DNA from: Candidatus Hodarchaeota archaeon | GTDB lineage: Archaea; Asgardarchaeota; Lokiarchaeia; Sigyniarchaeales; SOKP01 | Reading direction: 5' to 3' | Assembly (NCBI GenBank): GCA_048887145.1 | Contig: JBHLKA010000001.1 | Span: 212 to 64,211, forward strand | Length of the DNA: 64,000 nt | Shown: piece by piece, positions 1 to 64,000 of the stretch | How the letters are laid out: each line of letters starts with the position of its first letter | Numbering within the stretch: position 1 is the first letter of the stretch | Notes under the pieces: generated by a model | Databases searched by the model: none | Told to the model about the DNA's origin: nothing | Seen by the model: only the letters and a program-made list of their open reading frames with translations | Program-made: the position numbers and the translations under genes

Positions 1-320
1 ATCCATTTCTTTTTAGGTATCAATAATTCTCCACCAATATACATACCCAAAGTTATACCCGGAGCAGCCCACATATAACTTAGTAATGGATATACCCAAT
101 ATGGTTCAATATTAGTGTCTGTTATAAGAATTTTAATAAAATCGGTGGTTGGCCCTAACCATAATAATCCAACAAAAATAATAGTCAATGCAGTTACCGT
201 TAGAAGTTTAGCTTTCATTTTTCTTGCTTTATATAACCCGTAAAAACCTATTATTAGATTTAAAGTAAGTACACCCAAGGCAGAAATCCCGTTAAGCCAT
301 TCTACGTATGTAGCGAACAT
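1..320 (-). CDS. Membrane protein, truncated by the window edge (N-terminal part present)
   Basis: My own minus-strand translation from the ATG (complement of 318-320) gives MFATYVEWLNGISALGVLTLNLIIGFYGLYKARKMKAKLLTVTALTIIFVGLLWLG... It stays open to position 1 and has hydrophobic TM-like stretches. It is absent from the ORF track because it runs off the edge. Confidence 0.4.
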   Translation of the reverse strand, partial: MFATYVEWLNGISALGVLTLNLIIGFYGLYKARKMKAKLLTVTALTIIFVGLLWLGPTTDFIKILITDTNIEPYWVYPLLSYMWAAPGITLGMYIGGELLIPKKKW

Positions 321-631
321 TTTTATTATTCACCTTTTTCTAATTTAAAAAATTAATTTTTAATACTTTACATATAATAGAATTATTTTTGTTTAAAAGA
401 TATAATAATATACGGGTATGCAATATTTATACTTTTAGGCTAATTTGTTTCATTAAAGATACGTACTGGATTTGGATGGCTACTTTTAATCCAAGTTATT
501 TTATTCGGACCATTTTTTGGGCTCTAGGGTGAAGTTTAGATTTTACTTTGAGAAAAAAAAGGAGTAAGGACTAAATTCAATTCAAAGGATTAAAAAAAAT
601 TCTATAATTTTTAATTAATTTTAACTAAATT

Positions 632-1939
632 TTATTTATTAATTTTCACGTCAGCTTCTTTTTCTAAATAGATTTCATAAAACCAATCCACGATATATTG
701 AAGAAAAACACGTTCTCTAAGAACATCAAAATGAGATTTTTCTTTTAAACTTGTGAGTTTTGCTATATCTTCAGATCTTAACTTTCCATCTGCTAATAAA
801 TCCATTCTAGCTTTAAATTGGTCTATCATTTCAATTGGTCTTAAAATTTTAGAAATTCTTTTTGAAATTTTATAAATTAACTTTTGAAAATGTTCGTTTT
901 TATTGATTAAAATTGAAATATTAGACTCGAAAAAATATTTAATTTTACTTAAAATCTCTTCCTTTTTATAATAATTAATTAAGTTCTTAGGTTTAAGTAA
1001 TTCTAAGAGGTATGCATTTAATTTATCTATTATTGAACCCTCAACATTAAGATCAATTAATTCTTGCTTTAGTTTCAGTAAAAACTGTTCAGTTAAGAAT
1101 TGTTTGTATTTTATTATTATAGCATCATTTTCTTTTACATCAGAGCAGATTTCAATTACCTCCCCCTTGGGTGTTGAAAAGGTGAATCCAAATCCTTGAG
1201 GACCAATTCCATATAAAATAATCATTGATAAGCTATAGAATTTATATTGTTCTTGAGAAGCAATTCTTTTCATGTTTTTTAAGATGTTTTTTGGTGAAAC
1301 TAAATGTTTTTTATTTGCAAACATAAATTCGAAAAATTTCTCATCCTTATTCATATATTTCTTATTAAATGAGGTAATAAAATCCTCTAAATTACCCAAT
1401 AATTTAACAGTTAATCCATAAACGTTATATTCGTTTAAATAATTTAATATTAAATTTATATCATAACTATGATTAGAATAATAAGAAAATTCGCTAAAAA
1501 AGTTTATGTAATAGTTATATAAATTGGAAGGCATTGCTTTTCTAACGTAAAGGATAAAACTATTAGAAACAATTCCAAATAAATCAATTAAATTAGTAAT
1601 GAATAGGGAATCTTTTTTAATATTTTCAACAATTTTTAATTCTGAATCAGTTAAATCTTTATCAACTAAATCGTATTTATTAACAAACCTCAAAATATTA
1701 AAAATCTCACCTAAATTAAGATTTCTAATGCATTCTACTAATAAATTGGAAATTATTTCAAATCGATTAGGAATTTTACGGGGATCGATAAAAACATCTA
1801 AATCTGTCGATTTCTCAATTAATTCTCCAACTTTTTCAAATTTTTTATTTTTTAAAAAGTAAGATATATATCCATGATATTTATTTTCTAACTCTCTTCT
1901 TTTTGATTCACTTTGTATGCTCAATTTGAATTCATCCAA
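632..1939 (-). CDS. Hypothetical protein (435 aa), downstream partner of a Roadblock/LC7 gene
   Basis: Long ORF with no P-loop or other motif I recognise. It starts at TTG with an in-frame TAG 12 nt upstream. It lies 101 nt downstream of the Roadblock gene on the same strand. Confidence 0.55.
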   Translation of the reverse strand: MDEFKLSIQSESKRRELENKYHGYISYFLKNKKFEKVGELIEKSTDLDVFIDPRKIPNRFEIISNLLVECIRNLNLGEIFNILRFVNKYDLVDKDLTDSELKIVENIKKDSLFITNLIDLFGIVSNSFILYVRKAMPSNLYNYYINFFSEFSYYSNHSYDINLILNYLNEYNVYGLTVKLLGNLEDFITSFNKKYMNKDEKFFEFMFANKKHLVSPKNILKNMKRIASQEQYKFYSLSMIILYGIGPQGFGFTFSTPKGEVIEICSDVKENDAIIIKYKQFLTEQFLLKLKQELIDLNVEGSIIDKLNAYLLELLKPKNLINYYKKEEILSKIKYFFESNISILINKNEHFQKLIYKISKRISKILRPIEMIDQFKARMDLLADGKLRSEDIAKLTSLKEKSHFDVLRERVFLQYIVDWFYEIYLEKEADVKINK

Positions 1940-2040
1940 TCCCTTTTTCTATAGATTGATTTAAAGTTTGAATTCTCTGTTGATATCTTTGAAGAATTAG
2001 CAATTCTAAAATCAATCATATAATTTTTCTATCATTAAAA

Positions 2041-2412
2041 TTAATCCAATAAAGCTGCTATTCTATTTGCGACACTCTGAATGTTGAGAAAAACCATTCC
2101 TAAACTTGCGTTAGCATGGCATAATGTACATAATATAGCATTTTCACCAGCTTTAGATAAAATTATAATTCCACTTACACCCTCAATAAGAATCCTTTTT
2201 AAACCTCCACGATCTAATTCCTCAACCGCTCTTTCTGATACACTCTGAATTGCTGCTGACATAGCAGATACAATACCATCATTTACATCACGGCTTAAAA
2301 CAGAACAAATTGGAAGTCCTTGTACACTAACAATAGCAGACCCTTCTATATCCGAATTTACAGCAGATAATTTTCTTAGTAGATCTGTAAGTTCACTGAT
2401 GTTTTCAGACAA
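2041..2412 (-). CDS. Roadblock/LC7 (MglB-like) domain protein
   Basis: 123 aa. The pattern is typical of Robl/LC7: L..L......IEGSAIVS.QGLPI.S.......DG..SAM.AA....SER...EL..G.L....IEG..G.I.L...G. Confidence 0.8.
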   Translation of the reverse strand: MSENISELTDLLRKLSAVNSDIEGSAIVSVQGLPICSVLSRDVNDGIVSAMSAAIQSVSERAVEELDRGGLKRILIEGVSGIIILSKAGENAILCTLCHANASLGMVFLNIQSVANRIAALLD

Positions 2413-2639
2413 AATTTATTTCCTCCATAATGTATTATGTTGTAGAATTAATCTCCTTAACTTTTTCCTCAACAATAATGTAAATTAAATGGGTGATAAA
2501 TTATTCTATTATATGATCTATTAAAATTAACTATATTTAATTATTAATATTTACTTTATTTATTTTTATTTTTATTTTTAGTGTGAAATAATAAGCTTTT
2601 AAAAAATATTTTTATCAAAATTTACATTTACTGATTTTA

Positions 2640-3620
2640 ATGAGTAAGGATCAAAAATTAAAAAGTAGACCTGATGAAAAGAAAAGTAAAGAGGAATTAG
2701 AAAAAGAAGCTGAAGAAAAACAACATGAAATTGAATCACTCAGAAAAGCGGGAAAAATAGCTCAAGAAGTTAAAAGCTTTATTAAACCAAGGATAAAAAT
2801 AGAAGCTAAAGTTTTAGATTTAATTGAATCAACAGAATCTAAAATAGTGGAATTAGGAGGAAGCTGTGCTTTTCCTGTAAATGTAGGAATAAATAATATC
2901 GCAGCTCATTATACATCTCCATTAAGAGATGATAATCTAGTGATAAAGGATGGAGATATTGTAAAAATTGATTTAGGTGTACATATTGACGGATATCTTG
3001 TTGATACGGCTTTTACTATAAACTTTAATGATGAAAAAGCATTAGAAAATATTATTCAAGCAACAGAAGTGGCTGTAGAAGCAGCAAAAATGATGGCAAA
3101 ACCAAAAATTAATACAAAAGATATAGGAAAGAAAATTGAAGATATTGTAAGAGGATTTAAATATATTCCAATTAAAGAACTAGGTGGACATCAAGTTGAA
3201 AGATGGACAGTTCATGGCAAAAAACAATTACCTGAATTAGGATCTCAAAGCGGTGATATAATGGAAGAAGGAGATGTGTTTGCTGTCGAAATATTTGCCT
3301 CAACAGGAAACGGCTCTGTTCATTACACAAATGCCTCATATATTTACGAACTTAATCCCTATACTGGAAGGGTTCCTTTAAGAAGAAAATTTTCAAAACA
3401 GATCTTAGGATTTATTAATAAAAATTATAAAACCCTGCCGTTTGCTGAAAGATGGTTAGGTAAAGAATTTAGAATGGGTGTTCTTTTTGGAATTCAAGAA
3501 CTAGTACAACAAGATAAATTAAAAGTTCATAATGTTTTAGCAGAACAAAAAGGTACTTTCGTAGCTCAAACTGAAGAAACTATATTAATAACTGAGGATG
3601 GTTATGAACAACTAACTTAA
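2640..3620 (+). CDS. map: Methionine aminopeptidase, type 2 (archaeal/eukaryotic MetAP2 class) with a charged N-terminal extension
   Basis: Matches include LRKAGKIAQEV, GGSCAFPVNVGINNIAAHYTSP, GDIVKIDLGVHIDGYLVDTAFT, LGGHQVER, GDVFAVEIFASTG and LPFAERWL. It aligns to Pyrococcus-type MetAP from about residue 31 onward. Confidence 0.9.
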   Translation: MSKDQKLKSRPDEKKSKEELEKEAEEKQHEIESLRKAGKIAQEVKSFIKPRIKIEAKVLDLIESTESKIVELGGSCAFPVNVGINNIAAHYTSPLRDDNLVIKDGDIVKIDLGVHIDGYLVDTAFTINFNDEKALENIIQATEVAVEAAKMMAKPKINTKDIGKKIEDIVRGFKYIPIKELGGHQVERWTVHGKKQLPELGSQSGDIMEEGDVFAVEIFASTGNGSVHYTNASYIYELNPYTGRVPLRRKFSKQILGFINKNYKTLPFAERWLGKEFRMGVLFGIQELVQQDKLKVHNVLAEQKGTFVAQTEETILITEDGYEQLT

Positions 3621-3663
3621 CTTATATTTATTATCAATTGAAAATAGAAAAAAAATTCTGCAT

Positions 3664-4773
3664 ATGAAAAAGTTGAAAATTGCTCTTGTTTCTTTAACAA
3701 TTTCTCCAGATAGTCAAGATGGAAGCGCAAAATTTTTTTCAGGGATATATAATTATCTGAAAAATAGAGGTCATGACGTTAAGGTTATAACTGGTAGATG
3801 GAACCTCAATTTAGTTGATCCAAATATCTCACAAATTAAAATAATTCGAAAGAGTTATTTATGGATACCTCAATTCGCATTAAATGTTATTAAATTTCTA
3901 ACAAATATTGATTTTGATATTATTCATGGAAATGGACCTAAAGGTACTTTACCCTTACTATTATACAATAAAAATAATTTCATCTCAACTATTCATGATC
4001 TAGGACCTATTGAATCTAGTTTTTCAGTCATCCCAATTGAGAAGCTTTTAATTAAGGAAGTTATTAAAAAGGCTAATATCATAACAACATGTTCAGAATA
4101 TACAAGACAGCAAATTAAGAATTTCTTCCCTAAAATTGACCTAAAAAAAGTTCATAATTTATATTCGGCTATTGAAAGCAAGTTTAAACCTTATCCTAAA
4201 AAAGCAGAGCAACTTAAAGAAAATTTAGGGTTAAAAGGTCCAGTAGCTTTATATATTGGACGTATAGCCTTATATAAGGATATCGAAAATGTTATTAGAG
4301 CATATAAATATGCAAAAAGAGAAATCCCAAATCTCGAATTAGTAATTGGTGGAACTCCAGATTTTTATATGAAGGAAACTTATAAAAGGTGGAAACAAAA
4401 ATATAAAGATATTCATTTTATTGGGTTCATTCCAGAAGTAGAACTACCTATTTATTATAGCTTGGGTGATGTTTTTATTACTTATTCATATTCTTCAGAA
4501 GGATTTGGACTAACTCCAATTGAAGCAATTGCTTGTGGGACTCCTGCTATTTGCTCTTCTATAGGAGCATATAGAGAAGTTTTACAAAACCATGCGATTT
4601 TTGTTCCACCAAAAAACCCGAAATTTTTAGCAAAAGAACTAATTAATTTAATTAAAAGTGATGAAAAGCGCAGAGAATTACTTAAGCATGCTCAAGAATT
4701 TATATCCAGATATTCATGGAATTCTGTTGGAAAAAAATTAGAGGAAGTTTATGAAAAATTCTTATCAATATAA
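3664..4773 (+). CDS. Glycosyltransferase, family 4 (GT-B, retaining)
   Basis: C-terminal GT4 signature: YSSEGFGLTPIEAIACGTPAICSSIGAYREV. 369 aa. Confidence 0.85.
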   Translation: MKKLKIALVSLTISPDSQDGSAKFFSGIYNYLKNRGHDVKVITGRWNLNLVDPNISQIKIIRKSYLWIPQFALNVIKFLTNIDFDIIHGNGPKGTLPLLLYNKNNFISTIHDLGPIESSFSVIPIEKLLIKEVIKKANIITTCSEYTRQQIKNFFPKIDLKKVHNLYSAIESKFKPYPKKAEQLKENLGLKGPVALYIGRIALYKDIENVIRAYKYAKREIPNLELVIGGTPDFYMKETYKRWKQKYKDIHFIGFIPEVELPIYYSLGDVFITYSYSSEGFGLTPIEAIACGTPAICSSIGAYREVLQNHAIFVPPKNPKFLAKELINLIKSDEKRRELLKHAQEFISRYSWNSVGKKLEEVYEKFLSI

Positions 4774-4774
4774 A

Positions 4775-5845
4775 TTAGTTTTCTATTTTTTTACTAAATT
4801 CATTCAAGGCAATTTCTATTGGATTTTCGAATTGTCTTAATTTTTCTTTTGTATCTATTTTGTAATTCTTTTCTAAAAATTTTAAAGCGGTATTAATTAT
4901 TAAATTGGCATTCTTTACATGTTTTAACGGAAAACCATTATCTATAAGAAATTGCTCTTGAGGGTAAGTAGCTAATGGAAAAAATTCTATTGATGGAACA
5001 CCTAATAGCGCAGATTCTCTAACCATCGTCCCTCCTCCAGTTATAACCATTTTAGCATAAAACATAAAATGTGCTAGATTGTTTAATCCAGTGTATACTC
5101 TTATTACATTTTGTTTTATAGATTCCTTGAAAAATTTACTTAAGTATTTAAATTGTTCAACATTCCGGGTTAATATTAAAAATTTAAAATCAACTTCATT
5201 TTCAAGTAATTTTGGTATAATTTCACTCAATTTGGTTTCATGCGGAGCCATTTTATCTGTTAAATAGCCTGCTTTTGATGGCTCTGTTCGACATACAATA
5301 TACTTTTCAGGATTAAGCCCATGGGCTTTAATAATTTCTCTATTTGGTTTAAAATCAGAAAGCCATCCAACCTCATCAATCCCATTAAATCTAATTATTT
5401 TCTCCTCCTTTAATCCATAATCCAAATACCACTCGATAGGAATACATTGAGGAACTATAATTTGGTTAACATATGGAAACGTTGTGGAGCATGGGCCATA
5501 AGATCGCGGTTCGTCGTTAAACATAATATTAGGAATTTGAAGACCGAAAGAAATTCTCATCGCTTCTGGAGAAGTGATACAAAACAAAAAATTAGGCTTT
5601 CTTTTTATTATAATTTTTATTAACTTTGATAACCTATTCGAATATGCTAATAACTTTCCTTTTAGTGTTCCACCACCATAGCTTCCTACAGGAGTATAAT
5701 TGATACCCCACTGATCTAATAAGAAGTGAGTAGAATCAAAATCCCTAGCTGTTATAAAGACGTTATGATCACCTATTAATTTCTCATATAAAGGTCTTAA
5801 CATAGTCACACTTTTAGGTTCGCAAAAATCTAACCATATTTTCAT
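4775..5845 (-). CDS. DUF354-family protein (GT-B/epimerase-like, glycan biosynthesis associated)
   Basis: The N-terminus MKIWLDFCEPKSVTMLRPLYEKL... resembles the DUF354 start (MKIWIDI..PK....F.PLI.EL). GGGTMVRESALLGVPSIE is a GT-B-like C-terminal motif. Confidence 0.5.
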   Translation of the reverse strand: MKIWLDFCEPKSVTMLRPLYEKLIGDHNVFITARDFDSTHFLLDQWGINYTPVGSYGGGTLKGKLLAYSNRLSKLIKIIIKRKPNFLFCITSPEAMRISFGLQIPNIMFNDEPRSYGPCSTTFPYVNQIIVPQCIPIEWYLDYGLKEEKIIRFNGIDEVGWLSDFKPNREIIKAHGLNPEKYIVCRTEPSKAGYLTDKMAPHETKLSEIIPKLLENEVDFKFLILTRNVEQFKYLSKFFKESIKQNVIRVYTGLNNLAHFMFYAKMVITGGGTMVRESALLGVPSIEFFPLATYPQEQFLIDNGFPLKHVKNANLIINTALKFLEKNYKIDTKEKLRQFENPIEIALNEFSKKIEN

Positions 5846-5867
5846 GAAATCCCTTCTAAGTATTTAA

Positions 5868-6872
5868 TTATACACGTGGTTTATAGTTCCAAAATTCTGG
5901 ATTTTTTTTTATCCATTCAAGTTCTTTCTTTATACCTTCAATTAAACTCGTTTTTGGTTTATATCCCAATGTTTTATGAATTAAAGAATTATCAAGTATA
6001 AAATCTTGTAATTCTCCTGGTAACCTTTTTCGATCTGGTTGATACTTACTGGCTTTTCCTGGTGGAGGATTGTCAAAAATGGGGCTTATAGAATTTCCAA
6101 ATTGTTTTATTAAGATATGTGCTAAATCAATAATTGAATATGAGGTTCCTCCACCTACATTGAAAACCATACCATTGGCCTTTTCACTTTTTATTGCCAT
6201 AATATTTGCTGCAATAGCATCCGATATATAAACAAAATCCCTTCTTTGTTTACCGTCACCGAATATAACGGGTGATTTTCCCTCTAATAGACGTTTTATA
6301 AAAATTGTTAGTACTCTTCCGTACCATTCTCGAGGACCATATACTATTCCATATCTCAGAGAGATAGTTGGGAGGCTATATAATAAATAATATTGACTAC
6401 AATACTTCTCTCCTGCTAATTTACTTACACCATAAGGCCAATGAGGCATAAGAGGATGGTTTTCTGTTTCAGGAATAAATTGCGCTTGACCATAAACGCC
6501 TCCCGATGACGCATACACTAATTTTTTAACATTATTTTTTAGAGAAGCATTTAAAACATTTAGAGTCCCGATAATATTTGTTTTTAAGTCATGTAGGGTA
6601 TTTTCTATTCCCGTAAAAACTTCTAATTCAGCAGCATGGTGAGAAACAATGTCTATATTTTTCATGCATGAATTTAATTTGTTAAAATCTAATATATCGC
6701 CGTCAATAATCTCAACGGGTTTATTTTGGATGAAATCTTTAGTTCCTGTTGAAAAATTATCGTATATAATTATATTCCTTGCTTTCTCTTCTATAATGCG
6801 ATCTACTAAATGAGATCCTATAAATCCTGCTCCACCTGTTATTAAAACACTTTTATCTTTGATTTCCATCAT
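5868..6872 (-). CDS. NAD-dependent nucleotide-sugar epimerase/dehydratase (SDR family)
   Basis: Rossmann motif VLITGGAGFIGSHLVDRI, catalytic YGVSKLAGE (YxxxK), 334 aa. Confidence 0.85.
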   Translation of the reverse strand: MMEIKDKSVLITGGAGFIGSHLVDRIIEEKARNIIIYDNFSTGTKDFIQNKPVEIIDGDILDFNKLNSCMKNIDIVSHHAAELEVFTGIENTLHDLKTNIIGTLNVLNASLKNNVKKLVYASSGGVYGQAQFIPETENHPLMPHWPYGVSKLAGEKYCSQYYLLYSLPTISLRYGIVYGPREWYGRVLTIFIKRLLEGKSPVIFGDGKQRRDFVYISDAIAANIMAIKSEKANGMVFNVGGGTSYSIIDLAHILIKQFGNSISPIFDNPPPGKASKYQPDRKRLPGELQDFILDNSLIHKTLGYKPKTSLIEGIKKELEWIKKNPEFWNYKPRV

Positions 6873-7114
6873 GATTCCTTTTTAATTATTTATTTAGGAT
6901 TCTACTCCTCTAAATATTATCAAAAATCTATTACTTTGTTGAAAATGAATTTAACTATTATTATATAGTTAAATACTGTCCCTTTATTATATCTTTCATT
7001 ATATGTTTCAATAAAACTTCACATCTAAAGAGTTGTAGAAAAATTAATTTAAATTATGTTTAATTTCTTAAAGTCATATTTTATTTTTAAAAAAACAATT
7101 AAAAAATCGAATCT

Positions 7115-8479
7115 ATGATTTTAATATCACAATTTAATTGGGAAATACTTGAATTTTTTTATTTAGTCATTATATTTATCAGCGGCTTTTTTGTAACTTA
7201 TACATTTATACCTTATCTCATAAAATTTATGAGAAATAAAGGGTTTGTTGGTTATGATATTCACAAAAATGCAAAACCTGAAATTCCTGAGTCAGGAGGC
7301 TTAAGCCTTATCCTTGGTTTGACTGTAACTTCGTTATTCGCCATCATTTTTTTTCCTATTTTGCGTAATGAATTGCTAGTTTTTCTCTTAACGATTTTAT
7401 TATCCGGAGCAATAGGTTTTATTGATGATCGGATAAAATTAAGATCTTTATATAAGATTTTATTAACGGTTTTTACAGGAGCAATTATTTTTGTAGCAAA
7501 TTTTTTTGGTTTTATAACCATCCATTCTCCTACAATACCTTTTCTAGGATTTACAAGATTAACAAGAATTTATCCATATGTGGCTCCTTTCATCGTAGCT
7601 TTTTTTGCAAACACATCGAATATGCTAGAAGGATATAATGGTGAAGGTTCAGGGACATCATTAATTGCATTATGTTTTCTTCTAATTTGTGCAATATTTT
7701 GGAATTCTGCTGAAGCTGTAATATTCATTATTTCTGGAATTAGTGTTTTGATTCCTTTTTTCCTATATAATAAATTTCCTGCAAAAATCTTTCCTGGAGA
7801 TATAGGTACTTTAGGCACGGGTTCTCTTTTTGCGTGTATTGCATTATTAGGGTCATTAGAGGTTGCAGTATTTTGTGCACTTCTTATTCAAGTTATAAAT
7901 AGTTTTTATGTAATTAGTTCAGTAAAAGGTTTTTTAGAAAGCAGTCAGATTCAAACTCAGAAAAATGATATAATCCTTTTAGAGGATGATAGAATCAAAG
8001 CCTCAGATCAAAAGGATGCAGCATTAACCTTACCGAGATTAATCTTAGCAAAAGGACCATTAAAAGAACCAGAATTAATAAAACAATTTTATATTATTTC
8101 AATTATTTGTGGGATTTTTTCCATAACTGCCTTCTTATCTATACAATGGACATTGGGTAATTTAAATGCTCTTACCTTTTTCCTTATTTTCATGGTTTTT
8201 CTAGTTTTAATAATATTAATATCATACTTTTTTCCCAGAATAAGGGGAACCGTAATTTTGATGATAATTCTTTTAGCTATAATTAGTATATCATTGATTT
8301 TTATCGATTCTGTTATCATGTCGATTTTTCAAGAGGATATTAACTTAGGAATAATAGTAATTCCTAGTAATATCCTTTTTTCAATCCTTTTAGTTACTCC
8401 AGGATTAATATTATGGTATTTGTTAACAATCAAATTTTTTTGGAGAGAAATTGACAAAATGAAAGAATTGGGAACTTAG
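7115..8479 (+). CDS. Polyprenyl/dolichyl-phosphate N-acetylhexosamine-1-phosphate transferase (MraY/WecA/ALG7 family, AglH-like)
   Basis: Polytopic membrane protein with GFIDDRIKL, NMLEGYNGEGSG and FPGDIGTLGTG motifs of the GPT family. It has an extra C-terminal multi-TM extension. Confidence 0.75.
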   Translation: MILISQFNWEILEFFYLVIIFISGFFVTYTFIPYLIKFMRNKGFVGYDIHKNAKPEIPESGGLSLILGLTVTSLFAIIFFPILRNELLVFLLTILLSGAIGFIDDRIKLRSLYKILLTVFTGAIIFVANFFGFITIHSPTIPFLGFTRLTRIYPYVAPFIVAFFANTSNMLEGYNGEGSGTSLIALCFLLICAIFWNSAEAVIFIISGISVLIPFFLYNKFPAKIFPGDIGTLGTGSLFACIALLGSLEVAVFCALLIQVINSFYVISSVKGFLESSQIQTQKNDIILLEDDRIKASDQKDAALTLPRLILAKGPLKEPELIKQFYIISIICGIFSITAFLSIQWTLGNLNALTFFLIFMVFLVLIILISYFFPRIRGTVILMIILLAIISISLIFIDSVIMSIFQEDINLGIIVIPSNILFSILLVTPGLILWYLLTIKFFWREIDKMKELGT

Positions 8480-8586
8480 ACTTTTATGTAGAGTACAGCA
8501 TGATTCTCTTTAATTAAAACCCAATATTAATATTTTTCACAAAATTTTTGCAATCATAATTTTTATTAAATTACTTTAAGGCAATC

Positions 8587-9651
8587 ATGAAAAAAATATT
8601 AGTTACTGGTTCGGGAGGTCCAGCAGGAGTGAATTTTCTAAAATCGTTGAGCTTAGTTAAGGAGAAAATCCAATTATATGGTACAGATATTAATCCTTAT
8701 CATTTAGAATTTGGAAAACCCTGGACAAATAAAATGTTTTTAGTTCCTCGTGCAGTTTCAGATCAGTACATACCAAGCTTAAATGAGATAATAAATCAAT
8801 ATAAAATACAATTTATCCATCCTCAACCTGATATTGAGGTCTTTAAAGTTTCTGAAAATCGTGAAAAACTTAACGCAATTACATTTTTACCAAAAAAAGA
8901 TACAATTCGAACTTGTCAAGATAAATTTTTAAGTGCTGATATTTGGAGAAAAAAAAATTTTCCTTCTGTTAGAGCCATTGAAATAAGGGATACCCATTTA
9001 GAAAGTGATCTGGAAAATGCTTTTGATTGGTTAGGAGAAAAATTATGGATTCGTGCCAAAAAAGGTGCTGGTGGTACTGGAAGCACTCCAATTAAAAATG
9101 TAGAAACTGGAGTTAATTGGATTAAATATTGGCGTGCCCGCGGAAAAAAATGGGATTTTATTGCCCAAGAATATTTACCAGGCAGAAATATTGCTTTTCA
9201 AAGCATTTTTAAGAATGGAGAGTTAATTACCTCACAAGCTAGAGAAAGAATTGAATATATTTATCCTTATCTCGCTCCTTCGGGAGTTACGGGAACCCCT
9301 ATAGTAGCTAAAACTATACATGATGATAATGTAAACAAAATGGCAACTGAGACAGTATTAGCAATTGATCCAGACGCAACAGGCGTATTTTGTGTTGATT
9401 TAAAAGAAGATAAAAATGGAGAAATTTGCCCTACAGAAATTAATGCGGGTAGATTTTTTACAACGAGCTATTTTTTCTCTTATGCCGCTAAAAAATTCAA
9501 TAAACCTTTAGCAAACATGCCTTATATTTTGGTAAAACTTGCATTTAAAGAATCAATTCCTGAAAGTCAAAAATTCAATATTTTGCCAAAAGATCTCTAT
9601 TGGATAAGGCATATAGATTGCTCTGAACATTTAATTGAAGGGAAAGTTTAA
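8587..9651 (+). CDS. ATP-grasp domain protein
   Basis: Matches LVTGSGGPAGVN, KKGAGGTGS, IAQEYLPGRNIAFQS and CPTEINAGRF (the E.N.R of ATP-grasp). It sits in a glycan-biosynthesis neighbourhood. Confidence 0.65.
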   Translation: MKKILVTGSGGPAGVNFLKSLSLVKEKIQLYGTDINPYHLEFGKPWTNKMFLVPRAVSDQYIPSLNEIINQYKIQFIHPQPDIEVFKVSENREKLNAITFLPKKDTIRTCQDKFLSADIWRKKNFPSVRAIEIRDTHLESDLENAFDWLGEKLWIRAKKGAGGTGSTPIKNVETGVNWIKYWRARGKKWDFIAQEYLPGRNIAFQSIFKNGELITSQARERIEYIYPYLAPSGVTGTPIVAKTIHDDNVNKMATETVLAIDPDATGVFCVDLKEDKNGEICPTEINAGRFFTTSYFFSYAAKKFNKPLANMPYILVKLAFKESIPESQKFNILPKDLYWIRHIDCSEHLIEGKV

Positions 9652-9676
9652 CTGATATTAAAAAAGATTTCATATT

Positions 9677-9976
9677 TTAATATTCATTCGTACATTTACA
9701 GGGCTTATAACCACATTTTTTACACTGATTTGGGTATTTATTAAAGAGAGCATGCTCTAAATCAATGTTCAATAAGTTTGCTAATGAATTTGTCCACGCA
9801 ATGATATCAGCTAATTCTTCTGAAATTTTAGCAGTATCAATATTATTTTTTTTCAAAAGTGTTGCCAATTCACCAATTTCCTCTACTAACCATAAGAATG
9901 TATTTTTAATGCCTCTCTTACAATCTTTCTTAAAATATAACTCTTTCATTAAATCTTGAAACTCAGAAATCTTCAT
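9677..9976 (-). CDS. MazG-like nucleotide pyrophosphohydrolase domain protein with a Cys-rich C-terminal tail
   Basis: LVEEIGELA...EELADIIAW is the EExxE/ExxD MazG helix pair. The tail is CKKCGYKPCKC. Confidence 0.6.
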   Translation of the reverse strand: MKISEFQDLMKELYFKKDCKRGIKNTFLWLVEEIGELATLLKKNNIDTAKISEELADIIAWTNSLANLLNIDLEHALFNKYPNQCKKCGYKPCKCTNEY

Positions 9977-10017
9977 AATACAATCTTGTAAAGTGTAATA
10001 AAAATAAGTTATTTAAA

Positions 10018-10236
10018 TCAGCCAGGTGTAAATAACCATTCAAAAATACCAAGATGAGCAAAAATTACTATTAAAATTAATGCAACTGTCAAAATAACTG
10101 TACTAATAGGTCCCACCTTTATACCAATAGAACTATCCTCGAAAAACCTCATTAACCCCGCTCCTCCCATAGGCATTGGAGCAGTTCCACTTCGTCTTTT
10201 TCGGCGTCTTGATTGGGATCTTCTTTTTGTAGACAT
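10018..10236 (-). CDS. secG: Protein translocase subunit Sec61-beta (archaeal SecG)
   Basis: 72 aa with a basic N-terminus, GGAGLMRFFEDSS.GIKVGP, then a single C-terminal TM. This is the Sec61beta signature. Confidence 0.75.
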   Translation of the reverse strand: MSTKRRSQSRRRKRRSGTAPMPMGGAGLMRFFEDSSIGIKVGPISTVILTVALILIVIFAHLGIFEWLFTPG

Positions 10237-10394
10237 GATTTCTAATTTATCAAAAAGTTTTTAATCAGGAATTATTTTAATATAGAATTCTATTAATATT
10301 AAGTTTTATCCCGAATTATAAAAATAAAATTAAATAAATTTTTATTATTTATTTTAATTATTTGTAGTTAATTTAAGGAGTAAAATATAAAGAT

Positions 10395-12269
10395 ATGTTC
10401 AGAAGAAAAAAAATTTGTTTATTAGCTATAGGATTGATTTTTCTAATTATTCTAATATCAAATATTCATTATAATTCTGAAAACAGTAAGATTAACGAGG
10501 AAAATATAACTCCAAAATTATCTACAAGTTTAGAAGGAGTAGAGAATATTTTAATTACAGATATGATACGAACTGTAAATATTAGCGGATATGATCTAGT
10601 AAATTTTAAAGACAAATTAACGATTTTAAATCAAAATAATAACCCAATAACTTCAATATTTTTTCCAATACATTTAAACAAATCAAATGATGTAATATTT
10701 TGTAAAGCAACGGGTGAGAGCAAGAATACTCTATTAACTGAAAGAAACTATCTTGTTTTAAATGATTATGAACTAATAGCTATCTATTTTGATTCACCAC
10801 TATTACCCCATCAAAAAACAACTATATCTTTTTACCATTCACTCACAAATTGTCTAATTTATTATACAGAATTAACTGCGGAATATCAACTTGAACAATA
10901 TATCAATATAACAGAATCTATTTTTCCAATTTTACCTTATAAAGCAGAAGGTGGGGAAATCCAGACAAATTTCATATTACCTAAGACCTCAAATGTTATT
11001 TGGTTTGATACAGTAGAGGATCTTGGATTCCCTATCATTGAAACTCACATAGTATATGATTTGACTCAAACTCTTTATTTTGATCGTGTAGACCCATTTC
11101 TAGCAAATTTCAATAAATCTCAACAAGAGGTCTTAATTACTTTTCAAGACAATAGATTTACCAAAATGGAATTCGAAAAAGTCAATCGCGAAATAAATAT
11201 CTCACCATGGGGAATAATTAAAGTTAAAGAGAATTACATATTCCAGAATTTGGGAGCTATTGATATAAGCACTTTCCCATTACATATTCCGTATAGCTCC
11301 AAAAATGTGCATGTGTATGATGATATTGGCAACATTGGTGAAGATGTTGTTTTAGATGATAGTGAGGCATTTTCAAATAAAAAATCATTTATTATTAATT
11401 TAGCTCAAAACAGAGTCCCATTGAAACCATTATCTAAAATCAGTTTTACTGTAGAATATTTTTTAGACATTAGTGATTACAATTCAATAAATTGGTTTCA
11501 AGAATCAATCCAAATCAATTTATTTACAACAACCTTTGATTGGGTAAGTAGGGAACAAACTATTAATGTTGTTGTTCAAGGATGTAATAATTTGGAATAT
11601 GTGTCGCTTCCACCTGATGCAATAATTGATTCTGGAGGTTCAAAAACTTTGGTATATAACTTTAACATTGTAACCTCAATTGAATCTAAAATGATTCAAT
11701 TCACTTTTTCAATTGATCTCTTTGAATTATTACTTAGACCAATTTTAATTTCATTAATAATTGGACTTTTAGCATCAATTTATGTTATTGTAATTAAAAT
11801 CAAAAAAGAAAGAGAAGAAAAATTTGTTACTGAAAAAGTTGAAATTCCTGTAGATGAACTTCGCGAATATTGTTCATTATCAGAGGAAAAAAATGCTTTA
11901 GTTTTAGAAATTAGAAGAGCGGAAGAAGATGCTAAACGAAAAAAAATAGCAAAGAAAGTATACAGTAATCTCTTAAGCAAAAACACTACCAAAATAGAGC
12001 AAATCAAACAAGAATTACTTCCATTTAAAAAAGTTCTAATAGAAACTAGTGAAACTTTTGAAAATACAATCAAAAAATTAGATGTTTTAGATGCTGAAAG
12101 AGAAAGCGTGAATGATAGTCTAACTTTATTAGATAATCGATATAAAAGAGGTAAGTTACCCTCTAAAGCTGCTTATCAAAAACTTCTTGAAGATTTCATG
12201 AAAAGGAGGAGAAGGATTGATAGAACAATAGATAAAAATATTCAACAGTTAAGAAGCTATTTACTATAA
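10395..12269 (+). CDS. Ribophorin I / OST1-like oligosaccharyltransferase subunit homologue
   Basis: It has an N-terminal signal-anchor, a ~430 aa extracytoplasmic domain, one TM ([24 protein letters not shown]) and a ~155 aa charged coiled-coil tail. Remembered human RPN1 motifs are matched. [12 protein letters not shown] resembles [35 protein letters not shown] resembles [34 protein letters not shown] resembles VYYRDEIGNV. Confidence 0.6.
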   Translation: [624 protein letters not shown]

Positions 12270-12303
12270 AAATTATTATTTTTCTCTAAAAGGGTGTTGT
12301 TTT

Positions 12304-12927
12304 ATGAAACCATGGCTATTTGATATTTTAGCATGCCCTATAGATAAACACTTCCCTTTAGAATTATTTATTTTTTCATTTGGGACAAGCGAAGATGAAT
12401 TTCAATTATTTGTAAATAATTATAAGAAAAGAGATTTAGAAATTGTTAAAAAAGAAAATATTATTGAAATATATCGAGAAAATGATAATTTATTTGTCAA
12501 AGATAATATTATCATCGAACAAACTCCCATTCAAAAATACCTTGAGTTAATAAGTTTAAGTATTAACGAATTAGATTTTATACATGATAAATCATCAAAT
12601 AAAGCTAGCAAAATATGTTTCAATATAATTAAAAATGAAATTAAAAAGAAAATTATAAACTATTCTAAAAATATAAAGCTTGACAAGATTGAAACATTAT
12701 TACCGGAATTTATTTTTATAAATAAAATTAAACTCGAAACTGAGATTGAATCAGGTCTTTTATTTTGTCCAAGATGTAAACGCTGGTTCCCCATAAGAGA
12801 CAGCATTCCACAAATGCTTCCAGATGAATACAGAAATGAAAACGAAGAAATTGACTTTTTAAAACTTAATAGTAAATTATTAGGAGAAAAATTTTTTAAA
12901 CACGATTTAAAACCATTTAATATTTAA
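12304..12927 (+). CDS. Trm112-like zinc-ribbon protein with a large internal insertion
   Basis: The N-terminal half-motif LFDILACPIDKH and the C-terminal half LLFCPRCKRWFPIRDSIPQMLPDE form the Trm112 signature. They are separated by about 130 aa. Confidence 0.55.
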   Translation: MKPWLFDILACPIDKHFPLELFIFSFGTSEDEFQLFVNNYKKRDLEIVKKENIIEIYRENDNLFVKDNIIIEQTPIQKYLELISLSINELDFIHDKSSNKASKICFNIIKNEIKKKIINYSKNIKLDKIETLLPEFIFINKIKLETEIESGLLFCPRCKRWFPIRDSIPQMLPDEYRNENEEIDFLKLNSKLLGEKFFKHDLKPFNI

Positions 12928-12959
12928 ACTCTAATGAATTTATTTATTACATAAATAAA

Positions 12960-13032
12960 AGCCCGGTGGTGTAGCGGCCAAGCATATGGGGCCTTGAACC
13001 CCGTGACCACGGTTCGAATCCGTGCCGGGCTA
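12960..13032 (+). tRNA. tRNA-Gln (anticodon UUG)
   Basis: Hand-folded cloverleaf. The acceptor AGCCCGG/CCGGGCU has A1-U72 as in archaeal tRNA-Gln. T arm is CACGG-TTCGAAT-CCGTG. Anticodon arm is TGGGG-CCTTGAA-CCCCG, giving 34-36 = TTG. No CCA is encoded. Position 33 reads as C. Confidence 0.8.
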
Positions 13033-13228
13033 ATATTAGATATAATTTATTTTCTATAGGAAAAAAATATTAACAACTACTTCAACTCAAACTTAATTCA
13101 AAAGGAATTAAATTTAATTAACAAATTTGAATAATAAATTAAGATAAAAAGTTTTGAAGAAATTTAAACTAACAACGATTTTTTCCCTTAATAAAGTTTA
13201 ATTTAGATGTCCTTTTTAAAAAATTAAT

Positions 13229-14179
13229 ATGATAAGCACTGTTAAAAATATTTTAAATCTTTTGCGAATAAGACAGTATTACAAAAATTTATTAATTTTT
13301 GTAGGTTCTTTCTTTGGTGGGAAATTATTAGACATTTCAATTTTACCACTTCTTATTTTAGGCTTTATTATTTTATGTTGCGCATCTTCAATCAATTATA
13401 TTATAAATGATATAATCGATATCAAAAAAGATAAACTACACCCAGAAAAATTAGAAAAAAAAGCCCTCGCTTCTGGAAACCTTTCTATATTGTTTGCCCT
13501 GGTCTTAATGGCATTCCTTTCTGCAGTTATAATAATTTTATTGATATTTTTAATCCCAAATTTAAATTTCATCATCATGCTGGGATTAGTATTTGGAACG
13601 GGACAACTATATAATTATTTCTTTAAAAAGTTTGCATTTATTGATGTTTTAGTTTTAGCATTAATTTACCTATGGCGTGCATTAGCAGGATGCGTCTTGA
13701 TAGATATTATTGTATCTCCATGGTTAATTTTAGCTGTATATGAAGCTGCATTATTTTTGGTTATTGCAAAAAGAAAAGGAGATTTAATATTATTAGGAGA
13801 AGAAAAAGCCAAAGTACATAAAAAAATCTACAAACAATATAACATGAAATTGTTAGACCAATTCCATACCATCACTGCTGCTACAATCTTAATTACTTAT
13901 ACTATGTATTTAATATCTCAATTCTATCTATTCGAAGATTTAAGTTTTTTTTATCAATACTTAATAATATTATCTATACCCACTCTATTTTATATTATTA
14001 TGAGATATATGTTTTTAACAAGAGCGAAACCCGAAATTGCTCGGAGTACTGAAAAAGTAATTTTCGATAAGGGAATCCTTATCGCTGGGTTATTTTTAGG
14101 TGCGATATTCTTTTTTACTTTTTATTATATTGATATAAAGCAGATTCTATATGATCTGTTTAAAATATCTTTACCTTAA
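13229..14179 (+). CDS. UbiA-family prenyltransferase (decaprenyl-phosphate phosphoribosyltransferase-like subfamily)
   Basis: Polytopic membrane protein. It has LRIRQYYKNLLIF at the N-terminus and the NDIIDIKKDKLHP (NDxxDxxxD) motif. Confidence 0.75.
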   Translation: MISTVKNILNLLRIRQYYKNLLIFVGSFFGGKLLDISILPLLILGFIILCCASSINYIINDIIDIKKDKLHPEKLEKKALASGNLSILFALVLMAFLSAVIIILLIFLIPNLNFIIMLGLVFGTGQLYNYFFKKFAFIDVLVLALIYLWRALAGCVLIDIIVSPWLILAVYEAALFLVIAKRKGDLILLGEEKAKVHKKIYKQYNMKLLDQFHTITAATILITYTMYLISQFYLFEDLSFFYQYLIILSIPTLFYIIMRYMFLTRAKPEIARSTEKVIFDKGILIAGLFLGAIFFFTFYYIDIKQILYDLFKISLP

Positions 14180-14206
14180 TTTTTAATTTGAGCTTATTAC
14201 AGAAGA

Positions 14207-15406
14207 TTATTCAACTTGCGAATCCAAATATGATATGGTTTCATAACAAATCCCTAAACATCCATTCAAAATTTTATTTGAACATTTATCTGGAGTATCT
14301 TTTATAGAATGAATATATTTTGAATCTCGATCTGAATGGAAACAGGCTATCTGAAAAAAACTTTTAAGTTTCTTTCCAAAACGTCGAAATGAAGTATAAT
14401 CACCAGCTGGTCCACGCACTTTATCAAATAAATCTAAAGGAATATTTAATCTCTGTGCGGATTGTTGAATTATTTCGTTTAAATTCTTATTAAGTGCTTT
14501 TTTTCTTATTAATCCCTTTTTATTAAATAGTCCTATATATGTACCTACCATATCTATATTAATATTCATAGATTTGTTGAGATCGTATTTATTTTTGAGA
14601 TAATATTTATTTTTTTTTATATAGTTCTTTGAACCCTTCAACCCCCATTCCTCTGCTCCACACCAGATGAATATAACATCATGGTTTTCAAGTGGTTTGC
14701 TTTTTATTAATTTAGCTAATTCAATTAAAATAGAAACCCCACTTGCGTTATCTATAGAACCAGTTGATTTATTTGCAATAAAGAAGAATAAAAAAAGCGG
14801 AATTACTACACTTAAAGAAATTATTGAAACTATACTTACTAAATAAACAAAAATTACATCATACGCGGTAATTTCAAACAAATTTAGTGCTATCCAAATC
14901 GTCACGAATATTGTTAGACCAATATATGGCAAGATTATAATCCTTATTATGAATAATAATATATTTTGAACTTTATACGAGATCCTTGAAGACACAGAAT
15001 CATAATGAGCAGAAAAAATAATAACTGGCCTATTTTTTACCCGTCTTCTAGCTTTTATGGTGGCAATTAGGTTTTTAGATTGTTCTTTTTGTGTAAATGA
15101 AATCTTTCTAGTTTTTTGAAACATGTATTTAATAAAGAAAAAGAGTACAATTACTAAGAATAGCTTAAAAGCAACTAAATAAGCTAATATCATTAAATAA
15201 ATAGTTTTCATTAGATATCTTATTGGACTGCTCCATGCAAAATATTCCAATTTGAAATTAATATTATTATCAAAAAGTTCTTCTTGCATATAATTAACTG
15301 CTTTTGTTTCTCCCACCGTAGCTGCCGCACGATCAAATGCTAAGAAATACACATGTTTAATGGTATCTAACTCATCAATTAGTTTTTGTTCTAACATCAC
15401 ACCCAT
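14207..15406 (-). CDS. M28-family metallopeptidase, membrane-embedded
   Basis: Matches FSAHYDSV, IDNASGVSILIELAKLI and IWCGAEEWGLKGSKNY (M28 zinc ligand motifs). Several TM segments are inserted. Confidence 0.7.
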   Translation of the reverse strand: MGVMLEQKLIDELDTIKHVYFLAFDRAAATVGETKAVNYMQEELFDNNINFKLEYFAWSSPIRYLMKTIYLMILAYLVAFKLFLVIVLFFFIKYMFQKTRKISFTQKEQSKNLIATIKARRRVKNRPVIIFSAHYDSVSSRISYKVQNILLFIIRIIILPYIGLTIFVTIWIALNLFEITAYDVIFVYLVSIVSIISLSVVIPLFLFFFIANKSTGSIDNASGVSILIELAKLIKSKPLENHDVIFIWCGAEEWGLKGSKNYIKKNKYYLKNKYDLNKSMNINIDMVGTYIGLFNKKGLIRKKALNKNLNEIIQQSAQRLNIPLDLFDKVRGPAGDYTSFRRFGKKLKSFFQIACFHSDRDSKYIHSIKDTPDKCSNKILNGCLGICYETISYLDSQVE

Positions 15407-15711
15407 TTTAAGCCAAATTATAATTTATTTGATCCTTTTTAATTTTAATTATTTTAGGCAAAATTTAATTTTTTTTGATTTTAGTATAAGCACTTTCAAT
15501 TATTTTATTATCTATTTTAGAAATTCAAAATTTGAGATATGTGAAGTTTGCCCTAATCAATCTTGTTTAAAAAATCTATAGTATTTATTTTTTGATTATT
15601 TTTACATAAAAACAAAAAAAGGGTAAAACTTATAAGTTTACAAATTAAAAGAAATAATTAACAAATCATCTAAAAAAAATAAAAACTAAAATTATTATAA
15701 GTGATATTTAT

Positions 15712-17523
15712 ATGGAAATGGAAAAGAAAAATGTAGCAATCATTATCCTTGCCATAGCATTAATCGCCTCCGGTGTTGGTAACATTATCCTTGTTCTAGA
15801 GCCGGAATTTGTGCCTCCACCGGGAGTACGGACCCTTTTATTCGGTAATATGTATATAGCAGAAGATATCGACCCTCAATATGCTTGGGATTCTGCTTCT
15901 TTTGATGCGACTATGATGGTATATGAGTGTTTACTTAAGAATAATTTGACTCAAGCTTCCTTAGGACAACCAATGACCTCCTTTCCCTTACTTGCATCTG
16001 ATATGGGTACTTACGATGTAACCGGAACAGAATTAACGTTTAACCTTAGACAGGGGATTACATTCCACGATGGCGCTCAATTTAATGCTTCTGCTGTTAA
16101 ATTCAGTTTTGATAGATTAGCATACTTAATGAATGTTACTGGTCATCCTTGGGGCCCTCTGCCTAATACTAACGTTTATGGAACCATAAGTGTTATCGAC
16201 TCCTTATATAGGTGGGGTGATGGTACACCAATCATTAACCGCACTGAAGTTATCAGTAATTATATTGTAAAGATTATACTAAATAAACCTCATGGTGTAT
16301 TCCGTGCTTTGTTAACATTCCCAGCAGCAGCTATTATGTCACCTGTATCTACACCTCAACTTGATTTCATAGATCCAGCTTTAGCGGGATTAGATCCTTT
16401 AGGAATAATCCCTAATCCTGTTGCTGGAACTGGTCCTATGATATTAGAAAATATAGATACCTACGAAGTAAGATTCTCTGCTTATGAAGATTATTGGCGA
16501 CCCCGAATAGCTATAGATGTCTTAGTACATGTTAAAATTACAGATTCTGATACTAGAAACTTGGCAGTGATGGCTGGTGATGTTGATCTTATACAAGATC
16601 CATTCGATGCTTACCATGCACAAATGAGGACTACTCCAGGTCTTACTCTTTTAGATACTGGAACAACCAGCGCGATCACCTCATATATGGGGATCAATAC
16701 TAGACTTTATAATGTAACCTGGAGAGAGGCGTTTTCATACGCATTCAACTATTCCGCTGTAATTGATGGTATTAAGATGGGTAACGCAGTTAGAATGGTA
16801 TCTCCTGTACCAATAGGAATTAAATGGCATAATGGCACATTTGATTACGCAACTTATGACCTTGCACATGCCAGATCAGTCATGAATAGCATGGGTTTTG
16901 GAGTTGGCTTTACAGATCAAGATTGGATAGACCAGGCGAACGGCCCATCGCCGTTCTTAACTTTGAACTACACGTATAACATTGGTAACCCAATCAGAGA
17001 AGGTATAAGAGATGTAGTGATGGACAATTTCGAAAGAATTGGAGTACTTGTTACGGATGCGGGTGTGACATGGGAGGATTACAAGGATCGATTCTACAAT
17101 AGAAGGACTCCCGGTGTAAGTCACGGCTGGGATTCATTAAATATTTATTGGCTTGGATGGATCCCTGACTATAACGATCCCGAGAACTTCATTAACCCAA
17201 TGTTCAGTAATATTTCATACAGTAACGCTTGTCAAATAAATGATCCTATTTTAGAAACATTAATGGCAGCTGGAATCGAGGAAACCGATGAAGATATGAG
17301 AAGACCTCTTTATATGGCGATGCAAAAACGTCTCGTTGAGGTTCTTATGCCTTTTATGTGGGGCTACCACGAGATTAACTTTGAAGCCTTCAATAGCCAA
17401 CTTAAGGGATGGTGGAGTAACCCAATCTCATATAATGATTTATATGGAGTGTACTGGGAGGGACAACTTAATCCAGGCGAATTTGGATATATGGGAGATG
17501 GACACATACCCTTACCCCCCTAA
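15712..17523 (+). CDS. ABC transporter substrate-binding protein, family 5 (Opp/Dpp/Nik type), membrane-anchored
   Basis: 603 aa with an N-terminal TM anchor (VAIIILAIALIASGVG). SBP_bac_5-like features include LTFNLRQGITFHDGAQFNASAVKFSF and GTGPM. It lies upstream of cognate permeases and ATPases. Confidence 0.85.
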   Translation: MEMEKKNVAIIILAIALIASGVGNIILVLEPEFVPPPGVRTLLFGNMYIAEDIDPQYAWDSASFDATMMVYECLLKNNLTQASLGQPMTSFPLLASDMGTYDVTGTELTFNLRQGITFHDGAQFNASAVKFSFDRLAYLMNVTGHPWGPLPNTNVYGTISVIDSLYRWGDGTPIINRTEVISNYIVKIILNKPHGVFRALLTFPAAAIMSPVSTPQLDFIDPALAGLDPLGIIPNPVAGTGPMILENIDTYEVRFSAYEDYWRPRIAIDVLVHVKITDSDTRNLAVMAGDVDLIQDPFDAYHAQMRTTPGLTLLDTGTTSAITSYMGINTRLYNVTWREAFSYAFNYSAVIDGIKMGNAVRMVSPVPIGIKWHNGTFDYATYDLAHARSVMNSMGFGVGFTDQDWIDQANGPSPFLTLNYTYNIGNPIREGIRDVVMDNFERIGVLVTDAGVTWEDYKDRFYNRRTPGVSHGWDSLNIYWLGWIPDYNDPENFINPMFSNISYSNACQINDPILETLMAAGIEETDEDMRRPLYMAMQKRLVEVLMPFMWGYHEINFEAFNSQLKGWWSNPISYNDLYGVYWEGQLNPGEFGYMGDGHIPLPP

Positions 17524-17567
17524 TGAAGGCGGAGATGCGTTTTAATTAAATAAATAATTAAATTATA

Positions 17568-17580
17568 TTTTTTTTTCTTT
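17568..17580 (+). terminator. Oligo-T tract downstream of the SBP gene (archaeal-type terminator candidate)
   Basis: A T9-C-T3 run sits 45 nt after the stop codon. Archaeal RNAP terminates at oligo-T, but the AT-rich background lowers specificity. Confidence 0.3.
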
Positions 17581-17645
17581 AATTTTTGTCTTATCTTAAA
17601 TTTATACACAAAGATTACAAAAGAGTGAACCAAGTAAATTATTAG

Positions 17646-17663
17646 TGTTCAGATTTCTGAACA
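17646..17663. promoter_or_regulatory. Perfect 8+8 palindrome TGTTCAGA-TT-TCTGAACA (operator or hairpin candidate)
   Basis: Read directly from the sequence. It is about 105 nt upstream of the ORF at 17768 and stands out from the surrounding A/T-only sequence. Confidence 0.3.
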
Positions 17664-17767
17664 GAATAGGTTTAGCATAATTTTAAAAAGTAGGAAATAA
17701 AAGAATTATTTAGAGAAAATATGAAAAAGAAATCTGATTTGGGATTAAATGGCGGAGGTCCATTTTT

Positions 17768-18640
17768 ATGAACCGAAAAACTCTATTTAGAAATCCTCCT
17801 TCCAAATTAAAATCATTTAAAAACGATATTGCTCCGGTTGGATTTTATTTTGATTTATTTACCACTGATCTGTTTAAAATTCCTGTAATGCCAATTCCAA
17901 TGAGAATTGATAAAATATCAAATGGAGAGCCTACTTTATTTATATTTCCAGACTTCATTAAACTAAATAAATTATGTGAAAAATTAGATTTATTTTTAGA
18001 TTTTCAATTGTTTTTCGTTTTAGGGATTAAAAATTTAATAAATTTTACAAAGAACAAATATAAAGAAATAACTTTTCGTCCATTGGATGATAATAAAATT
18101 CGAAAATGGTTTATTAATTCAAAAATAATAAACACAGATATTTCTTTTTTGAATAATGATTTTACGTTTCTAATTTCTGAATTTTTAAAATTGTATTCTA
18201 ATATTAATGCCAATATGGATTTAGAAGAATATCATCCTGACCTAATCAAGTATTGTAACACAATAATTAATTTTTTAAAGGAAAAAATAGAAAATAATAT
18301 ATTGCGCGTTGAAAATGATAATATAATTAAAACAGAAAAATTATATGAGGAAAGAGAAAATAAATATTTTCCTAATATAATAACTATTAAAGTTTATAAT
18401 TCTAACACAAAAAAAATGAAAGAAATGAATTTCATTCCATATTTGATATACGATGATCTGTTTGATTCATTTTGCTATAATAAAAAATTATTGCTTGAAC
18501 ATAATTTTTCACTATTTAATTTACAATCATGGAAAAAAAATAATATAATTAATAACGGATCGAAAACTAACGAAGTTGATTCTGAAAAACTTCTTAAAAA
18601 TATTGATCTAGAAAAATTAGACTTGGGATTGATATTATGA
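17768..18640 (+). CDS. Hypothetical protein (290 aa), extremely AT-rich
   Basis: ORF with an N/K/I/F-rich product and no recognisable motif. It has a 4-nt ATGA overlap with the next ORF. Confidence 0.5.
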   Translation: MNRKTLFRNPPSKLKSFKNDIAPVGFYFDLFTTDLFKIPVMPIPMRIDKISNGEPTLFIFPDFIKLNKLCEKLDLFLDFQLFFVLGIKNLINFTKNKYKEITFRPLDDNKIRKWFINSKIINTDISFLNNDFTFLISEFLKLYSNINANMDLEEYHPDLIKYCNTIINFLKEKIENNILRVENDNIIKTEKLYEERENKYFPNIITIKVYNSNTKKMKEMNFIPYLIYDDLFDSFCYNKKLLLEHNFSLFNLQSWKKNNIINNGSKTNEVDSEKLLKNIDLEKLDLGLIL

Positions 18641-19092
18641 AAAAAAAAATCGAAGTTGGAAGACAATCTAAATATATTTTAGCATGTTTTTTGATTCATT
18701 TCCTATTCTTTGGATATATCTGCAATGTATATGAAAAATCGATTGGAGAGAATATCCTCTTTTTACATAGAGCAATCTTTAATCCTTCTTCATATTTATC
18801 GGCAATTATTTTATTCGCTATCGTTTTTATTACGGTATATAGAGAGAGATTTTTTGAATATGGAATTAGAAATAGTATTTGGTTAATTCTATTTATCATT
18901 TTCGAATCGTGGATATGGTATTGGTTCATTAATGGATTTGATATTCTAATTATTTTTATTTATTTTACAAAATTAGAAACATTACTAACGATACTTTCGC
19001 TATTAGGTATAAATTTGCTATCGGCTTTTCTTGGTGCCAGTTTAAAGCAAAGATATCTAAATTCTCTAAAAAAACTTAAAACAATTTCATAA
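18637..19092 (+). CDS. Hypothetical membrane protein (about 4 TM)
   Basis: 151 aa with hydrophobic segments. It is translationally coupled to the preceding ORF. Confidence 0.5.
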   Translation: MKKKIEVGRQSKYILACFLIHFLFFGYICNVYEKSIGENILFLHRAIFNPSSYLSAIILFAIVFITVYRERFFEYGIRNSIWLILFIIFESWIWYWFINGFDILIIFIYFTKLETLLTILSLLGINLLSAFLGASLKQRYLNSLKKLKTIS

Positions 19093-19151
19093 TCTAAAAA
19101 AAAAATAAAAAAAGGGTTATTAAATAGAAAAATGTGGTGATCTAATAGAAT

Positions 19152-20168
19152 ATGAGTATGATCAAATATATCTTCAAAAGGATGCTAGCAATGATACCTG
19201 TGTTGTTTGGTGGATTATTACTATCATTTTTTCTTTCTAGAGCTATGCCGGGTGATCCTGTTGGAGTATACCTCCCTCCTAGAGCCACTCCTGAACAATA
19301 TTGGGATGCATATTATTCGCACGGATTTCATCTTCCTCTGTGGCAACAATTCTTTATATACCTTGGGGATATCTTTTCAGGAGATTGGGGTTATTCTATA
19401 ACTGTAGCTAGACATGTACCGGTTTGGGATTTAATTTGGCAGAGATTTCCTAGGACATTAGATATAACTATGTTTTCAATGATTATTGCTTCTTTTCTAG
19501 GAATTAAAACCGGTGTAATTTCTGCAAGGCATCGAAATAAGTGGAGGGATACTGTTTTTAGGGGAACAGCTCTTATAGGTGTATCAATCCCTGTTTTTTG
19601 GTTAGGGCTAATATTGCAGTATTTTATCGGTTATCAACTGGGTTGGTTGCCCGTTTATCACTTTAAAGATGCTGGTTTTGTTGACCCTCCTCAAGTTACG
19701 GGTTTTAGAATAATTGATTCGTTGATATCGGGGCAGTGGTATTTAATAGGGGATTATTTAGTCCACTTGGCAATGCCAGTTTTCTGTTTAGCTTTTATTA
19801 TGCTCGCATCGATTACACGACAAACCCGTTCAAGTATGCTTGAAGTTCTTCAACAAGATTATATAAGAACTGCTCGCGCAAAAGGGTGTAGAGAAAAAGA
19901 TGTAATTAAAAAGCATGCCCGTAAGAATGCACTAATTCCCACTGTGACAATTATTGGATTAAACGTTGGAGGGTTATTAGGCGGAGCGTTTTTAACTGAA
20001 ACAACTTTTAATTTATTTGGAGTTGGTAATCTTTTGTTGGAGGCTATTACGGGTCGTGATTATAGTGTTCTGAATGCAATCGTTGTCACGACAACCCTGA
20101 TTTTTATAGTTGTGAATTTATTTGTAGATTTAATCTATGCTTATTTAGATCCTAGAATAAAATATTAA
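19152..20168 (+). CDS. ABC transporter permease (OppB/DppB type)
   Basis: N-terminal YIFKRMLAMIPVLFGGLLLSFFL..MPGDP, the EAA-loop region DYIRTARAKG, and a C-terminal DPRIKY end. Confidence 0.9.
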   Translation: MSMIKYIFKRMLAMIPVLFGGLLLSFFLSRAMPGDPVGVYLPPRATPEQYWDAYYSHGFHLPLWQQFFIYLGDIFSGDWGYSITVARHVPVWDLIWQRFPRTLDITMFSMIIASFLGIKTGVISARHRNKWRDTVFRGTALIGVSIPVFWLGLILQYFIGYQLGWLPVYHFKDAGFVDPPQVTGFRIIDSLISGQWYLIGDYLVHLAMPVFCLAFIMLASITRQTRSSMLEVLQQDYIRTARAKGCREKDVIKKHARKNALIPTVTIIGLNVGGLLGGAFLTETTFNLFGVGNLLLEAITGRDYSVLNAIVVTTTLIFIVVNLFVDLIYAYLDPRIKY

Positions 20169-20185
20169 AAAAGGTGGAAAAGTAA

Positions 20186-21202
20186 ATGAAACAAGAAGTA
20201 AGTCTTCAAGAATTAAAGGGAGAATTAGAAGGTGAAGAAGAGGAGAGTGCTAGTAGGAGTGTTTTTAAATGGTTCTTCAATAATATTAAGTTTCTTCTTA
20301 TTCCTGCTTCCAGATTAGAGGAACTTACAATTCGAGAACGTGAATATGATAAGACTGTGAGTAAAAGAAGTTTTCTTAAAAGATTAAAATCAGTTTTAAC
20401 TATTTTAGGAATCGTTATAGTTTTGTACGTCGTAACCCTAGCCATATTCGGAGCTTGGATTTCTCCATATACTTTTCAAGAAGCTGATGCTGTGTATAAT
20501 GCCCCTTTATTCTGGGCTGAGCCTTCTCCTGCGCATCCTTTAGGAAATACCTATATGGGGCGTGATGTTTATGCAAGAATGATATATGGGGCCAGAGCTT
20601 CATTAACCATGGCTCTACCAGCAATAGGATTAAGCCTTATTTGTGGTATTTTTTTTGGAATATTAGCTGGTTACGTAGGCGGTTGGCTAGATTCTATAAT
20701 TATGAGGGTTTTTGATATTTTGCTTGCATTTCCAGCGTTAATCTTTGCTATAGTTTTTGTTTCAATCTTTGGAAGATCATTGAGTATTATTATTATGGCA
20801 TATGGTGTTCTTGGGATTCCCTATTATTCACGATTAATTAGAGGAAATGTATTACAAGCAAAAGAATTGCCCTATGTACAAGCAGCAAGGGTATCTGGTG
20901 CTAAAACTTGGAGAATAATGTTTAGACACATCTTACCAAACACTATCCAACCAATTATTATATCAGTTACGTTAGATATTGGTGGAGTTATTCTAAGCTT
21001 TGCAGGTCTTGCGTTTTTGGGATACAGTGATCCAGATTTAATAGAATGGGGTAGAGATATCAGTGATGCCCGTGGTCATATTTTAGACGCACCTTGGGCG
21101 TCTCTTTTCCCAGGGTTGATGATCGTCATTACAGTATTGGGATTCATGCTACTTGGTGATGGTTTAAGAGATGCTCTAGATCCGCGATTGAAGAATTTAT
21201 AA
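20186..21202 (+). CDS. ABC transporter permease (OppC/DppC type)
   Basis: Matches HPLGNTYMGRDVYARMIYGAR, PYVQAARVSGAK and LRDALDPRL. Confidence 0.9.
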   Translation: MKQEVSLQELKGELEGEEEESASRSVFKWFFNNIKFLLIPASRLEELTIREREYDKTVSKRSFLKRLKSVLTILGIVIVLYVVTLAIFGAWISPYTFQEADAVYNAPLFWAEPSPAHPLGNTYMGRDVYARMIYGARASLTMALPAIGLSLICGIFFGILAGYVGGWLDSIIMRVFDILLAFPALIFAIVFVSIFGRSLSIIIMAYGVLGIPYYSRLIRGNVLQAKELPYVQAARVSGAKTWRIMFRHILPNTIQPIIISVTLDIGGVILSFAGLAFLGYSDPDLIEWGRDISDARGHILDAPWASLFPGLMIVITVLGFMLLGDGLRDALDPRLKNL

Positions 21203-21247
21203 AATTTCTTTTATTAATAATTTGATTAAGACAGATGATTAAGAAAA

Positions 21248-22495
21248 ATGGAAAAAGTAGAAGAAAGGCAAGAATTTAAAGAAGATATATCATCAATAAA
21301 AAGAGACATTAAGAAATTACTTGAGGTTACAAATTTAAAAACCTACTTTTATACTGAAGAAGGTGTAGTAAAAGCTGTAGATGGTGTTTCTTTTGACATG
21401 TATGAGGATGAAGTCCTTGGGCTTGTTGGTGAAACTGGTTGTGGAAAATCGGTTACGGCACTCTCTATTATCGGCCTTGTAAGGGAACCAGGAAAGATTA
21501 TAGATGGATCTATAAAACTTAAAGGCGAAAACCTACTGGATTTAGAAGAAAGAAGAATGAGGGATCATAGAGGTAAAGATATAACTATGATCTTCCAAGA
21601 TCCTCTAAATTCACTAAATCCAGTTATGACAGCTGGATTTCAAATTGGAGAAGTCTTTTTACTTCATCAAGAAAATGAACTTAGAAGAATGCTAGATGAA
21701 AAAATTCTGGAAAGGAAACAAAAAATTGAAGAAGTTAAAGAACTAAATGCAAAATTAAAGGATACAGAACTATCAATAGAAGAAAAAGAAGATATCAAAA
21801 TTAGAATTGAAGAAACCAAAAAAAAAGTACCAAAAATACCATATCTAAAAGATATCTTAAATGATAAAGTAGAAAAAATCATTAAAGAAGTGGGTATTGC
21901 GGATGCGAAAGGAATATTAAAAAGATATCCCCATGAACTTAGCGGTGGTATGAGACAACGTATTATGATTGCTATGGCGCTCTCTTGCGAACCGTTATTA
22001 TTAATTGCTGATGAACCAACAACTGCTTTAGATGTTACCATTCAAGCTCAAATTTTAGATTTAATGAAGGAATTAAAAGATAAATTTAGAACGTCAATAC
22101 TGATGATTACTCATGACTTAGGAATCATTGCCGATACATGTGATAGAGTGGCAGTGATGTATAGCGGAAATATAGTTGAGTATGCTACAGCAGAACGCTT
22201 ATTTAAAAATCCCCGACACCCATATACACAAGGATTAATCGGAGCAATTCCTAGTATTGAAAAAAAAGACCAAAAGTTAAAGGTTATTCGTGGTATGGTC
22301 CCTAATCTAATATATCCTCCATCAGGTTGTAGATTTCATCCTAGATGTGATCATAGAATGGAAATATGTGATAAAGTAAAACCAAAACTGAATGAAATTG
22401 GAGAAAGATATTTCGTGGCATGTCATCTTTTTGATCCAAAATATAAGGATTCACCTAAATATGATGAGAGTAAAGAAAAGATTGAAATTCCATAA
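21248..22495 (+). CDS. ABC transporter ATP-binding protein (OppD/DppD type) with a coiled-coil insertion
   Basis: Walker A GETGCGKS, Q-loop MIFQDP, signature LSGGMRQR, Walker B LLIADEPTTALD, and a C-terminal oligopeptide-transporter Cys motif (CRFHPRC). Confidence 0.9.
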   Translation: MEKVEERQEFKEDISSIKRDIKKLLEVTNLKTYFYTEEGVVKAVDGVSFDMYEDEVLGLVGETGCGKSVTALSIIGLVREPGKIIDGSIKLKGENLLDLEERRMRDHRGKDITMIFQDPLNSLNPVMTAGFQIGEVFLLHQENELRRMLDEKILERKQKIEEVKELNAKLKDTELSIEEKEDIKIRIEETKKKVPKIPYLKDILNDKVEKIIKEVGIADAKGILKRYPHELSGGMRQRIMIAMALSCEPLLLIADEPTTALDVTIQAQILDLMKELKDKFRTSILMITHDLGIIADTCDRVAVMYSGNIVEYATAERLFKNPRHPYTQGLIGAIPSIEKKDQKLKVIRGMVPNLIYPPSGCRFHPRCDHRMEICDKVKPKLNEIGERYFVACHLFDPKYKDSPKYDESKEKIEIP

Positions 22496-22542
22496 AAAAT
22501 AATTTTAAAATATAAATTAATTATAGGGTTGGAAAAATTAAT

Positions 22543-23679
22543 ATGACTGTAGTTGAGGAGAAAATAGAGGATTCCACAAACGGCAGAAAGGTCATCTTAG
22601 CAGCCAGAAATCTTAAAACTTATTACCCTGTTTATGGTGGGCTTTTTAAAAGAAGAATTGCAGATGTGAAAGCGGTTGATGGAGTCTCATTTAATCTTTA
22701 TGAAGGAGAGACTTTAGGTATAGTTGGAGAAAGTGGATGTGGCAAAACTACAATAGGGAATACCATTTTAAACCTAGTAAAGCCTACAGCCGGTGAGATA
22801 ATTTATCGAGGAAAAAAATTAGTCCTTTCTAAGAAATTACATAAAAAGCAAATTAAAGGAAAACAAACAGATATAAAACAAACTAAAGAAGAAAAAAGAA
22901 GACTTAAGGCTATACCATACTCAACAGAAACTCGTAAGAAAATTCAAATGGTATTCCAAGATCCGGACTCATCTTTGAATCCTCGCTGGAAAATTGTAAA
23001 TATTATTGGTGAACCACTTAGAATATTAGAAGGAATGAAAAAAAGGAGTAGAATTCGCGCAAGAGTTCTTGAATTATTAGAAACAGTTTCAATGAAAGCA
23101 GAACATCTAGATCGATTTCCCCATGAATTTTCAGGAGGTCAAAAACAAAGAATAGTCATTGCTAGAGCTCTTGCCTGTAATCCTGATATAATGATTTTGG
23201 ATGAACCAACCTCTGCCTTAGACGTATCAGTTCAAGCACAAATATTAAACCTTTTAAGAGACCTTCAATCTCAATTCGATTTATCTTATATGTTTATTAC
23301 TCATGATTTAAGTGTAGTGCATCATATAGCTGATAGAATTGCCGTTATGTATTTAGGTAAATTTGTTGAGACAGGTCCTATAGAGAAAGTTTTCTATCAT
23401 CCTCTACATCCATATACCAAAGCTTTATTATCAGCACGCCCAACTTTTGATCCTACTTCAAGAATAACTAGAATAATCTTAAAAGGTGATGTACCAAGTC
23501 CTATTAACCCTCCTGAGGGATGTGCCTTTAATCCTAGATGTTATGAGAAAGGTAAGCATATAGGATGCGGAAAAGAGGATCCTGTAAGAATTGAAATGGG
23601 TAAAGATCATTATATCTGGTGCAGACCTTTTGTAAAAGAAGAAAAATCTTATGAAGGAATGGAATATATATCTGATTAA
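22543..23679 (+). CDS. ABC transporter ATP-binding protein (OppF/DppF type)
   Basis: Walker A GESGCGKT, MVFQDP, FSGGQKQR, MILDEPTSALD, and C-terminal CAFNPRC. Confidence 0.9.
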   Translation: MTVVEEKIEDSTNGRKVILAARNLKTYYPVYGGLFKRRIADVKAVDGVSFNLYEGETLGIVGESGCGKTTIGNTILNLVKPTAGEIIYRGKKLVLSKKLHKKQIKGKQTDIKQTKEEKRRLKAIPYSTETRKKIQMVFQDPDSSLNPRWKIVNIIGEPLRILEGMKKRSRIRARVLELLETVSMKAEHLDRFPHEFSGGQKQRIVIARALACNPDIMILDEPTSALDVSVQAQILNLLRDLQSQFDLSYMFITHDLSVVHHIADRIAVMYLGKFVETGPIEKVFYHPLHPYTKALLSARPTFDPTSRITRIILKGDVPSPINPPEGCAFNPRCYEKGKHIGCGKEDPVRIEMGKDHYIWCRPFVKEEKSYEGMEYISD

Positions 23680-23680
23680 A

Positions 23681-23720
23681 TTTTTTTAATTTTTATACTA
23701 TTTTTTTTGATTTTTGTTTT
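23681..23720 (+). terminator. T-rich tract after the last opp gene (terminator candidate)
   Basis: Runs of T7, T5, T8 and T5 occur within 45 nt after the stop at 23677-23679. Confidence 0.3.
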
Positions 23721-23794
23721 CGCATCTATAAAACGTTTTTAAATCAATTTTATTTTCAATAAAGAAGTTAAACAATCAAATATTAGAATTAAAA

Positions 23795-24967
23795 ATGAAA
23801 AGAAATAAATCTCAAGTTTTTGTAATTAGGACCTCTCCAAAGTCAATTTATGAAGATTATAAGAGATTGATGCATCTTACAGAATATCAAAATTATTATT
23901 CTAAACGAAAGAAAATCATCATCAAGCTTAATTTAAGTTGGTCTAAATTTTTTCCCGCATGTTCAAGTCCTCCTTGGCAAGTAGAGGGTGTTTTGAAAAC
24001 TATGATTGAGGATGGTTATGATCCTAAAAAATTATTTACAGCTGAAAATAGAACTGTAGTTACAAACATTGAAAAAGGTTTAAAAGGAAATTGTTGGTGG
24101 CCAATCATAAGGAAATATAAAGTATGGTTTATACCCTTAACGCGTATTCCTTTTGTCCCTTATAAGTCTCTGAGACCAAAATTCTTGAATTTAAAAAATC
24201 AGAAGTTTTTAGCTTTAGATTCCAAAATATTTCCTGAAGGATTTAAAATACCTAAATTTTATTTTGGGAAATCTATTATTCATCTTCCTACGATGAAAAC
24301 ACATGGACATACTGGTGCTGAAGGTGGATCATTAGAGTATACTAAAAGTGAAATGAAACATGGGGGAATTACTTGTGCTATGAAAAATGCATTTGGTGGA
24401 TTACTAACAAAAAGAAGGCACTTTTCTCACCAATATATGAGTGAAGTACTTGTTGATTTACTTATAATTCAAAAGCAAATACACCCAAACATTATGTCTA
24501 TAGTTGATGGTACTGTTTGCGGAGATGGAGCAGGACCAAGGACTATGATACCAAAAATCAAGAACATTATTCTCGCTGGATATGATCAAGTAGCTATAGA
24601 TGCAGTAGTTTCGAAAATGATGGGTTTTGAACCATTAAAATTGCCTGCTATAAAGTTATCTCATGAAATGGGATTAGGATGTGGCGATTTCGATCAAATT
24701 GAGTTAATTGGTGAGGATGTTTCAAATATCAATTGGAATTTTAAAGTGAAGAGGAGCTTAGTGATCTGGGGTGATCAGATGGTTAGAAAAGGGCCGCTAC
24801 AATTTATATACCCTTTATTTAAGAGTGATCTTTTTTTTATGGCACCAATCATGGCATCTCTGATATATCATGATATGTTCTGGTATCCAACTATAGGAAA
24901 ACGTAGGATTAAAAAATTTATGCAAACAGAATGGGGAAAATTATTTAGGAGTTATCAATCTATTTAA
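23795..24967 (+). CDS. DUF362 domain protein
   Basis: Matches IIIKLNLSW, LPTMKTHGHTG, IVDGTVCGDGAGP and ILAGYDQVAIDAVVSKMMGFEP, as I remember the DUF362 pattern. Confidence 0.6.
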   Translation: MKRNKSQVFVIRTSPKSIYEDYKRLMHLTEYQNYYSKRKKIIIKLNLSWSKFFPACSSPPWQVEGVLKTMIEDGYDPKKLFTAENRTVVTNIEKGLKGNCWWPIIRKYKVWFIPLTRIPFVPYKSLRPKFLNLKNQKFLALDSKIFPEGFKIPKFYFGKSIIHLPTMKTHGHTGAEGGSLEYTKSEMKHGGITCAMKNAFGGLLTKRRHFSHQYMSEVLVDLLIIQKQIHPNIMSIVDGTVCGDGAGPRTMIPKIKNIILAGYDQVAIDAVVSKMMGFEPLKLPAIKLSHEMGLGCGDFDQIELIGEDVSNINWNFKVKRSLVIWGDQMVRKGPLQFIYPLFKSDLFFMAPIMASLIYHDMFWYPTIGKRRIKKFMQTEWGKLFRSYQSI

Positions 24968-25760
24968 GCTCTCTGATATTCATATTATCGATAACTTCTT
25001 CAAGTTCTTTAAATATATTGAATTGCGTCCTTTCTTTATCTATTCTAAAATGAACTAAAAACTCTATTGAGCCCCCCTTACCTAAAATTGGAGATTGGGT
25101 TATCCCATAAGGAAAAAATCCATTTTCAGAACTCCAGCATAAAAAATCATGTAAAATTTTTTTAAGCCTCTGTAAATTTGTGATTATTTTAAAAAATTTT
25201 TTCTCATAAAAATTTGTTTCAAAAAGTGGTTTAACTAAAACGATAATATCTCCATTTCTTTTTAAATAATTCTTAACATTGGGAAGGATTGTTTTTAATG
25301 AAGCAAACGTAATATCTATAGTTACTAACTCAATTTTTTCATCCAATTCAATTAATGATCGCGCATCAACTCCTAACAACTTGATAATTCTATTATATTT
25401 ACTTGTTAATGATGGATGAAGAATATTTTTTGCTGTATCTATAGCATAGACTTTTAATGCTCTATTTTTTAGGAGACAATCGGTAAATCCCCCAATAGAA
25501 GCTCCAATATCAGCGCATACCTTATTTTCCACTTTTATGGCAAATTTATTTAGTGCTGCTTTTAACTTTAAGCCACCACGCCCTACATAGGGAAATTCTT
25601 TTTTCAACGTAATATTAGCGTTATTATCTACCTTTTTTCCTGGTTTCTTTAATAAAACTCCATTTACTAATACAAAACCACTTTTTATTAACCACTGGGC
25701 TTTTACTCTACTCTCTACTAATCGGCTTTCAACTAAAATTATATCAATACGCTCTTTCAT
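24960..25760 (-). CDS. tlyA: TlyA-family rRNA 2'-O-methyltransferase (S4 domain + FtsJ-like MTase)
   Basis: Matches RIDIILVESRLVESRVKAQWLIKSGFVLVNG and VGRGGLKLKAALNKF....K.CADIGASIGGFTDCLL. It overlaps the convergent DUF362 gene by 8 nt. Confidence 0.8.
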   Translation of the reverse strand: MKERIDIILVESRLVESRVKAQWLIKSGFVLVNGVLLKKPGKKVDNNANITLKKEFPYVGRGGLKLKAALNKFAIKVENKVCADIGASIGGFTDCLLKNRALKVYAIDTAKNILHPSLTSKYNRIIKLLGVDARSLIELDEKIELVTIDITFASLKTILPNVKNYLKRNGDIIVLVKPLFETNFYEKKFFKIITNLQRLKKILHDFLCWSSENGFFPYGITQSPILGKGGSIEFLVHFRIDKERTQFNIFKELEEVIDNMNIRELK

Positions 25761-25826
25761 AAAACAATTTCATTGATATCGAGATCTTAAATTTTAAGAT
25801 TATCCCTTGTTTTTTAAGGTTTTTAG

Positions 25827-26912
25827 TTAATTTAATTTAATTCGCTCTGCTAATGCTCTACTTAATCTTCCAATCTGTATCTTTATTGAAAAATGTGGGC
25901 CGAATTTAATATGGATAATTCTCAGTAAAATCCCAAGTAAAAAGAGAGTGATTGAAATGTACATTAAGAGATATATATGTTGTAAACTGTTTTGAAAAAT
26001 AAAAAATAATACATTATGAAGTAGATAAATAGAAAGGGAATAATATGAGAAATAATAAAGAAATTTGTAATTTTTCTTAAAATGAAATACTTCTATTTCC
26101 TCAATAAAAATCAGAGAAGATATTAAAATCAGTTGGATACCTAATGAATAAACCAACCAAGAAAATGTCCGATGATGTAAGAAATTAGGAAATCGAAAGA
26201 ATACCCCAAAAATTATCAAAATTATACCAAATATTAATCCTGGAATCAATAATTTCTTCTTTAGGATGAACTTTCTCTCTTTCTGATCCTCTATTAAATA
26301 AATTTCAAAAATTATCTCTCCAACAACTGTTCCAATTATAAAAAATGTGAAGAATGATAAAATAGGATCTAGTCCTAATCTATTATATAGGAGATGATTA
26401 AGGATGCCAAGAAAATTCATTTGTCCACTAAAATTTGATAAACAATTCATTAAAAATAAATTAATTACCCATAAAAATAAACCTAAATATATTCTGAAGA
26501 GTTTACTGGTTTTCAATAAGGGCCAACCTAAAAATAATGACACAGAAACTGTTTGTAAAATAAACCAAGTCCAAATATCTGCTGGATTATTCAATTTTAT
26601 AGATATAATAGCATTATATATCAAGGCAATTATAAATATAATGGATGTACGGAGCAAATACGCTCTCCTATACAACTTTATATTACTAAATTTATTTATT
26701 TCTATCTCCTGAATATTTTTCTTATATGACAACGCAGTGCTTACTCCAGCAATAAATAAAAAGGCTCCTGAACCTAATGGGTCTCCTATTGAACGAAGTG
26801 TATTGAAAAACCAAATTTCCTCATTTAATATCCACCACTCAGTCAAATGGCCAATTATCATCCAAACAATGCTTATACCCCGAAGAGTGTCAATCGTTTT
26901 AAATCTCTTCAT
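25827..26912 (-). CDS. Polytopic membrane protein, DUF1624/HGSNAT-like acyltransferase family
   Basis: The N-terminal RFKTIDTLRGISIVWMIIGHL motif is followed by about 10 TM segments. Confidence 0.5.
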   Translation of the reverse strand: MKRFKTIDTLRGISIVWMIIGHLTEWWILNEEIWFFNTLRSIGDPLGSGAFLFIAGVSTALSYKKNIQEIEINKFSNIKLYRRAYLLRTSIIFIIALIYNAIISIKLNNPADIWTWFILQTVSVSLFLGWPLLKTSKLFRIYLGLFLWVINLFLMNCLSNFSGQMNFLGILNHLLYNRLGLDPILSFFTFFIIGTVVGEIIFEIYLIEDQKERKFILKKKLLIPGLIFGIILIIFGVFFRFPNFLHHRTFSWLVYSLGIQLILISSLIFIEEIEVFHFKKNYKFLYYFSYYSLSIYLLHNVLFFIFQNSLQHIYLLMYISITLFLLGILLRIIHIKFGPHFSIKIQIGRLSRALAERIKLN

Positions 26913-27003
26913 TCCAAAACTGATTAATTAGTATAAATTCTAACAAATAAATGGTAACTAAATCTTATCCTAAAGTTTACAAATACAAATAAAAACTTAT
27001 TAA

Positions 27004-27885
27004 TTAATTTTTGTTTTTCGAAAGATAAGAAGAATGTTCTTTAATAATCTTAATTGATTCCATTAAGGATAATTCTCCATTTAGTACTCTTTTTGCTATT
27101 ATTTCTAATGAAAGGCTATTATTCTTTTCAAATTTAAGATCCTTCCATCTCTCAATCTTTAATCTTTTTGTCTTAATGTGATTAAAAAAATTTTCATAAT
27201 TAACGAGATTTACTTCTACACCTTCTCTCAAAGATATAATCAATGCGGCTATCTCATCTTTAGTGAATTTTGTAGTTCTTTTATTGCCTATTTTCATTTT
27301 TGACGATTTATATTCGTCAATTAAAAAAATTCTTATAAATTTTCTGTTTTTATAATTACTGAATATAAGTTTCACTAAATTATAAGTTACTGAAATAACA
27401 CCTATCCCAAATTTGAAGTTTAACTGTAAATTTTCATTTTTATCCACAAAATATGGGATATATTCTTCTAAAATATCTATAAGGGCGACTTCTTTAAAAC
27501 AGCAATAAGAATCTAAAAAATAATCATCTAGAAAAATCATTAAACCTATTTTTTCACCAGGATCAATTGAAAATGTAAGAGAGGAATAAATTTCTTTATA
27601 TCCAACTCTATAAGAAGATAACACTTCTAAAAGATAATTTTCAAATTTTTGAGTATCTGAATAAGCTAAAATTATAGATTTACAATTTACTCTTTCTACT
27701 CTATTAAGCTCTTTGCATGTAGTAAGGACTAATGAGGGAGTGTTTGGTAACTTCCTTCCGATATTCAAAATTTTAAATTGGATTTTTTTCTCTTTTAATG
27801 CCTTATTTAATCTAAAAAAAAAATTCAAATTTTCTGTGAATATATATAAGGGTAATTTTCTCAAATTAATTATATAAATTAACAA
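27004..27885 (-). CDS. Hypothetical protein with a possible RuvC/YqgF-like RNase H-fold nuclease core
   Basis: LTFSIDPGEKIGLMIFLDD resembles the first acidic strand of RuvC/YqgF-like nucleases (IDPG.K.G). A later IFLIDEYKSSK resembles the V(D/E)E.YTS motif. This is weak, motif-level evidence only. Confidence 0.3.
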   Translation of the reverse strand: MLIYIINLRKLPLYIFTENLNFFFRLNKALKEKKIQFKILNIGRKLPNTPSLVLTTCKELNRVERVNCKSIILAYSDTQKFENYLLEVLSSYRVGYKEIYSSLTFSIDPGEKIGLMIFLDDYFLDSYCCFKEVALIDILEEYIPYFVDKNENLQLNFKFGIGVISVTYNLVKLIFSNYKNRKFIRIFLIDEYKSSKMKIGNKRTTKFTKDEIAALIISLREGVEVNLVNYENFFNHIKTKRLKIERWKDLKFEKNNSLSLEIIAKRVLNGELSLMESIKIIKEHSSYLSKNKN

Positions 27886-27906
27886 TTGATTTAATAATTT
27901 ATAATA

Positions 27907-28599
27907 ATGGATTCCTTAATAAAACCCTTCAACGAGTTATTTAATCTTATTTTTCCTATTAAGGGAATTCTTTCTGTTTGGGGTGATTTTGGAGTTGGAA
28001 AAACAACATTTTCACTACAAAAAGCTATAAATTATGCATCAGGTAAAAATAAAATAATTTATATTTATACAAAACCTAATACTCCTTTTGAGAAAATAAA
28101 TAATTTTGCCCAAAAATCCGTAAGAAATGCATTAGATAACATAATTTTTATTAAATCTTTAAATTTTGAAGATCTATATTCTTTAGTTTTCAATTTAGAA
28201 TTTATAGTGCTAGATGCTTATAAAAAACCTTATAACAGTATAGAATTAATAATTATCGATTCTATAACTGATTTATACCGATTGGAGCTCAATAGAGAAA
28301 GCAAAGAGAAAAATTTTCTATTAAATTACAAATTAAATCAGATTTTAGCCAATTTATTTTATTTAAATAAGAAATACAGCATCAATATTATAGTAGTAAA
28401 TACTCAAACTAATATTAATCAAAATGGGCATTTAATTGAAGTTCAAAGTGGTGGTAAGGTTATGGATTATTGGATTGACAGTTCACTCAAAATTTTACGA
28501 ACAAACAAATTAAACTGCCGGAGATTTGTTTTTACGAAAAAAGATAATAAAAAAACAATTGAATCTTTGTCAATTCTCACCCAAAATGGATTTATTTAA
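27907..28599 (+). CDS. RecA-superfamily ATPase, RadB-like paralogue
   Basis: 230 aa. Walker A is WGDFGVGKTTFSL and Walker B is LIIIDSITDLYRLE. The size and lack of an N-terminal HhH domain fit RadB. Confidence 0.6.
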   Translation: MDSLIKPFNELFNLIFPIKGILSVWGDFGVGKTTFSLQKAINYASGKNKIIYIYTKPNTPFEKINNFAQKSVRNALDNIIFIKSLNFEDLYSLVFNLEFIVLDAYKKPYNSIELIIIDSITDLYRLELNRESKEKNFLLNYKLNQILANLFYLNKKYSINIIVVNTQTNINQNGHLIEVQSGGKVMDYWIDSSLKILRTNKLNCRRFVFTKKDNKKTIESLSILTQNGFI

Positions 28600-28752
28600 A
28601 CTATAAAATAATTCACAATAGGATAAGGGGTTTTAAAAAAATTTTTAGCTATTTTTTTGCATTAACATGCATGTATAAAGAATTATCTATAATTTTTCAT
28701 TATTACAATTGAAGTATTTAAAAAAAATTTCAAGAAATTAAATATTATACTT

Positions 28753-29745
28753 ATGAATGTTAAAAATGAGAAAATAAAGCTATCTAGATGGTTAGAGAGA
28801 TATATTCCGCCCTCCTTCCCAAATAAAGAAGAAATAATTAAAATTATTGAAACTATTGCTGAAGCCACGATTCCCATACGAGGTTTATTAGAACGAGGAA
28901 TAACCTCTCGTGAGATAGAACATAGAATGAATATTAAAAAGCCAACTTATGATTCCAAAAACATTTTTGAAGAAACACAAATTCATGAAGATATTTTAAC
29001 TCATAGTATCATTTTAAAAGCCTTAAATGAAGGAAATGTAGGTTTTTCTTTTATCGCATCTGAGGAATCTGAACCTGTGTTAGGTGATGGAATTTTTGGA
29101 ATCACTATTGATCCTGTTGATGGCTCTTCTAATGTTGCTGTCAATAGAACAGTTGGAACTATAGTAGGAATTTATGATGAATCGGGGAAAATAATATGTG
29201 GGTTTTATGTGCTCTATGGAATCTTTACCAATCTGGTTTTAGCTATTAATGGTAAAGTTGCTGAATTCATTTTAGATACCTCACCTTATAGTATGACTTT
29301 CTATCATTATGTATTTCAAGAATTAAAAATAATGCCCAATAAAGATGAGAAAAGTATCAGGTGTATTGGAGGAGATATTACCCAATGGATTGATAAATAC
29401 AAAGATTATGAGAAATTGTTAATGAATAAACGCTTCAAAGATCGTTATAGTGGTAGTTTTGTGGGAGATTTTCATGCAATCGTTAATTATGGTGGTGTAT
29501 ATGCATATTTTCCCTCTCCAAATCCAAAAATAAGAGTTTATTATGAATGGTTGCCATTGGCTTTTATTACTAAATCTCTTCAAGGAGAATTTATAGCTTT
29601 AGAATATCTAGATAGAAAAGAAAAAATAAAATATTTTGAAGATTTTGAGCCTTTAAAGAGAGATAATGTTCAAAAAATTCATTCTCTTACATATGGTGGA
29701 ATTTTAGGTAGTAAAAAGGCAGTAGATCTATATCTTACACTTTAA
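28753..29745 (+). CDS. fbp: Fructose-1,6-bisphosphatase, class I type
   Basis: IASEESEP......ITIDPVDGSSNVAVNRTVGTIVGIY and RYSGSFVGDFHAIVNYGGVYAYP....K.RV.YEWLPLAF closely follow E. coli Fbp motifs. Confidence 0.75.
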   Translation: MNVKNEKIKLSRWLERYIPPSFPNKEEIIKIIETIAEATIPIRGLLERGITSREIEHRMNIKKPTYDSKNIFEETQIHEDILTHSIILKALNEGNVGFSFIASEESEPVLGDGIFGITIDPVDGSSNVAVNRTVGTIVGIYDESGKIICGFYVLYGIFTNLVLAINGKVAEFILDTSPYSMTFYHYVFQELKIMPNKDEKSIRCIGGDITQWIDKYKDYEKLLMNKRFKDRYSGSFVGDFHAIVNYGGVYAYFPSPNPKIRVYYEWLPLAFITKSLQGEFIALEYLDRKEKIKYFEDFEPLKRDNVQKIHSLTYGGILGSKKAVDLYLTL

Positions 29746-29797
29746 AATTTAATTATGTATTCCAATAAACTTTTTCAATAAAATAAAAATTTTAAAT

Positions 29798-31042
29798 ATG
29801 AGAATAAACAAGAAGAGCCAAGAAAATAAAAGATATTCATTACGGAAGGAAAGTTTTGTTGATTTTTATATACATAATTCAGATAAAGATAAAATTCCAT
29901 CAAAATCTATGAATGTTTTTTATAATAAAAAGATGGAAATAAATCGTGATATAACTAATTCCTCTATTGTTGCATATAATGAAATTTTTAATCCAGAATC
30001 TTTAATAATAGTTGATTCTATGGCGGCATCGGGAATAGGGTCTATAAGATTACTACAAGAATGCAAAAATATCAAAAAAATATATATAAACGATATAAAT
30101 CCTTTAGCAATAAAACTTGTAAAAAAAAACTTAGAGTTAAATAAGATTAATCCTAATTATGTAGAAGTAAGTAATGAAGATTCCAATTTATTGTGTTTAA
30201 AGTTAGCCCAACAAATCAAAGTAAATTCAAAAATACTTACTAAGCGTCCAAATGTAATTATAATCGATCCATTTGGTACACCTTCTCACTTTATTGATGC
30301 TGCTTTGAAACTAATTCAAAAAGAGAATGGGCTATTATGTATAACTGCAACTGATACAGCAGTTCTGTTTGGCGTAAGAAAAGAAGCGTGCTTCAAAAAA
30401 TACATGTCTAAACCTCTTCATAATGAATATTGTAAAGAAACTGGTGCAAGAATTTTGCTTCATTTTATATCAAAAATAGCTAATATAAATAATCTTGGTA
30501 TAATTCCATTATTAACGTTTTATTCAGGTCATTTCATAAAAATTTTTGCCCATACTTATAAGAATAAAGATAAGATTTATACAAACTTTTCCAATTATGG
30601 ATATATCATACATTGTAATAATTGTGGGCACCGTTCTGTATATACAAACAACATTGTAAAAATCCCTCATCAATGCCCCTATTGTAAGGAAGATAAAATA
30701 CCCGAATATGCTGGACCTCTTTGGATTGAAAAAATCCATAACAAGGAATTTATTAAACGAGTTCTTTTTCATAATTTAAACTCAAATCATTTTACAAAAA
30801 CAAAAGTCAATAAAATTTTAAGCTTAATATCAAATGAAATTGATATGCCTATTACTTATTATAATATACATCTTTTATGTGAAAGATTAAAACTATCCCA
30901 AGTACCTAAAATTGATTTAATTATTAAACAAATAAAAAGAAATGGTGGTCAAGCTTCAAGAACCCATTTTGATTTTTTATCAATAAAAACAAATATCGGA
31001 ATAGAGGAGTTACAAAAAATACTAATTGAAATAGAGAAATAA
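29798..31042 (+). CDS. trm1: tRNA (guanine26-N2)-dimethyltransferase Trm1
   Basis: Matches FYNKKMEINRDI, DSMAASGIGSIRLL, IIDPFGTPSHFIDAA and LLCITATDTAVL, plus an internal CxxC...CxxC zinc motif. Confidence 0.85.
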   Translation: MRINKKSQENKRYSLRKESFVDFYIHNSDKDKIPSKSMNVFYNKKMEINRDITNSSIVAYNEIFNPESLIIVDSMAASGIGSIRLLQECKNIKKIYINDINPLAIKLVKKNLELNKINPNYVEVSNEDSNLLCLKLAQQIKVNSKILTKRPNVIIIDPFGTPSHFIDAALKLIQKENGLLCITATDTAVLFGVRKEACFKKYMSKPLHNEYCKETGARILLHFISKIANINNLGIIPLLTFYSGHFIKIFAHTYKNKDKIYTNFSNYGYIIHCNNCGHRSVYTNNIVKIPHQCPYCKEDKIPEYAGPLWIEKIHNKEFIKRVLFHNLNSNHFTKTKVNKILSLISNEIDMPITYYNIHLLCERLKLSQVPKIDLIIKQIKRNGGQASRTHFDFLSIKTNIGIEELQKILIEIEK

Positions 31043-31054
31043 GAGTCGTCAAAT

Positions 31055-31708
31055 GTGACTAAATATCCAATAAATCATAGAAAAGAATCTCACTATAGAG
31101 AAGCTAAACAAAAGGGATATAGAGCACGTTCTGCGTTTAAACTTATTGAAATACAAAAAAGGTTTAATATCTTTAAAAGAGCATTTTATATTCTTGATTT
31201 AGGAAGTGCCCCTGGTTCTTGGTTACAGGTTGCAAAAGAATTTGCCAATGAAAATTTAGAAAAATATAATGATGATCACTATTCTAGAACCAATTATAAA
31301 ATTATGGGAGTTGATCTTAAGAAGCTATCTCCAATTGAGGATGTAGAAATTGTTAAAATGGATCTCACGAAAGAAGAATTAAGGAATAAAATAAATGAAT
31401 ACTTTAATGGAGAAAAGTTAGATTTAATTATATCTGATGCAAGTATAAATAAATCTGGAAACAAATTTAGTGATCAAGCAAGACAAATAAAGTTATGTTA
31501 TGAAATATTAAAATTAACAAAATTTTTGAAATATAAAGGAACTTTTGTTATTAAACTCTTTCAAGGAAAAGATTATGAAGAATTTTTTAAGGATTTAAAA
31601 AAGAAATTCATTAATATTAAAAGTTTTAAACCAAAATCTTCATATAAAAAAAGTAATGAAATATATCTTATAGCATCAAAAAAGAAATTGTTAATCGAAA
31701 GTCTCTGA
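31055..31708 (+). CDS. rlmE: 23S rRNA (uridine-2'-O)-methyltransferase RlmE/FtsJ
   Basis: YREAKQKGYRARSAFKLIEIQKRF and ILDLGSAPGSWLQV match the family. GTG start. Confidence 0.85.
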   Translation: MTKYPINHRKESHYREAKQKGYRARSAFKLIEIQKRFNIFKRAFYILDLGSAPGSWLQVAKEFANENLEKYNDDHYSRTNYKIMGVDLKKLSPIEDVEIVKMDLTKEELRNKINEYFNGEKLDLIISDASINKSGNKFSDQARQIKLCYEILKLTKFLKYKGTFVIKLFQGKDYEEFFKDLKKKFINIKSFKPKSSYKKSNEIYLIASKKKLLIESL

Positions 31709-32302
31709 TTGAATCTCCTCAAAATTCACTTTATAAATTCTACCTTCTAATAAGGAATAAATCCAATCAGTGAGCCAAGGACAAACCTTAGGATTAAATT
31801 GATCATTACTAGTCTCACTACACCTATTGATGAATGGACAAATTAAGCACGGTTGATATGAAAAAATATCTAAAATAAAATCTTTTTTATTTTCATCAAC
31901 TTTAACATCTTTAACTTTTAATTCAATTTCCTCAATAGCCGATATGTATTTTGTCCAAGAAGCATCAACTAATTCTCTTCTTAGTTTGATTTTTGATTGT
32001 AAAGCTAAAATATCTAAAATATCGTCCAATTCATTGCGATTTTTATTTGTAAATTCTTGTAGCTCTTCAAAGTATAAACTTCCTCTTTTGTTTATGATGT
32101 CAAGAACAATCTTTTCTTCTTTTTTAAGACTCCTAGTAAAATGCTTTTTCCTTTCTTCTATTCTTTCTATTCTTCTATCAACCTCAGATTTATCAGAATC
32201 TTCAGAACTCTCCAATCTCTCTTTTACTTTACATTTATGGCGCGATAAATATGCAAAACTATTACCACAGTAAGGACAAACTTCTTTTTTTTTCTTTGCC
32301 AT
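31691..32302 (-). CDS. RPC34/RPC6-TFE-beta-like winged-helix protein with a C-terminal cysteine cluster
   Basis: It has a central wHTH-like segment (VLDIINKRGSLYFEELQEFT...). The C-terminal PCLICPFINRC-x13-CPWLTDWI resembles the 4Fe-4S motif of RPC6/TFE-beta (PC..CP....C.....C.....W). An extra N-terminal CPYCG...HKC knuckle is present. Confidence 0.5.
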   Translation of the reverse strand: MAKKKKEVCPYCGNSFAYLSRHKCKVKERLESSEDSDKSEVDRRIERIEERKKHFTRSLKKEEKIVLDIINKRGSLYFEELQEFTNKNRNELDDILDILALQSKIKLRRELVDASWTKYISAIEEIELKVKDVKVDENKKDFILDIFSYQPCLICPFINRCSETSNDQFNPKVCPWLTDWIYSLLEGRIYKVNFEEIQSETFD

Positions 32303-32453
32303 ATTTAATATTGATTATTTAGTTTAGCAATATACTTTATGTTTATTTCAAAATTAATTTTATTGTTTATTTTTTTAGTATTAATTATTAACGTTTTATT
32401 GATTAAATTCTTCATAATAATTAAATTTTTTAAATCAAATTTATAGATAAAAG

Positions 32454-33248
32454 ATGAATATTAATATTTCCAAATTTCTTAATAAAAAAAATCAATACAT
32501 TGATGCTAATGATATAATTAATGAAAAAAGCAAAAATTTAAAACAATCCAATTTATTATGTTCAGGCTCAAAAGATTTGAATAAAATATTGAAAGGTGGA
32601 TTCCATTCAGGAAAAATGTATTTAATATTTGGTGCAAATAGTACAGGGAAAACTCAATTATGTCATCAATTATGTATAGAAGCATATAAAAAATTTTCTA
32701 ATTCTATTTATATAGATACTGAAAATACCTTTCGACCGGAGAGAATTAATGAACTAGCCGAAATTCATAAACTTAATTCGGCTAAGGTGTTAAAAAGTAT
32801 TTTAGTTTCAAAGATTATGAGCAATTCGATGTTCCTCTTAAATATAAAAAATATTAAAAACTTGATAACAAGTAAAAATTACAAAGTGATTTTGATAGAT
32901 TCAATTAATAATCATTATCGCCTTGAGCAAGCTGATTCAAATATAAGTTATTTGAAAGCTAAAACAACTTTTATGAAGATCTTGGAATATTTTAATCATA
33001 TTACTGATAAATACAATTTAATTACAATCACTACAGCTCAAATTACTCCTAATTTTATTAATAACTCTATCATTAATCACATTCCCGTAGGAATTCAATT
33101 TCTTAGCCATTTCTTTTCAGAGTTCTTATATTTAAGCTTTAAGGAAGAATCAATTGGATATGCCCATTTAGTTAATTCTTTTTCCCTTCCAGAAAAAAAA
33201 GCATTATATAAAATAACTTCTGAAGGCATTCAAGATTATGAACTCTAA
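32454..33248 (+). CDS. RadA/Rad51-family recombinase paralogue (core ATPase domain only)
   Basis: Walker A is GANSTGKTQLCHQL. IYIDTENTFRPERI is the Rad51/RadA-specific motif. Walker B is VILIDSINNHYRLE. At 264 aa it lacks the N-terminal HhH domain. Confidence 0.65.
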   Translation: MNINISKFLNKKNQYIDANDIINEKSKNLKQSNLLCSGSKDLNKILKGGFHSGKMYLIFGANSTGKTQLCHQLCIEAYKKFSNSIYIDTENTFRPERINELAEIHKLNSAKVLKSILVSKIMSNSMFLLNIKNIKNLITSKNYKVILIDSINNHYRLEQADSNISYLKAKTTFMKILEYFNHITDKYNLITITTAQITPNFINNSIINHIPVGIQFLSHFFSEFLYLSFKEESIGYAHLVNSFSLPEKKALYKITSEGIQDYEL

Positions 33249-34091
33249 TTAATATTTATTTAAAACTAATTTCTCAAAACTATTTAATGAAATGTTTAGA
33301 AAGTTCTTAGATTTAGTTGTGGAATTTACATAATAAATCGGACATTCAATCTGATTTTTAATCCATTCTATTAACTTCTTTGCGAAAGTTAATTTCATTA
33401 TTTTAATTTTTGAACCTTTAAAATTCTCAAGTTTACCAACCTTACTATATTTTCCAATTATTTTGTCAAAATCCATCCCTATTAAAAAAATTTTATGTTC
33501 TGGCGATACTAGAGATTTTAAAAAAAAAAGAATTCGATCTCCATCAGTAAAACCACCATGATTTATGATACTTTCAAGAGGTTCCACTTGAGTAGTACAT
33601 ATTATATTTTCAAATTTAATAATATGCTCTTCAAAATCTTGCAATTTATTTAGATTATCTCCATGAGCATGAAGGACTACAAATTTAGAGTAGTAAAATT
33701 CCGTATTTGTTATGCCGTCTAAATCCGTAAAAACAGCATCAACACGTATTTCATTTTCTCGTAATAATCTAGATGCTCCATCTGCAGTAAAATTAAGAAA
33801 ATTATTAAAAATATGCTTTCCTTTAGTATCAAGAATATAATCTATTGTTTCTTCTAAAGAAGGGCCACAACCATATACTAAAATTGTATTTTTACTTTTA
33901 ATAAGACTATTAAGAGAATCAAGAACTTTTTCAAGATTCCATTCTTTAGATTTTTTTAATATAATTTTGTGTAAAAAATCTCTTGCTTCATTATCACTAT
34001 GGATATCGAACTTGAAAGCTTTTATGATTTTAACATAAAATTGTTTGAATTCTTCATAAAAGTTAATCCTATCTTTTAAGGAAGCTATCAT
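33249..34091 (-). CDS. mptE: MptE-like 6-hydroxymethyl-7,8-dihydropterin pyrophosphokinase (DUF115)
   Basis: Matches ILVYGCGPSLEE, ADGASRLL, FTDLDG and LHAHGDN, as I remember the DUF115/MptE pattern. Confidence 0.6.
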   Translation of the reverse strand: MIASLKDRINFYEEFKQFYVKIIKAFKFDIHSDNEARDFLHKIILKKSKEWNLEKVLDSLNSLIKSKNTILVYGCGPSLEETIDYILDTKGKHIFNNFLNFTADGASRLLRENEIRVDAVFTDLDGITNTEFYYSKFVVLHAHGDNLNKLQDFEEHIIKFENIICTTQVEPLESIINHGGFTDGDRILFFLKSLVSPEHKIFLIGMDFDKIIGKYSKVGKLENFKGSKIKIMKLTFAKKLIEWIKNQIECPIYYVNSTTKSKNFLNISLNSFEKLVLNKY

Positions 34092-34222
34092 TTTAATGAA
34101 TTCAATTTTAAGAGTATAGCCAATAAAAAAATTTTATATTTTTGATATAATTAATTTTATCATATAATTAAATTCAATATAATTTTAATTCATAAAATTA
34201 TTAACAAGGAGTTTGATATTGT

Positions 34223-34624
34223 ATGACAGTATGGTTTACTAAAACCCATCAGTGGTTTAATGATGCAACTGGAGAGGTTGGAATTACCCCCTATGCTGCT
34301 GAACAATTAGGTGAGATTTCTTTTGTAGATGTTGAAGCTCTTGAAGGAGCTACCATAGAACAAGTTAAGATGGATGGTGACGAGCCAAGTAGCGATCCAT
34401 TGGATTGTACCGTTGAATCAAGTAAAGCTGTTGGAGATATTTATAGCCCAGTTTCAGGCAGTGTTACCGAAGTAAATGTTGATTTAATGGATGAGCCTGA
34501 AAAAATCAATGAAGATGCTCTCTCTGCATGGTTATTTAAAGTTAACCCTTCCAATTGGGATGCAGAGAAAGGAAATTTATTAGACGAAGCCGCTTATAAG
34601 GCTTTCATTGAAACACTAAAATAA
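34223..34624 (+). CDS. gcvH: Glycine cleavage system H-like lipoyl-carrier protein
   Basis: Matches FTKTHQW....GEVGITPYAAEQLGEISFVD and VESSKAVGDIYSPVSGSVTEVN (lipoyl-lysine context). 133 aa. Confidence 0.8.
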   Translation: MTVWFTKTHQWFNDATGEVGITPYAAEQLGEISFVDVEALEGATIEQVKMDGDEPSSDPLDCTVESSKAVGDIYSPVSGSVTEVNVDLMDEPEKINEDALSAWLFKVNPSNWDAEKGNLLDEAAYKAFIETLK

Positions 34625-34778
34625 ATAATTTTTAAAATATAGATTGAACACAACTAATTTATCCTTTTTTTTTAATTTTATTTAAATAGCTTTGGTTTTA
34701 ACTCAAATTGCCAGAAATTGAGATCTTGAAATGCTATATATCATAAAAATAAGTTATTAAGCTTTTTCTTTTAAAAAA

Positions 34779-35291
34779 TTAAACATTAAACAACCTTTCG
34801 CCAAGCTTTATCGTTATTATTGCTTGTAGTGCGACAAAAGCTGAAATTATAAAAATCATTCCAATTACCAAAATCTTTACAGCTGTTTTTTTATTATATA
34901 CGTATTTGGATGCTTGATAGACTAATAAAAATCCTATAGAACAAAGAAAAATGAAAATTGAAGCTACTATACTCTCAATTATAAAAGCTTCGTTAAGATC
35001 AGGATATAATAGAACAGCGTTACCTTGTTGATCTGCTCCTATTGCTACAGGTTCTCTGTAAATAATATATACTATTCCCATCTGAAGTAAGAATAGGATA
35101 ATATAAATTCCTATAACTACTAAAGATTTACCTGGTAAAGGCATATCCATTTTAGGTAGTTTTATCTGCGGATAGGCTATTTTAGGTTTCCTTAATGAAT
35201 TTCCAAATATCCAAGGAGTCTTACTCTTTATTTTTTCAAAAATTGTTTCTGAACCACTGATTTCTTCTTTTGTAGTTTTTCGTTTTTGCAT
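34779..35291 (-). CDS. OSTC(DC2)/Ost3-Ost6-family-like three-TM membrane protein
   Basis: 170 aa. IKLPKMDMP...GIVYIIYREPVAIG...AFIIESIVASIFIFLCSIGFLLV parallels remembered human OSTC (LKLKKPPW...GGIIYDVIVEPPSVG...[23 protein letters not shown]) with the same TM topology. Confidence 0.4.
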   Translation of the reverse strand: MQKRKTTKEEISGSETIFEKIKSKTPWIFGNSLRKPKIAYPQIKLPKMDMPLPGKSLVVIGIYIILFLLQMGIVYIIYREPVAIGADQQGNAVLLYPDLNEAFIIESIVASIFIFLCSIGFLLVYQASKYVYNKKTAVKILVIGMIFIISAFVALQAIITIKLGERLFNV

Positions 35292-35375
35292 AGTTTGTAT
35301 TTGTGTTTTTTTTAAAATTAATTAATCTTCTTTAAATTAAAAACTTTTTAATTATTCTTCTTCTTTTCAGAATAT

Positions 35376-36887
35376 CTATACTAATTTCTTTAATAATGCT
35401 ATCAAGAAATTCCAAATTCTTTCTACACTCTTTATTTTTAAGCGTTCATCTGGTGAATGAACATCAGTTATATCTGGTCCGATCGAAATTATCTCCATAT
35501 TTGGATAATGATAAACAAAATAGGCACATTCTAAACCTGCATGAATAGCCTGAATTATAACTTCATTATCGAATAGTTCTTTATATATTTTTCTAGAAAG
35601 TTTTGAAATTTTTGAACTGAAATTTGGAGGCCAACTTGGATATTCATATTTGATATTTACATTTAAATCCAAACCAGATATTTCAAACAAAGTTAAAAAT
35701 CTTTCATATAATATATCCTGTTCATATTGAGTTAAACTCCTTTGGCTTATAACAAAATTTATAGAATTTTTTTCAGTTCTTATTGAAGAAAGGTTAGTAG
35801 AGGTGTGTACCAATTCTTTAGTTATAGGATGTATCGAAATGGGGCCGTTTGGCATTGAAAATAATAAGTCTATTAATCTGTTCTGTAATTCTCTAGAAAT
35901 CATTAAGTAATCATTGAAATCTTCTAATTTTTGAATTAAAATTTCCATATTCGATTCAATTCCATTATATAACATCTTAATATGCAGAGAATTGTTATTA
36001 ATAAAATTAGTTATCTTAGAAAGGTCATTCTCTTCAATAAAAAATATAGCTTCCGCTTCTCTTGGAATAGCATTATCCAAATTACCCCCATTTAAGGAAT
36101 TTAAATAAATATTATATTTCTTTTTTAATTTCCATAAAATTTGTGAAATTATTTTTAGTGCATTCGCTCTACCTTTATTAATATCTCCCCCAGAGTGCCC
36201 ACCAACCAGTCTTATAACTGAAAGCTTCATTGGGATCACTTCTTTTTCCTTATCTACAGATTTTCTTCCGTCTTTTACAATAACTTCAAAAATTCTTCCT
36301 CCTGCTGCACCAATAGTAAATCTATTTTCTTCTTCTGAATCAAGATTTATCATGTAGGAGCCACTAATCATATTTTTATCAATTTGACTTGCACCAATTA
36401 GCCCTCTCTCCTCATCTACAGTAAAAAGAAGATCTATTGAAATAGGACCTAGGTCTAACTCTCCTTTGTAGATTTTTTTCATTAAAGCTAATTGATAAGC
36501 CATTCCAACAGCATTATCCGCTCCTAAAGTAGTACCGTTTGCGGTTATCCACTTTTCATTATTAATTTTAATTAATTTTATATCTAGCGGGTCTTTTGAA
36601 AAGTCGTGCTTAACATCATCATTCTTTTCGCAAACCATATCCATGTGGCTCTGTAAAATAACTCTGGACTTTTCACTTTTTAATTTTGAAGGAATTTTAA
36701 TTACTATGTTTTTAATTTGATCTATCATGGTTTGGAAACCCATTTTTTCTGCCTCTTTTTGAATAAAAACTCTCATTTGATCTTCGTACCCAGAGCATCG
36801 AGGAATTTTTGATATTTCATAAAAGTATTCCCAAAATTCTAAAGGTTTACCCAATTCTTTTAAGTCTTCCATCATAATCGCTTTCAA
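35376..36887 (-). CDS. pepD: Xaa-His dipeptidase PepD (M20C family)
   Basis: Matches LQSHMDMVCEKN, TLGADNAVGMA, DEERGLIGA, GGHSG, and C-terminal VHSPDERL. Confidence 0.85.
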   Translation of the reverse strand: MKAIMMEDLKELGKPLEFWEYFYEISKIPRCSGYEDQMRVFIQKEAEKMGFQTMIDQIKNIVIKIPSKLKSEKSRVILQSHMDMVCEKNDDVKHDFSKDPLDIKLIKINNEKWITANGTTLGADNAVGMAYQLALMKKIYKGELDLGPISIDLLFTVDEERGLIGASQIDKNMISGSYMINLDSEEENRFTIGAAGGRIFEVIVKDGRKSVDKEKEVIPMKLSVIRLVGGHSGGDINKGRANALKIISQILWKLKKKYNIYLNSLNGGNLDNAIPREAEAIFFIEENDLSKITNFINNNSLHIKMLYNGIESNMEILIQKLEDFNDYLMISRELQNRLIDLLFSMPNGPISIHPITKELVHTSTNLSSIRTEKNSINFVISQRSLTQYEQDILYERFLTLFEISGLDLNVNIKYEYPSWPPNFSSKISKLSRKIYKELFDNEVIIQAIHAGLECAYFVYHYPNMEIISIGPDITDVHSPDERLKIKSVERIWNFLIALLKKLV

Positions 36888-36970
36888 TGAAAATATAAAT
36901 ATGCATTATTTTTTATTACTTATAAAAATAATATTAATTTTCTTATAATCTTAACGTGAGAGATTTTTAA

Positions 36971-38077
36971 ATGAGTAGCTGGAAAGATTTATATTCTGAA
37001 GTTAAACAACGTAAAATGGAAGCCCTCAATAAAAAGGATGTTGTTAAAGCAGTTGAAGAACATGGTAAAATCTTGGCTGTTGAAGGAAGATATGAGAAAC
37101 CTAAAAAAATTATTGAACATATGTATGCCGCAGCTCATGAAACAATAAAGCCAAAACAAATAATGAAATATAACCTTAAAGATTATGATGTTGTGTTGAT
37201 TGGATGCCCGGGTGATGGAGTGCCACATTCAGCTTATCCAAAAATTAAAGAATATGTATCAACACATGGAGGTTGGTTAATTACAACAGATTGGGCAATT
37301 AAAACTTTGGTTGAAGTAATTTTTCCGGGGTATATACGCTGGAATGGAAAAAAGACTGCTGATGCAGTTGTTGCTTGTCAAATAATGGAACCAAATCACC
37401 CCTTTTTGGATGGTGTCTTAACTGAAATCCAACAGAGTAAATGGCAAAAAGGTGCCTCAAAAAATACTAAAAAAACAGAATTTCGATGGTGGTTGGAGAC
37501 TAAAAGTTTTCCCATTACTATATTGAATCCAACTGTTCATATTTTAATATCATCGCAAGATATTCTTCGAAAGTGGGGAGAATCTCCTGTATTTTTATAT
37601 TTTGATTATGGTAAAGCTGGTGGTAGGGTAATTCATATGATCTCCCATACTCATTTACAAAAAGGAGGTCCTAAAGGAAAATACGCATCAGCACTTATAT
37701 TAACTAACATTTTAGATGAAAAAGTCTCTCAAAAGACAGGTATTTCAAAATCACCTGCGACAGGATATATTTCTAATTGGGAACAAGCCCAACAACCTCA
37801 ACAGCAATATATAACACCTAATCAACAAAAAAACTTTTTAACTCCTTCGGATGCAGTTATTGGATTAACCGGAACTGCACAAATCGTAGAAATTAATGAA
37901 AATAGCAACGAATTTTCATTTGCTAGTAAATGTGGTTATTGTGGATATGATTTTGGTGAATATACTGGCAAAATTTATATGTGCAATGCCTGTAAAACAC
38001 CATATCATGAAACCTGTCTAAATATGCAGATAAATGAGGGTAACTGCAAGAATTGTGACAAAATCTTGTTATGGTAG
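36971..38077 (+). CDS. Two-domain protein: GATase1-like/DUF4159-like N-domain, Q/P-rich linker, C-terminal C4HC3 cross-brace zinc finger
   Basis: The N-domain has VVLIGCPGDG.....YPKIKEYVSTHGGWLITTDWA. The C-terminus reads C-x2-C-x13-C-x2-C-x4-H-x2-C-x9-C-x2-C (CGYCGYDFGEYTGKIYMCNACKTPYHETCLNMQINEGNCKNC). Confidence 0.5.
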   Translation: MSSWKDLYSEVKQRKMEALNKKDVVKAVEEHGKILAVEGRYEKPKKIIEHMYAAAHETIKPKQIMKYNLKDYDVVLIGCPGDGVPHSAYPKIKEYVSTHGGWLITTDWAIKTLVEVIFPGYIRWNGKKTADAVVACQIMEPNHPFLDGVLTEIQQSKWQKGASKNTKKTEFRWWLETKSFPITILNPTVHILISSQDILRKWGESPVFLYFDYGKAGGRVIHMISHTHLQKGGPKGKYASALILTNILDEKVSQKTGISKSPATGYISNWEQAQQPQQQYITPNQQKNFLTPSDAVIGLTGTAQIVEINENSNEFSFASKCGYCGYDFGEYTGKIYMCNACKTPYHETCLNMQINEGNCKNCDKILLW

Positions 38078-38178
38078 AACTATATTTGATTTGTATCAGA
38101 TTTATTTTTTAGAAAAAACAATAAAATTAATTCTAAATTTTCAATTTTTATTATTAATGTTTTATAGGACAGGTTACA

Positions 38179-39459
38179 ATGAATTTCCAAAAAGTTTTTG
38201 AAGAAGTAGATAATTTGGATGAAGAAAAAATTATGGAAATTATGAGAATCCTCATTAAAATAGACACATCAGTTCCCCCTGGTAACACTTACCGTGAATA
38301 TGTAAACGCGGTCGCCTCCTACTTTAAAGATTTAGATTTTTTATTAGAAGAGCTCATTATCCCAGAAAGATTAATTCGAGAAATCCCATACCCATTGGAA
38401 GGACCTCGTATTAATCTTATCGCAACAAAAGATTACAATCAAGAAAATTGGATTAGTTTTTATGGCCATATGGATGTAGTACCAGCAACAACAAAAGGAA
38501 AAAGTAAATGGCGATTTCCACCCTTTGAAGCAAAATTAGTTAAAAGTGGAAAGATTTATGGAAGAGGGACAGCTGATATGAAAGGTGATATGGTGTGTCT
38601 AATATTAGCACTTCAAATTATTGATAAATTGAATCTTATACCAAAATTTAATATTCAAGTTTTAAATTGTACAGATGAGGAAGTGGGGGTGTATCCTGGA
38701 ATTCGTTATCTAACAGAACAGGGATACTTAAAAGGAACTACATTTTGTATGGATGGTGTTATTACTCCATTACTTTCTATAGGAACTGCTGGTGACTTAA
38801 ATATAATTGTTGAGATTATAGGAAAAAGTTGTCATTCAGGCTATAATTTTTTAGGTGTAAATGCTATAGAAGAAACTGTTCCGATTTTAAATGAATTAAT
38901 GCTACTTAAAAGTAAGGTTGAAGATCGTAGAAGTAGAGATATTCCTGGAGACCCCCGAGACAAACTTGGTGAAAACTTAAGACCCATGTTTAGCCTTGTT
39001 ATTATTGAGTCCGGAGAAAAAGAAAATATAATTCCTGGATATTGTAAATTAATTGTAAATAGAAGAATTATACCAGATGAGAAATATGAAGATGTAAAAC
39101 AAGAAATCTTGGAAGCTATTAATAGAGGAAAACAGAAAAGTAAGGCATTAGATGTTAAATTAACTTTTAGATATGATAATCCGCCTTTAAAAGTAAATCA
39201 TAACTTATCTATCATAAAACGTTGGAAAAAAACCATGGCAATAGTTAACGATATTCCAGAGGATAGAATCCAGATGATTGGAACTTCAGCTTCTACCGAT
39301 ATGGGATTCGTAGCTGAAATCCTTAATAAGGAAGATATTATTATAGCAGGTATCGAATCTCCAACATCTAAAGCTCATGGAGAAAATGAATTTACTAGAC
39401 TGAGAGATATTAAAATATTTATAAAAGAAATATTAGTTTTTCTGTGTGGCGATTTATAG
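38179..39459 (+). CDS. M20-family metallohydrolase (ArgE/DapE/CPG2-like)
   Basis: Matches FYGHMDVVPA, GRGTADMKG, CTDEEVG and KAHGENEF. Confidence 0.85.
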   Translation: MNFQKVFEEVDNLDEEKIMEIMRILIKIDTSVPPGNTYREYVNAVASYFKDLDFLLEELIIPERLIREIPYPLEGPRINLIATKDYNQENWISFYGHMDVVPATTKGKSKWRFPPFEAKLVKSGKIYGRGTADMKGDMVCLILALQIIDKLNLIPKFNIQVLNCTDEEVGVYPGIRYLTEQGYLKGTTFCMDGVITPLLSIGTAGDLNIIVEIIGKSCHSGYNFLGVNAIEETVPILNELMLLKSKVEDRRSRDIPGDPRDKLGENLRPMFSLVIIESGEKENIIPGYCKLIVNRRIIPDEKYEDVKQEILEAINRGKQKSKALDVKLTFRYDNPPLKVNHNLSIIKRWKKTMAIVNDIPEDRIQMIGTSASTDMGFVAEILNKEDIIIAGIESPTSKAHGENEFTRLRDIKIFIKEILVFLCGDL

Positions 39460-39586
39460 TTTCTATATCCAAAATAATATTCTTATATTACTTTAGATAT
39501 TATATAGATATATATAAATTCTCATGAAAGGGGGGTTTCACGAACTAATTTTAAAAAAATAAAAATTGAATATTATTATATAAATT

Positions 39587-39943
39587 ATGAAAAAAAAAGT
39601 CTGTCAAGTCATAGAAGATTATCATTCCCCTTATCCAGATCCTTTTATAGTAAATAAGGGTGAAATATTAAGAATTGAAAATAAAGAATGTGAATGGCCC
39701 GGCTGGATATGGTCTGTTAAAAATGATGGCGAAGGAAGGTGGGTTCCAATGGATCATATAGAACTTCAAGAAACTCAAGCAAAATTTATCAAAGATTATA
39801 ATTCAATAGAATTAACAGTATCTACTGGACAAATCCTAACTATTGAAAAAGAGTCATACGGCTGGATTTGGGTAATTGATGAAAATAATAAATATGGATG
39901 GATACCATTAAAGAATGTGAAAATTTTAGAAGATAAAAAATAA
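39587..39943 (+). CDS. Tandem SH3-like domain protein
   Basis: There are two internal repeats: KGEILRIENKECEWPGWIWSVKNDGEGRWVPMDHIEL and TGQILTIEKESYGWIWVIDENNKYGWIPLKNVKIL. Both fit the SH3 pattern GD.l.v....dgWW.g....G..G.fP..YV. Confidence 0.5.
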   Translation: MKKKVCQVIEDYHSPYPDPFIVNKGEILRIENKECEWPGWIWSVKNDGEGRWVPMDHIELQETQAKFIKDYNSIELTVSTGQILTIEKESYGWIWVIDENNKYGWIPLKNVKILEDKK

Positions 39944-39995
39944 AAAAAAGTAATGTTAATATCCTTAATACTTACTTCAAGTTTTCCTTTTACAC

Positions 39996-40193
39996 TTATT
40001 CTTCAGTAATAGTAATAGCTTCTTCAGGGCATTGTGTTTCACAAGCTCTACATCCTACGCAATCGTCTCTATTCTCCTCAATTATGTTAACTTTACCGCC
40101 TTCAGGTTCACCAAAACATTCACTAGGACAAACTTCATAGCATGTTCCACATCCAGTGCAAGCGTCTTTATCAATTTCAATCCCGAAACTCAT
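39996..40193 (-). CDS. 2x[4Fe-4S] ferredoxin
   Basis: Two CxxCxxCxxxCP motifs: CTGCGTCYEVCP and CVGCRACETQCP. 65 aa. Confidence 0.9.
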   Translation of the reverse strand: MSFGIEIDKDACTGCGTCYEVCPSECFGEPEGGKVNIIEENRDDCVGCRACETQCPEEAITITEE

Positions 40194-40352
40194 ATATAAA
40201 ACCTTTTTGTTATTGAATTTTTTTTGTTCGATAAATGTATTTATAAGTAATTATCAGAATAATGTAAAAAATTTAAATTTCGTTTTTATTTTAAGAAATA
40301 TTCTTTTGAAGATTTAGTTTGAAATTTAATTTGCAGGATTAAAAAAAAGAAA

Positions 40353-40787
40353 TTAAATATTTTTTTGCTTTAAGAAAAACAAAATTGAATTGAGAATCCC
40401 CCCAACCACGCTTCCATAAAAACCTAAATCGGCCCACCACTCGTCTCCTATGTGTATAACTCCAAAAGAAATAAGACCAATAATTGCTAAAGCAAATGTT
40501 GTTATTGCTATATATATATTATATTTAGTTAAATCGAACGATATAAACTTCTTTGGAACTAAATCATTCAATGCAATAACCATTTGAATCATAAATAGGA
40601 TCAGAATGAAAATCTGTGCGATTAAATCACCAGCTGTCCAATAATCACAATATAAACAAGAATATCTGTTTCCATATCCCCAATAATAGAATCCAGCGAA
40701 AGGACCAATTATTACTAATACAATGGCAATGATACTAATTACAAGTATTAATACTGAGAAAATATCAACATCTCTACGTTCCGACAT
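40353..40787 (-). CDS. Hypothetical membrane protein (4 TM)
   Basis: 144 aa with four hydrophobic segments. No motif recognised. Confidence 0.45.
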   Translation of the reverse strand: MSERRDVDIFSVLILVISIIAIVLVIIGPFAGFYYWGYGNRYSCLYCDYWTAGDLIAQIFILILFMIQMVIALNDLVPKKFISFDLTKYNIYIAITTFALAIIGLISFGVIHIGDEWWADLGFYGSVVGGILNSILFFLKQKNI

Positions 40788-40960
40788 TTTTATATCACAA
40801 ATTTAGTGTTTAGAGGATAGTTAGGTTTTAGAGTAAATAAATTGTTTTATTTTATAATATTACTATTTATGGAATTTATTATTAAAAATTGAAATTTTAT
40901 ATAAAATATCATTCTTATAAAAATTTGAATCTATTAATAACTAGAATTATTTGAAGTATT

Positions 40961-42073
40961 TTGAATATTGAAAAAATTTGGGATTTTAACACAAATGAAC
41001 AGTTACTAGGTGTAGAATTAGGAACTTTAATCAAAGGTAATAATAAACAAATTATAACATATACTAAATCTGGAAAGATCCTAATTTTCTCATTAAACGG
41101 GAAATTATTGTTTAAAGATGAAATAACGCAGGAAACACCAATTTGGAAAGCATTAATCTATGATATTGATAATGATGGTAAAGAAGAGTTACTTCTGGGT
41201 GGAATGGATGGAATTTTAAGAGTCTTAAAATATAAAGCTGAATTTAAGTTAAAACTCTATTGGACACATAGATTTAATTTCTCTATTGGGGGAATTTTAG
41301 TAGATGATATTAATAATGACGGAATTAATGAAATTATCACCTTTTCTCTTGATAAAAGTCTACGCGTTCTAAACCCATTAGATGGATCTTTAATATGGGG
41401 ACAAATTTTTGAAGAAGGTATTGGGGATGCATTAATATGGAGAAACTTTAAAGATCCTAATGAGATTGAAATTATTGCATGTAGTAATGATGGGACAATA
41501 AGAATTTTTGATAATAAATATGGAGAATTACTCTGGTTTAAACGATTTTCTAATAAAGTTAGATGTCTTTCTTATATGCGTTCATATCAACACGATTACA
41601 TCGTATGTGGAGGAGATGATAAAAAATTACATATTATCGATAAAGAGAGAAAAGAAGAAATTAAAACTTTCGAGACAGATGAGATTATATGGAAATGCCT
41701 TTCATTTCCTCCACAAAGACACAATAATTTATTAGCAAGTTCCTATTCTTTTAAATTTTTAGATAAATCAATTCCAATTAAAGATATTAAATTAAAATCC
41801 AAAGTACTTTGCTTCAATGAAAATTTTGATGTAAAATGGGATTACAAAAATGTAAATACTGAAATTCTTAGCTATATTAATACTTCTGAAAACAAATGCA
41901 TTGTAATTGGAACAACACGAGGATATTTAATGTTAATAGATGAAATGAATGGCAAAGTACTAGCTCAAATTAATAATCCTTCTTGTTTAAATGGTTTTTA
42001 TTTTGATAATGATTCAAGGATTTTAATAACTTGTCATGATAATGGATATATCTATGGTTTTATTCTTGATTAA
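40961..42073 (+). CDS. Beta-propeller repeat protein (FG-GAP/VCBS- or PQQ-like blades)
   Basis: Six to seven repeats of the type DIDNDGKEELLLGGMDGILRVL, DDINNDGINEIITFSLDKSLRVL, ACSNDGTIRIFD and CGGDDKKLHIID. TTG start per the ORF track. Confidence 0.55.
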   Translation: MNIEKIWDFNTNEQLLGVELGTLIKGNNKQIITYTKSGKILIFSLNGKLLFKDEITQETPIWKALIYDIDNDGKEELLLGGMDGILRVLKYKAEFKLKLYWTHRFNFSIGGILVDDINNDGINEIITFSLDKSLRVLNPLDGSLIWGQIFEEGIGDALIWRNFKDPNEIEIIACSNDGTIRIFDNKYGELLWFKRFSNKVRCLSYMRSYQHDYIVCGGDDKKLHIIDKERKEEIKTFETDEIIWKCLSFPPQRHNNLLASSYSFKFLDKSIPIKDIKLKSKVLCFNENFDVKWDYKNVNTEILSYINTSENKCIVIGTTRGYLMLIDEMNGKVLAQINNPSCLNGFYFDNDSRILITCHDNGYIYGFILD

Positions 42074-42142
42074 AAGTATGAATACTGTAAAATTAAAAAT
42101 AAATTTAATATAAAAAAAATAAATAAATTTTAGTTGTTCTCT

Positions 42143-42466
42143 CTAACCTTCTGAAGATTCTTCTTCCTCAGCCGCTAATTCTTCTTCTAACTCTTCGAGT
42201 GGAACAGGTGCAGGGGTGGTGAGCATACTATACCCTATCCAAATAGCGATAATACAAATTAATATTACAATCAACCACATTGGTAAAACAACGAATGCTT
42301 CATAATCTAGCCAATCAATATCAAAGAATCGAAAAGCTAGATCCCAGTTTGGATTATTAAGCAACTTATCAAATATGAGATCAACAAGGGACCCCATTGT
42401 ATAGATAATTGCGATTAAAATTCCTAAAATTGCAACAATAGCACCAATAATTTTATCTTTTGCCAT
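42143..42466 (-). CDS. Small membrane protein with an acidic C-terminal tail
   Basis: 107 aa, two TM segments, tail EELEEELAAEEEESSEG. Confidence 0.45.
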   Translation of the reverse strand: MAKDKIIGAIVAILGILIAIIYTMGSLVDLIFDKLLNNPNWDLAFRFFDIDWLDYEAFVVLPMWLIVILICIIAIWIGYSMLTTPAPVPLEELEEELAAEEEESSEG

Positions 42467-42640
42467 AATTTTTCACTTTTTGGTTTATAGTTAGTTTCTT
42501 ATTATAATAAGCAACTTAGTTATGATTAATATTATTTTTTAAAATAATATTAAATTAAAACCATTCGATAGGATACAAATGATTTTAATGGTGATGATCC
42601 ACAATTAGTGAATAGGATCTAAAAAATTTATATTAGTATT

Positions 42641-43609
42641 ATGAGTATCCCCAAAAACTATGTTCTTATCATTGGTTCAAGTAATATGGACTTAAATATT
42701 TATTTAGAAAGGATACCAAAATCGGGTGAAACTGTTACAGGCGGGACTTTTAAGCAATTTTTGGGAGGAAAAGGAGCTAATCAATCAGTTGCGTCCGCAC
42801 GCTCTGGTTCAAACACAATTTTCATCGCAAATATTGGGAGAGATGCTTTCGGTGATCTAATGATCTCTCAATTAAGAAATGAAGGCATTAATATAGACTA
42901 TGTAATTAGGGATCCAAATGAACCAAGTGGAATTGCTTTTATAATGATAGATAAAAATGGTGAAAACATTATAAGTGTCGCTCCAGGAGCAAATGTTAAA
43001 TTAAAACCTGAAGATATTGAAAAACATGCAGATTTAATTAAAAATGCAAATTCCTTATTAGTACAGATGGAAATTTCAATTGAAACTATCAAAAAAATTT
43101 TCCTTCTTGCTTCCAAAGGAAACGTAATTAAAATTTTTAATCCTGCTCCTTTAAAACCAATTCCAGTTGACATTTTAAAAAATATTGATATTATCATCCC
43201 AAATGAGGGAGAATTAGTTCGATTATATTCATTATTAGGATTTAAAGAGTTAAAAATTAAAGGATATAAAAAATTAATTCAAATTTCAAGAGATATTACT
43301 CGATTAGGAGTCAGAGATGTGATTATTACTTTAGGAAATAAAGGATCATTAATATATCAATCTGAATTAGATAAAGCTACTAAAATTCCCGCAAGAAAGG
43401 TTCATGCTATTGATACAGTTGGAGCAGGTGATTGCTTTAACGGAGTTTTAGCGAGTAAATTAAACCAAGGAGAGAGTTTAATAACAAGTGTTAAATATGC
43501 CACCACCGCAGCTTCTATAGCAGTAACTCGCAGGGGAGCACAAGCATCAATGCCTTATCTACATGAAATTGAAGAAAAATTTGTAGAATTTAATAGTTTA
43601 TTTAATTAG
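42641..43609 (+). CDS. rbsK: Ribokinase (PfkB family)
   Basis: Matches GSSNMDL, GGKGANQSVA, and DTVGAGDCFNG with the anion-hole motif. Confidence 0.85.
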   Translation: MSIPKNYVLIIGSSNMDLNIYLERIPKSGETVTGGTFKQFLGGKGANQSVASARSGSNTIFIANIGRDAFGDLMISQLRNEGINIDYVIRDPNEPSGIAFIMIDKNGENIISVAPGANVKLKPEDIEKHADLIKNANSLLVQMEISIETIKKIFLLASKGNVIKIFNPAPLKPIPVDILKNIDIIIPNEGELVRLYSLLGFKELKIKGYKKLIQISRDITRLGVRDVIITLGNKGSLIYQSELDKATKIPARKVHAIDTVGAGDCFNGVLASKLNQGESLITSVKYATTAASIAVTRRGAQASMPYLHEIEEKFVEFNSLFN

Positions 43610-43621
43610 AGGTATTTCTCT

Positions 43622-44296
43622 ATGATAAGTGAATATTTGCTTCCTAAGAGAAGTAATTTTCTAAGGAAAAATGGTACAAATGAATTAGTAATTAACATTA
43701 ATCTTAATGAGCTTAATGATATATTCCTCATAAATGGAACCTCTTTTATCACAAAAGATTTATCTGCTAAAGATTTGATTATTGACCCCCACAACTACTA
43801 TATGATAATAAATAATGGTAAGAAGAAGATTCAAATTAATTACAACCATGAAATTTTTACTCATGATATAATTTACAATCCATATAAATACGAGCATTCT
43901 AAAAAAGTAGATCTTGACCCAGAAACCTTTAAGAAAGTGTATAATATTCCTAAAGGTTTTATTGACGTATTGGCAAAGTGGTACAGCATAAAATTCACAT
44001 ATCCCGATTATAACTTAATATTTATTAAACCAGAGATGGGAATTTCTATTCAGGTTCATCATCTCAGGAGTGAGACTTGGGAAATTATTAATGGAAACCC
44101 TATTGTTATTAATGGTAATAAGGTTGTCTATTTTGTAAAAAATGGCACTTTTTTTGAAAATTCAATTAAAACGTATCATTCAGTGATAAACCCAAATATT
44201 AATCCAGAAAATTTCGTGTTAATTAAAGAAAAATGGAAAGGAAAATTTGACGAGGAGGACATAGAAAGGGTATATAATCCTAACAAGTATTATTAA
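43622..44296 (+). CDS. Cupin-domain protein (type II phosphomannose-isomerase-like C-terminal barrel)
   Basis: ISIQVHHLRSETWEIINGNPIV resembles the LSLQ.HHHR.E.W.V..G cupin motif. Confidence 0.45.
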   Translation: MISEYLLPKRSNFLRKNGTNELVININLNELNDIFLINGTSFITKDLSAKDLIIDPHNYYMIINNGKKKIQINYNHEIFTHDIIYNPYKYEHSKKVDLDPETFKKVYNIPKGFIDVLAKWYSIKFTYPDYNLIFIKPEMGISIQVHHLRSETWEIINGNPIVINGNKVVYFVKNGTFFENSIKTYHSVINPNINPENFVLIKEKWKGKFDEEDIERVYNPNKYY

Positions 44297-44526
44297 TTAT
44301 GATCTATTTGAAAAATAACTACCAAAACCCTCGATAAAATTAATATATTAAAGATCTTATAGCCTTCCATCAAATTTGTTTTACAACCTTTTAAATTTTA
44401 TGTTTTTCAGTTCTCTTGTTTTAATAAAATTAAAATTTAATAGATAACTAATAACCTTACATGTCAAAATAATTAAGTAAATAATAAACAATAAACGAGA
44501 AACGGAACAAATAGATTGGTGGAAAA

Positions 44527-45063
44527 ATGGCTCCGAATGAGGAACTTGACAAGGAAGATCAAGAAGATTTAGAAAAAGAAGAATCTCTTGAGGAAGTAGA
44601 AGAAGAAATTGAAGAAGAAGTAGAAGAGGAAGAAGAATTAGATGTCGAAAAAGAGCGTGATAGATTACGTTTTCATTATCGTGGTCATACTTTAGATGAC
44701 TTAAAAAAGATGAATATGGATCAATTATTACAATTATTACCTGCAAGAGCTAGAAGAAGTTTAAGAAGAGGACTTCCTCCAAGACAGAAAAAAGTTATTG
44801 AAAGGTTAAGAAGAGCATATAGAGCAAAAAAAAGAGGTAAAGATCTAATTGTGAGAACACACGTACGAGATTTGATAGTTTTCCCAGAATTTGTAGGACT
44901 TAAGGTTGGAATTTACAATGGAAGAAATTTTGAAATTGTAGAAATACGACCTGAGATGATTGGTCATTATTTAGGCGAATTTGCCCTCACAAGAAAGAGA
45001 GTACAGCATGGTTCTCCTGGGATCGGAGCAACACGCTCAAGTAAATATGTTCCCCTTAAGTAA
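44527..45063 (+). CDS. rps19: 30S ribosomal protein uS19 (S15e-like) with a ~45 aa acidic N-terminal extension
   Basis: The C-terminal 130 aa closely follow eukaryotic S15/archaeal S19: FHYRGHTLDDL, RRSLRRGL, GVYNG-type VGIYNGRNFEIVEIRPEMIGHYLGEFALTRK.VQHGSPGIGATRSSKYVPLK. A GGTGG Shine-Dalgarno-like element sits before the ATG. Confidence 0.9.
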   Translation: MAPNEELDKEDQEDLEKEESLEEVEEEIEEEVEEEEELDVEKERDRLRFHYRGHTLDDLKKMNMDQLLQLLPARARRSLRRGLPPRQKKVIERLRRAYRAKKRGKDLIVRTHVRDLIVFPEFVGLKVGIYNGRNFEIVEIRPEMIGHYLGEFALTRKRVQHGSPGIGATRSSKYVPLK

Positions 45064-45087
45064 TGTTAAATATTAATAAAATATGAG

Positions 45088-45576
45088 ATGATTATAATGC
45101 CTACCTGGGGTTATTCATTTATTGAACAGAAATATGATGCAGAAAGATTAGCAAAAGCATCTGGAAGAGATTTAAGAATTAAGCCAAAACATGCAAGAGA
45201 AATTTGTGCTGTAATTAAGGGTATGAATATTGAAAAAGCTAAATCATATTTAGAAAAGGTTATTCAGTTAAAACAATCAATACCATTCAGAAGACATAAA
45301 AAGAAGCAAGCACATCGAAAAGATTTAAAAGAATTTAAATGGTATGCTGGGAGATATCCCCAAAAAGCAACTGCTAGAATTTATGAATTATTATCTGCTG
45401 TTGAGTCGAACGCAGAATATAAGGGATTAGATACTGAATCATGTAGAATAATCCATGCCGCAGCTCATCGTGGAAGAATTATTAAACGATTCATCCATCG
45501 TGCCCATGGAAGATCTACTCCAAAGTATAGGCACTTAAGTCATGTCGAAATTGTAATATATGAATTTCCAAGTTAG
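45088..45576 (+). CDS. rpl22: 50S ribosomal protein uL22
   Basis: Operon position after uS19. Matches AKASGRDLRIKPKHAREICAVIKGM and IPFRRH. Confidence 0.9.
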   Translation: MIIMPTWGYSFIEQKYDAERLAKASGRDLRIKPKHAREICAVIKGMNIEKAKSYLEKVIQLKQSIPFRRHKKKQAHRKDLKEFKWYAGRYPQKATARIYELLSAVESNAEYKGLDTESCRIIHAAAHRGRIIKRFIHRAHGRSTPKYRHLSHVEIVIYEFPS

Positions 45577-45608
45577 GTAAAAAAAATTGAGGTTTAAATT
45601 ATAAGAGA

Positions 45609-46397
45609 TTGATGATTATGAGCCCTTTAGCTAAACATTTCATTGAACAAGGAATAAAATTAATGCAAATAAATGAATATCTAAGATCTGAACTAGTACG
45701 TGCCGGATTTGCAGGTGTTGAAATTCAAAAGACGCCTTTAGGCGTTAGAATCACCTTAAAGACCTCACGCCCTGGTTTGGTAATTGGTAAAGGAGGAAAA
45801 AGAATTCAGGAGATTACTGACACCTTACAAGAGCGTTACGGACTTGAAATGCCTCAGATAGAGGTAGAAGAGGTCGCAAATCCAGACTTGGATTCCCAGA
45901 TAATGGCTGAGAGATTAGCTTATAGTCTTGATAGAGGTAGACACTATCGCAGAGCAGGTTATTATATACTAAGAAAAGTAATGGATGCGGGTGCTCGAGG
46001 AGTAGAAATTCGCATATCTGGAAAAGTAACTTCGCAAAGAGCTAGGTGTCAAATATTTAGGGCAGGCACAATGACAAAATCTGGCCAGCCAGCAGAAGAA
46101 GGAGTAGATAAAGGTGTTGCCCAATGTATTCAGAAGAGTGGTGTTCTTGGGATTATTGTTAAAATAATGAGAGCTGATACTAAGATGGGAGACGATATAA
46201 AAATAAATGAAGATGAGTTAGCGAAAGTGCAGAAAAGAGCAAAAGCAAAAGTAAAGAAAACTAGGGCAGAGAAAATTGCAGAAGAATATGAAGTAATCGA
46301 GGAAGAAGTAGCTTTATCCGAAGAAGATAAAGATTTGCTAGATGATGTTGACGAAGAAGATATTTCAGAAGTTTCAATAGAATCTGGTAAAGAATAA
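45609..46397 (+). CDS. rps3: 30S ribosomal protein uS3 with an acidic C-terminal tail
   Basis: KH-domain motif GLVIGKGGKRIQEI and operon position. The track start is TTG at 45609. An ATG at 45612 or 45618 is an equally plausible start. Confidence 0.9.
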   Translation: MMIMSPLAKHFIEQGIKLMQINEYLRSELVRAGFAGVEIQKTPLGVRITLKTSRPGLVIGKGGKRIQEITDTLQERYGLEMPQIEVEEVANPDLDSQIMAERLAYSLDRGRHYRRAGYYILRKVMDAGARGVEIRISGKVTSQRARCQIFRAGTMTKSGQPAEEGVDKGVAQCIQKSGVLGIIVKIMRADTKMGDDIKINEDELAKVQKRAKAKVKKTRAEKIAEEYEVIEEEVALSEEDKDLLDDVDEEDISEVSIESGKE

Positions 46398-46430
46398 AAT
46401 ATTAAAAATTTAATAGTAAGTGAAAAAATA

Positions 46431-46646
46431 ATGCCAGATATAATAACTGCAGAAAAAGTGCGAGAAATGGATGAGAGAGAAAGAGAAAGAACTTTAATTA
46501 CATTAAGAGAAGAATTGATGATGTTATATAGTCAACAGACTGGTGGTGGTATTGCTGATAATCCTGCAAAAGCTAAACTACTGAGAAAACAAATTGCTAG
46601 AATTCTTACAGTTAAAAACGAAGAAAAACTAAAGGAGAACGAATGA
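46431..46646 (+). CDS. rpl29: 50S ribosomal protein uL29
   Basis: 71 aa. Matches LREELMMLYSQQTGG and operon position. Confidence 0.85.
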   Translation: MPDIITAEKVREMDERERERTLITLREELMMLYSQQTGGGIADNPAKAKLLRKQIARILTVKNEEKLKENE

Positions 46647-46936
46647 TTAGTCCAAAATACTTAATATATCATGATTTAATTGGATTTCATATATATGCAA
46701 AACTGAAATCAAGGTTAAGTAGTAGAGGTTTCTCTTATATTGGAATTGTTATTGATGAAACGTATAATTTGTTAATAACCGAAAAGGAAAATAAAGTTAA
46801 AAAGTATATTAAAAAAGATCATATTTTCAGGTTAAAACTTAATGGAGATTTATTGGAAGTTGATGGTTCAAAAATTATTGGAATTCCTGAAAATAGGTTA
46901 CGAAGGTTAAAAAAGAAAAAGTGGATGAAAGTATAA
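46643..46936 (+). CDS. rnp1: RNase P protein component 1 (Rpp29/Pop4)
   Basis: It holds the conserved archaeal position between uL29 and uS17. Matches LIGFHIYAK, YIGIVIDETYNLLI and IPENRL. It overlaps uL29 by 4 nt. Confidence 0.75.
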   Translation: MISPKYLIYHDLIGFHIYAKLKSRLSSRGFSYIGIVIDETYNLLITEKENKVKKYIKKDHIFRLKLNGDLLEVDGSKIIGIPENRLRRLKKKKWMKV

Positions 46937-46937
46937 A

Positions 46938-47288
46938 ATGAGTATTCGAAATATTGGTATTCCAGGAGTGTCCCCTCCAAAGGCAAGGGAATGTAATGAT
47001 AAGGATTGTCCATTTCATGGAACAACAAGAATAAGAGGCAAAATCACTAGTGGTGTGGTAGTGAGCAAAAAGTCCCGGAATACTGTTGTAATTAGACGAA
47101 ATTATGTTCAATTTATCAAAAAATATCAAAGATATGAAAGACGTAATACACGCCTTGCATGTCATTTACCAGATTGCTTAAAAAATGAGATAAATTTAGG
47201 AGATTTAATAAGAGTTGGTGAAAGCAGAAAGCTTTCCAAGACTAAAGCATTTATTGTGTTAGGAAAAATATCGAGGGAGGAGATTTAA
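46938..47288 (+). CDS. rps17: 30S ribosomal protein uS17
   Basis: Matches C.D..CPFHG, G.VVS.K...TVVI.R and GD.I.VGE.R.LSKTK. Operon position fits. Confidence 0.9.
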   Translation: MSIRNIGIPGVSPPKARECNDKDCPFHGTTRIRGKITSGVVVSKKSRNTVVIRRNYVQFIKKYQRYERRNTRLACHLPDCLKNEINLGDLIRVGESRKLSKTKAFIVLGKISREEI

Positions 47289-47714
47289 ATGGGAACAAGA
47301 AGAAAGCTAGGAAGAAAAAAACTAGTTAAACCTCGGACAAGTTATGGTTTGCAAAACGGTTCTAGATTATTCATTGCAGATAATTCTGGAGCAAAAATTG
47401 CCCAGATAATTAATGTAGATCACATAAAAACAAGGATGAGACGATTGCCTAAAGCAACTGTAGGTTCTGTTTGTTCGGTAACCATCAAAAAAGGTCGTCC
47501 TGAAATGCGTGGAAATATAATGAAAGCAGTAATAGTAAGACAAAAGATGATTTATAAACGATTAGATGGAACACGTTTATGTTTTGAGGATAATGCTGGA
47601 GTAATAATAAGTAAAGAAGGAGATCCTAAAGGAACAGAAATTAGAGGTCCAATTGCGAGAGAGGCTGCCGAATTATTTCCTAGGTTAGCATCAATATCCT
47701 CTTTAATAATATAA
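47289..47714 (+). CDS. rpl14: 50S ribosomal protein uL14
   Basis: Matches ADNSGAK, FEDNAGVII and GPIAREAAE. Operon position fits. Confidence 0.9.
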   Translation: MGTRRKLGRKKLVKPRTSYGLQNGSRLFIADNSGAKIAQIINVDHIKTRMRRLPKATVGSVCSVTIKKGRPEMRGNIMKAVIVRQKMIYKRLDGTRLCFEDNAGVIISKEGDPKGTEIRGPIAREAAELFPRLASISSLII

Positions 47715-47738
47715 AAATTAATAAGAAGTGTTGAACCT

Positions 47739-48173
47739 ATGAAAGTTATATCAAAAAAGCCTGGAAAACAAAGGAAAGCATTGTACAATTATAAAAATCA
47801 TCAAAGATCAAATTTATTATCAACCAGAATTGCAGATTTTCTTCGAGAGGAGTATGGAATTAAAAAACTCCCCTTAAAAGTCGGTGATCAAGTTCGTGTT
47901 TGTAAAGGGGAATTTAAGGACTTCGAAGGGGAAGTTCTTGAAATAACTAAAAATCAAAGAGTAAAAATCAAAGAGTGTAAATTCGAAAAAGCAGATGGTA
48001 CTGACTTTAATCCAGCTATTCATATTTCAAATTTAGTGATTACAAAATTTGGTAAGGAAAAGAAACTAGATCCTTGGAGAGCCAGCATGATTGAAAGAAA
48101 AGCCTTATATGTATTTGGTGAAGAAGAATTAGTTGCTCCAAAAAAATTCAAAGAGGAGGATGAGATAATATGA
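47739..48173 (+). CDS. rpl24: 50S ribosomal protein uL24 (L26e-like)
   Basis: KOW motif VGDQVRVCKGEFKDFEGEV. Operon position fits. Confidence 0.9.
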   Translation: MKVISKKPGKQRKALYNYKNHQRSNLLSTRIADFLREEYGIKKLPLKVGDQVRVCKGEFKDFEGEVLEITKNQRVKIKECKFEKADGTDFNPAIHISNLVITKFGKEKKLDPWRASMIERKALYVFGEEELVAPKKFKEEDEII

Positions 48174-48925
48174 CTCGCCACGGTGGCATGAAAGTCCTAA
48201 AAAGATTAAATACTCCAAAATTTTTGCAAATTAGGAGGAAACATGGTAAATTCTTTGTAAAATCATCACCTGGCCCTCACCCAAATCGATTTTGTTTACC
48301 ATTACTGCATATTGTAAGAGACATACTTAAAATTGTCGATTTTCATAGGGAGGCAAAAAAATTGATCGGTTTAGGGGATTTTAAAGTTGATGGAAAAGTC
48401 ATAAAGGATAAATCATTTCCTGTAGGATTAATGGATGTATTAACTATTGAAAAGATGAATAAACATTATCGGATTCTTCCAGATTCTCATTACGGTTTAA
48501 TATTACATGAAATCTCAGAGGAAGAGAGTGAATACAAACTGTGTAGGATTAATCAAAAAACAACAATTAAGGGAGGTAATATTCAATTAAACTTACATGA
48601 TGGAAGAAATATAGTTATTCGGGTGAAAGACGCCCAAAATCCTAAAGAAGACATATATAAAAGAATGGATGTTTTAAAAATTACAGTCCCAGAACAAAAA
48701 ATTGAGAAAGTGCTAAGATTTAAAGAAGGAAATTTAGCTGTTATTATTTCTGGAAAAAATATTGGGCAAATTGGAAAAATTATTAATATTTTAAAACGAT
48801 TTGGCCCAAAAGCAAGTACAGTATCAATTCAGCATAATTCTGAACATACTGAAACTTTGTATGATTATACATTTATTATTGGAGAAGATAAATCTGAAAT
48901 TAGTTTACCTCAATTTGAAAGTTAA
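48170..48925 (+). CDS. rps4e: 30S ribosomal protein eS4
   Basis: Matches G.K.LKRL..P, PGPH and FPVGLMDV. 251 aa. It overlaps uL24 by 4 nt. Confidence 0.9.
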   Translation: MTRHGGMKVLKRLNTPKFLQIRRKHGKFFVKSSPGPHPNRFCLPLLHIVRDILKIVDFHREAKKLIGLGDFKVDGKVIKDKSFPVGLMDVLTIEKMNKHYRILPDSHYGLILHEISEEESEYKLCRINQKTTIKGGNIQLNLHDGRNIVIRVKDAQNPKEDIYKRMDVLKITVPEQKIEKVLRFKEGNLAVIISGKNIGQIGKIINILKRFGPKASTVSIQHNSEHTETLYDYTFIIGEDKSEISLPQFES

Positions 48926-48937
48926 TCAAAATAAGAA

Positions 48938-49543
48938 GTGAGATTTGAATTGTCAGTTAAAACTAAAACAAAAATCCCAAAAGCACAAACAGAAGAATTT
49001 GAAAATTTATGGAAAAATATTATGAAAAGACCTTTTCTTGAGAAGATTGTGTTAAATATTGGTGTTGGTGCTGGTGGTGAAGAATTAGAAAGGGCGGTAA
49101 CGGTCTTAGAAACGATTTCCGGCAGAAAACCTATAAAAACACTCTCAAAAAGAAATATAAAAGAATTTAATTTAAGAAAAGGACGCCCTATAGGGACTAT
49201 GGTTACTATAAGAGGTATTGAGGCAGAGAAATTATTGAAAAGACTATTAATTGTAAACAATAACAAAATTCTTCGTAGGAGTTTTGATAATTATGGTAAT
49301 TTTGGTTTTGGAATAACTGAGCATATTTCTATACCAGGTATTGAATATGATAATTTAATAGGTATATGGGGTTTAGATGTTGTTGGAAGAATTATTAGAC
49401 CTGGTATGAGGGTAAAATATCGAAGGAAGGCTCGAGCTAAAGTTCCAAAACATCACTATGTTTCTAGATTAGAAGCTCAATATTTTTTAGAAAAAAATTT
49501 TGGAGTGGATATTGTAGATCAATTGGATTTAGAATTTATGTGA
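48938..49543 (+). CDS. rpl5: 50S ribosomal protein uL5
   Basis: Matches IEKIVLNIGVG, FGFGI.EHI and operon position. GTG start per the track. Confidence 0.9.
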   Translation: MRFELSVKTKTKIPKAQTEEFENLWKNIMKRPFLEKIVLNIGVGAGGEELERAVTVLETISGRKPIKTLSKRNIKEFNLRKGRPIGTMVTIRGIEAEKLLKRLLIVNNNKILRRSFDNYGNFGFGITEHISIPGIEYDNLIGIWGLDVVGRIIRPGMRVKYRRKARAKVPKHHYVSRLEAQYFLEKNFGVDIVDQLDLEFM

Positions 49544-49579
49544 GTTAATAAAAGAAATTAATAAAAAAAGAGGATTCAG

Positions 49580-49726
49580 GTGCCACAAGGTAAAATTGGC
49601 AAGGGTCAAAGAAATTGTAGAAGATGTGGAACTCATAGAGGATTAATAAGAAGGTATGGTTTATATATTTGTAGACGATGTTTCTATGAAATAGGTAAAG
49701 ATATTGGTTTTCGACGGTATGATTAA
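49580..49726 (+). CDS. rps14: 30S ribosomal protein uS14 (zinc type, S29e-like)
   Basis: It is not in the ORF track (48 aa). My own translation from GTG 49580 gives VPQGKIGKGQRNCRRCGTHRGLIRRYGLYICRRCFYEIGKDIGFRRYD. It has the CxxC...CxxC zinc ribbon and the expected position between uL5 and uS8. Confidence 0.85.
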   Translation: MPQGKIGKGQRNCRRCGTHRGLIRRYGLYICRRCFYEIGKDIGFRRYD

Positions 49727-49750
49727 AAAAATTGAAAAAATTAAAAAAAG

Positions 49751-50143
49751 GTGAAAAAATTGGTAAATACAATCGCAGATGCGATGAATATGATGCGTAA
49801 TGCAGAAAGAGCAAGAAAGAAAGAAGTAATTATAAGTCCCGCATCTCAATTAATCCAAAAAGTTCTATTAATTCTGCAAAAGCATGCTTATATTGGGGAA
49901 TTCGAAAGATATGATGATGGACGCCAAGGAAAGTTTAGAGTTGCTCTATTAGGGAGAATAAATGAGGCAAAGGGACTATTAAGACTGAATTATAAGGTCT
50001 CCCAGTTTGAAATGATCGAGAGAAAACTATTACCAGCACCAGGTTTAGGATTAATAATTATGACCACTAATCAAGGTATAATGACAATGAAAGAAGCGGA
50101 AGAAAAAAATATAGGTGGCATTTCATTATGTTATGTCTATTGA
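49751..50143 (+). CDS. rps8: 30S ribosomal protein uS8
   Basis: Matches IADAMNMMRNAE and ILQKHAYIGEFE. Operon position fits. GTG start. Confidence 0.9.
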   Translation: MKKLVNTIADAMNMMRNAERARKKEVIISPASQLIQKVLLILQKHAYIGEFERYDDGRQGKFRVALLGRINEAKGLLRLNYKVSQFEMIERKLLPAPGLGLIIMTTNQGIMTMKEAEEKNIGGISLCYVY

Positions 50144-50165
50144 AAATGAATAAAGGTAATTAAAA

Positions 50166-50744
50166 ATGGTAAAAACAGCATTTTTTAAACAAGAATTGGA
50201 GATTCCCAAAGGTGTAAAGGTTAGTTTAGGTGGAGGACACCAAATTACTGTAAATGGACCAAATGGAGAAATAACAAAAGATTTTTCACATATAAGAGGA
50301 GTTAAAGTTTCTATTGAAGGAAATACTGTTATATTTTCATGTTACTTCCCTAAAGGTGGTACTCTTGCGTTAACCAACACAATATTTAACCTTATTAAAA
50401 ATCTAATTATTGGTGTTCAGAAAAATTATAAATATTACTGTAAAATTGCTTACTCTCACTTTCCTTTTACTGCAGAGGTGAACACAGACAAAAAAGAAAT
50501 ACATATCATCAACTTTTTAGGAGAAAGAGCTCCAAGAATATCAAAATTTTTAGATAATGTAGAAGTAAAGGTTGAGGGGGAAGATATTATCCTAATTGGC
50601 CCTGATAAAGAAAAATTAGGACAAACTGCTGCAAATCTTAAAAAATGCTGCAGAATTAAAAAGAAAGATCCTCGGGTATTTCAAGATGGTATTTATCTTT
50701 TTAAAAAACAAGTTGGAGATGATATTCTCTGGCAAATTAAATAA
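50166..50744 (+). CDS. rpl6: 50S ribosomal protein uL6
   Basis: 192 aa. Operon position fits, with two-domain L6 features (AYSHFP, DPRVFQDGIY). Confidence 0.9.
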   Translation: MVKTAFFKQELEIPKGVKVSLGGGHQITVNGPNGEITKDFSHIRGVKVSIEGNTVIFSCYFPKGGTLALTNTIFNLIKNLIIGVQKNYKYYCKIAYSHFPFTAEVNTDKKEIHIINFLGERAPRISKFLDNVEVKVEGEDIILIGPDKEKLGQTAANLKKCCRIKKKDPRVFQDGIYLFKKQVGDDILWQIK

Positions 50745-50759
50745 TATGGAGAAATAATA

Positions 50760-51227
50760 ATGCAACAAAAGAAATTATTACAATTCAGGCAAAATTTAAA
50801 GAAAAAGAAACCCTCATTCAAACGAGTAGAGTCATGGAGATATAAAAGAGTAAAAGATTCATGGAGAAAAGCTAGAGGTATTGATTCAAAAACAAGAAAA
50901 AAGAAAAAAAGTGGTGTTAAATCTCCCACAATAGGTTATAGAAGCCCTAAAAAAATAAGGGGATTACATCCATCAGGATATGAAGAAGTAAGAATTTTTA
51001 CATTCAATGATTTTAAAGGATTAAGTAATAAGAAACATGCTATTAAAATTTCAGGTAGAGTAGGTGCTAAAAAAAGAATTAAACTAGTTGATTATGCCCA
51101 AAATAGGGGATTTAAAGTTCTTAATTTAGGAATATCACAAAAAGAGTTAGAAAGTTTAGAATCAATGTTAGAAGAAGAGGAATACCTCGATTTAGAAGAT
51201 CTAGAAGAATCATTAGATGAGGAATAA
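50760..51227 (+). CDS. rpl32e: 50S ribosomal protein eL32 with an acidic C-terminal tail
   Basis: Matches SWRKARGIDSK..KK and GYRSPK..RGLHPSG. Operon position fits. Confidence 0.9.
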   Translation: MQQKKLLQFRQNLKKKKPSFKRVESWRYKRVKDSWRKARGIDSKTRKKKKSGVKSPTIGYRSPKKIRGLHPSGYEEVRIFTFNDFKGLSNKKHAIKISGRVGAKKRIKLVDYAQNRGFKVLNLGISQKELESLESMLEEEEYLDLEDLEESLDEE

Positions 51228-51248
51228 ATATAATATCGGTGAGAAATT

Positions 51249-51704
51249 ATGAGTCTAAAACCCCAAAAAAGAATGGCAGCAGAAATATTAAAATGTGGTG
51301 AAAACCGGGTTTATTTTGATCCTTACTTAATTGATGAGATTCAATTAGCTATAACTAGAGAAGATATAAGGAGTTTAATTAAAGAAGGAATAATAAGAAA
51401 AAAATATAATAAAGGAATTTCAAAATATAGGAAAAACTTACATCATCAGAAGAAGAGAAAAGGAAGGGCTAGGGGTTTAGGAAAGAGAAAGGGGACAAAA
51501 TATGCTAGAAGTCCAAAGAAAAAAGCTTGGATGAAGAGGATTCGCCCTCAAAGAAGAGAATTAAAAAAGTTAAGAGACCGAAAATTAATAACTGCTGCTA
51601 TTTATCGAAAGTTATATAAAAATGCTAAAGGTGGTATGTTTAACAGCGTTGCCCAAATGAATCGGTACATTAGAGAGAAGGAATTATTAAGAAGAGGAAG
51701 GTAA
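51249..51704 (+). CDS. rpl19e: 50S ribosomal protein eL19
   Basis: LKPQKRMAAEILKCGENRVYFDP and the basic C-terminal helix match. Operon position fits. Confidence 0.9.
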   Translation: MSLKPQKRMAAEILKCGENRVYFDPYLIDEIQLAITREDIRSLIKEGIIRKKYNKGISKYRKNLHHQKKRKGRARGLGKRKGTKYARSPKKKAWMKRIRPQRRELKKLRDRKLITAAIYRKLYKNAKGGMFNSVAQMNRYIREKELLRRGR

Positions 51705-51706
51705 TA

Positions 51707-52300
51707 ATGACTAAAGGACCAAAGTATAGAAGAGCTTTTAGAAGAAGAGAAAATGGCAAAACGGATTATCATAGGAGATTAAAATTACTTAAATCAAAAA
51801 AATTAAGAATTGTTGTAAGAGCATCAAATAATCATATAATAGTTCAACTCATTCAATCTAAAATTGGAGGAGATAAAGTTTTATCATCTGCATTTTCTAA
51901 AGAACTAAAAGATAAATTTAGCTGGAAAGCAAGTACAGGAAATATTCCTGCTGCGTATTTAACAGGATATCTTGCAGGCTTAAGAACTAAGAAAAAAGAT
52001 ATTTCAGAAGCAATTCTTGATTTAGGAATATTACTTCATCGTAATAGACTACTTGCGGCATCTAGGGGGATAATTGATGCTGGTTTAGAAGTTCCATATG
52101 ATGAAAAATTCTTTCCAGAGAACTTGGAAGAAAGAATCAAGGGTGAACATATCGAGAAGTATGCTAATACTTTAAAAAATGAAAATTCTGAAAAATATGA
52201 GAAAATATTTTCAGGTTATTTAAATAAAGTAAAAATTAATCCAACAAATTTTAATCAAATGTTTTCTTCCACGTTGAAAGCAATTGAGAATGGTGTTTAA
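51707..52300 (+). CDS. rpl18: 50S ribosomal protein uL18 (L5e-like)
   Basis: Matches RRRE.KTDY..R and N.HIIVQLI. Operon position fits. Confidence 0.9.
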   Translation: MTKGPKYRRAFRRRENGKTDYHRRLKLLKSKKLRIVVRASNNHIIVQLIQSKIGGDKVLSSAFSKELKDKFSWKASTGNIPAAYLTGYLAGLRTKKKDISEAILDLGILLHRNRLLAASRGIIDAGLEVPYDEKFFPENLEERIKGEHIEKYANTLKNENSEKYEKIFSGYLNKVKINPTNFNQMFSSTLKAIENGV

Positions 52301-52314
52301 ATGAGTGAGTTAAT

Positions 52315-52929
52315 ATGAGTCGATTAAGAAATATTGAAGAAACATGGGTTCCAAGGACACGCCTTGGTGAGCTTGTTAAACAGGGATTGATAACTCTAGA
52401 TAAGATATTTGCAAATAATCTTGTTGTTAAAGAGAAAGAAATAATAGATGTTCTTCTCCCGCAACTACGTGAAGATGTTGTAAAAATAGCTATGGTTCAA
52501 CAAATGAGCGCTAGTGGTCAGCGATCTAAATTCAAGGCAGTGGTGCTTGTGGGCGCTGAAGGATTTATAGGAGTAGGGGCAGCTAAGAGTCGTGAAGTAG
52601 GTCCTGCAATAAGGAAAGCAATTAGTAAAGCTAAATTATCTGTTATTCCTATTCTTCGAGGATGTGGTAGTAAGGAATGTGGGTGCGGAGGGACTCATAG
52701 CATTCCTTTTAAAATAAATGGTAAATGTGGGTCGGTTAAAATTCAACTCATTCCCGCCCCAGCAGGAGTAGGATTAGCATGTGCAGATAAGGTAAAACAA
52801 TTATTACGATTAGCTGGTATTGAAGACATATGGAGTAAAACCTTTGGTGATACTAGGACAAGTGAAAATTTAGTTAAAGCTACATTTAATGCCCTAAAAA
52901 ATGCTCATAAATATAGTTTCAATTTATAA
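52315..52929 (+). CDS. rps5: 30S ribosomal protein uS5
   Basis: Matches W.PRT.LG.LV, GQRSKFKAVVLVG...G.IGVG.AKS.EV..AI.KA. Operon position fits. Confidence 0.9.
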   Translation: MSRLRNIEETWVPRTRLGELVKQGLITLDKIFANNLVVKEKEIIDVLLPQLREDVVKIAMVQQMSASGQRSKFKAVVLVGAEGFIGVGAAKSREVGPAIRKAISKAKLSVIPILRGCGSKECGCGGTHSIPFKINGKCGSVKIQLIPAPAGVGLACADKVKQLLRLAGIEDIWSKTFGDTRTSENLVKATFNALKNAHKYSFNL

Positions 52930-52936
52930 ATAATAA

Positions 52937-53482
52937 GTGGTTAATATGATGGCTAAGAATGAATCAATTATAAAAAAGAAACCTAAAATTAAAGAATCGC
53001 GTCCTCCAGTATTATATTTTGCAATTAGAGTAAGAGGCGCTCCTGGAATGAGAAGAACTATTCTTAATACTCTACAGATGCTAAGAATGCATAAGGTAAA
53101 TCATGGAGTTCTTATTTGGGGAGAAAAAAGTTATATGGGAATGCTCAATAAATGTAAAGATTACATCTCTTATGGGGAAATTGATGAGAAAACGCTAATC
53201 AGACTTTTAAGAGTTAGAGGGAGAGTAGAAGGAAATAAACCACTTACAGATGAACATATTGAGAATTTAACCAAATATAAAAGCGTCAAAGAAATTGCTA
53301 AAGCTTTATTGAAGGGTGAAATACAATATAAAACTAAAAATATCAAAAAAATTAAACCTGTATTTCGATTGCATCCTCCCCGAAAAGGTTATCGAGGCTC
53401 TATAAAAAAACATTATGGAGAAGGGGGTACTTTAGGATATGTTCGAAATTATATAAATGAATTAATACGTAAGATGATTTAA
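52937..53482 (+). CDS. rpl30: 50S ribosomal protein uL30 (L7e-like)
   Basis: Matches AIRVRGAPGMRRTILNTLQMLRMHKVNHGVL. The track start is GTG at 52937. ATG at 52946 is an alternative. Confidence 0.85.
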   Translation: MVNMMAKNESIIKKKPKIKESRPPVLYFAIRVRGAPGMRRTILNTLQMLRMHKVNHGVLIWGEKSYMGMLNKCKDYISYGEIDEKTLIRLLRVRGRVEGNKPLTDEHIENLTKYKSVKEIAKALLKGEIQYKTKNIKKIKPVFRLHPPRKGYRGSIKKHYGEGGTLGYVRNYINELIRKMI

Positions 53483-53502
53483 AGATTAAAGGTGTAATAA
53501 CT

Positions 53503-53982
53503 ATGAGAAAATTTCCAAGAAAAATAAGAAAAATGAGAGGAACTCGAACATGCGGCTATGGTAGAGTAGGACAACATCGTAAAACAGGACAAAGAGCAGG
53601 TCGTGGAAAAACTACTCAGTGGAAAAAAAGCAAAAAAACTTACTATCTTAAGCAAAAAGAACTAGGTTTTCCTGACCCTGATTGGAATATGGGTAAAAAA
53701 GGTTTCAAAAGACCCCAAGATATAACTCGCATTTATAAAACTAATACTCTAAATATCAAAGATTTAGATCTAAAAATTGATAAATTAGTACTAGAAAATA
53801 TCGCAACTAAAACCGGAAATACCTATATCATTAATTTAAATGACATTAATGTTCAAAAAATATTAGGTCGCGGAGAAATTAATAAAAAGATTAATATTTC
53901 TGTCAATAAAGCCTCAAAACAAGCTATTGAAAAAATTGAAGCTGCAGGGGGGAAAGTCATCCTAATTACAAAAGTTGAATAA
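53503..53982 (+). CDS. rpl15: 50S ribosomal protein uL15
   Basis: Matches RKMRGTRTCGYGRVGQHRK.G.RAGRG and C-terminal KIEAAGGKV. It is the last gene of the operon here. Confidence 0.9.
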   Translation: MRKFPRKIRKMRGTRTCGYGRVGQHRKTGQRAGRGKTTQWKKSKKTYYLKQKELGFPDPDWNMGKKGFKRPQDITRIYKTNTLNIKDLDLKIDKLVLENIATKTGNTYIINLNDINVQKILGRGEINKKINISVNKASKQAIEKIEAAGGKVILITKVE

Positions 53983-54044
53983 CTAAAAATAACAGTCTCA
54001 ACTTTACCTAAATTTGATCTAAACTTAACCATCTTTGCTATTTA

Positions 54045-54716
54045 TTATTGAAGTATTTTATGAATTAATAGTATTAATCCAGGTAATAAAAAAATAAATC
54101 CTAGAGTATTTCCAATGATATGGGTAATTAATAAAGGTATGCCAGATAAAAAATATGATGAAAATCCTCCTAAGTTACCACTTAAAAAAAATAAAAAAGC
54201 ATCAATTAAGTAAGAAAAAAATTGAAAATTGAAAGTAATTAATGCCCCTATCAATCCAAATCGTATTATCACTGGAAATACATACAAATCCTCACCCAAT
54301 TTAAAAAAATCCTTCTTTTTAAGATAGTCAGAAGATAATCCTCCTAAAAAACCAGTCAATGAATAATGATATAACTGAAAAGCAAAAAAGAGTATTGATG
54401 GAGGCGGTCCGACTGGATTAAAGAAATAATAAATAAATGAACTAAAAAAACCAACAATTAATCCATCTCTTTTACCTAAAATAAATCCTCCCAGGAAAAT
54501 CATTAAAGTGAATAATTCAATATTTGGAACATATGCTAATGCATATCCTAAAACTACTGCTAATGCTGAAAAAGTACTAACCAAAACAAGTCGAAAAGTT
54601 TTCTTTTCCAACCAAATCGAGCCATTGTAGTTTTCTGTCTTATCTATTTTGATAATTTCTTCATACTCTGAAGATTTTTCAGCATCAGTTCCATCAAGTT
54701 TAATTTTAGTTTCCAT
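54045..54716 (-). CDS. Polytopic membrane protein, possibly an ECF-transporter S-component-like substrate-capture protein
   Basis: 223 aa with about 6 TM and G-rich helices (LMIFLGGFILGKRDGLIVGFFSSFIYYFFNP) reminiscent of ECF S components. The call is weak. Confidence 0.3.
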   Translation of the reverse strand: METKIKLDGTDAEKSSEYEEIIKIDKTENYNGSIWLEKKTFRLVLVSTFSALAVVLGYALAYVPNIELFTLMIFLGGFILGKRDGLIVGFFSSFIYYFFNPVGPPPSILFFAFQLYHYSLTGFLGGLSSDYLKKKDFFKLGEDLYVFPVIIRFGLIGALITFNFQFFSYLIDAFLFFLSGNLGGFSSYFLSGIPLLITHIIGNTLGFIFLLPGLILLIHKILQ

Positions 54717-54874
54717 AATTCTTGCATTAGTCGGTAAGATATCCTAATTTAAAAATATTATCATATTATAAAAATTTATTGTAAAAAGTTAAATACTATC
54801 GAACTTTCTTAAAAAATAATAAAAATATGTAGGGCAAGTTTCCTACTCTACTTTGAGAGGGGTCAATATAAAAT

Positions 54875-56263
54875 ATGAAAAATAAAAAAATCTTAACCGT
54901 TCTAATAACATTTTTTATGATTTTTCAAGGGTTACTAATTTTTTCTATTCAGAACGTAAAAGGAACTGAAGTAATACCACCGCAATATTCTGAAGAATTA
55001 GACTTAAGTGGTGAATATTTATATAATATTTTAGATTTTGGCGAAAACTCGAATTGGATTAATTTTTCAGATGATTCTGAAGGGAAATGGGCAACTAATA
55101 TTAGCGATGAGATAAGAATTAATATTACCGGTTTTTATAAACGAGATCCTTATGATCTAGTTGGAGATACATTTTCTGATACAGATATGCCATGGTTTGA
55201 TATTAAAATATTTAAAAATAAAAATCTAAATTTTACACTTTTAAATGTTTCTAATAGTGAACTAGCGAGAAATCTAAAATTAGGATTTTCCCGATTTCAA
55301 TCTGGGTTTTTAATACCAAATAACCAGACTGAATGGATAAAAGCTAATGCAACTTTAGAAGCTAATGGAGCATCAGGTTTAACAGCAGACCTTACAATGG
55401 AAGAAACAATTAATTTCTTATATTTTAGGTTTGATCAATTTGGTGAAACTCAAAATCAAATAACAGAATTAATTTATGACAAAAAAACGGGATTATTAAT
55501 AAGAGCTAATACCACTTTAGGAAACTACAAACTTGCTTTATCATTAGCGAATTTTACTTTAGACATTGAAACTGAATATAAGTATAATGTTAATACTTTT
55601 GAACCTTTAGGGTGGGCAATTTGGACGGATTTATGGGGAACCTATAAAGATATTTATGCTACTGGATCAGAAAGAGGATGGATATTAGTAAATTTTACAG
55701 GATTTTATCATCGAGATCCTTTATTGTGGGATCCAGATCCTTTTAAGTATGCAGATGGAAGACCATGGCTAGATATTAAAGTAGTGTACGAGGGTGATGT
55801 TAGGACAGATATCACAATGCAAATGAATAATGTTTCAGATTCAGAATGTGCCAATAATTTGTTGATCTCTTTTCCTGGATTTTTATCAGGGTTTCTATTA
55901 CCTATAGTAAATAATGAGACTTATGATATTGAGGCAGAAGTTATAGCAGCTTCAGGGTTTACAGAAGATCGAGAATTTATATATGAGGAGACTGATTTAA
56001 CAATTGATATGTATTTCAAATGCGGAGGGTCTTTTCCGCAAGAGACAAGACTAATTTATGAAAAAATAACCGGTCTATTATTATATGTAGATACGACGGG
56101 ACAAAATTACCACCTTGAAATGAATATAGAAAATTATGAACTAGTTCAAAACGGTGTTGATACACCTTCAGAAATACCTTCATTCTCTATGATTGTTATA
56201 GTGAGTGTAGTTTTAATGACAATCTTAATAATCATCAAAATCAATAAAAAAAAGATGAAATAA
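54875..56263 (+). CDS. Secreted, C-terminally anchored surface protein with an internal domain duplication and many N-glycosylation sequons
   Basis: It has an N-terminal signal/TM and a C-terminal TM followed by KKKMK. Two homologous halves are present: NITGFYKRDPYD...PWFDIKIF...NVSNSELARNLKLGFSRFQSGFLIP versus NFTGFYHRDPLL...PWLDIKVV...NVSDSECANNLLISFPGFLSGFLLP. There are at least 12 N-x-S/T sites. Confidence 0.6.
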   Translation: MKNKKILTVLITFFMIFQGLLIFSIQNVKGTEVIPPQYSEELDLSGEYLYNILDFGENSNWINFSDDSEGKWATNISDEIRINITGFYKRDPYDLVGDTFSDTDMPWFDIKIFKNKNLNFTLLNVSNSELARNLKLGFSRFQSGFLIPNNQTEWIKANATLEANGASGLTADLTMEETINFLYFRFDQFGETQNQITELIYDKKTGLLIRANTTLGNYKLALSLANFTLDIETEYKYNVNTFEPLGWAIWTDLWGTYKDIYATGSERGWILVNFTGFYHRDPLLWDPDPFKYADGRPWLDIKVVYEGDVRTDITMQMNNVSDSECANNLLISFPGFLSGFLLPIVNNETYDIEAEVIAASGFTEDREFIYEETDLTIDMYFKCGGSFPQETRLIYEKITGLLLYVDTTGQNYHLEMNIENYELVQNGVDTPSEIPSFSMIVIVSVVLMTILIIIKINKKKMK

Positions 56264-56309
56264 TTGAAATCTTATAAAAGAATTACTATTTTATTTTATG
56301 GTAATATAA

Positions 56310-56735
56310 ATGAAAAAAAACCTTAAATTTGCAATCATTACTTTAATTGGAATTTCAAGTTTTACAGTTTTAATCTTATATAGCTTTGGTTTCTTCCCAA
56401 TTTTAAATCAAAATCGAAGTGGATATAATACTGGCAGAGATACAGCTTTACCGGAAGTTTTTAATATTAGTTTAACAGTAGAATATGTTACTCAACCTAC
56501 TCAGACATGGGAAAATATTTCCTTATATAATTACGATACAACTGTATTAGATGCACTGCAAGAAAAATGCAGCGTAGAATTATCCTACTTTAGTAATGGG
56601 GCTTTAGTTATAGGTATTAATGGTGTTAATGGAGATTGGATTTATTATGTTAATGATATGTTTGCTGGAGTTGGAGCAGCAGACTATTATTTGAATCATG
56701 GGGATAAAATTTACTGGAAACACGTAAATATATAA
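56310..56735 (+). CDS. DUF4430 (transcobalamin-beta-domain-like) secreted protein
   Basis: It has an N-terminal TM. Matches TVLDALQEKC.VE, G.LV..INGV....GDW.YYVN and AADYYLNHGDKIYW, the DUF4430 pattern as I remember it. Confidence 0.6.
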   Translation: MKKNLKFAIITLIGISSFTVLILYSFGFFPILNQNRSGYNTGRDTALPEVFNISLTVEYVTQPTQTWENISLYNYDTTVLDALQEKCSVELSYFSNGALVIGINGVNGDWIYYVNDMFAGVGAADYYLNHGDKIYWKHVNI

Positions 56736-56763
56736 TAAGATTTAAAAATTATTTTCTACAAAA

Positions 56764-57198
56764 TTAAGTTTTTCGGTATTTAGTTTCAATTTTCTTTAAT
56801 ATTGGTTCCATTTCCTTAAAAGATTTACGAATTTTATGGAAGTAATACCCTAATTTATAACCTTTTTTACAATTAGTAAAAAGCATGAAATTATTTTCAG
56901 CATCACCAACAATAATAATTGTGTATCCTTTTATGCCTCTAATCACGATTTCTCTTAATTCGCCTTGACCAAGTCCGCTACTTATCTTTTCCCCTAAGGA
57001 AATTAAAGTTGCAGGACTTGCGCTATATACATCAGCAACAATATCAGCAGTTTCAGAACTAGCAATTCTCAATCCTGTTTTTGATACTAAAGCAGTTCCC
57101 TCAAGGTCTGTGGAACTCTCTAATTGTTCTAAATTACGCATTAATTCATCTAGAATTTCTTGATCGATATCAATTTCAGTACTATGTATTCTTTCCAT
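56764..57198 (-). CDS. Roadblock/LC7 domain protein, immediately downstream of selB
   Basis: LEGTALVSKTGLRIAS......DVYSASPATLISLGEKIS..LGQGELREIVIRGIKGYTIIIVGD is the Robl signature, followed by a basic C-terminal tail. It lies 27 nt after the selB stop, with a GAGGT motif 7 nt before its ATG. Confidence 0.8.
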   Translation of the reverse strand: MERIHSTEIDIDQEILDELMRNLEQLESSTDLEGTALVSKTGLRIASSETADIVADVYSASPATLISLGEKISSGLGQGELREIVIRGIKGYTIIIVGDAENNFMLFTNCKKGYKLGYYFHKIRKSFKEMEPILKKIETKYRKT

Positions 57199-57225
57199 TA
57201 TTACTACCTCAATTAATTATATAAA

Positions 57226-58677
57226 TTAATTTTGAACATTTAAATCTTTTTTAGATTTCAATTTAAAACTTCTTAATTCTTTCAAAATGACTTTATCTCC
57301 CTTTCTTATAATTTTTCTAGTACTTTCAATCCCCACAATTACAGATCCTTTTGTTCCAAATGGACTAATTATTTTTGTAAAAGGAGGCTCTAATTTTCGC
57401 CCAATAATCTTTTTAGCACCTACTAAACTCTGTGCTAACCCACTACAAATAATACCTTGAGCATGTGATGGATTTTGAATGATTCCTTTTTTTATTTTAT
57501 ATTTATATAGTAATGGTGGTTCTTGATGTATCTTTATTAACTCTGCTGATCCTAAAATCCTTAAAGACGTTGGAGGCAAATCTAACCGACTTAATAACAT
57601 GGTTGTTTTTTCTTTACTAACTAGGATTCTCTCATTTAACCATAAAAAAGCTTTAAAGTTGGTTAAATCATTCTTCATATTCATTTGAATTCTTTTTCCG
57701 TCGAATTCATAATAAGGATATAAAAACCCTGCTGTAGTAAACATTCCAATTGTTACATGGAGTTGAGTACCAAAATGGGTTTCTTCTTTAAATAATTTGT
57801 TTTTATTTACTTTCACTTCAATTAAATCACAATAATCAAAAGCACGTATATTATCTGTTGCATAACACCCCCTATATATCTTGTTTGCATCCACTCCTTT
57901 AATATTGATCCCAATTCTATCACCTGCTTTTGCAAATTTTACTTCCTGATGAAAAATTTGAATCGATTTAACTCTCCCTGAAATTCCTAAAGGCATTATA
58001 TATATTTTTTGATTTAATTCTAATTTTCCCCTTAATAATGTGCCTGTGATTATTGTCCCTCTCCCTTTTATCGAAAAATGGTGATCTATGGGTATTTTGA
58101 TACTCCCCTTGAATTCTCTCTTTATATCAAGCTTTTTAATCTTTTCTAAAATCCCCTCTTTTAATTTTTCAAAACCCACTTTTTTTTTCGCAGATACAGC
58201 ATAAATCGGTATTTGTGCGCCAAAAGATGTTGATTGAAAGAAAACTCTTGTTTTTTCTATTTCTTGCTTAATATCCCCCTTAAATAGATCTATTTTGTTA
58301 AGCACAACTATGATATCTTTAATATTTAAAGCTTCTACCATTATTAAATGCTCACCAGTTTGAACTTGCGGTCCTTTATTAATGTCTATCACGATTATAG
58401 CACAATCAATTATTTCTACTGAGGAAGCACTTATTTTTATTAAATCTGCATGACCAGGACCATCAACCAATGATACTAAATAATCATCCAATACAAAACT
58501 TGTAAACCCTAAATCGATAGTTATGCCTCTTTCTTTACTTTGTGGATGAGCATCAATTCCTGCAGTCGATATTATTTCACTTAATACAGAAGCTATGGCA
58601 GTTTTTCCACAATCAATATGCCCGAACAATCCAATATGGATCGGTATTAATTTCTCAACGTCAATCATAAAAATCAC
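57226..58677 (-). CDS. selB: Selenocysteine-specific elongation factor SelB (archaeal type)
   Basis: G1 is GLFGHIDCGKT, G3 is VDGPGHADL, G4 is NKIDL. Domain II has IDHHFSIKGRGTIITGT. C-terminal archaeal-SelB motifs RLDLPPTSLRILG, GLAQSLVGAKKIIG and SPFGTKG parallel remembered Methanococcus SelB. 483 aa. Confidence 0.85.
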   Translation of the reverse strand: MIFMIDVEKLIPIHIGLFGHIDCGKTAIASVLSEIISTAGIDAHPQSKERGITIDLGFTSFVLDDYLVSLVDGPGHADLIKISASSVEIIDCAIIVIDINKGPQVQTGEHLIMVEALNIKDIIVVLNKIDLFKGDIKQEIEKTRVFFQSTSFGAQIPIYAVSAKKKVGFEKLKEGILEKIKKLDIKREFKGSIKIPIDHHFSIKGRGTIITGTLLRGKLELNQKIYIMPLGISGRVKSIQIFHQEVKFAKAGDRIGINIKGVDANKIYRGCYATDNIRAFDYCDLIEVKVNKNKLFKEETHFGTQLHVTIGMFTTAGFLYPYYEFDGKRIQMNMKNDLTNFKAFLWLNERILVSKEKTTMLLSRLDLPPTSLRILGSAELIKIHQEPPLLYKYKIKKGIIQNPSHAQGIICSGLAQSLVGAKKIIGRKLEPPFTKIISPFGTKGSVIVGIESTRKIIRKGDKVILKELRSFKLKSKKDLNVQN

Positions 58678-58836
58678 TATAGGGATAAAAAGCGACTATA
58701 TGTTTCTTATAAGATTAGAAAAGTAAAACATTTTCCTATATTTTTAATTAATCTTTTAAATATTGGACTCCAATAAAATTTAATTAAATAGAATTTACTT
58801 TTAAACATAATATCAATTTTTAAATGTGAATAAAAA

Positions 58837-59706
58837 ATGAAATATTGCGTGTATTGCGGAAACCCCTTAAAATCTACAGATAAATATTGTATAATATGCG
58901 GAAAACCAGTACTTAGAGATATAGAAAAACCAAAAGCTGCTCAAAAACCTAAAGATGTTATAAAAGAAAAAGTGAGAGAAATAAAAGGTGAAGAACCTTC
59001 CACCGAGATCGAAATTGAAGAATATCCTATGGAAGAAGTCGAAATTGAAGAGAAAGTAGAAAAGAAGAAAAAAGCTAAAAAAGGAGAAATAAAGGTAGAA
59101 AGACCATTACCATTTGAAGTAAAAGAACAAATGATCCTTTATATTGAATATAATGATATACAATTAAATAAAAAATTGTTAGTTGAGAAGTTAAAAGAAA
59201 TTCAAAAATCTTTAAAAGAACCTCGTTATGATGTAGACGAGGAATTTAAAAAATCAATTAATGTAAAAATTGAAGCACTAAAGACATTAATCAATGAGCT
59301 TAAGCAAAATGAAATTGAAGTTAAACAAAAAATGGAAAAACCATTTATTGTTCAGAGGATAAAAGATGATATTGATAAGAGAATTTTCCAACTCAAGAAT
59401 TTGACTAAAGAATTCAAATTGCATAAAATGGATAAAGAAACTTTCGAATCTCTTAGAGAAAAATACAAACAAGAGAAAGCAGATTTTGAGAATGAAAGAG
59501 AAGACTTAATCTCTGGTATGAAGCTATGGATAAAAGAATTGAAAATGGAAAAGTCAGATATTAAAGCAGAAAGAAATCTTAATAAAGGTAGATTTTCAGC
59601 TAAGGAAATTGAAGAAGAAGATTATAAAGAAAAAGATAAAGAATTTGAAGTGAAACTTAAAAAGATTGATGTGAAAATTACTACTTTAGAAGATCTTATT
59701 AAATAA
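58837..59706 (+). CDS. N-terminal zinc-ribbon protein with a long K/E-rich coiled coil
   Basis: YCVYCGNPLKSTDKYCIICGKPV (CxxC-x10-CxxC) is followed by about 250 aa of heptad-like K/E-rich sequence. It is divergent from selB. Confidence 0.5.
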   Translation: MKYCVYCGNPLKSTDKYCIICGKPVLRDIEKPKAAQKPKDVIKEKVREIKGEEPSTEIEIEEYPMEEVEIEEKVEKKKKAKKGEIKVERPLPFEVKEQMILYIEYNDIQLNKKLLVEKLKEIQKSLKEPRYDVDEEFKKSINVKIEALKTLINELKQNEIEVKQKMEKPFIVQRIKDDIDKRIFQLKNLTKEFKLHKMDKETFESLREKYKQEKADFENEREDLISGMKLWIKELKMEKSDIKAERNLNKGRFSAKEIEEEDYKEKDKEFEVKLKKIDVKITTLEDLIK

Positions 59707-59751
59707 TATCATTCCAAAATTTTATTTTATTTCCAACATTATATAACATCG

Positions 59752-59877
59752 ATGAGGAAAAAATTAATTGGGTTTATAATAGTTTTACTTGCTTTATCAC
59801 TTCTAACAATTGGAATTATTGAAGCTCAATATTCAATAATTGGTAAAATGTATGAAGAGATGGCAGGGATTCCATAA
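59752..59877 (+). CDS. Possible small membrane protein (41 aa)
   Basis: My own translation gives MRKKLIGFIIVLLALSLLTIGIIEAQYSIIGKMYEEMAGIP. It has one TM and is below the ORF-track size cutoff. Confidence 0.25.
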   Translation: MRKKLIGFIIVLLALSLLTIGIIEAQYSIIGKMYEEMAGIP

Positions 59878-59901
59878 ATCTTTTTTGATAAATGGGTATA
59901 T

Positions 59902-60204
59902 TTAATCATATCTCTTCATTTTTCCTATAGAAAGAGAATCCTCTAAAAAACCCTTTTTCTGGTATATTTTTTCCTGAGATTTTCGTAATTTATTTGCTCC
60001 CTTGTAATGATTTTTACAAAGATAAATTTTATTTTGTTTATTCTCTTTATATCTTAAATCTGCTTTTTCTACATAAGATTTCCATTTGTTTTCGGAAAGA
60101 GACCTCACTGCTAATTCACTACACCCTATCACAGAACATTTCTTTCCTTTATTTGTTGTTCCGCTTAAATCACTTTTTTCTTTTAGTTCCTTTGGGAGTT
60201 TCAA
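59902..60204 (-). CDS. Small basic C2CH zinc-finger protein (THAP-like spacing)
   Basis: 100 aa and Lys-rich. The pattern is CSVIGC-x34-CKNHY, that is C-x4-C-x34-C-x2-H, with a Trp between. Confidence 0.45.
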   Translation of the reverse strand: MKLPKELKEKSDLSGTTNKGKKCSVIGCSELAVRSLSENKWKSYVEKADLRYKENKQNKIYLCKNHYKGANKLRKSQEKIYQKKGFLEDSLSIGKMKRYD

Positions 60205-60288
60205 TTTTAAGCACTTCCTAAAAATTTTATTAGGATTAAATATTATGTTTTTTAATTAATCAACATCTTAAAATTTTTCCTATAATTA

Positions 60289-60999
60289 ATGGATCCTTTA
60301 AGTTTAGTATTTGATGAAAACTTTATTAGTACGAAATTATTTCCTTGTGATTCACCCTCAAGAATAAAACTAAAAGATGTGTTCTTTACAAGTTCAGCTG
60401 TCCTTTTCTGTATCATCCCCTATAAAGATAAACCCTATGATTTAGTATTAATTCATCGCTCAAATCGTGGAAAAAGACACCGGGGAGAAATATCATTCCC
60501 GGGGGGAAAATTCGATCCTATTAAAGATACTTCATTGGAAGACACAGCTTTAAGGGAAGCTGAAGAAGAAATTGGATTACTACGAAAAAATGTAAAAATA
60601 ATAGGTTGTTTAGATGACTTTCCGACTATGACTAAATTCGTAATTACTCCTTATGTGGCCATCATCAATAAGGATCAAAAATTAATAAAGGATGACAGAG
60701 AAGTTCAGAAGATATTAAAAATCCCAATAGATTTTTTTGTAAGTAAGAAAAATTTTAGAGAACAAGCAGTGGATATTGATGGCAATAAATTCCCTATTTT
60801 TTACTTTAATTATAAAAATGATGAGAATGAACAGATTTATACGGTTTGGGGAGCAACAGCCTACATGATATCTACATTTATCGAAACAATTTACGATATC
60901 AATATGTCAAACTTAGGTTTAAAACGATTTAAATTAGAAAAAATAAAAGATCTTAAAGAATATATCAAGTATAGAGACCAAATTACAAAAAAGTTTTAA
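60289..60999 (+). CDS. NUDIX hydrolase, CoA-pyrophosphatase-like (NUDT7/8/PCD1 type)
   Basis: Nudix box GGKFDPIKDTSLEDTALREAEEEIGL, preceded by LIHRSNRGKRHRGEISFPGG (the upstream motif typical of CoA diphosphatases). Confidence 0.7.
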   Translation: MDPLSLVFDENFISTKLFPCDSPSRIKLKDVFFTSSAVLFCIIPYKDKPYDLVLIHRSNRGKRHRGEISFPGGKFDPIKDTSLEDTALREAEEEIGLLRKNVKIIGCLDDFPTMTKFVITPYVAIINKDQKLIKDDREVQKILKIPIDFFVSKKNFREQAVDIDGNKFPIFYFNYKNDENEQIYTVWGATAYMISTFIETIYDINMSNLGLKRFKLEKIKDLKEYIKYRDQITKKF

Positions 61000-61027
61000 G
61001 ATGGTATTGTAATCAAATAAAAATATA

Positions 61028-61705
61028 ATGGATAAAATGAATTTTATCTTTAATGAGAAATATATAGCAGATAAGTTAAAGCAATTAGATTCTCCTGAAC
61101 GAATTTCAATGCACCATGAACATTTTGTAAATTCTGCAGTTATATTCTTAATAATTCCATATCAAGAAATACCATATGATCTAGTCCTAATTCGCAGGAC
61201 TAAACAAATAAATGATAAACATTCCGGGGAAATGTCTTTTCCAGGTGGAAAATTTGATCCCAATCGAGATAAATCGTATTTAGATACAGCTTTGAGAGAA
61301 TTGAGAGAAGAATTAGGAATTCCAAGAGATAACGTAACCATCTTAGGATGTATTGATGATCACCTCACCCCGAAAGGATTCATTATAACTGCTTTCGTAG
61401 CCTGTATAAATGAAAACCAGAAAATGATTAGACAAGAAGGAGAAGTCGAAGAGATCGTGAAAATTCCAATTACATTTTTTGCGAATAAAAAGAATTTCAA
61501 AGAAAGAACTTATAAACTCAAGGAAGATTTAATTGGAGTAGGTAAATTCAAGTATAGATCTCCAAATGATAAAAAATATGTAATATTTGGAGCTACATCC
61601 CACATTATTGTAAATTTCTTGGATACTATATACAATTTAGGTCTAATGACTCCAGGTTGCAGACGAATAACATGTGAAGATATTAAAGATAGGATCATTA
61701 ATTAG
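61028..61705 (+). CDS. NUDIX hydrolase, CoA-pyrophosphatase-like (tandem paralogue)
   Basis: LIRRTKQINDKHSGEMSFPGGKFDPNRDKSYLDTALRELREELGI. It is collinear with the preceding paralogue. Confidence 0.7.
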   Translation: MDKMNFIFNEKYIADKLKQLDSPERISMHHEHFVNSAVIFLIIPYQEIPYDLVLIRRTKQINDKHSGEMSFPGGKFDPNRDKSYLDTALRELREELGIPRDNVTILGCIDDHLTPKGFIITAFVACINENQKMIRQEGEVEEIVKIPITFFANKKNFKERTYKLKEDLIGVGKFKYRSPNDKKYVIFGATSHIIVNFLDTIYNLGLMTPGCRRITCEDIKDRIIN

Positions 61706-61782
61706 TTAAAAATAATTAGAAATAATGAGCTGAAAAACTGTTTTCCAATAAATAAGTTAATTAAGAAATTAAAGGATAAAAG

Positions 61783-62805
61783 ATGGATGATAAAAATTCA
61801 AAAGCAGGAAAAAATATAGTTGAAACTTGTTCACGATTGATGCCTTCTGAAACAGCAACTATAGTAACTGATAAAGAAACCATAAATATTGGGGAACTTA
61901 TACAAAAGTTTGCTGAAACCATTACAAAAGAAATCAATTTTCATGTTTTAGAAGATTATGCTGAAAGACCGCTAACTACAATCCCCAAAAAAATTAAAAG
62001 TGATGTTGGAAAAAGCGATGTTCTATATTTCGCGGCTCGATCCAAGCCGGGAGAATTAAACCGATTTAGAGGCCCTTTAATTAGACTTGCTATATCTAAA
62101 GGAAGAGAAATTCATATGCTAGATATCAATGATAATATTATTCAAACTGGTATGCAAGCAGATTATTTTAAGATTGCTTCTTTAACATTCTCAATTATGA
62201 GTTTTGCCACAATCTCTAAATCTGCTATAGTAGAAACTCCTGGAGGAACAAATCTCAAGGTATCATTTTCAGATAAGTTGAGGTGGGTTCCAGATACAGG
62301 GCTATTATGGTATAAAGGTATGTGGGGAAATTTACCTGCAGGAGAAGCGTTTACTTGCCCTGAAAATATCGAAGGTATAATGGTTGTAGATGGCACATTA
62401 GGAGATTTCTTCAATGAAAAGTATGGAGACCTTAATAAGACTCCTGTTTCAATACCCATTACAAATTCCAGGGCTGATATTGAAAATATTACATGTGAGA
62501 ATCAAGAATTATTACCCGAATTTAAGCAATATTTAAGACAAGATGAAAATGCTAATAGAGTAGGAGAATTTGCATGCGGGACAAATATCTATTTAAAAAA
62601 TTTTATAGGAAATCTTTTACAGGATGAAAAATTTCCGGGTGTTCATGTTGCTTTTGGAAACCCTTTTACACAGAAAACAGGAGCTAATTGGAATTCAATC
62701 GGACACGTGGATGGGATAATGAAAAGATGTTCATTATGGTTTGATGATAAAAAAGTAATAGAAGATGGTAGGTTTATTATGGAAGAGCTTTTAAATTTGG
62801 AGTAG
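61783..62805 (+). CDS. M29-family aminopeptidase (AmpS/aminopeptidase T-like)
   Basis: LPAGEAFTCPE..EG..VVDG and VGEFACGTN match my remembered M29 pattern. 340 aa. Confidence 0.6.
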   Translation: MDDKNSKAGKNIVETCSRLMPSETATIVTDKETINIGELIQKFAETITKEINFHVLEDYAERPLTTIPKKIKSDVGKSDVLYFAARSKPGELNRFRGPLIRLAISKGREIHMLDINDNIIQTGMQADYFKIASLTFSIMSFATISKSAIVETPGGTNLKVSFSDKLRWVPDTGLLWYKGMWGNLPAGEAFTCPENIEGIMVVDGTLGDFFNEKYGDLNKTPVSIPITNSRADIENITCENQELLPEFKQYLRQDENANRVGEFACGTNIYLKNFIGNLLQDEKFPGVHVAFGNPFTQKTGANWNSIGHVDGIMKRCSLWFDDKKVIEDGRFIMEELLNLE

Positions 62806-62919
62806 ATTCTTTTTATTAAAATTTAAATGAATCTTAATTTAATAGAAATTATAAAGAAAATTAATCAAAAAATTCATTTTATTTCAAATACTTTTTAATT
62901 TAATAATGTTATTCAATAT

Positions 62920-63012
62920 GGCCCTTGACGGTTAGAGTGGTCTCTGACGCTGGGCTTCAAACCCAGTTATCCTGCGGAGGGATAGGGGTTCGATTCCCCT
63001 CGAGGGCCGCCA
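62920..63012 (+). tRNA. tRNA-Sec (anticodon UCA), 9/4 fold, encoded CCA
   Basis: Hand fold. The acceptor is 9 bp (GGCCCUUGA/UCGAGGGCC, one U-G). The D stem is 7 bp (GUUAGAG/CUCUGAC) with a 4-nt loop UGGU. The anticodon arm is CUGGG-CUUCAAA-CCCAG, giving UCA. A long variable arm has UAUCC(U)/(G)GGAUA. The T arm is 4 bp, GGGG-UUCGAUU-CCCC. The discriminator is G and CCA lies at 63010-63012. Confidence 0.9.
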
Positions 63013-63029
63013 ATTTTTATAAAAATCGC

Positions 63030-64000
63030 GTGATAAATTTGATTGATTTCAACAAAATTATTGATTATTTTAAAAGCACACCTATTCCTCAAAATATGCT
63101 GAATAGAGGGCAATTAGGGCTAAATGAGTTCTTAAATCCTATTAAAATTTTATTTGAGCAGAAAGCTATTCCTAAGGAACCTTGGAGTGATGAGCAAATT
63201 GAATTTTTCTTACAAGCTCTCTCGAATATGGACACAGATAAAGATTATAAGGCAGCAAGGGTAGGTGAAAGAGAAGCAAGGGTAGCATCTAAAATACATT
63301 TAAAAACTTCAGCAGGATTTTGTCATGGTGTGGGTAGAAGTGGTTTTTTAACTGCTCCTCAGCCCAAAGCTCCCGGTGGATCAATTATGTATGAAATAAC
63401 TAATTACTTAGCAAGAAACTTTCTTAGAAAATTTGGTTTACCTAATATAAAAAGCGCAATTGCTGTACCCTTATGTACAGGCATGTCTTTAGCTTTATGT
63501 ATAGGTGCTCTTAGACCAGATTGGAATAATCTAAACCTGGTAGAAAAAAGAACTGTTCTTGTTCCCCAAATTGATCATAAATCTCTCATAAAAGGACTCG
63601 ATTTAATGGGTGTAAAAAGAAAAACTATAGAAGGTAAGTTATTTGGTGATGCTGTCAGAATCCCTATTGAAGATATTAAATCAAAATTAGATAAAGATTG
63701 TTTTGCGGTAATATCAGTTACAAGTTTTTTCCCTCCCCGTGAATTTGATAATATTAAAGAGATAAGTAAATTTGCTAAGGAAAATGATTTAGTTCACATT
63801 GTAATCAATGCATATGGAGTTCAAAGTCCAGAATGGATGGAATTAATTCGTTCGGGAATTGATGCCGGAAAAATTGATGTAATAATACAGTCAACTGATA
63901 AAAATGTACTTACTCCTGTTGGTGGTGCTATTATTGCCTCACCAAATAAGGAAGTAATAATTAAAATAAGTCAAGCATATGCTGGACGCGCTTCAGCTAC
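63030..64000 (+). CDS. spcS: O-phosphoseryl-tRNA(Sec) selenium transferase SepSecS (N-terminal ~320 aa; continues beyond the window)
   Basis: My own translation, with codon starts at positions divisible by 3, gives (V)INLIDFNKIIDYF...QNMLNRGQLGLNEFL...MDTDKDYKAARVGEREARVASKIH...GFCHGVGRSGFLTAPQPKAPGGSIMY...FFPPRE...IQSTDKNVLTPVGG...YAGRASA. It follows remembered M. maripaludis SepSecS motif by motif, including the PLP-lysine context. The start is GTG 63030 or TTG 63039 (ATG 63096 is less likely). It is not in the ORF track because it is open at the edge. Confidence 0.85.
   Translation, partial: MINLIDFNKIIDYFKSTPIPQNMLNRGQLGLNEFLNPIKILFEQKAIPKEPWSDEQIEFFLQALSNMDTDKDYKAARVGEREARVASKIHLKTSAGFCHGVGRSGFLTAPQPKAPGGSIMYEITNYLARNFLRKFGLPNIKSAIAVPLCTGMSLALCIGALRPDWNNLNLVEKRTVLVPQIDHKSLIKGLDLMGVKRKTIEGKLFGDAVRIPIEDIKSKLDKDCFAVISVTSFFPPREFDNIKEISKFAKENDLVHIVINAYGVQSPEWMELIRSGIDAGKIDVIIQSTDKNVLTPVGGAIIASPNKEVIIKISQAYAGRASA

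Follow-up and report, generated by a model that had tools for sequence, protein, structure and literature searches.

A conserved Asgard locus placing Sec61beta and OST1 genes beside a putative lipid-linked glycan module

Asgard OST1, OST3/6 and Sec61 have already been published, and the conserved gene arrangement described here is a modest new detail. In P. syntrophicum MK-D1, whose Sec61/OST/TRAP components are known (8WHN; Carilo et al. 2024, PMC11417166), the cytosolic bundle of the OST1 homologue binds ribosomes, and an OST3/6-family subunit is also present. The agl genes of P. syntrophicum are reportedly dispersed, and its main N-glycoprotein is a family-5 solute-binding protein (PMC11284389). 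The only Asgard N-glycans so far measured are without a chitobiose (GlcNAc2) core, and some Asgard N-glycans are known to be attached through unusual linking sugars derived from HexNAc (PMC11284389).

The window, that is, the whole 64-kb stretch of DNA analysed here, encodes an OST1 of the same architecture. Its C-terminal part resembles the ribosome-binding domain of Prometheoarchaeum OST1 as solved by crystallography, and 8WHN aligns with our model at TM 0.87, rmsd 2.1 and 45% identity (Foldseek). Over their full length the two proteins are about 28% identical and thus belong to different clades. Sec61beta and OST1 appear to be adjacent in MK-D1, judging from their consecutive accessions (WP_147663065 and WP_147663064). 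MK-D1-type loci have OST1 without flanking glycosyltransferases, whereas in the window it is flanked by genes for a polyprenyl-phosphate HexNAc-1-phosphate transferase (PNPT), a GT4-family glycosyltransferase, a DUF354 protein and sugar-tailoring enzymes.

We propose that this is a conserved Loki-type Asgard locus which probably joins two groups of genes serving membrane protein N-glycosylation. The first would be a translocon/OST accessory pair, Sec61beta and OST1; together with an OSTC/DC2-like subunit and an AglB/STT3 encoded elsewhere, OST1 would form an OST docked at the SecYE-beta channel that glycosylates emerging chains, resembling the eukaryotic OST-A arrangement. The second would be a lipid-linked glycan module of PNPT, GT4, DUF354 and a tailoring cassette. 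The 13-TM PNPT would move a HexNAc-type sugar-1-phosphate onto dolichyl phosphate, GT4, perhaps together with DUF354, would lengthen the chain at the cytoplasmic face, and the swappable cassette would tailor nucleotide sugars, here through a GalE-like SDR and an ATP-grasp ligase and in other lineages through a hexapeptide acyltransferase, in some cases joined by a DegT aminotransferase. The product would be an N-glycan instead of another glycoconjugate.

Translocon and OST subunit homologues

Family calls were made by Pfam and NCBIfam profile searches, which bore out all gene identities and coordinates of the initial annotation. The OST1/ribophorin I homologue (10395-12269, + strand) has a signal anchor, a beta-rich domain outside the cell, a single TM helix and, in the cytosol, a bundle of four helices. 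It scores 65 bits with PF04597 (cut-off 25), and among solved structures its family profile finds 8WHN (160 bits) and human RPN1 (E 3e-9). Its AF2 model (pLDDT 84.5) retrieves only OST1 chains from human and yeast OST complexes at Foldseek ranks 1-8 (E 1e-32 to 5e-21). The earlier ribophorin-like call therefore survives profile, sequence and fold tests.

Sec61beta (10018-10236, - strand; a Sec61beta/SecG-type translocon subunit) matches PF03911 at 46.7 bits (cut-off 27) and NCBIfam PRK01253 at 48.2 bits. It is transcribed divergently from OST1 across an A+T-rich spacer of 158 bp (10237-10394), presumably a shared promoter region through which the two genes may be co-regulated. A small MazG-like NTP pyrophosphohydrolase gene (9677-9976, - strand; PF03819, 36.7 bits) shares the direction of Sec61beta. 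A gene for a Trm112-like zinc-knuckle protein (12304-12927, + strand; PF03966, 48 bits) starts 34 bp downstream of OST1; archaeal Trm112 (6ZXW_H) aligns with its residues 1-16 and 145-177, on either side of an insert of ~130 aa. For MazG and Trm112, both of them within the block, no part in glycosylation is evident.

The OSTC/DC2-like protein (34779-35291, - strand; 170 aa, three TM helices) is encoded 22 kb from the glycosylation cluster. Its PF04756 score is 31.5 bits (cut-off 27), with a match confined to positions 179-288 of the 294 in the profile. Among solved structures human OSTC comes closest (6S7O_H, E 2.5e-6, residues 40-164 versus 14-144), and no Ost3, Ost6 or MAGT1 match appeared there at E<=10. 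This OST3/OST6-family protein without a thioredoxin domain thus upholds, by profile and sequence, the OSTC-like call. AglB/STT3 had been noted as missing from the window, and indeed no frame of its 64 kb contains WWDxG; open frames longer than 510 aa number just two.

A family-5 solute-binding protein with an N-terminal anchor (15712-17523, + strand; PF00496) is sequon-rich, with 9 N-x-S/T sequons against 4.3 expected. It is a plausible N-glycoprotein substrate and resembles the P. syntrophicum glycoprotein at the level of family, orthology aside.

Candidate glycan-assembly genes and the tailoring cassette

The PNPT (7115-8479, + strand; PF00953, 92.8 bits) is the candidate initiating enzyme of the lipid-linked glycan. 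Its motifs D48xxK51, D104D105, N166xxN169xxxG173xxG176xxxG180 and FPGD229 are invariant among homologues. The multi-TM C-terminal extension noticed initially is seen in the AlphaFold model as three helices (352-372, 374-404 and 418-453) beyond the tenth core helix, and the 454-aa form is kept throughout the best 120 homologue clusters. The ALG7-like label fared less well. The protein is divergent: its best solved sequence relative, human DPAGT1 (41 bits), is only slightly above MraY (32), and the model (pLDDT 80.6) retrieves DPAGT1 at Foldseek ranks 1-14 (E 1e-11) and MraY at ranks 15-38. A published tree puts a homologue from Lokiarchaeum in a basal clade, apart from that of AglH/Alg7 (PMC4973528).

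The GT4 protein (3664-4773, + strand; GT-B fold), a candidate extender of the glycan, scores 114.7 bits with PF00534 and 53 bits with PF13439, in agreement with its first assignment. It matches named NCBIfam families below threshold only, and its best solved relatives are the generic GT4 enzymes Tll1590, BshA and PimA. The DUF354 protein (4775-5845, - strand; PF04007, 157 bits), of the GT-B/UDP-sugar 2-epimerase-like superfamily, may be an epimerase or hydrolase instead of a transferase: the sole plausible solved relative of its profile is the UDP-GlcNAc 2-epimerase 4HWG (E 0.005), and NCBIfam matches to PseG and MurG are weak (murG, 16.5 bits). The GGxGGH motif of Alg14, MurG and Agl24 is absent from DUF354. 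The "eukaryote-like" description thus stands for the OST/translocon half of the neighbourhood and not for the glycan-assembly half, which is ordinary archaeal because its PNPT is divergent, its GT4 is generic and no Alg13/14 or Agl24 motif was found in it.

The GalE-like SDR nucleotide-sugar 4-epimerase/dehydratase (5868-6872, - strand; PF01370, 194 bits) is encoded on the DUF354 strand, 22 bp upstream of that gene; of the solved structures, the UDP-glucose 4-epimerase 4ZRM is the best match (175 bits). The ATP-grasp ligase (8587-9651, + strand), a candidate sugar-decorating enzyme of a carbamoyl-phosphate-synthase-like family, is barely over the PF02655 cut-off at 24 bits and under that of NCBIfam PRK12767.1-1 (75.5 bits, E 3e-21); a search of solved structures gave no sequence relative. 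Downstream of Trm112, beyond the span of the initial annotation, is a UbiA-family polyprenyl-phosphate phosphoribosyltransferase-like membrane enzyme (13229-14179, + strand; NCBIfam PRK12324.1-2, 164.6 bits, below the cut-off of 234). Its best solved relative, the decaprenyl-phosphate phosphoribosyltransferase of M. tuberculosis (8J8J, E 2e-21), points to a possible role in making a lipid-linked pentose donor.

DUF354 occurs as two subtypes. That of the window is 67-75% identical across type I loci, a range that leaves out close relatives with almost the same sequence, and in other loci identity drops to about 41%. Identity in type I versus type II loci is 69.5 versus 41.5% for DUF354, compared to 49.8 versus 47.5% for OST1 and 62.6 versus 60.3% for PNPT. 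The SDR is found in type I loci only; the ATP-grasp enzyme is ~77% identical among type I loci, and in type II only one short contig (L070) has one. A hexapeptide transferase occupies the cassette slot in 26 type II loci. Since DUF354 splits by locus type while OST1 and PNPT are equally distant in both, DUF354 and the tailoring genes behave as a swappable cassette.

Conservation of the neighbourhood and rival explanations

The statement that a lipid-linked-glycan initiation and extension set adjoins translocon and OST accessory subunits is confirmed, and the linkage is not a one-off, being found in about 80 species and several rearranged forms. Counts for the window's clade refer to informative loci. 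The order of Sec61beta, divergent OST1 and Trm112 is invariant over about 80 related species: Sec61beta is the divergent neighbour in 74 of 74 loci (gap <400 bp in 77 of 78) and Trm112 is downstream in 72 of 72. PNPT lies <8 kb from OST1 in all 46 loci (upstream in 8, downstream in 38), and GT4 (50/52), DUF354 (52/53), MazG (71/73), the UbiA-family gene (43/43) and the solute-binding protein gene (31/37) are also kept. A 17-kb block that includes Roadblock, MetAP, MazG and Trm112 is syntenic throughout this clade; as unrelated genes are equally syntenic, part of the linkage may reflect inheritance, not selection.

Several more distant lineages have PNPT, DUF354, GT4 and sugar-tailoring genes around OST1 in differing orders. 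For example, L109, L119, L120, L123 and L124 (OST1 32-36% identical) keep the set, which is complete in L120 and L124, and in L086 PNPT is divergent from OST1, which is followed by Trm112. L139 has MazG, Sec61beta and divergent OST1 with GT4 after a 10-bp gap, then Trm112 and, divergently, PNPT followed by DegT, DUF354 and a hexapeptide transferase. It combines an SDR, a DegT aminotransferase and a hexapeptide acyltransferase, the classic route to di-N-acetylated trideoxyhexoses. Sec61beta is also beside OST1 in L083, L084, L089 and L139, Trm112 is downstream of it in L083 and L084, and MazG is found in L084 and L139. The MK-D1-type lineages (L083, L084) have Sec61beta, OST1 and Trm112 alone, a nearby glycosyltransferase being absent, and in L085 and L088 both Sec61beta and PNPT are non-adjacent to OST1. 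Because these four lack the linkage, the OST/translocon group and the glycan module are separable.

This separability, together with the equal synteny of the housekeeping genes, is what one would expect if the module made another lipid-linked product (a surface polysaccharide, glycolipid or O-linked glycan) and adjoined Sec61beta and OST1 solely through intact inheritance of the block. We regard this as possible but rather unlikely: in no fewer than five gene orders PNPT remains only a few kb away from OST1, lineages with an OST1 of just 26-36% identity included, GT4 in L139 is directly behind OST1, and polysaccharide polymerase, chain-length and export genes were not found among the genes examined, even though surface-polysaccharide loci typically have variable cassettes and members of the PNPT family, e.g. 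WecA and MraY, prime polymers other than N-glycans as well (PMC4973528).

We know of no cell wall in cultured Lokiarchaeia. A wall-type glycopeptide pathway like that of pseudomurein or murein, with PNPT as MraY, DUF354 as MurG and the ATP-grasp enzyme as peptide ligase, is very improbable. MraY structures do fit the PNPT model nearly as well as DPAGT1, and the ATP-grasp enzyme matches carbamoyl-phosphate-synthase-like ligases, but PNPT reaches just 42.8 bits with mraY and 31.5 bits with archaeal MraY, and these scores, like that of DUF354 with murG, are far under the 192, 450 and 250 bits set as cut-offs for the families. Mur-type ligases were not found in the block, most related loci have PNPT and DUF354 without an ATP-grasp gene, and cultured Lokiarchaeia are described without wall or S-layer (PMC11284389). 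Hardly credible is an ordinary archaeal agl cluster in which the ribophorin-like and OSTC-like calls are false positives. The ordinary character of the glycan-assembly half and a PF04756 score just 4.5 bits over the cut-off would fit it; the OST1 profile and fold matches and the almost full-length OSTC match refute a cluster free of eukaryote-type components, and AglB, on which agl clusters are usually anchored, is missing from the window. A role in N-glycosylation remains our preferred reading, although the lack of AglB in the window, the reported dispersal of agl genes in P. syntrophicum, the near-equal match of PNPT to MraY and the possible epimerase or hydrolase nature of DUF354 speak against it.

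Comparison with known systems

With the eukaryotic OST-A on Sec61 (6S7O, 8B6L; STT3A, ribophorin I, DC2/OSTC and further subunits), the window shares Sec61beta, an OST1 built from a lumenal beta domain, a single TM helix and a bundle of four helices in the cytosol, and a small OSTC-like subunit that has three TM helices and no thioredoxin domain. However, its predicted complex would occupy the cell membrane, and its sequences are 16-17% identical to those of the human proteins.

The agl clusters of Haloferax volcanii and Methanococcus spp. likewise group glycosyltransferases and nucleotide-sugar tailoring genes for a dolichol-linked N-glycan, with content that varies by strain or lineage. They anchor on aglB, whereas this locus anchors on OST1 and Sec61beta, an anchor absent in those organisms; many start with GT2 enzymes acting on Dol-P (PMC4973528), in place of a PNPT. 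As in the chitobiose-core initiation of Sulfolobus and eukaryotes by AglH/Alg7 with Agl24 or Alg13/14 (PMC5222938, PMC8993221), a PNPT that carries the DxxK, DD and NxxNxxxGxxGxxxG motifs and folds like DPAGT1 has a GT-B-superfamily protein encoded nearby. In contrast to that system, the PNPT is longer by three TM helices and may fall outside the AglH/Alg7 clade, DUF354 is without the GGxGGH of Agl24, Alg14 and MurG, and no GlcNAc2 core is present in the Asgard N-glycans measured to date.

Finally, the locus resembles bacterial O-antigen, capsule and pgl loci with their exchangeable tailoring cassettes: one slot varies within a framework that is conserved, the cassette type does not track how far the flanking genes have diverged, and L139 has the SDR, DegT and hexapeptide acyltransferase set. 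The system proposed here differs in being archaeal, dolichol-based and, among the genes examined, without polymerase or export genes, and in that its framework genes encode translocon and OST subunits.

OST1, Sec61beta and an OSTC-like protein

All genes named in the initial annotation, which had claimed from sequence alone a eukaryote-like N-glycosylation neighbourhood at 3664-12269, are found where they were placed, and all of the family calls pass profile searches (Pfam, NCBIfam). The block contains a GT4 glycosyltransferase (3664-4773; PF00534, 115 bits), a DUF354 protein (4775-5845; 157 bits), an SDR epimerase/dehydratase (5868-6872; 194 bits) with UDP-glucose 4-epimerase as nearest solved relative, a PF00953 polyprenyl-phosphate HexNAc-1-P transferase (PNPT; 7115-8479(+)), an ATP-grasp enzyme (8587-9651) that is marginal in Pfam and reaches the PRK12767 ligase family at E 3e-21, MazG (9677-9976), Sec61beta (10018-10236) and the ribophorin I homologue OST1 (10395-12269(+)). 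AglB/STT3 is missing from the window as claimed: the WWDxG motif is not found in six frames, and the only open frames of more than 510 aa are OST1 and a family-5 solute-binding protein (SBP; 15712-17523(+)). Thus, by content, this is not an aglB-anchored archaeal agl cluster.

The window OST1 is a secure member of the published Asgard OST1 family because profile, fold and crystal-structure matches agree. It scores 65 bits against PF04597 (cut-off 25, E 9e-18), and a profile of 12 family members matches the crystal structure 8WHN at 160 bits and, over the lumenal and TM parts, human RPN1 (6S7O_E) at E 3e-9. The AlphaFold (AF2) model (pLDDT 84.5) has a signal anchor, a beta-rich domain (52-440), a single TM helix (442-476) and a cytosolic bundle of four helices (486-514, 520-551, 553-584 and 591-623). 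In a Foldseek search against the PDB, ranks 1-8 are all OST1 chains, taken from OST complexes of human and yeast (E 1e-32 to 5e-21), with a target-normalised TM of 0.66-0.70 for the lumenal and TM parts. Rank 9 is 8WHN (TM 0.87, rmsd 2.1 A, 45% identity), and unrelated folds appear only from E 1e-7. The family comprises 481 clusters at 50% identity (E<=1e-3), its clades are mutually just 20-30% identical, and its best-conserved part is the cytosolic tail. A C-terminal four-helix bundle of this kind is the part that binds ribosomes in OST1 of metazoa and Asgard archaea.

The 8WHN structure is the cytosolic domain of OST1 from P. syntrophicum MK-D1, solved by Carilo et al., in whose work it pulls down human ribosomes (PMC11417166). 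By likeness to this homologue, which belongs to another clade, the window OST1 would be a subunit of an AglB-containing complex and would bind ribosomes. According to Nakagawa et al. 2024, agl genes are dispersed and Ost1 is absent in P. syntrophicum (PMC11284389). The reported absence of Ost1 conflicts with Carilo et al. 2024, who crystallised part of P. syntrophicum OST1 (WP_147663064.1; PMC11417166), and with QEE16185.1 of MK-D1, recovered here as a member of the OST1 family.

Sec61beta scores 46.7 bits against PF03911 (cut-off 27) and 48.2 against NCBIfam PRK01253, slightly below the cut-off of 55; with 72 aa and one C-terminal TM segment, it fits the tail-anchored type of about 70 aa. The third protein, OSTC-like, is encoded at 34779-35291(-). 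Its 170 aa include three predicted TM segments and match PF04756 (OST3_OST6) by a small margin (31.5 bits vs 27), at positions 179-288 of 294, which is the TM part of the profile only. Its sole OST-family match among solved structures is human OSTC/DC2 (6S7O_H, E 2.5e-6), over nearly the full length. No thioredoxin domain was detected in the 170 aa, so the protein is not Ost3/Ost6/TUSC3/MAGT1 proper. The initial annotation was to be dropped if its ribophorin-like and OSTC-like calls failed profile searches; both calls pass. A small Ost4/Ost5-like open reading frame was not found in the intergenic gaps around OST1.

The OSTC-like gene lies in a region (32454-36887) with genes for a Rad51-like protein (32454-33248), an MptE-like protein (33249-34091), GCV_H (34223-34624) and an M20 peptidase. 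Among related loci from other genomes and metagenomes (L-numbers), glycine-cleavage P protein adjoins OST1 in the distant clades L085, L087 and L088, and L086 has the order OST1-Trm112-MptE-Topo-Rad51. An ancestral syntenic block may have held both OST1 and the OSTC-like gene.

The window has a G+C content of about 28% and carries typical Asgard genes, including tRNA-Sec, Roadblock/LC7 genes and SH3. Its OST1 has an identical counterpart in MAG GCA_048885625.1, labelled Candidatus Hermodarchaeota; the left part of the window matches contig JBHLLL010000004.1 and the right part JBHLLL010000013.1 of that assembly, so the window derives from a more contiguous version of this sequence. Relatives of this OST1 are almost all labelled Promethearchaeota (Loki-type Asgard archaea). 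Selenocysteine machinery is found at 57226-58677(-) and 62920-63012(+), with tRNA-Sec (Rfam 62 bits) and a SelB-like elongation factor, and SepSecS follows just beyond the window end, as seen in L082. Eukaryote-type domains are scattered at 36971-38077(+), 39587-39943(+), 40961-42073(+), 2041-2412(-) and 56764-57198(-): a weak PHD/RING-like finger, a double SH3 protein, a WD40/beta-propeller protein and two Roadblock/LC7 genes.

The phosphotransferase and the glycan-assembly genes

PNPT scores 92.8 bits against PF00953 (cut-off 27). Among solved structures, its sequence is closest to human DPAGT1 (41 bits); MraY scores lower, at 32 bits. In a fold search with the AlphaFold model (pLDDT 80.6, pTM 0.85), DPAGT1 occupies ranks 1-14 (E 1e-11, TM 0.70-0.75) and MraY follows close behind at ranks 15-38 (E 2e-10, TM 0.69-0.78). 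The motifs defined for AglH/Alg7 (DxxK, DDxxD/N and NxxNxxxGxxGxxxG; PMC5222938) correspond to D48-I-H-K51, D104-D105 and N166..N169..G173..G176..G180, all invariant among homologues. Identity as a bacterial or pseudomurein MraY is not supported by the curated equivalog models, whose scores stay far under threshold (TIGR00445, 42.8 vs 192; NF053644, 31.5 vs 450 bits). In the tree of Lombard 2016, Alg7 emerges from the crenarchaeal AglH clade and a Lokiarchaeum homologue falls outside it, in a basal archaeal clade (PMC4973528). Taken together, we assign PNPT to the archaeal/eukaryotic branch, with a predicted GPT-like activity.

The C-terminal multi-TM extension reported initially is real: beyond the tenth core helix, the model has three additional TM helices (352-453) with a counterpart in neither DPAGT1 nor MraY. 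The 120 best homologue clusters keep the 454-aa form, as does a homologue from a distant lineage with 38% identity. The deposited gene call has 416 aa, with a start equivalent to 7229 that leaves out window 7115-7228, and is probably truncated within the first TM helix. Homologues keep the N-terminus of the 454-aa form, which aligns with TM1 of DPAGT1.

GT4 has generic relatives only, and the GT4-type enzymes of Lokiarchaeum have been described as unrelated to Alg2/Alg11 (PMC4973528). For DUF354, single-sequence search found no solved sequence relative, and a profile of 19 homologues reaches UDP-GlcNAc 2-epimerase only (E 0.005). Matches to PseG and MurG are weak (murG, 16.5 bits vs 250; PF04101, 13.8 vs 22). 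A GGxGGH motif with a catalytic His defines Agl24, Alg14 and MurG (PMC8993221). The DUF354 N-terminus reads W-L-D-F-C-E-P-K-S, and W-I-D-I-E-E/Q-P-K-T in relatives, with no GGH. With GGxGGH absent and GT28-type profiles below cut-off, DUF354 was rejected as an equivalent of Agl24 or Alg13/Alg14/MurG. Lacking the motif, the protein is, judged by its sequence, distinct from the known second-GlcNAc transferase, and may be no transferase at all. The Agl24 paper never mentions DUF354 (PMC8993221), and a full-text literature search for the family returned unrelated DUF354x families only. Sequence search also gave no solved relative for the ATP-grasp enzyme.

The "eukaryote-like" label holds for OST1, the OSTC-like protein and Sec61beta and fails for the glycan-assembly genes, with their generic GT4 and a DUF354 without GGxGGH; the initial observation is confirmed and its interpretation partly supported.

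Further genes may touch on glycans. For the UbiA-family gene, the similarity is to decaprenyl-phosphate phosphoribosyltransferase (8J8J, E 2e-21). A multi-TM acyltransferase at 25827-26912(-) matches the HGSNAT catalytic domain (54 bits) and Acyl_transf_3 (38 bits) and could be a glycan acetylator. At 42143-42466(-), a 107-aa two-TM protein has matches to DPM3, DPM2 and PIG-P, all below cut-off; these are small subunits of dolichol-phosphate-mannose and GPI enzymes.

Gene order and cassette types in related loci

A scan of one genome per species yielded 80 loci, which we scored with the window's proteins, restricting counts to informative loci with enough flank. Sec61beta is divergent from OST1 in 74/74 and Trm112 lies downstream of OST1 in 72/72, and PNPT is found in 46/46 (upstream in 8, downstream in 38). 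The UbiA-family gene is likewise constant (43/43), followed by DUF354 (52/53), MazG (71/73), GT4 (50/52) and the family-5 solute-binding protein (31/37). Inside this clade, synteny alone is no proof of a functional link because unrelated genes, Roadblock and MetAP, are just as syntenic.

Several genes of the block deserve description. The Trm112-like gene (12304-12927(+)) encodes 207 aa with an insert of about 130 aa between the zinc-knuckle halves. Besides the 72/72 loci, three other clades have it directly 3′ of OST1; in L090, L127 and L139 it lies next to PNPT in divergent orientation. A type-2 methionine aminopeptidase (2640-3620(+)) with a Lys/Glu-rich N-terminal extension of about 35 aa is kept at the end of the syntenic block, in which a second nascent-chain-processing gene, Sec61beta, is also found. 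Between PNPT and UbiA, L032 (14051-16594) and about 50 other loci carry a multi-TM M48 (Ste24/HtpX-type) peptidase of 840-850 aa, missing in the window and its closest relatives. The 847-aa gene at this position in most relatives was considered as AglB and rejected, being this M48 peptidase-family membrane protein.

Distant OST1 clades were reached via representatives of the family and their contigs; searches for homologues of OST1 and PNPT were saturated by close relatives, and a profile of the distant clades retrieved only 15 proteins. MK-D1-type loci (L083, L084) keep Sec61beta divergent from OST1 and Trm112 downstream, with MazG in one of them and no glycosyltransferases nearby. L089 also keeps the Sec61beta-OST1 pair. 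In L086, PNPT is instead divergent from OST1, which is followed by Trm112, and in L085 and L088 neither Sec61beta nor PNPT is beside OST1 and glycine-cleavage genes are found there instead. The consecutive accessions of OST1 and Sec61beta suggest that the two are adjacent in MK-D1.

A second scan, anchored on PNPT in metagenomes, identified loci (L109, L119, L120, L123 and L124) with an OST1 just 32-36% identical to the window's. L120 and L124 show the full order GT4-DUF354-SDR-MazG-Sec61beta-OST1-Trm112-PNPT-ATP-grasp-M48-UbiA, with Sec61beta and OST1 divergent, and the shorter contigs of L109, L119 and L123 show parts of it. In L139, SDR is followed by MazG, the divergent Sec61beta-OST1 pair and, 10 bp downstream of OST1, GT4. 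This locus continues with Trm112 divergent from PNPT, then a DegT aminotransferase, DUF354 and a hexapeptide transferase. On short contigs, divergent Trm112-PNPT pairs are flanked by ATP-grasp, DUF354 or hexapeptide transferase genes. From these loci, we conclude that PNPT recurs as a module with DUF354, GT4 and the sugar-tailoring genes. In at least five different gene orders the module has stayed close to OST1 and Sec61beta, but the two groups can also separate.

The tailoring genes differ between loci. Type I, to which the window belongs, has SDR and ATP-grasp beside DUF354 subtype 1; in type IIa (26 loci), DUF354 subtype 2 is joined by a hexapeptide acyltransferase; and type IIb has DUF354 subtype 2 alone. 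Flanking genes are equally far from the window's in types I and II (OST1, 49.8% and 47.5% identity; PNPT, 62.6% and 60.3%), whereas DUF354 is not (69.5% and 41.5%). On these identities, the cassette slot varies independently of the framework.

Candidate glycoproteins and interpretation

P. syntrophicum makes three linear N-glycans without a chitobiose core, in which a linking sugar of 304.13 Da, interpreted as a threonine-bearing HexNAc, is followed by a pentose; they are found mainly on a family-5 solute-binding protein (PMC11284389). At the level of family, the window SBP corresponds to this dominant N-glycoprotein. It has 9 sequons against 4.3 expected, and lies with the ABC permeases and ATPases that follow at 15712-23679(+). 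SBP was rejected as a direct OST1 neighbour in MK-D1, where accession arithmetic would give OST1 (QEE16185) a locus tag close to 02010, a long way from DSAG12_03090. At 54875-56263(+), a membrane-anchored protein with N- and C-terminal hydrophobic segments has 12 N-x-S/T sequons against 4.8 expected; no Pfam family was found for it, and its gene adjoins those for a DUF4430 protein and an ECF-transporter component.

We consider it fairly probable that the locus combines a translocon-associated pair of OST accessory subunits with a module that primes and extends a dolichol-linked N-glycan, with lineage-specific sugar tailoring. This reading predicts that the module serves N-glycans, that the proteins form a complex and that the genes are co-regulated; all of the substrates are predicted too. 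In the main rival reading, the module would make a different glycoconjugate and owe its linkage to OST1 and Sec61beta to descent alone. Such a history would accommodate the equal synteny of unrelated genes and the loci where the two groups separate, and would account less readily for a module that stays near the pair across rearranged gene orders; we hold it to be unlikely.

A further-reaching extension of the favoured N-glycan reading, which we regard as quite improbable, is that Lokiarchaeial N-glycosylation runs on a physically coupled OST-A-like machine predating eukaryotes. AglB, OST1 and the OSTC/DC2-like subunit would dock on SecYE-beta and the ribosome, and the three lineage-specific extra TM helices would tether the initiating PNPT to the assembly, thereby co-localising glycan priming, transfer and translocation. 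The Sec61beta-OST1 pair and the lasting PNPT linkage would be the genomic trace of this assembly, and the sugar at the reducing end, specific to each lineage, would be determined by the swappable cassette of DUF354 and tailoring genes.

Asgard homologues of OST1, OST3/6, Sec61 and TRAP have been used as an argument for an archaeal origin of the ER translocon and glycosylation machinery; to our knowledge, a functional link among these parts has been demonstrated in no archaeon. The components are published Asgard families, and homologues of all OST subunits and TRAP were tabulated by Eme et al. (PMC10307638). The searchable literature yielded no account of the Sec61beta-OST1 pair, of the linkage of PNPT or of the cassette. 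What appears to be undescribed, and useful, is the conserved arrangement together with the extended PNPT, the OSTC-type subunit and the polymorphism of the cassette. The gene pair conserved over divergent lineages and the initiating phosphotransferase kept near OST1 despite many rearrangements both offer testable handles, and a subunit that is OSTC-like rather than Ost3-like hints at translocon-docked (OST-A-type) glycosylation. The view of Asgard agl genes as simply scattered is corrected by this locus, whose glycan-assembly half is not eukaryote-like. Finally, from the cassette polymorphism one can predict the lineages whose N-glycans should differ in structure; surface-glycan loci likewise have a slot that varies apart from its framework.

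Follow-up and report, generated by a model that had tools for sequence, protein, structure and literature searches.

A conserved divergent gene pair for Sec61beta and a ribophorin I/OST1 homologue in Lokiarchaeia-type Asgard archaea

The stretch of archaeal DNA analysed here (64 kb; below, the window) carries two genes that are read outward from a shared intergenic region. On the minus strand, a gene encoding a 72-aa Sec61beta occupies positions 10018 to 10236, and on the plus strand, a gene encoding a 624-aa homologue of ribophorin I/OST1 (below, OST1) occupies positions 10395 to 12269. The region between them (10237 to 10394) is exactly 158 bp long, and these ORF coordinates agree exactly with an earlier note on this DNA, which had described a divergent pair sharing a gap of that length. 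Located 41 bp downstream of Sec61beta and in the same direction is a gene for a 99-aa MazG-like NTP pyrophosphohydrolase (9677 to 9976, minus strand; Pfam PF03819, E = 5e−09). On the other side, a gene for a 207-aa Trm112 homologue (12304 to 12927, plus strand; Pfam PF03966, E = 9e−13) starts 34 bp past OST1; the protein carries an insertion of about 120 aa, and its Pfam match is split over residues 5 to 167. Two further genes lie beyond MazG. One encodes an AglH/Alg7-like polyprenyl-phosphate GlcNAc-1-P transferase (Glycos_transf_4; 7115 to 8479, plus strand; Pfam PF00953, E = 2.8e−26), and the other encodes a DUF354 protein (4775 to 5845, minus strand; Pfam PF04007, E = 7e−46), which is probably a glycosyltransferase of the GT-B type.

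The Sec61beta identity proposed for the 72-aa gene holds, so that it encodes the beta subunit of the SecY/Sec61 channel. The protein matches Pfam PF03911 above the cutoff (E = 3.2e−12; 46.7 bits, cutoff 27), and its best match in a PDB sequence search is mammalian Sec61beta (2wwb_C, E = 5e−05, over residues 6 to 62). SecBeta of M. jannaschii matches at E = 0.3 in the PDB sequence search, and the score against the NCBIfam equivalog (48.2 bits) is under the cutoff of 55. The layout is that of a tail-anchored protein, in which a basic N-terminus and a GGAGLMRFFEDSSIGIKVGP motif are followed by a C-terminal transmembrane (TM) segment, the hydrophobic stretch spanning residues 36 to 72 (hydropathy, 19-residue windows). 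Sec61beta, Sbh1, and SecBeta share with it the tail anchor and a G-x-x-RF-x-ED-S-x-G-[IL]-KVGP motif followed by the TM segment. The window protein, at 72 aa, falls between the eukaryotic proteins (82 to 125 aa) and M. jannaschii SecBeta (53 aa) in length. Elsewhere in the window, a 462-aa ORF (54875 to 56263) that had been guessed to be SecY was dropped because it has no Pfam match.

We found that the 624-aa protein is the Asgard-archaeal orthologue of ribophorin I/OST1, an accessory subunit of the oligosaccharyltransferase (OST), in agreement with the ribophorin I layout described in the earlier note. It matches the Pfam family Ribophorin_I (PF04597) with E = 9e−18 and 65 bits (cutoff 25), and the alignment pairs protein residues 54 to 288 with positions 3 to 229 of the 437-position profile. 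A profile of 22 homologues matches human RPN1 (6s7o_E) with E = 1e−08 from the ectodomain through the TM helix, and this match spans positions 104 to 461 of the 22-homologue profile. The three sequence blocks that had been reported for the protein were all located, namely RTVNIS at residues 59 to 64, a second block at residues 270 to 288, and YDDIGN at residues 308 to 313. The latter two blocks are in register with their human RPN1 counterparts, including YrDEIGN, in the profile alignment, and residues W272, G273, N285, G287, and D309 are invariant or nearly so among the 22 homologues. In a Foldseek search of the PDB with the full-length AF2 model (pLDDT 81), the best eight matches are all RPN1/Ost1 chains from human and yeast OST structures, with E values from 4.9e−32 (8b6l_O) to 3.4e−21 (6c26_1), and the first match to any other protein is found at E = 2.4e−08. 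The extracytoplasmic domain therefore has the RPN1/Ost1 fold. An unrelated Ig-like or S-layer surface domain with a spurious Pfam match was conceivable, given that beta-sandwich domains are common and that N-domains of integrin and M1-aminopeptidase do appear in the Foldseek results at about E = 1e−07 to 1e−08. That reading is refuted by the gap of at least 13 orders of magnitude between the eight RPN1/Ost1 matches and the rest, by a Pfam score 40 bits over the cutoff, and by a human RPN1 profile alignment that runs through the TM helix with the motif blocks in register. An identical protein from an Asgard MAG (P0001) is annotated at NCBI as "hypothetical protein."

The topology of OST1 is type I-like, with an N-terminal signal, a large ectodomain, and one TM helix near the C-terminus (hydropathy and AF2). 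Hydropathy reveals two hydrophobic segments, at about residues 7 to 23 and about 445 to 467. In the N-terminal signal or anchor segment (residues 1 to 28; 10395 to 10478, plus strand), an RRKK n-region is accompanied by a hydrophobic core of 16 residues, and AF2 models the segment as a helix over residues 2 to 23 that is followed by a disordered linker (residues 23 to 44). Cleavage motifs of the AxA type are present in distant OST1 homologues, whereas none was seen in the clade of the window protein when the sequences were read by eye. The extracytoplasmic part (residues about 45 to 441; 10527 to 11717, plus strand; AF2 and Foldseek) is modelled as all-beta over residues 52 to 440 and forms two extracellular beta-sandwich domains; it is acidic (pI 4.6) and contains six N-X-S/T sequons. 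Compared with the luminal-plus-TM chain 6s7t_E, the model has a target-normalised TM-score of 0.68 and an rmsd of 5.4 Å. The single TM helix (residues about 445 to 467; 11727 to 11795, plus strand) begins at residue 442 in the AF2 model.

Residues 468 to 624 form the cytosolic tail (11796 to 12266, plus strand; phmmer, tail-only AF2 model, and Foldseek), which the earlier note had described as a charged coiled coil. The 157-aa tail is indeed charged (43% of residues, pI 9.5), but it is a basic four-helix bundle rather than a coiled coil, as both AF2 and PDB entry 8WHN indicate. The tail-only AF2 model (pLDDT 89) has helices at residues 486 to 514, 520 to 551, 553 to 584, and 591 to 621. By phmmer, the tail matches the cytosolic domain of Prometheoarchaeum OST1 (8whn_A) with E = 7.6e−35, and 8WHN is also the first Foldseek match of the tail-only model (E = 9.9e−09, TM-scores 0.82/0.90, rmsd 1.7 Å). 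The tail is thus a homologue of an Asgard OST1 cytosolic domain whose structure has been solved and which binds ribosomes in vitro. Specifically, human ribosomes are recovered in pull-downs with the cytosolic domain of MK-D1 OST1 (Carilo et al. 2024, J Biol Chem; PMC11417166), this being the single combination of protein and ribosome in which binding by an Asgard OST1 tail has been assayed. In the ribosome-Sec61-OST-A complex, the corresponding bundle of mammalian RPN1 touches eL28 and the rRNA helices H19/20 and H25 of the large subunit (PMC6761772). Similarity of the tail alone to human RPN1 (8b6l_O) is weak by Foldseek (E = 0.39) and undetectable by sequence. Across the 22 homologues, the tail is the best-conserved region of OST1, while the ectodomain diverges fast, and two K/R clusters in the tail, K514-K521 and R582-K584, are invariant. 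Docking of the window tail onto ribosomes would match these clusters and its basic pI, which we regard as supporting observations.

The closest well-studied relative is OST1 of Prometheoarchaeum syntrophicum MK-D1 (WP_147663064.1; cytosolic domain, PDB 8WHN), which has the same overall layout. The two tails share 45% of their residues over 141 aligned columns, and over the whole protein, P0142, a close relative of the MK-D1 type, is about 28% identical to the window protein. Proteins of the MK-D1 type have no precomputed Pfam match, whereas the window protein scores well above the cutoff. Human RPN1 (6S7O chain E, 8B6L chain O) resembles the window protein in its luminal fold, its one TM helix, and its cytosolic helical bundle, with Foldseek E values of 3e−29 to 5e−32 over about 620 columns at an identity of 16 to 17%. 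The human protein works in the ER, whereas window OST1 would act in the cell membrane, since Asgard cells are described as having no internal membranes (PMC11417166, abstract). Yeast Ost1p (6EZN A, 7OCI A, 8AGB E, 6C26 chain 1) shares the luminal fold and the TM helix (Foldseek E = 1e−23 to 3e−21, target-normalised TM-score about 0.62 to 0.65). In contrast to window OST1, Ost1p has no cytosolic four-helix bundle, and yeast OST is not ribosome-associated (PMC6761772). In this respect, window OST1 resembles the mammalian form and not the yeast form. Also in contrast to eukaryotes, which have no counterpart of this arrangement, the gene for window OST1 lies in a cluster with Sec61beta and genes of glycan assembly.

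The pairing of Sec61beta with OST1 turned out to be strongly conserved when the synteny check proposed in the earlier note was run. Among 80 related loci, all from one Asgard clade (below, Loki-type loci), divergent Sec61beta accompanies OST1 in 78 of the 78 species-level loci that have upstream DNA, and the two genes are directly adjacent in 76 of them. The pair is also present in loci L083, L086, L087, and L094, in which OST1 is only 21 to 28% identical to the window protein, and in two of these (L083 and L087) it is kept amid different flanking genes. In MK-D1 itself, the accession numbers of OST1 and Sec61beta are consecutive, and the MK-D1-like loci L086 and L094 likewise carry MazG, Sec61beta | OST1, and Trm112. 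The conserved cluster comprises DUF354, MazG, Sec61beta | OST1, Trm112, and the AglH-like transferase, with MazG and Trm112 as parts of its core. Trm112 lies immediately downstream of OST1 in 80/80 Loki-type loci, and MazG adjoins Sec61beta in 75/80. Within 6 kb of OST1, an AglH-like homologue is found in 71/80 Loki-type loci and in four of the more distant loci, and a DUF354 homologue in 71/80 Loki-type loci and in L088. An ATP-grasp gene, an epimerase gene, a UbiA gene, and even the AglH-like gene change position around the fixed core. A tRNA-Gln gene that follows Trm112 was rejected as a member of the cluster, given its presence in 8/50 Loki-type loci.

Outside this group, the Sec61beta | OST1 pair is missing from the Helarchaeota locus, from L089 (a MAG labelled "Lokiarchaeota" at NCBI), from the Borrarchaeum locus, and from three loci with more distant homologues (L081, L082, and L093), and in L088, two genes are inserted between Sec61beta and OST1. 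The AglH-like gene adjoins OST1 in the Helarchaeota locus and in L089 and is found nearby in Borrarchaeum. In L092, a gene for STT3, an OST3/6-like gene of 141 aa, and OST1 form a co-directional array, the pair being replaced upstream of OST1. The pairing is therefore conserved within Lokiarchaeia-type lineages and not outside them. As for the reach of these searches, a profile search of the homologue database with a diverse alignment returned the clade of the window again and did not reach distant lineages, a single-query search with the distant homologue P0232 gave nine matches, and a metagenome scan with a narrower intermediate alignment gave five loci, of which L094 was the one informative.

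The intergenic region is conserved as well. In 72 related loci, the start-to-start spacing of Sec61beta and OST1 has a median of 153 bp and is mostly 147 to 159 bp. Within it lies a conserved core of ~85 bp (about 10295 to 10374), whose mean pairwise identity is 75%, compared with about 50% for the flanking intergenic sequence and a random expectation of about 40%. The core contains three blocks. Block A (10295 to 10310, AATATTAAGTTTTATC) is read as a putative TATA plus BRE for Sec61beta on the minus strand, Block B (10333 to 10345, AATAAATTTTTAT) as a putative BRE/TATA for OST1, and Block C (10354 to 10374, TTAATTATTTGTAGTTAATTT) lies at the predicted transcription start of OST1. The distance from the end of Block B to the ATG of OST1 is 47 to 53 nt in 56/60 loci. 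By archaeal BRE/TATA rules, we infer that Blocks A and B are candidate promoters. The genes would then be read outward from two back-to-back promoters of the BRE/TATA type about 22 bp apart, an arrangement that, judged from sequence, probably ties the expression of Sec61beta and OST1 together. The intergenic regions of the distant loci L083, L086, and L087 contain none of the Blocks A to C, and the conserved core is therefore clade-specific. Block B occurs within the window at chance level (6 found, 6.5 expected). Block C has one exact match in the window, which is its own locus, and 12 matches with at most three mismatches (3.2 expected); because these near-matches are generic AT-rich intergenic sequence, Block C was rejected as a shared operator of a regulon.

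A conserved gene order is by itself poor evidence of functional coupling, because MazG and Trm112 are conserved just as tightly, and we know of no role of either protein in the translocon. The gene identities could be right and the head-to-head order merely inherited, without regulatory or functional meaning. The equal conservation of these functionally unrelated neighbours fits such inheritance, as do the origin of all 80 loci from a single clade, the absence of the pair from Helarchaeota, Borrarchaeum, and more distant lineages, and the separation of the partners in L088. Against it, the pair outlives both the decay of OST1 identity to 21 to 28% and the change of flanking genes in L083 and L087, its spacing is fixed at about 153 bp around a core far more similar than its surroundings, and the glycan-related and other neighbours shift while the core stays. 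We therefore view mere inheritance as a serious alternative that is nevertheless somewhat unlikely. We favour the reading that the Asgard OST1 and Sec61beta pair represents a ribosome-docking OST subunit coupled to the translocon, with the expression of the two genes probably tied, and we consider this coupling likely. The adjacency of the genes mirrors no known direct contact between the proteins, since Sec61beta contacts DC2, and not RPN1, in mammalian structures (PMC6761772).

Under the favoured coupling, the ectodomain and TM helix of OST1 would dock onto AglB/STT3, which would be encoded elsewhere, and the cytosolic bundle would hold the complex on the large ribosomal subunit beside SecYE-beta at the cell membrane. 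Emerging nascent chains could then be N-glycosylated, and the conserved cluster would also supply the AglH-like enzyme, which begins the assembly of lipid-linked glycans. The window itself contains no AglB/STT3 gene, its longest ORF being the 624-aa OST1. This absence, together with a translocon subunit and not AglB as the nearest conserved partner and with a tail that is better conserved than the ectodomain, would suit a ribosome receptor or translocon accessory acting on its own, which would tether ribosomes beside SecYE-beta without an oligosaccharyltransferase. Such a receptor is improbable. The ectodomain has kept the fold of RPN1 together with the conserved motif blocks, and the gene for a distant homologue is part of the L092 array with STT3 and an OST3/6-like gene. 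AglH-like genes recur as neighbours of OST1 in different Asgard classes, and in published AF2 models, MK-D1 OST1 is placed within an OST assembly that can be superimposed on human 8B6L (PMC11417166). From the L092 array, the AglH-like neighbour, and the MK-D1 models, we infer that OST1 would be a subunit of an STT3/AglB-containing OST. In MK-D1, glycoproteomics detected few proteins with heavy glycosylation (PMC11284389, highlights).

Asgard homologues of Sec61, OST, and TRAP translocon components are central to ideas on the origin of the eukaryotic ER machinery. Reports of the OST1 family in Asgard archaea date back to 2017. Since both the Asgard family and the binding of ribosomes by its tail have been published, the biology at the centre of this finding was known before, and the window adds no new component. 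The strongly conserved Sec61beta | OST1 pairing, in contrast, appears to be undescribed. OST1 and Sec61beta form a genetically locked pair in Lokiarchaeia-type genomes, with fixed spacing and a conserved promoter-like core. The pair and the glycan-assembly cluster provide a testable handle on the coupling of N-glycosylation and translocation in archaea, and the pair can serve as a synteny marker for divergent OST1 genes that are missed by Pfam. In P. syntrophicum, Ost1 was called absent in one paper, and part of its structure was solved in another.

A bolder proposal, which we put forward as a speculation that is unlikely to hold in full, is that the cluster and its ~85-bp bidirectional promoter constitute a dedicated expression unit that would jointly produce a translocon subunit, an OST subunit that docks ribosomes, and the enzymes that begin lipid-linked glycan synthesis. 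An OST-A-like station for co-translational glycosylation would then have been hard-wired in Lokiarchaeia before eukaryogenesis, and the DUF354 protein would fill the place of the "missing" Alg13/14-like GlcNAc transferase, the enzyme of the second step, in Asgard archaea. DUF354 is not mentioned in the Agl24 paper, which therefore offers no link to cite, and a sequence search of the PDB with the DUF354 protein returned zero matches. The protein has a weak match to PseG (E = 5e−04).

The two genes at the centre of this analysis are encoded head to head: a 72-aa ORF on the minus strand (10018..10236) and a 624-aa ORF on the plus strand (10395..12269) are separated by 158 bp, and these coordinates bear out the divergent pair with a shared region described in the earlier note. 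The 72-aa protein is Sec61beta (Pfam PF03911 Sec61_beta, E = 3.2e-12, 46.7 bits, cutoff 27). Its best match among solved structures is mammalian Sec61beta (E = 5e-05), while M. jannaschii SecBeta is matched at E = 0.3. The 624-aa protein, OST1, is a homologue of ribophorin I, as had been proposed, with significant matches to Pfam PF04597 Ribophorin_I (E = 9e-18, 65 bits, gathering cutoff 25) and, through a profile of 22 homologues, to human RPN1 (6s7o_E, E = 1e-08). The latter alignment pairs profile positions 104-461 with RPN1 residues 88-457 and brings the SPWG...EN...G and Y.D.IG blocks, previously read as ribophorin I motifs, into register with their human counterparts. An identical protein is present at NCBI (P0001, [quoted passage not shown]), and the named proteins among the 274 word-indexed relatives of OST1 are almost exclusively labelled Promethearchaeota (Asgard). 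This places the host among the Asgard archaea, in a lineage of the Lokiarchaeia type.

The fold of the OST1 ectodomain agrees with this assignment. In an AlphaFold2 model of the full-length protein, built on the same alignment (mean pLDDT 81), an N-terminal helix (residues 2-23) leads through a disordered linker (23-44) to residues 52-440, which are all beta; a long helix begins at residue 442, and further helices follow toward the C terminus. The best eight Foldseek matches of the model in the PDB are all RPN1 or Ost1 chains, taken from solved OST complexes of human and yeast (8b6l_O, 6s7o_E, 8pn9_E, 6s7t_E, 7oci_A, 6ezn_A, 8agb_E and 6c26_1; E = 4.9e-32 to 3.4e-21), and the following match is at E = 2.4e-08. 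The ectodomain is therefore of the ribophorin I type, and not the unrelated Ig-like or S-layer fold that the earlier note had named as the alternative.

The cytosolic tail (residues 468-624) has a pI of 9.5 and a charged fraction of 43%. It matches PDB 8WHN chain A ("Ribophorin 1 superfamily protein"; E = 7.6e-35 by sequence and 2.6e-45 by profile), a structure of the cytosolic part of the Candidatus Prometheoarchaeum syntrophicum MK-D1 OST1. That domain is reported to pull down human ribosomes, unlike the extracellular domain (Carilo, Senju, Yokoyama, Robinson, J Biol Chem 2024, PMC11417166). A tail-only AlphaFold model (pLDDT 89, pTM 0.76) has four predicted helices (residues 486-514, 520-551, 553-584 and 591-621), and its best PDB match by far is 8WHN (E = 9.9e-09, TM 0.82/0.90, rmsd 1.7 A); human 8b6l_O is matched by the tail model alone at E = 0.39. 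Because of these four helices and the match to 8WHN, the tail is a four-helix bundle, so that of the charged coiled coil envisaged earlier the charge stands and the coiled coil does not. Conservation within OST1 is highest in the tail, including the stretch IQQLRSYLL, and the tail is retained in homologues with overall identity down to 18-28%, as seen in a diverse alignment drawn from the 490 cluster representatives that an exhaustive profile search yielded at E <= 1e-3. Shrimal et al. 2019 (PMC6761772), who cite Braunger et al. 2018, state that the mammalian RPN1 bundle touches eL28 and rRNA H25 and H19/20 and that yeast Ost1p has no such bundle.

The OST1 family, its layout and its ribosome-binding tail are already known. 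Ost1/ribophorin I and Ost3 are described as "previously reported in Asgard archaea" by Eme et al. 2023 (PMC10307638), the MK-D1 component list comprises OST1, OST3/6, STT3, TRAP and Sec61 alpha/beta/gamma (PMC11417166), and Ost1 is "typically present in Lokiarchaeia genomes" (PMC11284389). The 624-aa protein thus adds a new sequence, so far unannotated, to a known family, and the earlier reading of it was correct on biology already published. According to PMC11284389 (2024), P. syntrophicum has no Ost1 (ribophorin I), although the cytosolic domain of that organism's OST1 (WP_147663064.1) was solved in PMC11417166 (2024). The MK-D1-type proteins P0142 and P0166 have no precomputed Pfam match, which is probably why Ost1 was missed; such proteins are detectable through synteny with Sec61beta and Trm112. 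Our full-text literature search found no description of Sec61beta-ribophorin synteny in archaea, and Carilo et al. (PMC11417166) do not mention operon, synteny or gene cluster. The new content is modest: deep conservation of the divergent pair, a fixed and, judging by sequence, promoter-like architecture of its spacer, and its embedding in a MazG/Trm112/DUF354/AglH-like cluster.

To evaluate synteny, we scanned one genome per GTDB species, translated every ORF of the resulting 80 Loki-type loci (OST1 relatives 42-87% identical) and searched them with the window proteins. Sec61beta lies upstream of OST1 on the opposite strand in 78 of the 78 loci having upstream DNA, directly adjoining it in 76; an inverted MazG gene intervenes in L074 and L079. 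MazG follows Sec61beta in 75/80 loci, and Trm112 follows OST1 in all 80, often with a gap of 1 bp or an overlap. Other flanking genes are not fixed, since the ATP-grasp and epimerase genes are each found in only 12/80 loci and UbiA is found at varying distances. Trm112 is a methyltransferase activator, and it also lies directly 3' of OST1 in the further loci L086, L088, L089 and L094-L096. In the window, Trm112 (12304-12927, +, 207 aa) has a ~120-aa insertion separating its zinc-ribbon halves, its Pfam match covering residues 5-167 against a 40-position profile. A tRNA-Gln(TTG) lies 33 bp past it (12960-13032, +); it is found there in no more than 8 of the 50 related loci that were scanned, which places it outside the conserved core.

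More distant lineages were sampled via representative proteins. The divergent pair is present in L083 (OST1 P0166, 26% identical; 225-bp gap) and L086 (P0142, MK-D1-like, 28% identical; 136-bp gap), and L087 (P0177, 21% identical) has an uncalled Sec61beta ORF at 46-255 (-). The complete four-gene core (MazG, Sec61beta, OST1, Trm112) is found in L094, whose OST1 is 40% identical to P0142, and in L088 (P0153) MazG-Sec61beta lies ~3 kb upstream with two genes inserted. Consecutive accession numbers of OST1 (WP_147663064.1) and Sec61beta (WP_147663065.1; Table S1) suggest that the genes are also adjacent in MK-D1. No Sec61beta was found beside OST1 at the Helarchaeota locus L084/L085, L089 (a MAG labelled "Lokiarchaeota"), the Borrarchaeum locus L090, the loci of more distant homologues L081, L082 and L093, or L092, where STT3 and an OST3/6-like gene lie upstream instead. 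The survey argues that the pairing is an old, stable trait of Lokiarchaeia-type lineages and not universal to archaeal OST1. A 60-64-aa ferredoxin (Fer4) gene lies directly 3' of OST1 in the unrelated distant loci L082 (7706-7888) and L084 (6867-7061).

The spacer is also conserved. Once start codons had been placed, the two genes lay a median of 153 bp apart from start to start in 72 loci (mostly 147-159 bp), and a central core of ~85 bp has a mean pairwise identity of 75%, versus ~50% in other intergenic columns of the MAFFT alignment and ~40% expected from base composition. The core contains block A (AATATTAAGTTTTATC, 10295-10310), block B (AATAAATTTTTAT, 10333-10345) and block C (TTAATTATTTGTAGTTAATTT, 10354-10374). 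Blocks A and B are putative archaeal BRE/TATA elements placed back to back, of which A would serve Sec61beta (minus strand) and B would serve OST1 (plus strand). Because block B ends 47-53 nt and the TAGATAA element 22-27 nt ahead of the OST1 ATG, block C would lie at the OST1 transcription start predicted from archaeal promoter rules. Motif searches defined no regulon sharing these motifs within the 64-kb window, and the motifs were not found in the intergenic regions of L083, L086 and L087.

The genes around OST1 in the window form a glycosylation island: a GT1-family glycosyltransferase (3664-4773, +), DUF354 (PF04007; 4775-5845, -), an NAD-dependent epimerase/dehydratase (5868-6872, -), an AglH/Alg7-like Glycos_transf_4 (7115-8479, +), an ATP-grasp enzyme (8587-9651, +) and a UbiA-family enzyme resembling decaprenyl-phosphate phosphoribosyltransferase (13229-14179, +). 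DUF354 and AglH-like homologues each occur within 6 kb of OST1 in 71/80 Loki-type loci. The majority layout is DUF354, MazG, Sec61beta / OST1 (divergent), Trm112, AglH-like; the window, with its AglH-like gene upstream, has the other, minority layout. In Helarchaeota and L089 the AglH-like gene adjoins OST1 divergently, and it lies near OST1 in L088 and Borrarchaeum. L092, from a distant archaeal lineage, has genes for STT3 (690 aa), for a 141-aa membrane protein and for OST1 running in the same direction (2106-6818, +), and they resemble an OST operon of three genes. The 141-aa product is close to DC2 in size and matches the C-terminal TM portion of OST3_OST6 below threshold (E = 1.6e-4, 21.7 bits, cutoff 27). 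These AglH-like, DUF354 and STT3 neighbourhoods link archaeal OST1 proteins to N-glycosylation on grounds other than homology. DUF354 weakly matches PseG (GT28-like; E = 5e-4), and no sequence relative was found in the PDB. Meyer et al. 2022 did not find a second-step GlcNAc transferase in most Asgard archaea; speculatively, DUF354 could be this enzyme.

We hypothesize that OST1 would dock onto AglB, that its tail may bind ribosomes in this organism as the tail of the MK-D1 homologue binds human ones, that glycosylation would be co-translational at SecYE-beta, and that Sec61beta and OST1 may be co-regulated. The pairing should not be over-read, because MazG and Trm112 are kept equally tightly, mammalian Sec61beta contacts DC2 and not RPN1 (PMC6761772), no AglB gene was found within the 64-kb window, and several Asgard lineages do not have the pair.

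Elsewhere in the window (G+C ~28%), two genes indicate that the organism has selenocysteine machinery: one for tRNA-Sec (62920-63012, +; Rfam RF01852, 62 bits), the other for an elongation factor of SelB type with an aSelB_III domain (57226-58677, -). A 368-aa protein (36971-38077, +) may be a eukaryote-like zinc-finger protein, since its C-terminal part matches PHD-finger and prokaryotic RING-finger models, in both cases short of the Pfam cutoff (E ~3e-4). Taxonomy labels are inconsistent (L001, L010, L036, L047, L060 and protein names), with 84-87% identical proteins called Hermodarchaeota, Odinarchaeota or Promethearchaeota. The Asgard-type locus L036 (OST1 P0071) is labelled "Candidatus Nanopelagicaceae bacterium," which suggests that its contig is mis-binned.

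Follow-up and report, generated by a model that had tools for sequence, protein, structure and literature searches.

The gene at positions 36971..38077 of the window, the whole 64,000-nucleotide stretch of Lokiarchaeial DNA analysed here, encodes a GATase1-like domain connected by a flexible linker to a C-terminal C4HC3 zinc finger. The finger is probably a RING-lineage, two-zinc cross-brace (binuclear treble-clef) module, belonging to an E3-like adaptor family of which the Lokiarchaeial form has drifted in sequence and moved out of the operon. It is best read as a diverged RING rather than a chromatin PHD finger because its relatives in other archaea lie inside ubiquitin operons.

Both RING E3 ligases and PHD readers count among the hallmarks of eukaryotes, and little has been documented of their prokaryotic roots. 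The window finger sits exactly on the boundary between RING, PHD and C1, and its remote homologues tie the gene to complete archaeal ubiquitin operons. Its protein is a candidate E3 or adaptor, open to experimental test, from the archaea most closely related to eukaryotes; together with its homologues it forms a natural series in which the re-purposing of a RING surface can be followed.

Gene organization and conservation of the finger

The open reading frame is a highly conserved Asgard gene of the Lokiarchaeia type. A total of 233 homologue clusters were found, the top 120 of them full-length and 64-85% identical overall. Relatives are encoded in at least 138 GTDB species genomes; the best 80 are all Promethearchaeota, and the named close homologues of the protein are all Promethearchaeota/Lokiarchaeia. 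Several orthologues carry the NCBI label "PHD finger domain-containing protein" and one the label "C1 domain-containing protein".

Table 1. Features of the gene and its product, in window coordinates
Feature	Positions	Strand	Description
Complete gene	36971..38077	+	368-aa protein plus TAG stop; from ORF list
N-terminal domain, residues 1-256	36971..37738	+	Class-I glutamine-amidotransferase-like (flavodoxin-like) fold by Foldseek against PDB
GCPG motif of N-domain	37202-37213	+	From sequence
TTDW motif of N-domain	37283-37294	+	From sequence
ISHTH motif of N-domain	37640-37654	+	From sequence
Linker, residues 257-296	37739..37858	+	Q/P/N-rich, disordered; pLDDT <50 over 262-299
C-terminal module, residues 297-368 (~72 aa)	37859..38074	+	Leading beta-strand LTGTxQIVE, FSF motif, two-zinc finger, C-terminal strand
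Finger core C321-C362	37931..38056	+	Eight ligands read in sequence
C-terminal tail [GNSD]-[RK]-I-L-L-W-COOH	38057..38074	+	ILLW in 120/120 orthologues; predicted beta-strand
T-rich stretch	38101..38110	+	24 nt 3' of stop codon, direct sequence reading; by its sequence possibly an archaeal oligo-T terminator

The initial annotation placed a C4HC3 finger in the last 48 residues (37931-38074), and our reading agrees exactly, spacing included: CGYC-x13-CNAC-KTPY-H-ET-C-x9-CKNC-DKILLW. The ligands are C321-x2-C324-x13-C338-x2-C341-x4-H346-x2-C349-x9-C359-x2-C362, followed by x6-COOH, and seven of the nine Cys of the protein fall within these final 48 residues. The conserved unit starts further upstream, at about residue 297 (37859) rather than at 37931. 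A relaxed C4HC3 regular expression matched one of the 274 stop-free six-frame segments of the window; when the residues were shuffled 500 times it matched nothing.

The ligands are retained in the orthologues, a point the initial annotation had left to be checked. All eight, with identical spacing, are present in 119/120 orthologue clusters, the sole exception being P0108 (C359F). An acidic/aromatic patch in loop 1 (D327, F328, E330) is invariant among orthologues, and R/K364 is found in 118/119. The module has a mean identity of 69% among orthologues; the linker varies from 31 to 50 aa in length, with a mean identity of 43%. Strong purifying selection thus acts on all eight ligands, on the ILLW tail and on many residues of the surface. 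The leading strand and the tail can also be aligned in remote homologues, where the tails are again hydrophobic (ALLIE, VLLY, PIRI).

Relatives in archaeal ubiquitin operons and the E2-contact surface

The architecture of GATase1-like domain, linker and C-terminal finger recurs in remote homologues. The Lokiarchaeial profile matches P0131 with an E of 1.3e-66 and P0205 with 4e-27. The 73-aa module used as the sole query returned two fragments; the distant fingers came through the full-length profile. When isolated, the homologue fingers score 34.4 (P0131), 29.5 (P0205) and 28.2 (P0136) bits with zf-RING_2 (PF13639), all above its Pfam gathering score of 27.3. Alignment of the Lokiarchaeial finger with operon-type fingers by hhalign gave a probability of 95.7% (E 8.8e-9), and 99.2% when two intermediate members were added. 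Searched against the PDB, the family profile finds RNF4, RNF38, RNF165, RLIM, Arkadia, listerin and HRD1 at 5e-6 to 1e-4, C1 domains at 1e-3 and PHD fingers at 4-5e-3. By these comparisons of sequence the Lokiarchaeial finger is homologous to bona fide RING fingers.

The remote homologues are encoded in ubiquitin-system gene clusters of other archaea. In L083 (Theionarchaea-labelled) and L086, ubiquitin, UQ_con, ThiF, a UEV/RWD-like gene and two JAB genes are followed by the finger protein. In L084 and L085 the order is an E2-Prok-RING_1 fusion, ubiquitin, ThiF, UQ_con, JAB, and then the finger protein. In L090 and L091 two JAB genes precede the finger protein and more RING proteins follow it. 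Adjacency to ubiquitin, E1 (ThiF), E2 (UQ_con) and JAB holds for P0305, P0205, P0131 and P0303, and a Pfam re-check of the operon neighbours put ubiquitin, UQ_con, ThiF and JAB above their gathering scores. The link to ubiquitin-like systems that the initial annotation had raised is thus borne out through the operons of the remote homologues, and was its most informative part. Lokiarchaeia encode ubiquitin systems. For Asgard archaea in general such systems are described in PMC5654768. Experiments have shown that archaeal ubiquitin operons containing a RING E3 work (PMC5654768), and an Asgard ubiquitin cascade has been validated experimentally (bioRxiv 10.1101/2023.07.25.550441).

The nearest known counterparts are the small RING finger protein (srfp), which is the E3 encoded in the ubiquitin operon of Caldiarchaeum subterraneum, and the RING E3 of the Asgard ESCRT-ubiquitin cluster, archaeal cross-brace zinc fingers as the window finger is predicted to be. 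The remote homologues fill the same E3-like slot as srfp in ubiquitin/E2/E1/JAB operons. However, srfp is a small stand-alone RING-H2, whereas the window family adds a 250-aa GATase1-like domain and has a C4HC3 finger with C-x2-C-x4-H; the window gene, in addition, lies outside ubiquitin operons and has no equivalents of W58 and of an in-register R69. Eukaryotic RING-H2 E3s (RNF38, RNF4, RNF165/Arkadia, RLIM, HRD1) include the closest structural match, RNF38 (1x4j), and are also what the sequence profile of the family matches best, at about 5e-6. They share with the window family a helix after ligand 6, a last loop of 9-11 residues, and a finger placed at the extreme C-terminus and followed by a short tail. 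They differ from the window finger, which has Cys as ligand 4 and the spacings x2 and x4 where they read C-x-H-x2-H, Gln for the helix Trp, Lys for the Pro after ligand 7, and a linchpin shifted by one residue.

These replacements fall on a surface of known importance. In the archaeal RING E3 srfp, mutagenesis showed that I30, W58 and R69 are important (PMC5654768). I30 corresponds to Y323, the hydrophobic position between ligands 1 and 2, and is compatible. At the W58 position (ligand 6 +4) the Lokiarchaeial proteins have Q353 (118/119 orthologues), and the R69 position is occupied by G/N/S/D363, the basic residue having moved to R/K364. Two of the three experimentally defined E2/ubiquitin-contact positions are therefore changed in Lokiarchaeia. 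The residue after ligand 7 is K360, instead of Pro, in 119/119. In the operon-type homologues the ligand 6 +4 position is still Tyr/Trp, and ligand 8 is immediately followed by Arg/Lys; those of the Theionarchaea type also keep the Pro after ligand 7 (CPICK/R), and P0131 reads CFTCR. The substituted Lokiarchaeial residues hardly vary either, a pattern that points to a specific partner and away from decay.

We infer that the family members are RING-type E3-like adaptors with E3 activity. In the mechanism proposed, the finger would dock a partner from the ubiquitin system (E2~Ub or a relative), and the GATase1-like domain, on its flexible linker, would bind or act upon the substrate. The Lokiarchaeial orthogroup would have left the operon, its finger drifting in sequence towards PHD/C1-like space, and its canonical E2-contact residues have given way to another surface, just as invariant. 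The Lokiarchaeial finger is then probably a specific protein-docking module that still acts in the same pathway; canonical E3 activity of the Lokiarchaeial protein is uncertain.

The surroundings of the window gene, and part of the fold evidence, raise another reading. The finger may be RING-derived yet have lost ligase function in Lokiarchaeia, along with any part in ubiquitin transfer, and act instead as an atypical-C1-like, zinc-stabilised module that serves the GATase1-like domain in docking, oligomerisation or membrane targeting. We consider this distinctly less likely than continued service in the ubiquitin pathway, though a serious contender. It would account for Q353, K360 and the shifted basic residue at the canonical contact positions, but not readily for the near invariance of these same residues. 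Ubiquitin-system genes were found neither beside the window gene nor in any of 82 orthologous loci, and the window ORFs that were scanned include no Ub, E1 or E2. The genes that do neighbour it in these 82 loci are an M20 peptidase (80/82), OST3/6 (80/82), GcvH and MptE. OST3/6, ribophorin I and a GT4 glycosyltransferase are still found close to the gene in divergent Asgard lineages, a linkage that would fit such a module but that conserved block synteny alone can explain.

The likeness to C1 domains points the same way. They give the lowest-rmsd Foldseek matches of the module (PKC-theta, 1.8 Å over 48 columns; Munc13, 2.3 Å), and typical and atypical C1 domains superpose on the finger at 1.8-2.5 Å over about 50 residues. 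The C1 consensus has the same spacing of ligands 1-6 as the window finger. In contrast to C1 domains, however, the window finger has no N-terminal His ligand, and its C-terminal C-x2-C provides both remaining ligands of site 2. No His is present 12-13 residues before the first Cys, where C1 requires one and the orthologues have V/I and D/N at 308/309, and C1_1 (PF00130) gives 22.0 bits at best against a gathering score of 26.5. The hydrophobic invariant ILLW could suggest a membrane anchor, but the tail is predicted as a beta-strand of the module and not as a free anchor. Membership of the C1 and FYVE families was ruled out on spacing, motifs or scores.

A functional link to the flanking M20 peptidases was considered and rejected. 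The upstream, divergent M20 gene is adjacent in 80/82 loci, but the downstream one occurs in just 36/82, and the more divergent Asgard loci L087 and L089 no longer show the pairing. The unrelated OST3/6, GcvH and MptE are adjacent as well, and the M20 adjacency was read as block synteny.

Class and predicted fold of the finger

The diverged-RING reading has to be reconciled with the PHD-like appearance of the sequence. The C4HC3 order and the ligand 1-6 spacing of PHD (PF00628), C-x2-C ... C-x2-C-x4-H-x2-C, are found in the window finger and in 119/120 orthologues. PHD fingers such as PHF21A/BHC80, MTF2 and CHD4 share with it the full C-x2-C-x13-C-x2-C-x4-H-x2-C spacing and the motif I-Y-x-C-x2-C-x3-Y-H-x2-C-[IL], and the Pfam score lies at threshold. 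PHD is the Pfam model that the window finger matches best: against a gathering score of 24, the 48 aa taken alone reach 26.5 bits, a 108-aa segment 23.4 and the whole protein 21.0, below threshold; the Lokiarchaeial consensus finger scores 23.9. The match covers model positions 1-34 of 47 only, the last third of the PHD model being unmatched. A deeper Asgard relative, P0124, reaches 30.0 bits over the whole model.

The difference lies in the second half of the finger. In PHD fingers the loop between ligands 6 and 7 usually has at least 12 residues, and a Trp is conserved at the second position ahead of ligand 7. The window loop has 9 residues and no Trp; the invariant Gly357 occupies the -2 position. 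Its HMM alignment to the PHF21A PHD needs two insertions, about five residues in total, the window loop being shorter by that amount. The claim of near-canonical PHD/RING-CH spacing therefore holds for ligands 1-6, which are PHD-like, and not for the short x9 loop or for RING-CH. The RING-CH/RINGv spacing is C-x2-C-x(10-45)-C-x1-C-x7-H-x2-C-x(11-25)-C-x2-C; the observed x2, x4 and x9, and the lack of any Pfam match to RINGv up to an E of 10, exclude membership of that class.

Nor is the window finger a canonical RING in its own sequence. Up to an E of 10, zf-RING_2 did not match the window protein, and Prok-RING_1 (PF14446) gave 20.7-22.5 bits, below its gathering score of 29.1, in an alignment that covers the entire finger (model positions 7-44 of 54). 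The RING pattern of ligands 3-6, C-x-H-x2-[CH]-x2-C, is absent, C-x2-C-x4-H-x2-C standing in its place. This variant spacing is family-wide and includes the members that pass zf-RING_2.

It is improbable that the finger is a genuine PHD-type reader of Lys-rich tails, modified or unmodified, such as the N-terminal ones of Lokiarchaeial histones, that brings the GATase1-like domain to chromatin. The isolated-finger and P0124 scores and the NCBI names speak for such a reader, and a Lokiarchaeia-only profile finds the PHF21A PHD as its best PDB match (E 0.009), ahead of the RLIM RING (0.13). The loop-1 patch would suit it, and Lokiarchaeota possess histones with K-rich tails as well as SET and MOZ_SAS enzymes (bioRxiv 10.1101/2021.11.30.470311). 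Against this stand the partial match, the short loop with Gly357 in place of Trp, and a family context that is ubiquitin-related and not chromatin-related: homologous fingers score as RING in ubiquitin operons, and no chromatin genes were found in the neighbourhood of the window gene. Of the PHD/RING-type identity first proposed, what stands is a RING lineage from archaeal ubiquitin operons, and not a chromatin PHD reader by descent. The label "PHD finger domain-containing protein" is thus no evidence of chromatin reading in Lokiarchaeia.

The family does grade on one scaffold: at one end are RING-H2-like operon fingers that exceed the zf-RING_2 threshold, at the other Asgard versions accepted by the PHD model. 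That it records a RING-to-PHD transition within archaea is a doubtful proposition. The PHD finger has been described as a eukaryotic innovation (bioRxiv 10.1101/2021.11.30.470311). If the Lokiarchaeial protein were a functional E3 whose finger is PHD-like, or an E3-derived tail reader, an origin of the PHD finger in the archaeal ubiquitin system would be indicated.

The fold of the module is predicted to be of the cross-brace, two-zinc class, with a helix after ligand 6. The AF2 model of the module alone has a pLDDT of 86.7 and a pTM of 0.73, from a shallow alignment (Neff 1.9). It has strands at 7-13, 40-43, 49-51 and 70-72 and a helix at 52-61 (module numbering), with a knuckle, a beta-hairpin ending at C338, and H346 and C349 at the N-terminus of the helix. 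The top Foldseek match is the RNF38 RING (probability 0.97, TMq 0.57), followed by C1, RING1B, Pirh2, the TFIIH p44 RING and PHD fingers. Cross-brace topology in an AlphaFold model was to be looked for according to the initial annotation, and the predicted fold falls in that class. The secondary structure and the fold matches together suggest the cross-brace pairing itself, in which C321, C324, H346 and C349 would form site 1 and C338, C341, C359 and C362 site 2.

That the eight ligands instead form two sequential zinc ribbons or knuckles, with a superficial likeness to RING/PHD, is very improbable: weak Pfam matches to DZR, Zn_ribbon_3 and ADK_lid (E >1) and one low-probability Foldseek match (zinc-finger protein HVO_2753, 0.20) hint at it, but the knuckle, hairpin and helix of the model form a treble-clef arrangement, a tally of match names puts about 40 or more of the top 50 Foldseek matches among cross-brace domains (RING, C1, PHD or MYND), the ligands align in register with those of RING and PHD fingers in profile alignments, and the finger is homologous to Pfam-positive RING fingers.

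The GATase1-like domain and its family

The N-terminal domain had been likened to class-I glutamine amidotransferases and to DUF4159. The first likeness is upheld by the fold, and the second found no counterpart: DUF4159 (Pfam) matched neither the window protein, up to an E of 10, nor any of 104 diverse family members. The full-protein AF2 model has a pLDDT of 73, with the N-domain mostly at 80-95 and the GATase1-like fold spanning residues ~30-256. Foldseek gave 17 matches with E <=1e-3, nearly all of them GATase1-fold proteins. The best in the PDB is the PabA-type domain of ADC synthase (8hx7_B, E 3.4e-6); others are the middle domain of GH42 beta-galactosidase, SpuA and homoserine O-succinyltransferase. 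The domain thus shares the fold of the GATase1 superfamily (PabA/TrpG-type, GH42 middle domain, ThuA-like), but Pfam and NCBIfam scans matched no family model to it. The family profile has weak sequence matches to GH42 (3tts) and ThuA-like (4e5v) proteins, and the homologue P0131 matches Glyco_hydro_42M weakly (22.5 bits). PH1505 (2cyj, phmmer E 0.014) was dropped as an identity for the domain, the fold search giving no support.

In addition to the motifs in Table 1 the domain has HPF and WWLE, and the near-invariant positions family-wide are the Cys of xCPG, TDW, W..E and two His. By the order of secondary structure elements in the model, strand 102-105 would lead into the elbow T-T-D107-W, S-H226-T-H228 would form a post-strand motif, and Cys79 would lie in the GCPG loop, ahead of the TTDW elbow. 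Triad GATases (Cys-His-Glu) have Cys at the nucleophile elbow, whereas the strand-elbow-helix pattern of the predicted model would put Asp107 (TTDW) at this position, with ISHTH at that of His-x-Glu.

The Q/P-rich, low-complexity linker that had been described between the two domains is indeed present, with 8 Q and 4 P in residues 257-296.

No account of a GATase1-like plus finger family, or of a GATase-like plus RING architecture, was found in the literature searched, although absence there is not proof. Were the Lokiarchaeial protein an E3 with a PHD-like finger or an E3-derived tail reader, the Asgard repertoire would gain a conserved new E3/reader architecture, a GATase1-like enzyme fold plus finger. 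A GATase1-like domain family that had no earlier model is now delineated: 772 clusters at 50% identity match it, and the partners seen with it are FHA, HEAT, SH3, PBZ, kinase and RING domains.

Anatomy and conservation of the finger protein

The window protein consists of a domain of GATase1 fold, a disordered linker and, tethered through it, a conserved two-zinc-type finger homologous to the RING fingers of ubiquitin-operon proteins. Its three parts were delimited from conservation and AlphaFold2 models and are listed in the table with the other features.

Coordinates of the finger protein and of features in the window and in loci of homologues (L-numbers)
Feature	Position	Strand	Remarks
Finger-encoding ORF	36971-38077	+	368 aa
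N-terminal domain	residues 1-256		mean identity to window protein 74%; GATase1-like fold
'TTDW' GATase1-like domain	36971-37738		family P0121-P0270
Linker	residues 257-296		mean identity 43%; Q/P/N-rich; 31-50 aa in orthologues; pLDDT below 50
C-terminal module	residues 297-368		mean identity 69%; zinc finger plus flanking strands
Last 48 residues	37931-38074		C4HC3 pattern
M20 pair flanking finger gene	35376-36887; 38179-39459	-; +	
SH3_2 repeat protein	39587-39943	+	118 aa
Beta-propeller	40961-42073	+	370 aa
M28 and M24 peptidases	14207-15406; 2640-3620	-; +	
Opp/Dpp-type transporter	15712-23679	+	
GT4, ribophorin I, OST3/6 and Trm112 homologues	7115-8479; 10395-12269; 12304-12927; 34779-35291		
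Apparent E2-RING fusion, L084	1525-2580	+	
Apparent E2-RING fusion, L085	759-1814		
Extended ubiquitin cluster, L083	9115-13044		Theionarchaea-type
Extended ubiquitin cluster, L086	10140-14396		Theionarchaea-type
Extended ubiquitin cluster, L090	4415-9830		Theionarchaea-type
P0122, L087	8001-9206		

The last 48 residues read CGYC-GYDFGEYTGKIYM-CNAC-KTPY-H-ET-C-LNMQINEGN-CKNC-DKILLW, with the ligand spacing C321-x2-C324-x13-C338-x2-C341-x4-H346-x2-C349-x9-C359-x2-C362 followed by six residues and the stop codon. They hold seven of the nine cysteines of the protein. The pattern lies exactly where the initial annotation placed it and is far beyond chance. Of the 274 stop-free six-frame segments in the window (G+C 29%), a single one matches a relaxed form of it, and none of 500 residue shuffles does.

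In a large protein collection the window protein has 233 homologue clusters, the best 120 of which are full-length and 64-85% identical to it; the named members among these are exclusively Asgard (Promethearchaeota and Lokiarchaeota, with some bins that carry Hermod-, Hod-, Thor- or Odinarchaeota labels). Relatives are encoded by 138 GTDB species representatives, the best 80 being Promethearchaeota throughout. The eight ligands, whose conservation in orthologues had been made decisive, are kept with all spacings identical in 119 of the 120 best clusters, and the C-terminal ILLW in all 120. The conserved module exceeds the 48 residues flagged earlier: ahead of the first Cys it takes in a conserved strand, L-T-G-T-x-Q-I-V-E, as well as an invariant F315-S316, and the invariant tail is predicted to be the final strand. 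Because many non-ligand positions are also nearly invariant (Y323, D327, F328, E330, G333, K334, Y345, E347, N351, Q353, N355, E356, G357, K360, R/K364), the alignment suggests that a specific binding surface is conserved, and not a purely structural zinc knot.

One Lokiarchaeial orthologue, P0108, has the ligand variant C359F. In the Asgard orthologues P0126, P0293 and P0294, tandem repeats of about 20 residues (…EIRLE[SA]PK[AS]APQY[ST]S…) lengthen the linker from the GATase1-like domain to the finger.

Predicted fold and family of the finger

Modelled alone with 35 orthologues, the C-terminal module reached pLDDT 86.7 and pTM 0.73. After the C321/C324 knuckle comes a beta-hairpin with C338 at the end of its first strand and C341 in its turn; the second strand ends in H346, a helix begins at H346/C349, and C359-x2-C362 forms the last knuckle. 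As modelled, the finger is a binuclear treble-clef arrangement in which ligands 1, 2, 5 and 6 would form zinc site 1 and ligands 3, 4, 7 and 8 site 2. Foldseek against the PDB gave no statistically strong match, as expected at about 70 residues. The best match was the RNF38 RING (1x4j; E 0.056, probability 0.97, TMq 0.57, 67 columns), and some 40 or more of the 50 best matches were, tallied by name, RING, C1, PHD or MYND domains. The predicted fold is thus the cross-brace proposed in the initial annotation and not sequential ribbons. A non-cross-brace fold is hardly credible, given the treble-clef element order; the sole zinc-ribbon-like Foldseek entry is at probability 0.20.

In the P0122 and Theionarchaea-type fingers (P0205/P0303-P0307) the second Cys is absent, C-x3/4-D replacing C-x2-C, and in P0136 Asp replaces the His ligand. 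In some family members Asp may serve as a ligand at site 1, or this site may be zinc-free.

The domain class is already known; the NCBI names of some orthologues include 'PHD finger domain-containing' and 'C1 domain-containing'. Judged by its own sequence scores, the window finger is on a family boundary. Pfam PHD gives 26.5 bits for the isolated 48 residues and 21.0 for the whole protein (gathering score 24), and Prok-RING_1 gives 22.5 (gathering 29.1). The C1 domain was rejected, as its defining His ligand is missing and C1_1 scores 22.0 against a gathering score of 26.5. A profile of the Lokiarchaeial (Loki) fingers alone found the PHF21A PHD first in the PDB (E 0.009), C1 domains next and the RLIM RING at 0.13. 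A true PHD-type tail reader is nevertheless very unlikely: the Pfam PHD alignment covers model positions 1-34 of 47 only, the ligand 6-7 loop is about five residues shorter than in PHF21A, and the Trp that precedes ligand 7 there is lacking. Of the PHD/RING-CH likeness first proposed, the C4HC3 order stands, but the spacing departs from that of RING-CH fingers and the ligand 6-7 loop has only 9 residues.

The deciding evidence on the finger family is the remote homologues. An exhaustive profile search gave 772 clusters (50% identity) sharing the N-terminal domain, and by tally about 13 of the best 150 representatives also have the C-terminal finger. These fingers align to the Loki finger, leading strand and hydrophobic tail included, and their Pfam scores are graded across families: zf-RING_2 34.4 bits in P0131, 29.5 (zf-rbx1 30.4) in P0205, 28.2 in P0136 and 23.7 (PHD 21.4) in P0133, with PHD 30.0 in the deeper Asgard P0124 and 23.9 in the Loki consensus. 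In profile-profile comparison the Loki fingers match strictly operon-type fingers, those encoded inside ubiquitin clusters, at 95.7% probability (E 8.8e-9), and at 99.2% with two intermediates added. With the family-wide profile, the bona fide RING E3 ligases RNF4, RNF38, RNF165, RLIM, Arkadia, listerin, HRD1 and AMFR in the PDB have E-values from 5e-6 to 1e-4, against 1e-3 for the best C1 domain and 4-5e-3 for the best PHD fingers.

Ubiquitin operons, contact surface and proposed role

At the P0305 (Theionarchaea-labelled contig) and P0205 loci, co-directional ubiquitin, UQ_con E2 and ThiF E1 genes lie upstream and the finger protein ends the series, after an opposite-strand UEV/RWD-like gene and two JAB genes; a KAP NTPase, a VWA protein and another RING protein follow. 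The P0303 locus has the same JAB - JAB - finger protein - RING order. On two independent contigs, an E2-Prok-RING_1 fusion, ubiquitin, ThiF and UQ_con precede P0131, and a JAB gene overlaps it with its end. On re-check, the ubiquitin, UQ_con, ThiF and JAB neighbours all scored above Pfam gathering thresholds. A Caldiarchaeum operon of this type has been biochemically reconstituted with a small RING protein (srfp) as E3 (PMC5654768), as has an E1/E2/RING E3 cascade from a Helarchaeial Asgard genome (bioRxiv 10.1101/2023.07.25.550441). Therefore, the family of the window protein is a RING-type, ubiquitin-system-linked family. The suggested link to a ubiquitin-like system holds for these remote homologues, but the Lokiarchaeial orthogroup lies outside any ubiquitin operon (82 loci), and a scan of window ORFs over roughly 1-26 kb and 33-44 kb found no gene for ubiquitin, E1 or E2.

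The apparent E2-RING fusion at L084 and L085, at the head of a ubiquitin operon, joins UQ_con to a C-terminal Prok-RING_1-like finger (27.2 bits, gathering 29.1). The Theionarchaea-type island is much richer than the minimal Caldiarchaeum operon, extending to the KAP-family NTPase (with a Rad60-SLD/Ubl-like match in L090), the VWA protein and one or two more RING_2-like proteins.

Mutagenesis showed that I30, W58 and R69 of srfp matter for E2/Ub engagement (PMC5654768). The Loki finger has a compatible Y323 at the first position, but Q353 at the second in 118 of 119 orthologues; the position directly after the last Cys is small or acidic, the basic residue having moved to +2, and an invariant Lys takes the place of the Pro after ligand 7. 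In contrast, operon-type relatives keep the helix Tyr/Trp and the Arg/Lys directly after the last Cys, and Theionarchaea-type fingers keep the Pro (C-P-I-C-K/R; P0131 has C-F-T-C-R). Thus the canonical E2 surface has been swapped for a different, equally constrained one. Such an exchange is compatible with a partner that has co-evolved (a divergent E2 or Ubl) or with a new role in docking.

The window protein probably carries a RING-derived docking module that still acts in a ubiquitin-like pathway. It would be an E3-like adaptor, because the finger would dock a ubiquitin-system component and the N-domain would provide substrate recognition or a catalytic step. There is a lesser but real chance that the module has no part in ligation and has been re-purposed for docking, oligomerisation or membrane targeting. 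It is doubtful that a RING-to-PHD transition in archaea is recorded in this family, or that the Lokiarchaeial protein is a working E3 or reader. No description of the GATase1-like plus C4HC3-RING architecture, of its occurrence in archaeal ubiquitin operons, or of a RING-to-PHD-like gradient within one homologous family was found in the literature searched.

N-terminal domain and gene neighbourhood

The full-length model has pLDDT 73, with the N-domain mostly at 80-95. It matches GATase1-fold structures, namely the PabA-type domain of ADC synthase (3.4e-6), the GH42 beta-galactosidase middle domain, SpuA, homoserine O-succinyltransferase and GMP synthetase, which upholds the GATase1 likeness at fold level. 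The domain matched no Pfam or NCBIfam model, and the proposed DUF4159 resemblance fell away, with no match in the window protein or 104 diverse relatives. By strand-elbow-helix order, the GCPG loop (residues 78-81) would be the oxyanion-loop motif of triad amidotransferases, the nucleophilic-Cys elbow would carry T-T-D107-W and the His-x-Glu position S-H226-T-H228. The family-wide near-invariants (Cys of xCPG, TDW, W..E and two His) suggest a putative active or metal-binding site.

Relatives of the domain are fused to FHA (14 of 104), HEAT, SH3, PBZ (zf-CCHH), Ser/Thr protein kinase, GGACT and RING modules, and occur even in bdelloid rotifers. The PBZ fusions are annotated from Rotaria, suggesting transfer of the TTDW domain into eukaryotes.

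A divergently transcribed M20 dipeptidase-like gene neighbours the finger gene in 80 of 82 orthologous loci, with OST3/6 (80), GcvH (78), MptE (73) and ferredoxin (71) also nearby; a second M20 peptidase is found in only 36. The neighbourhood looks like conserved block synteny, not an operon. The window encodes OST-type N-glycosylation homologues (a GT4 of ALG7/AglH-like type, ribophorin I and OST3/6) and Trm112. In the more divergent Asgard loci of P0122 (L087) and P0287 (L089) the finger gene lies no more than a few kb from OST3/6, ribophorin I, GT4, Trm112 and a beta-propeller. This linkage persists despite rearrangements and may be block synteny only.

The beta-propeller of the window, present in 48 of 82 loci, weakly matches the Pfam models of BBS7, BBS2, BBS1 and PTHB1 (BBSome subunits) and of WD40/FG-GAP families, and its L088 orthologue weakly matches the EMC1 N-terminal propeller. 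The SH3 protein has two eukaryote-type variant SH3 (SH3_2) repeats and occurs in only 9 of 82 loci. Peptide-catabolism genes are concentrated in the window: they comprise the M20 pair, the M28 and M24 peptidases and an Opp/Dpp-type oligopeptide ABC transporter that is complete, with SBP_bac_5, two permeases and two ATPases.
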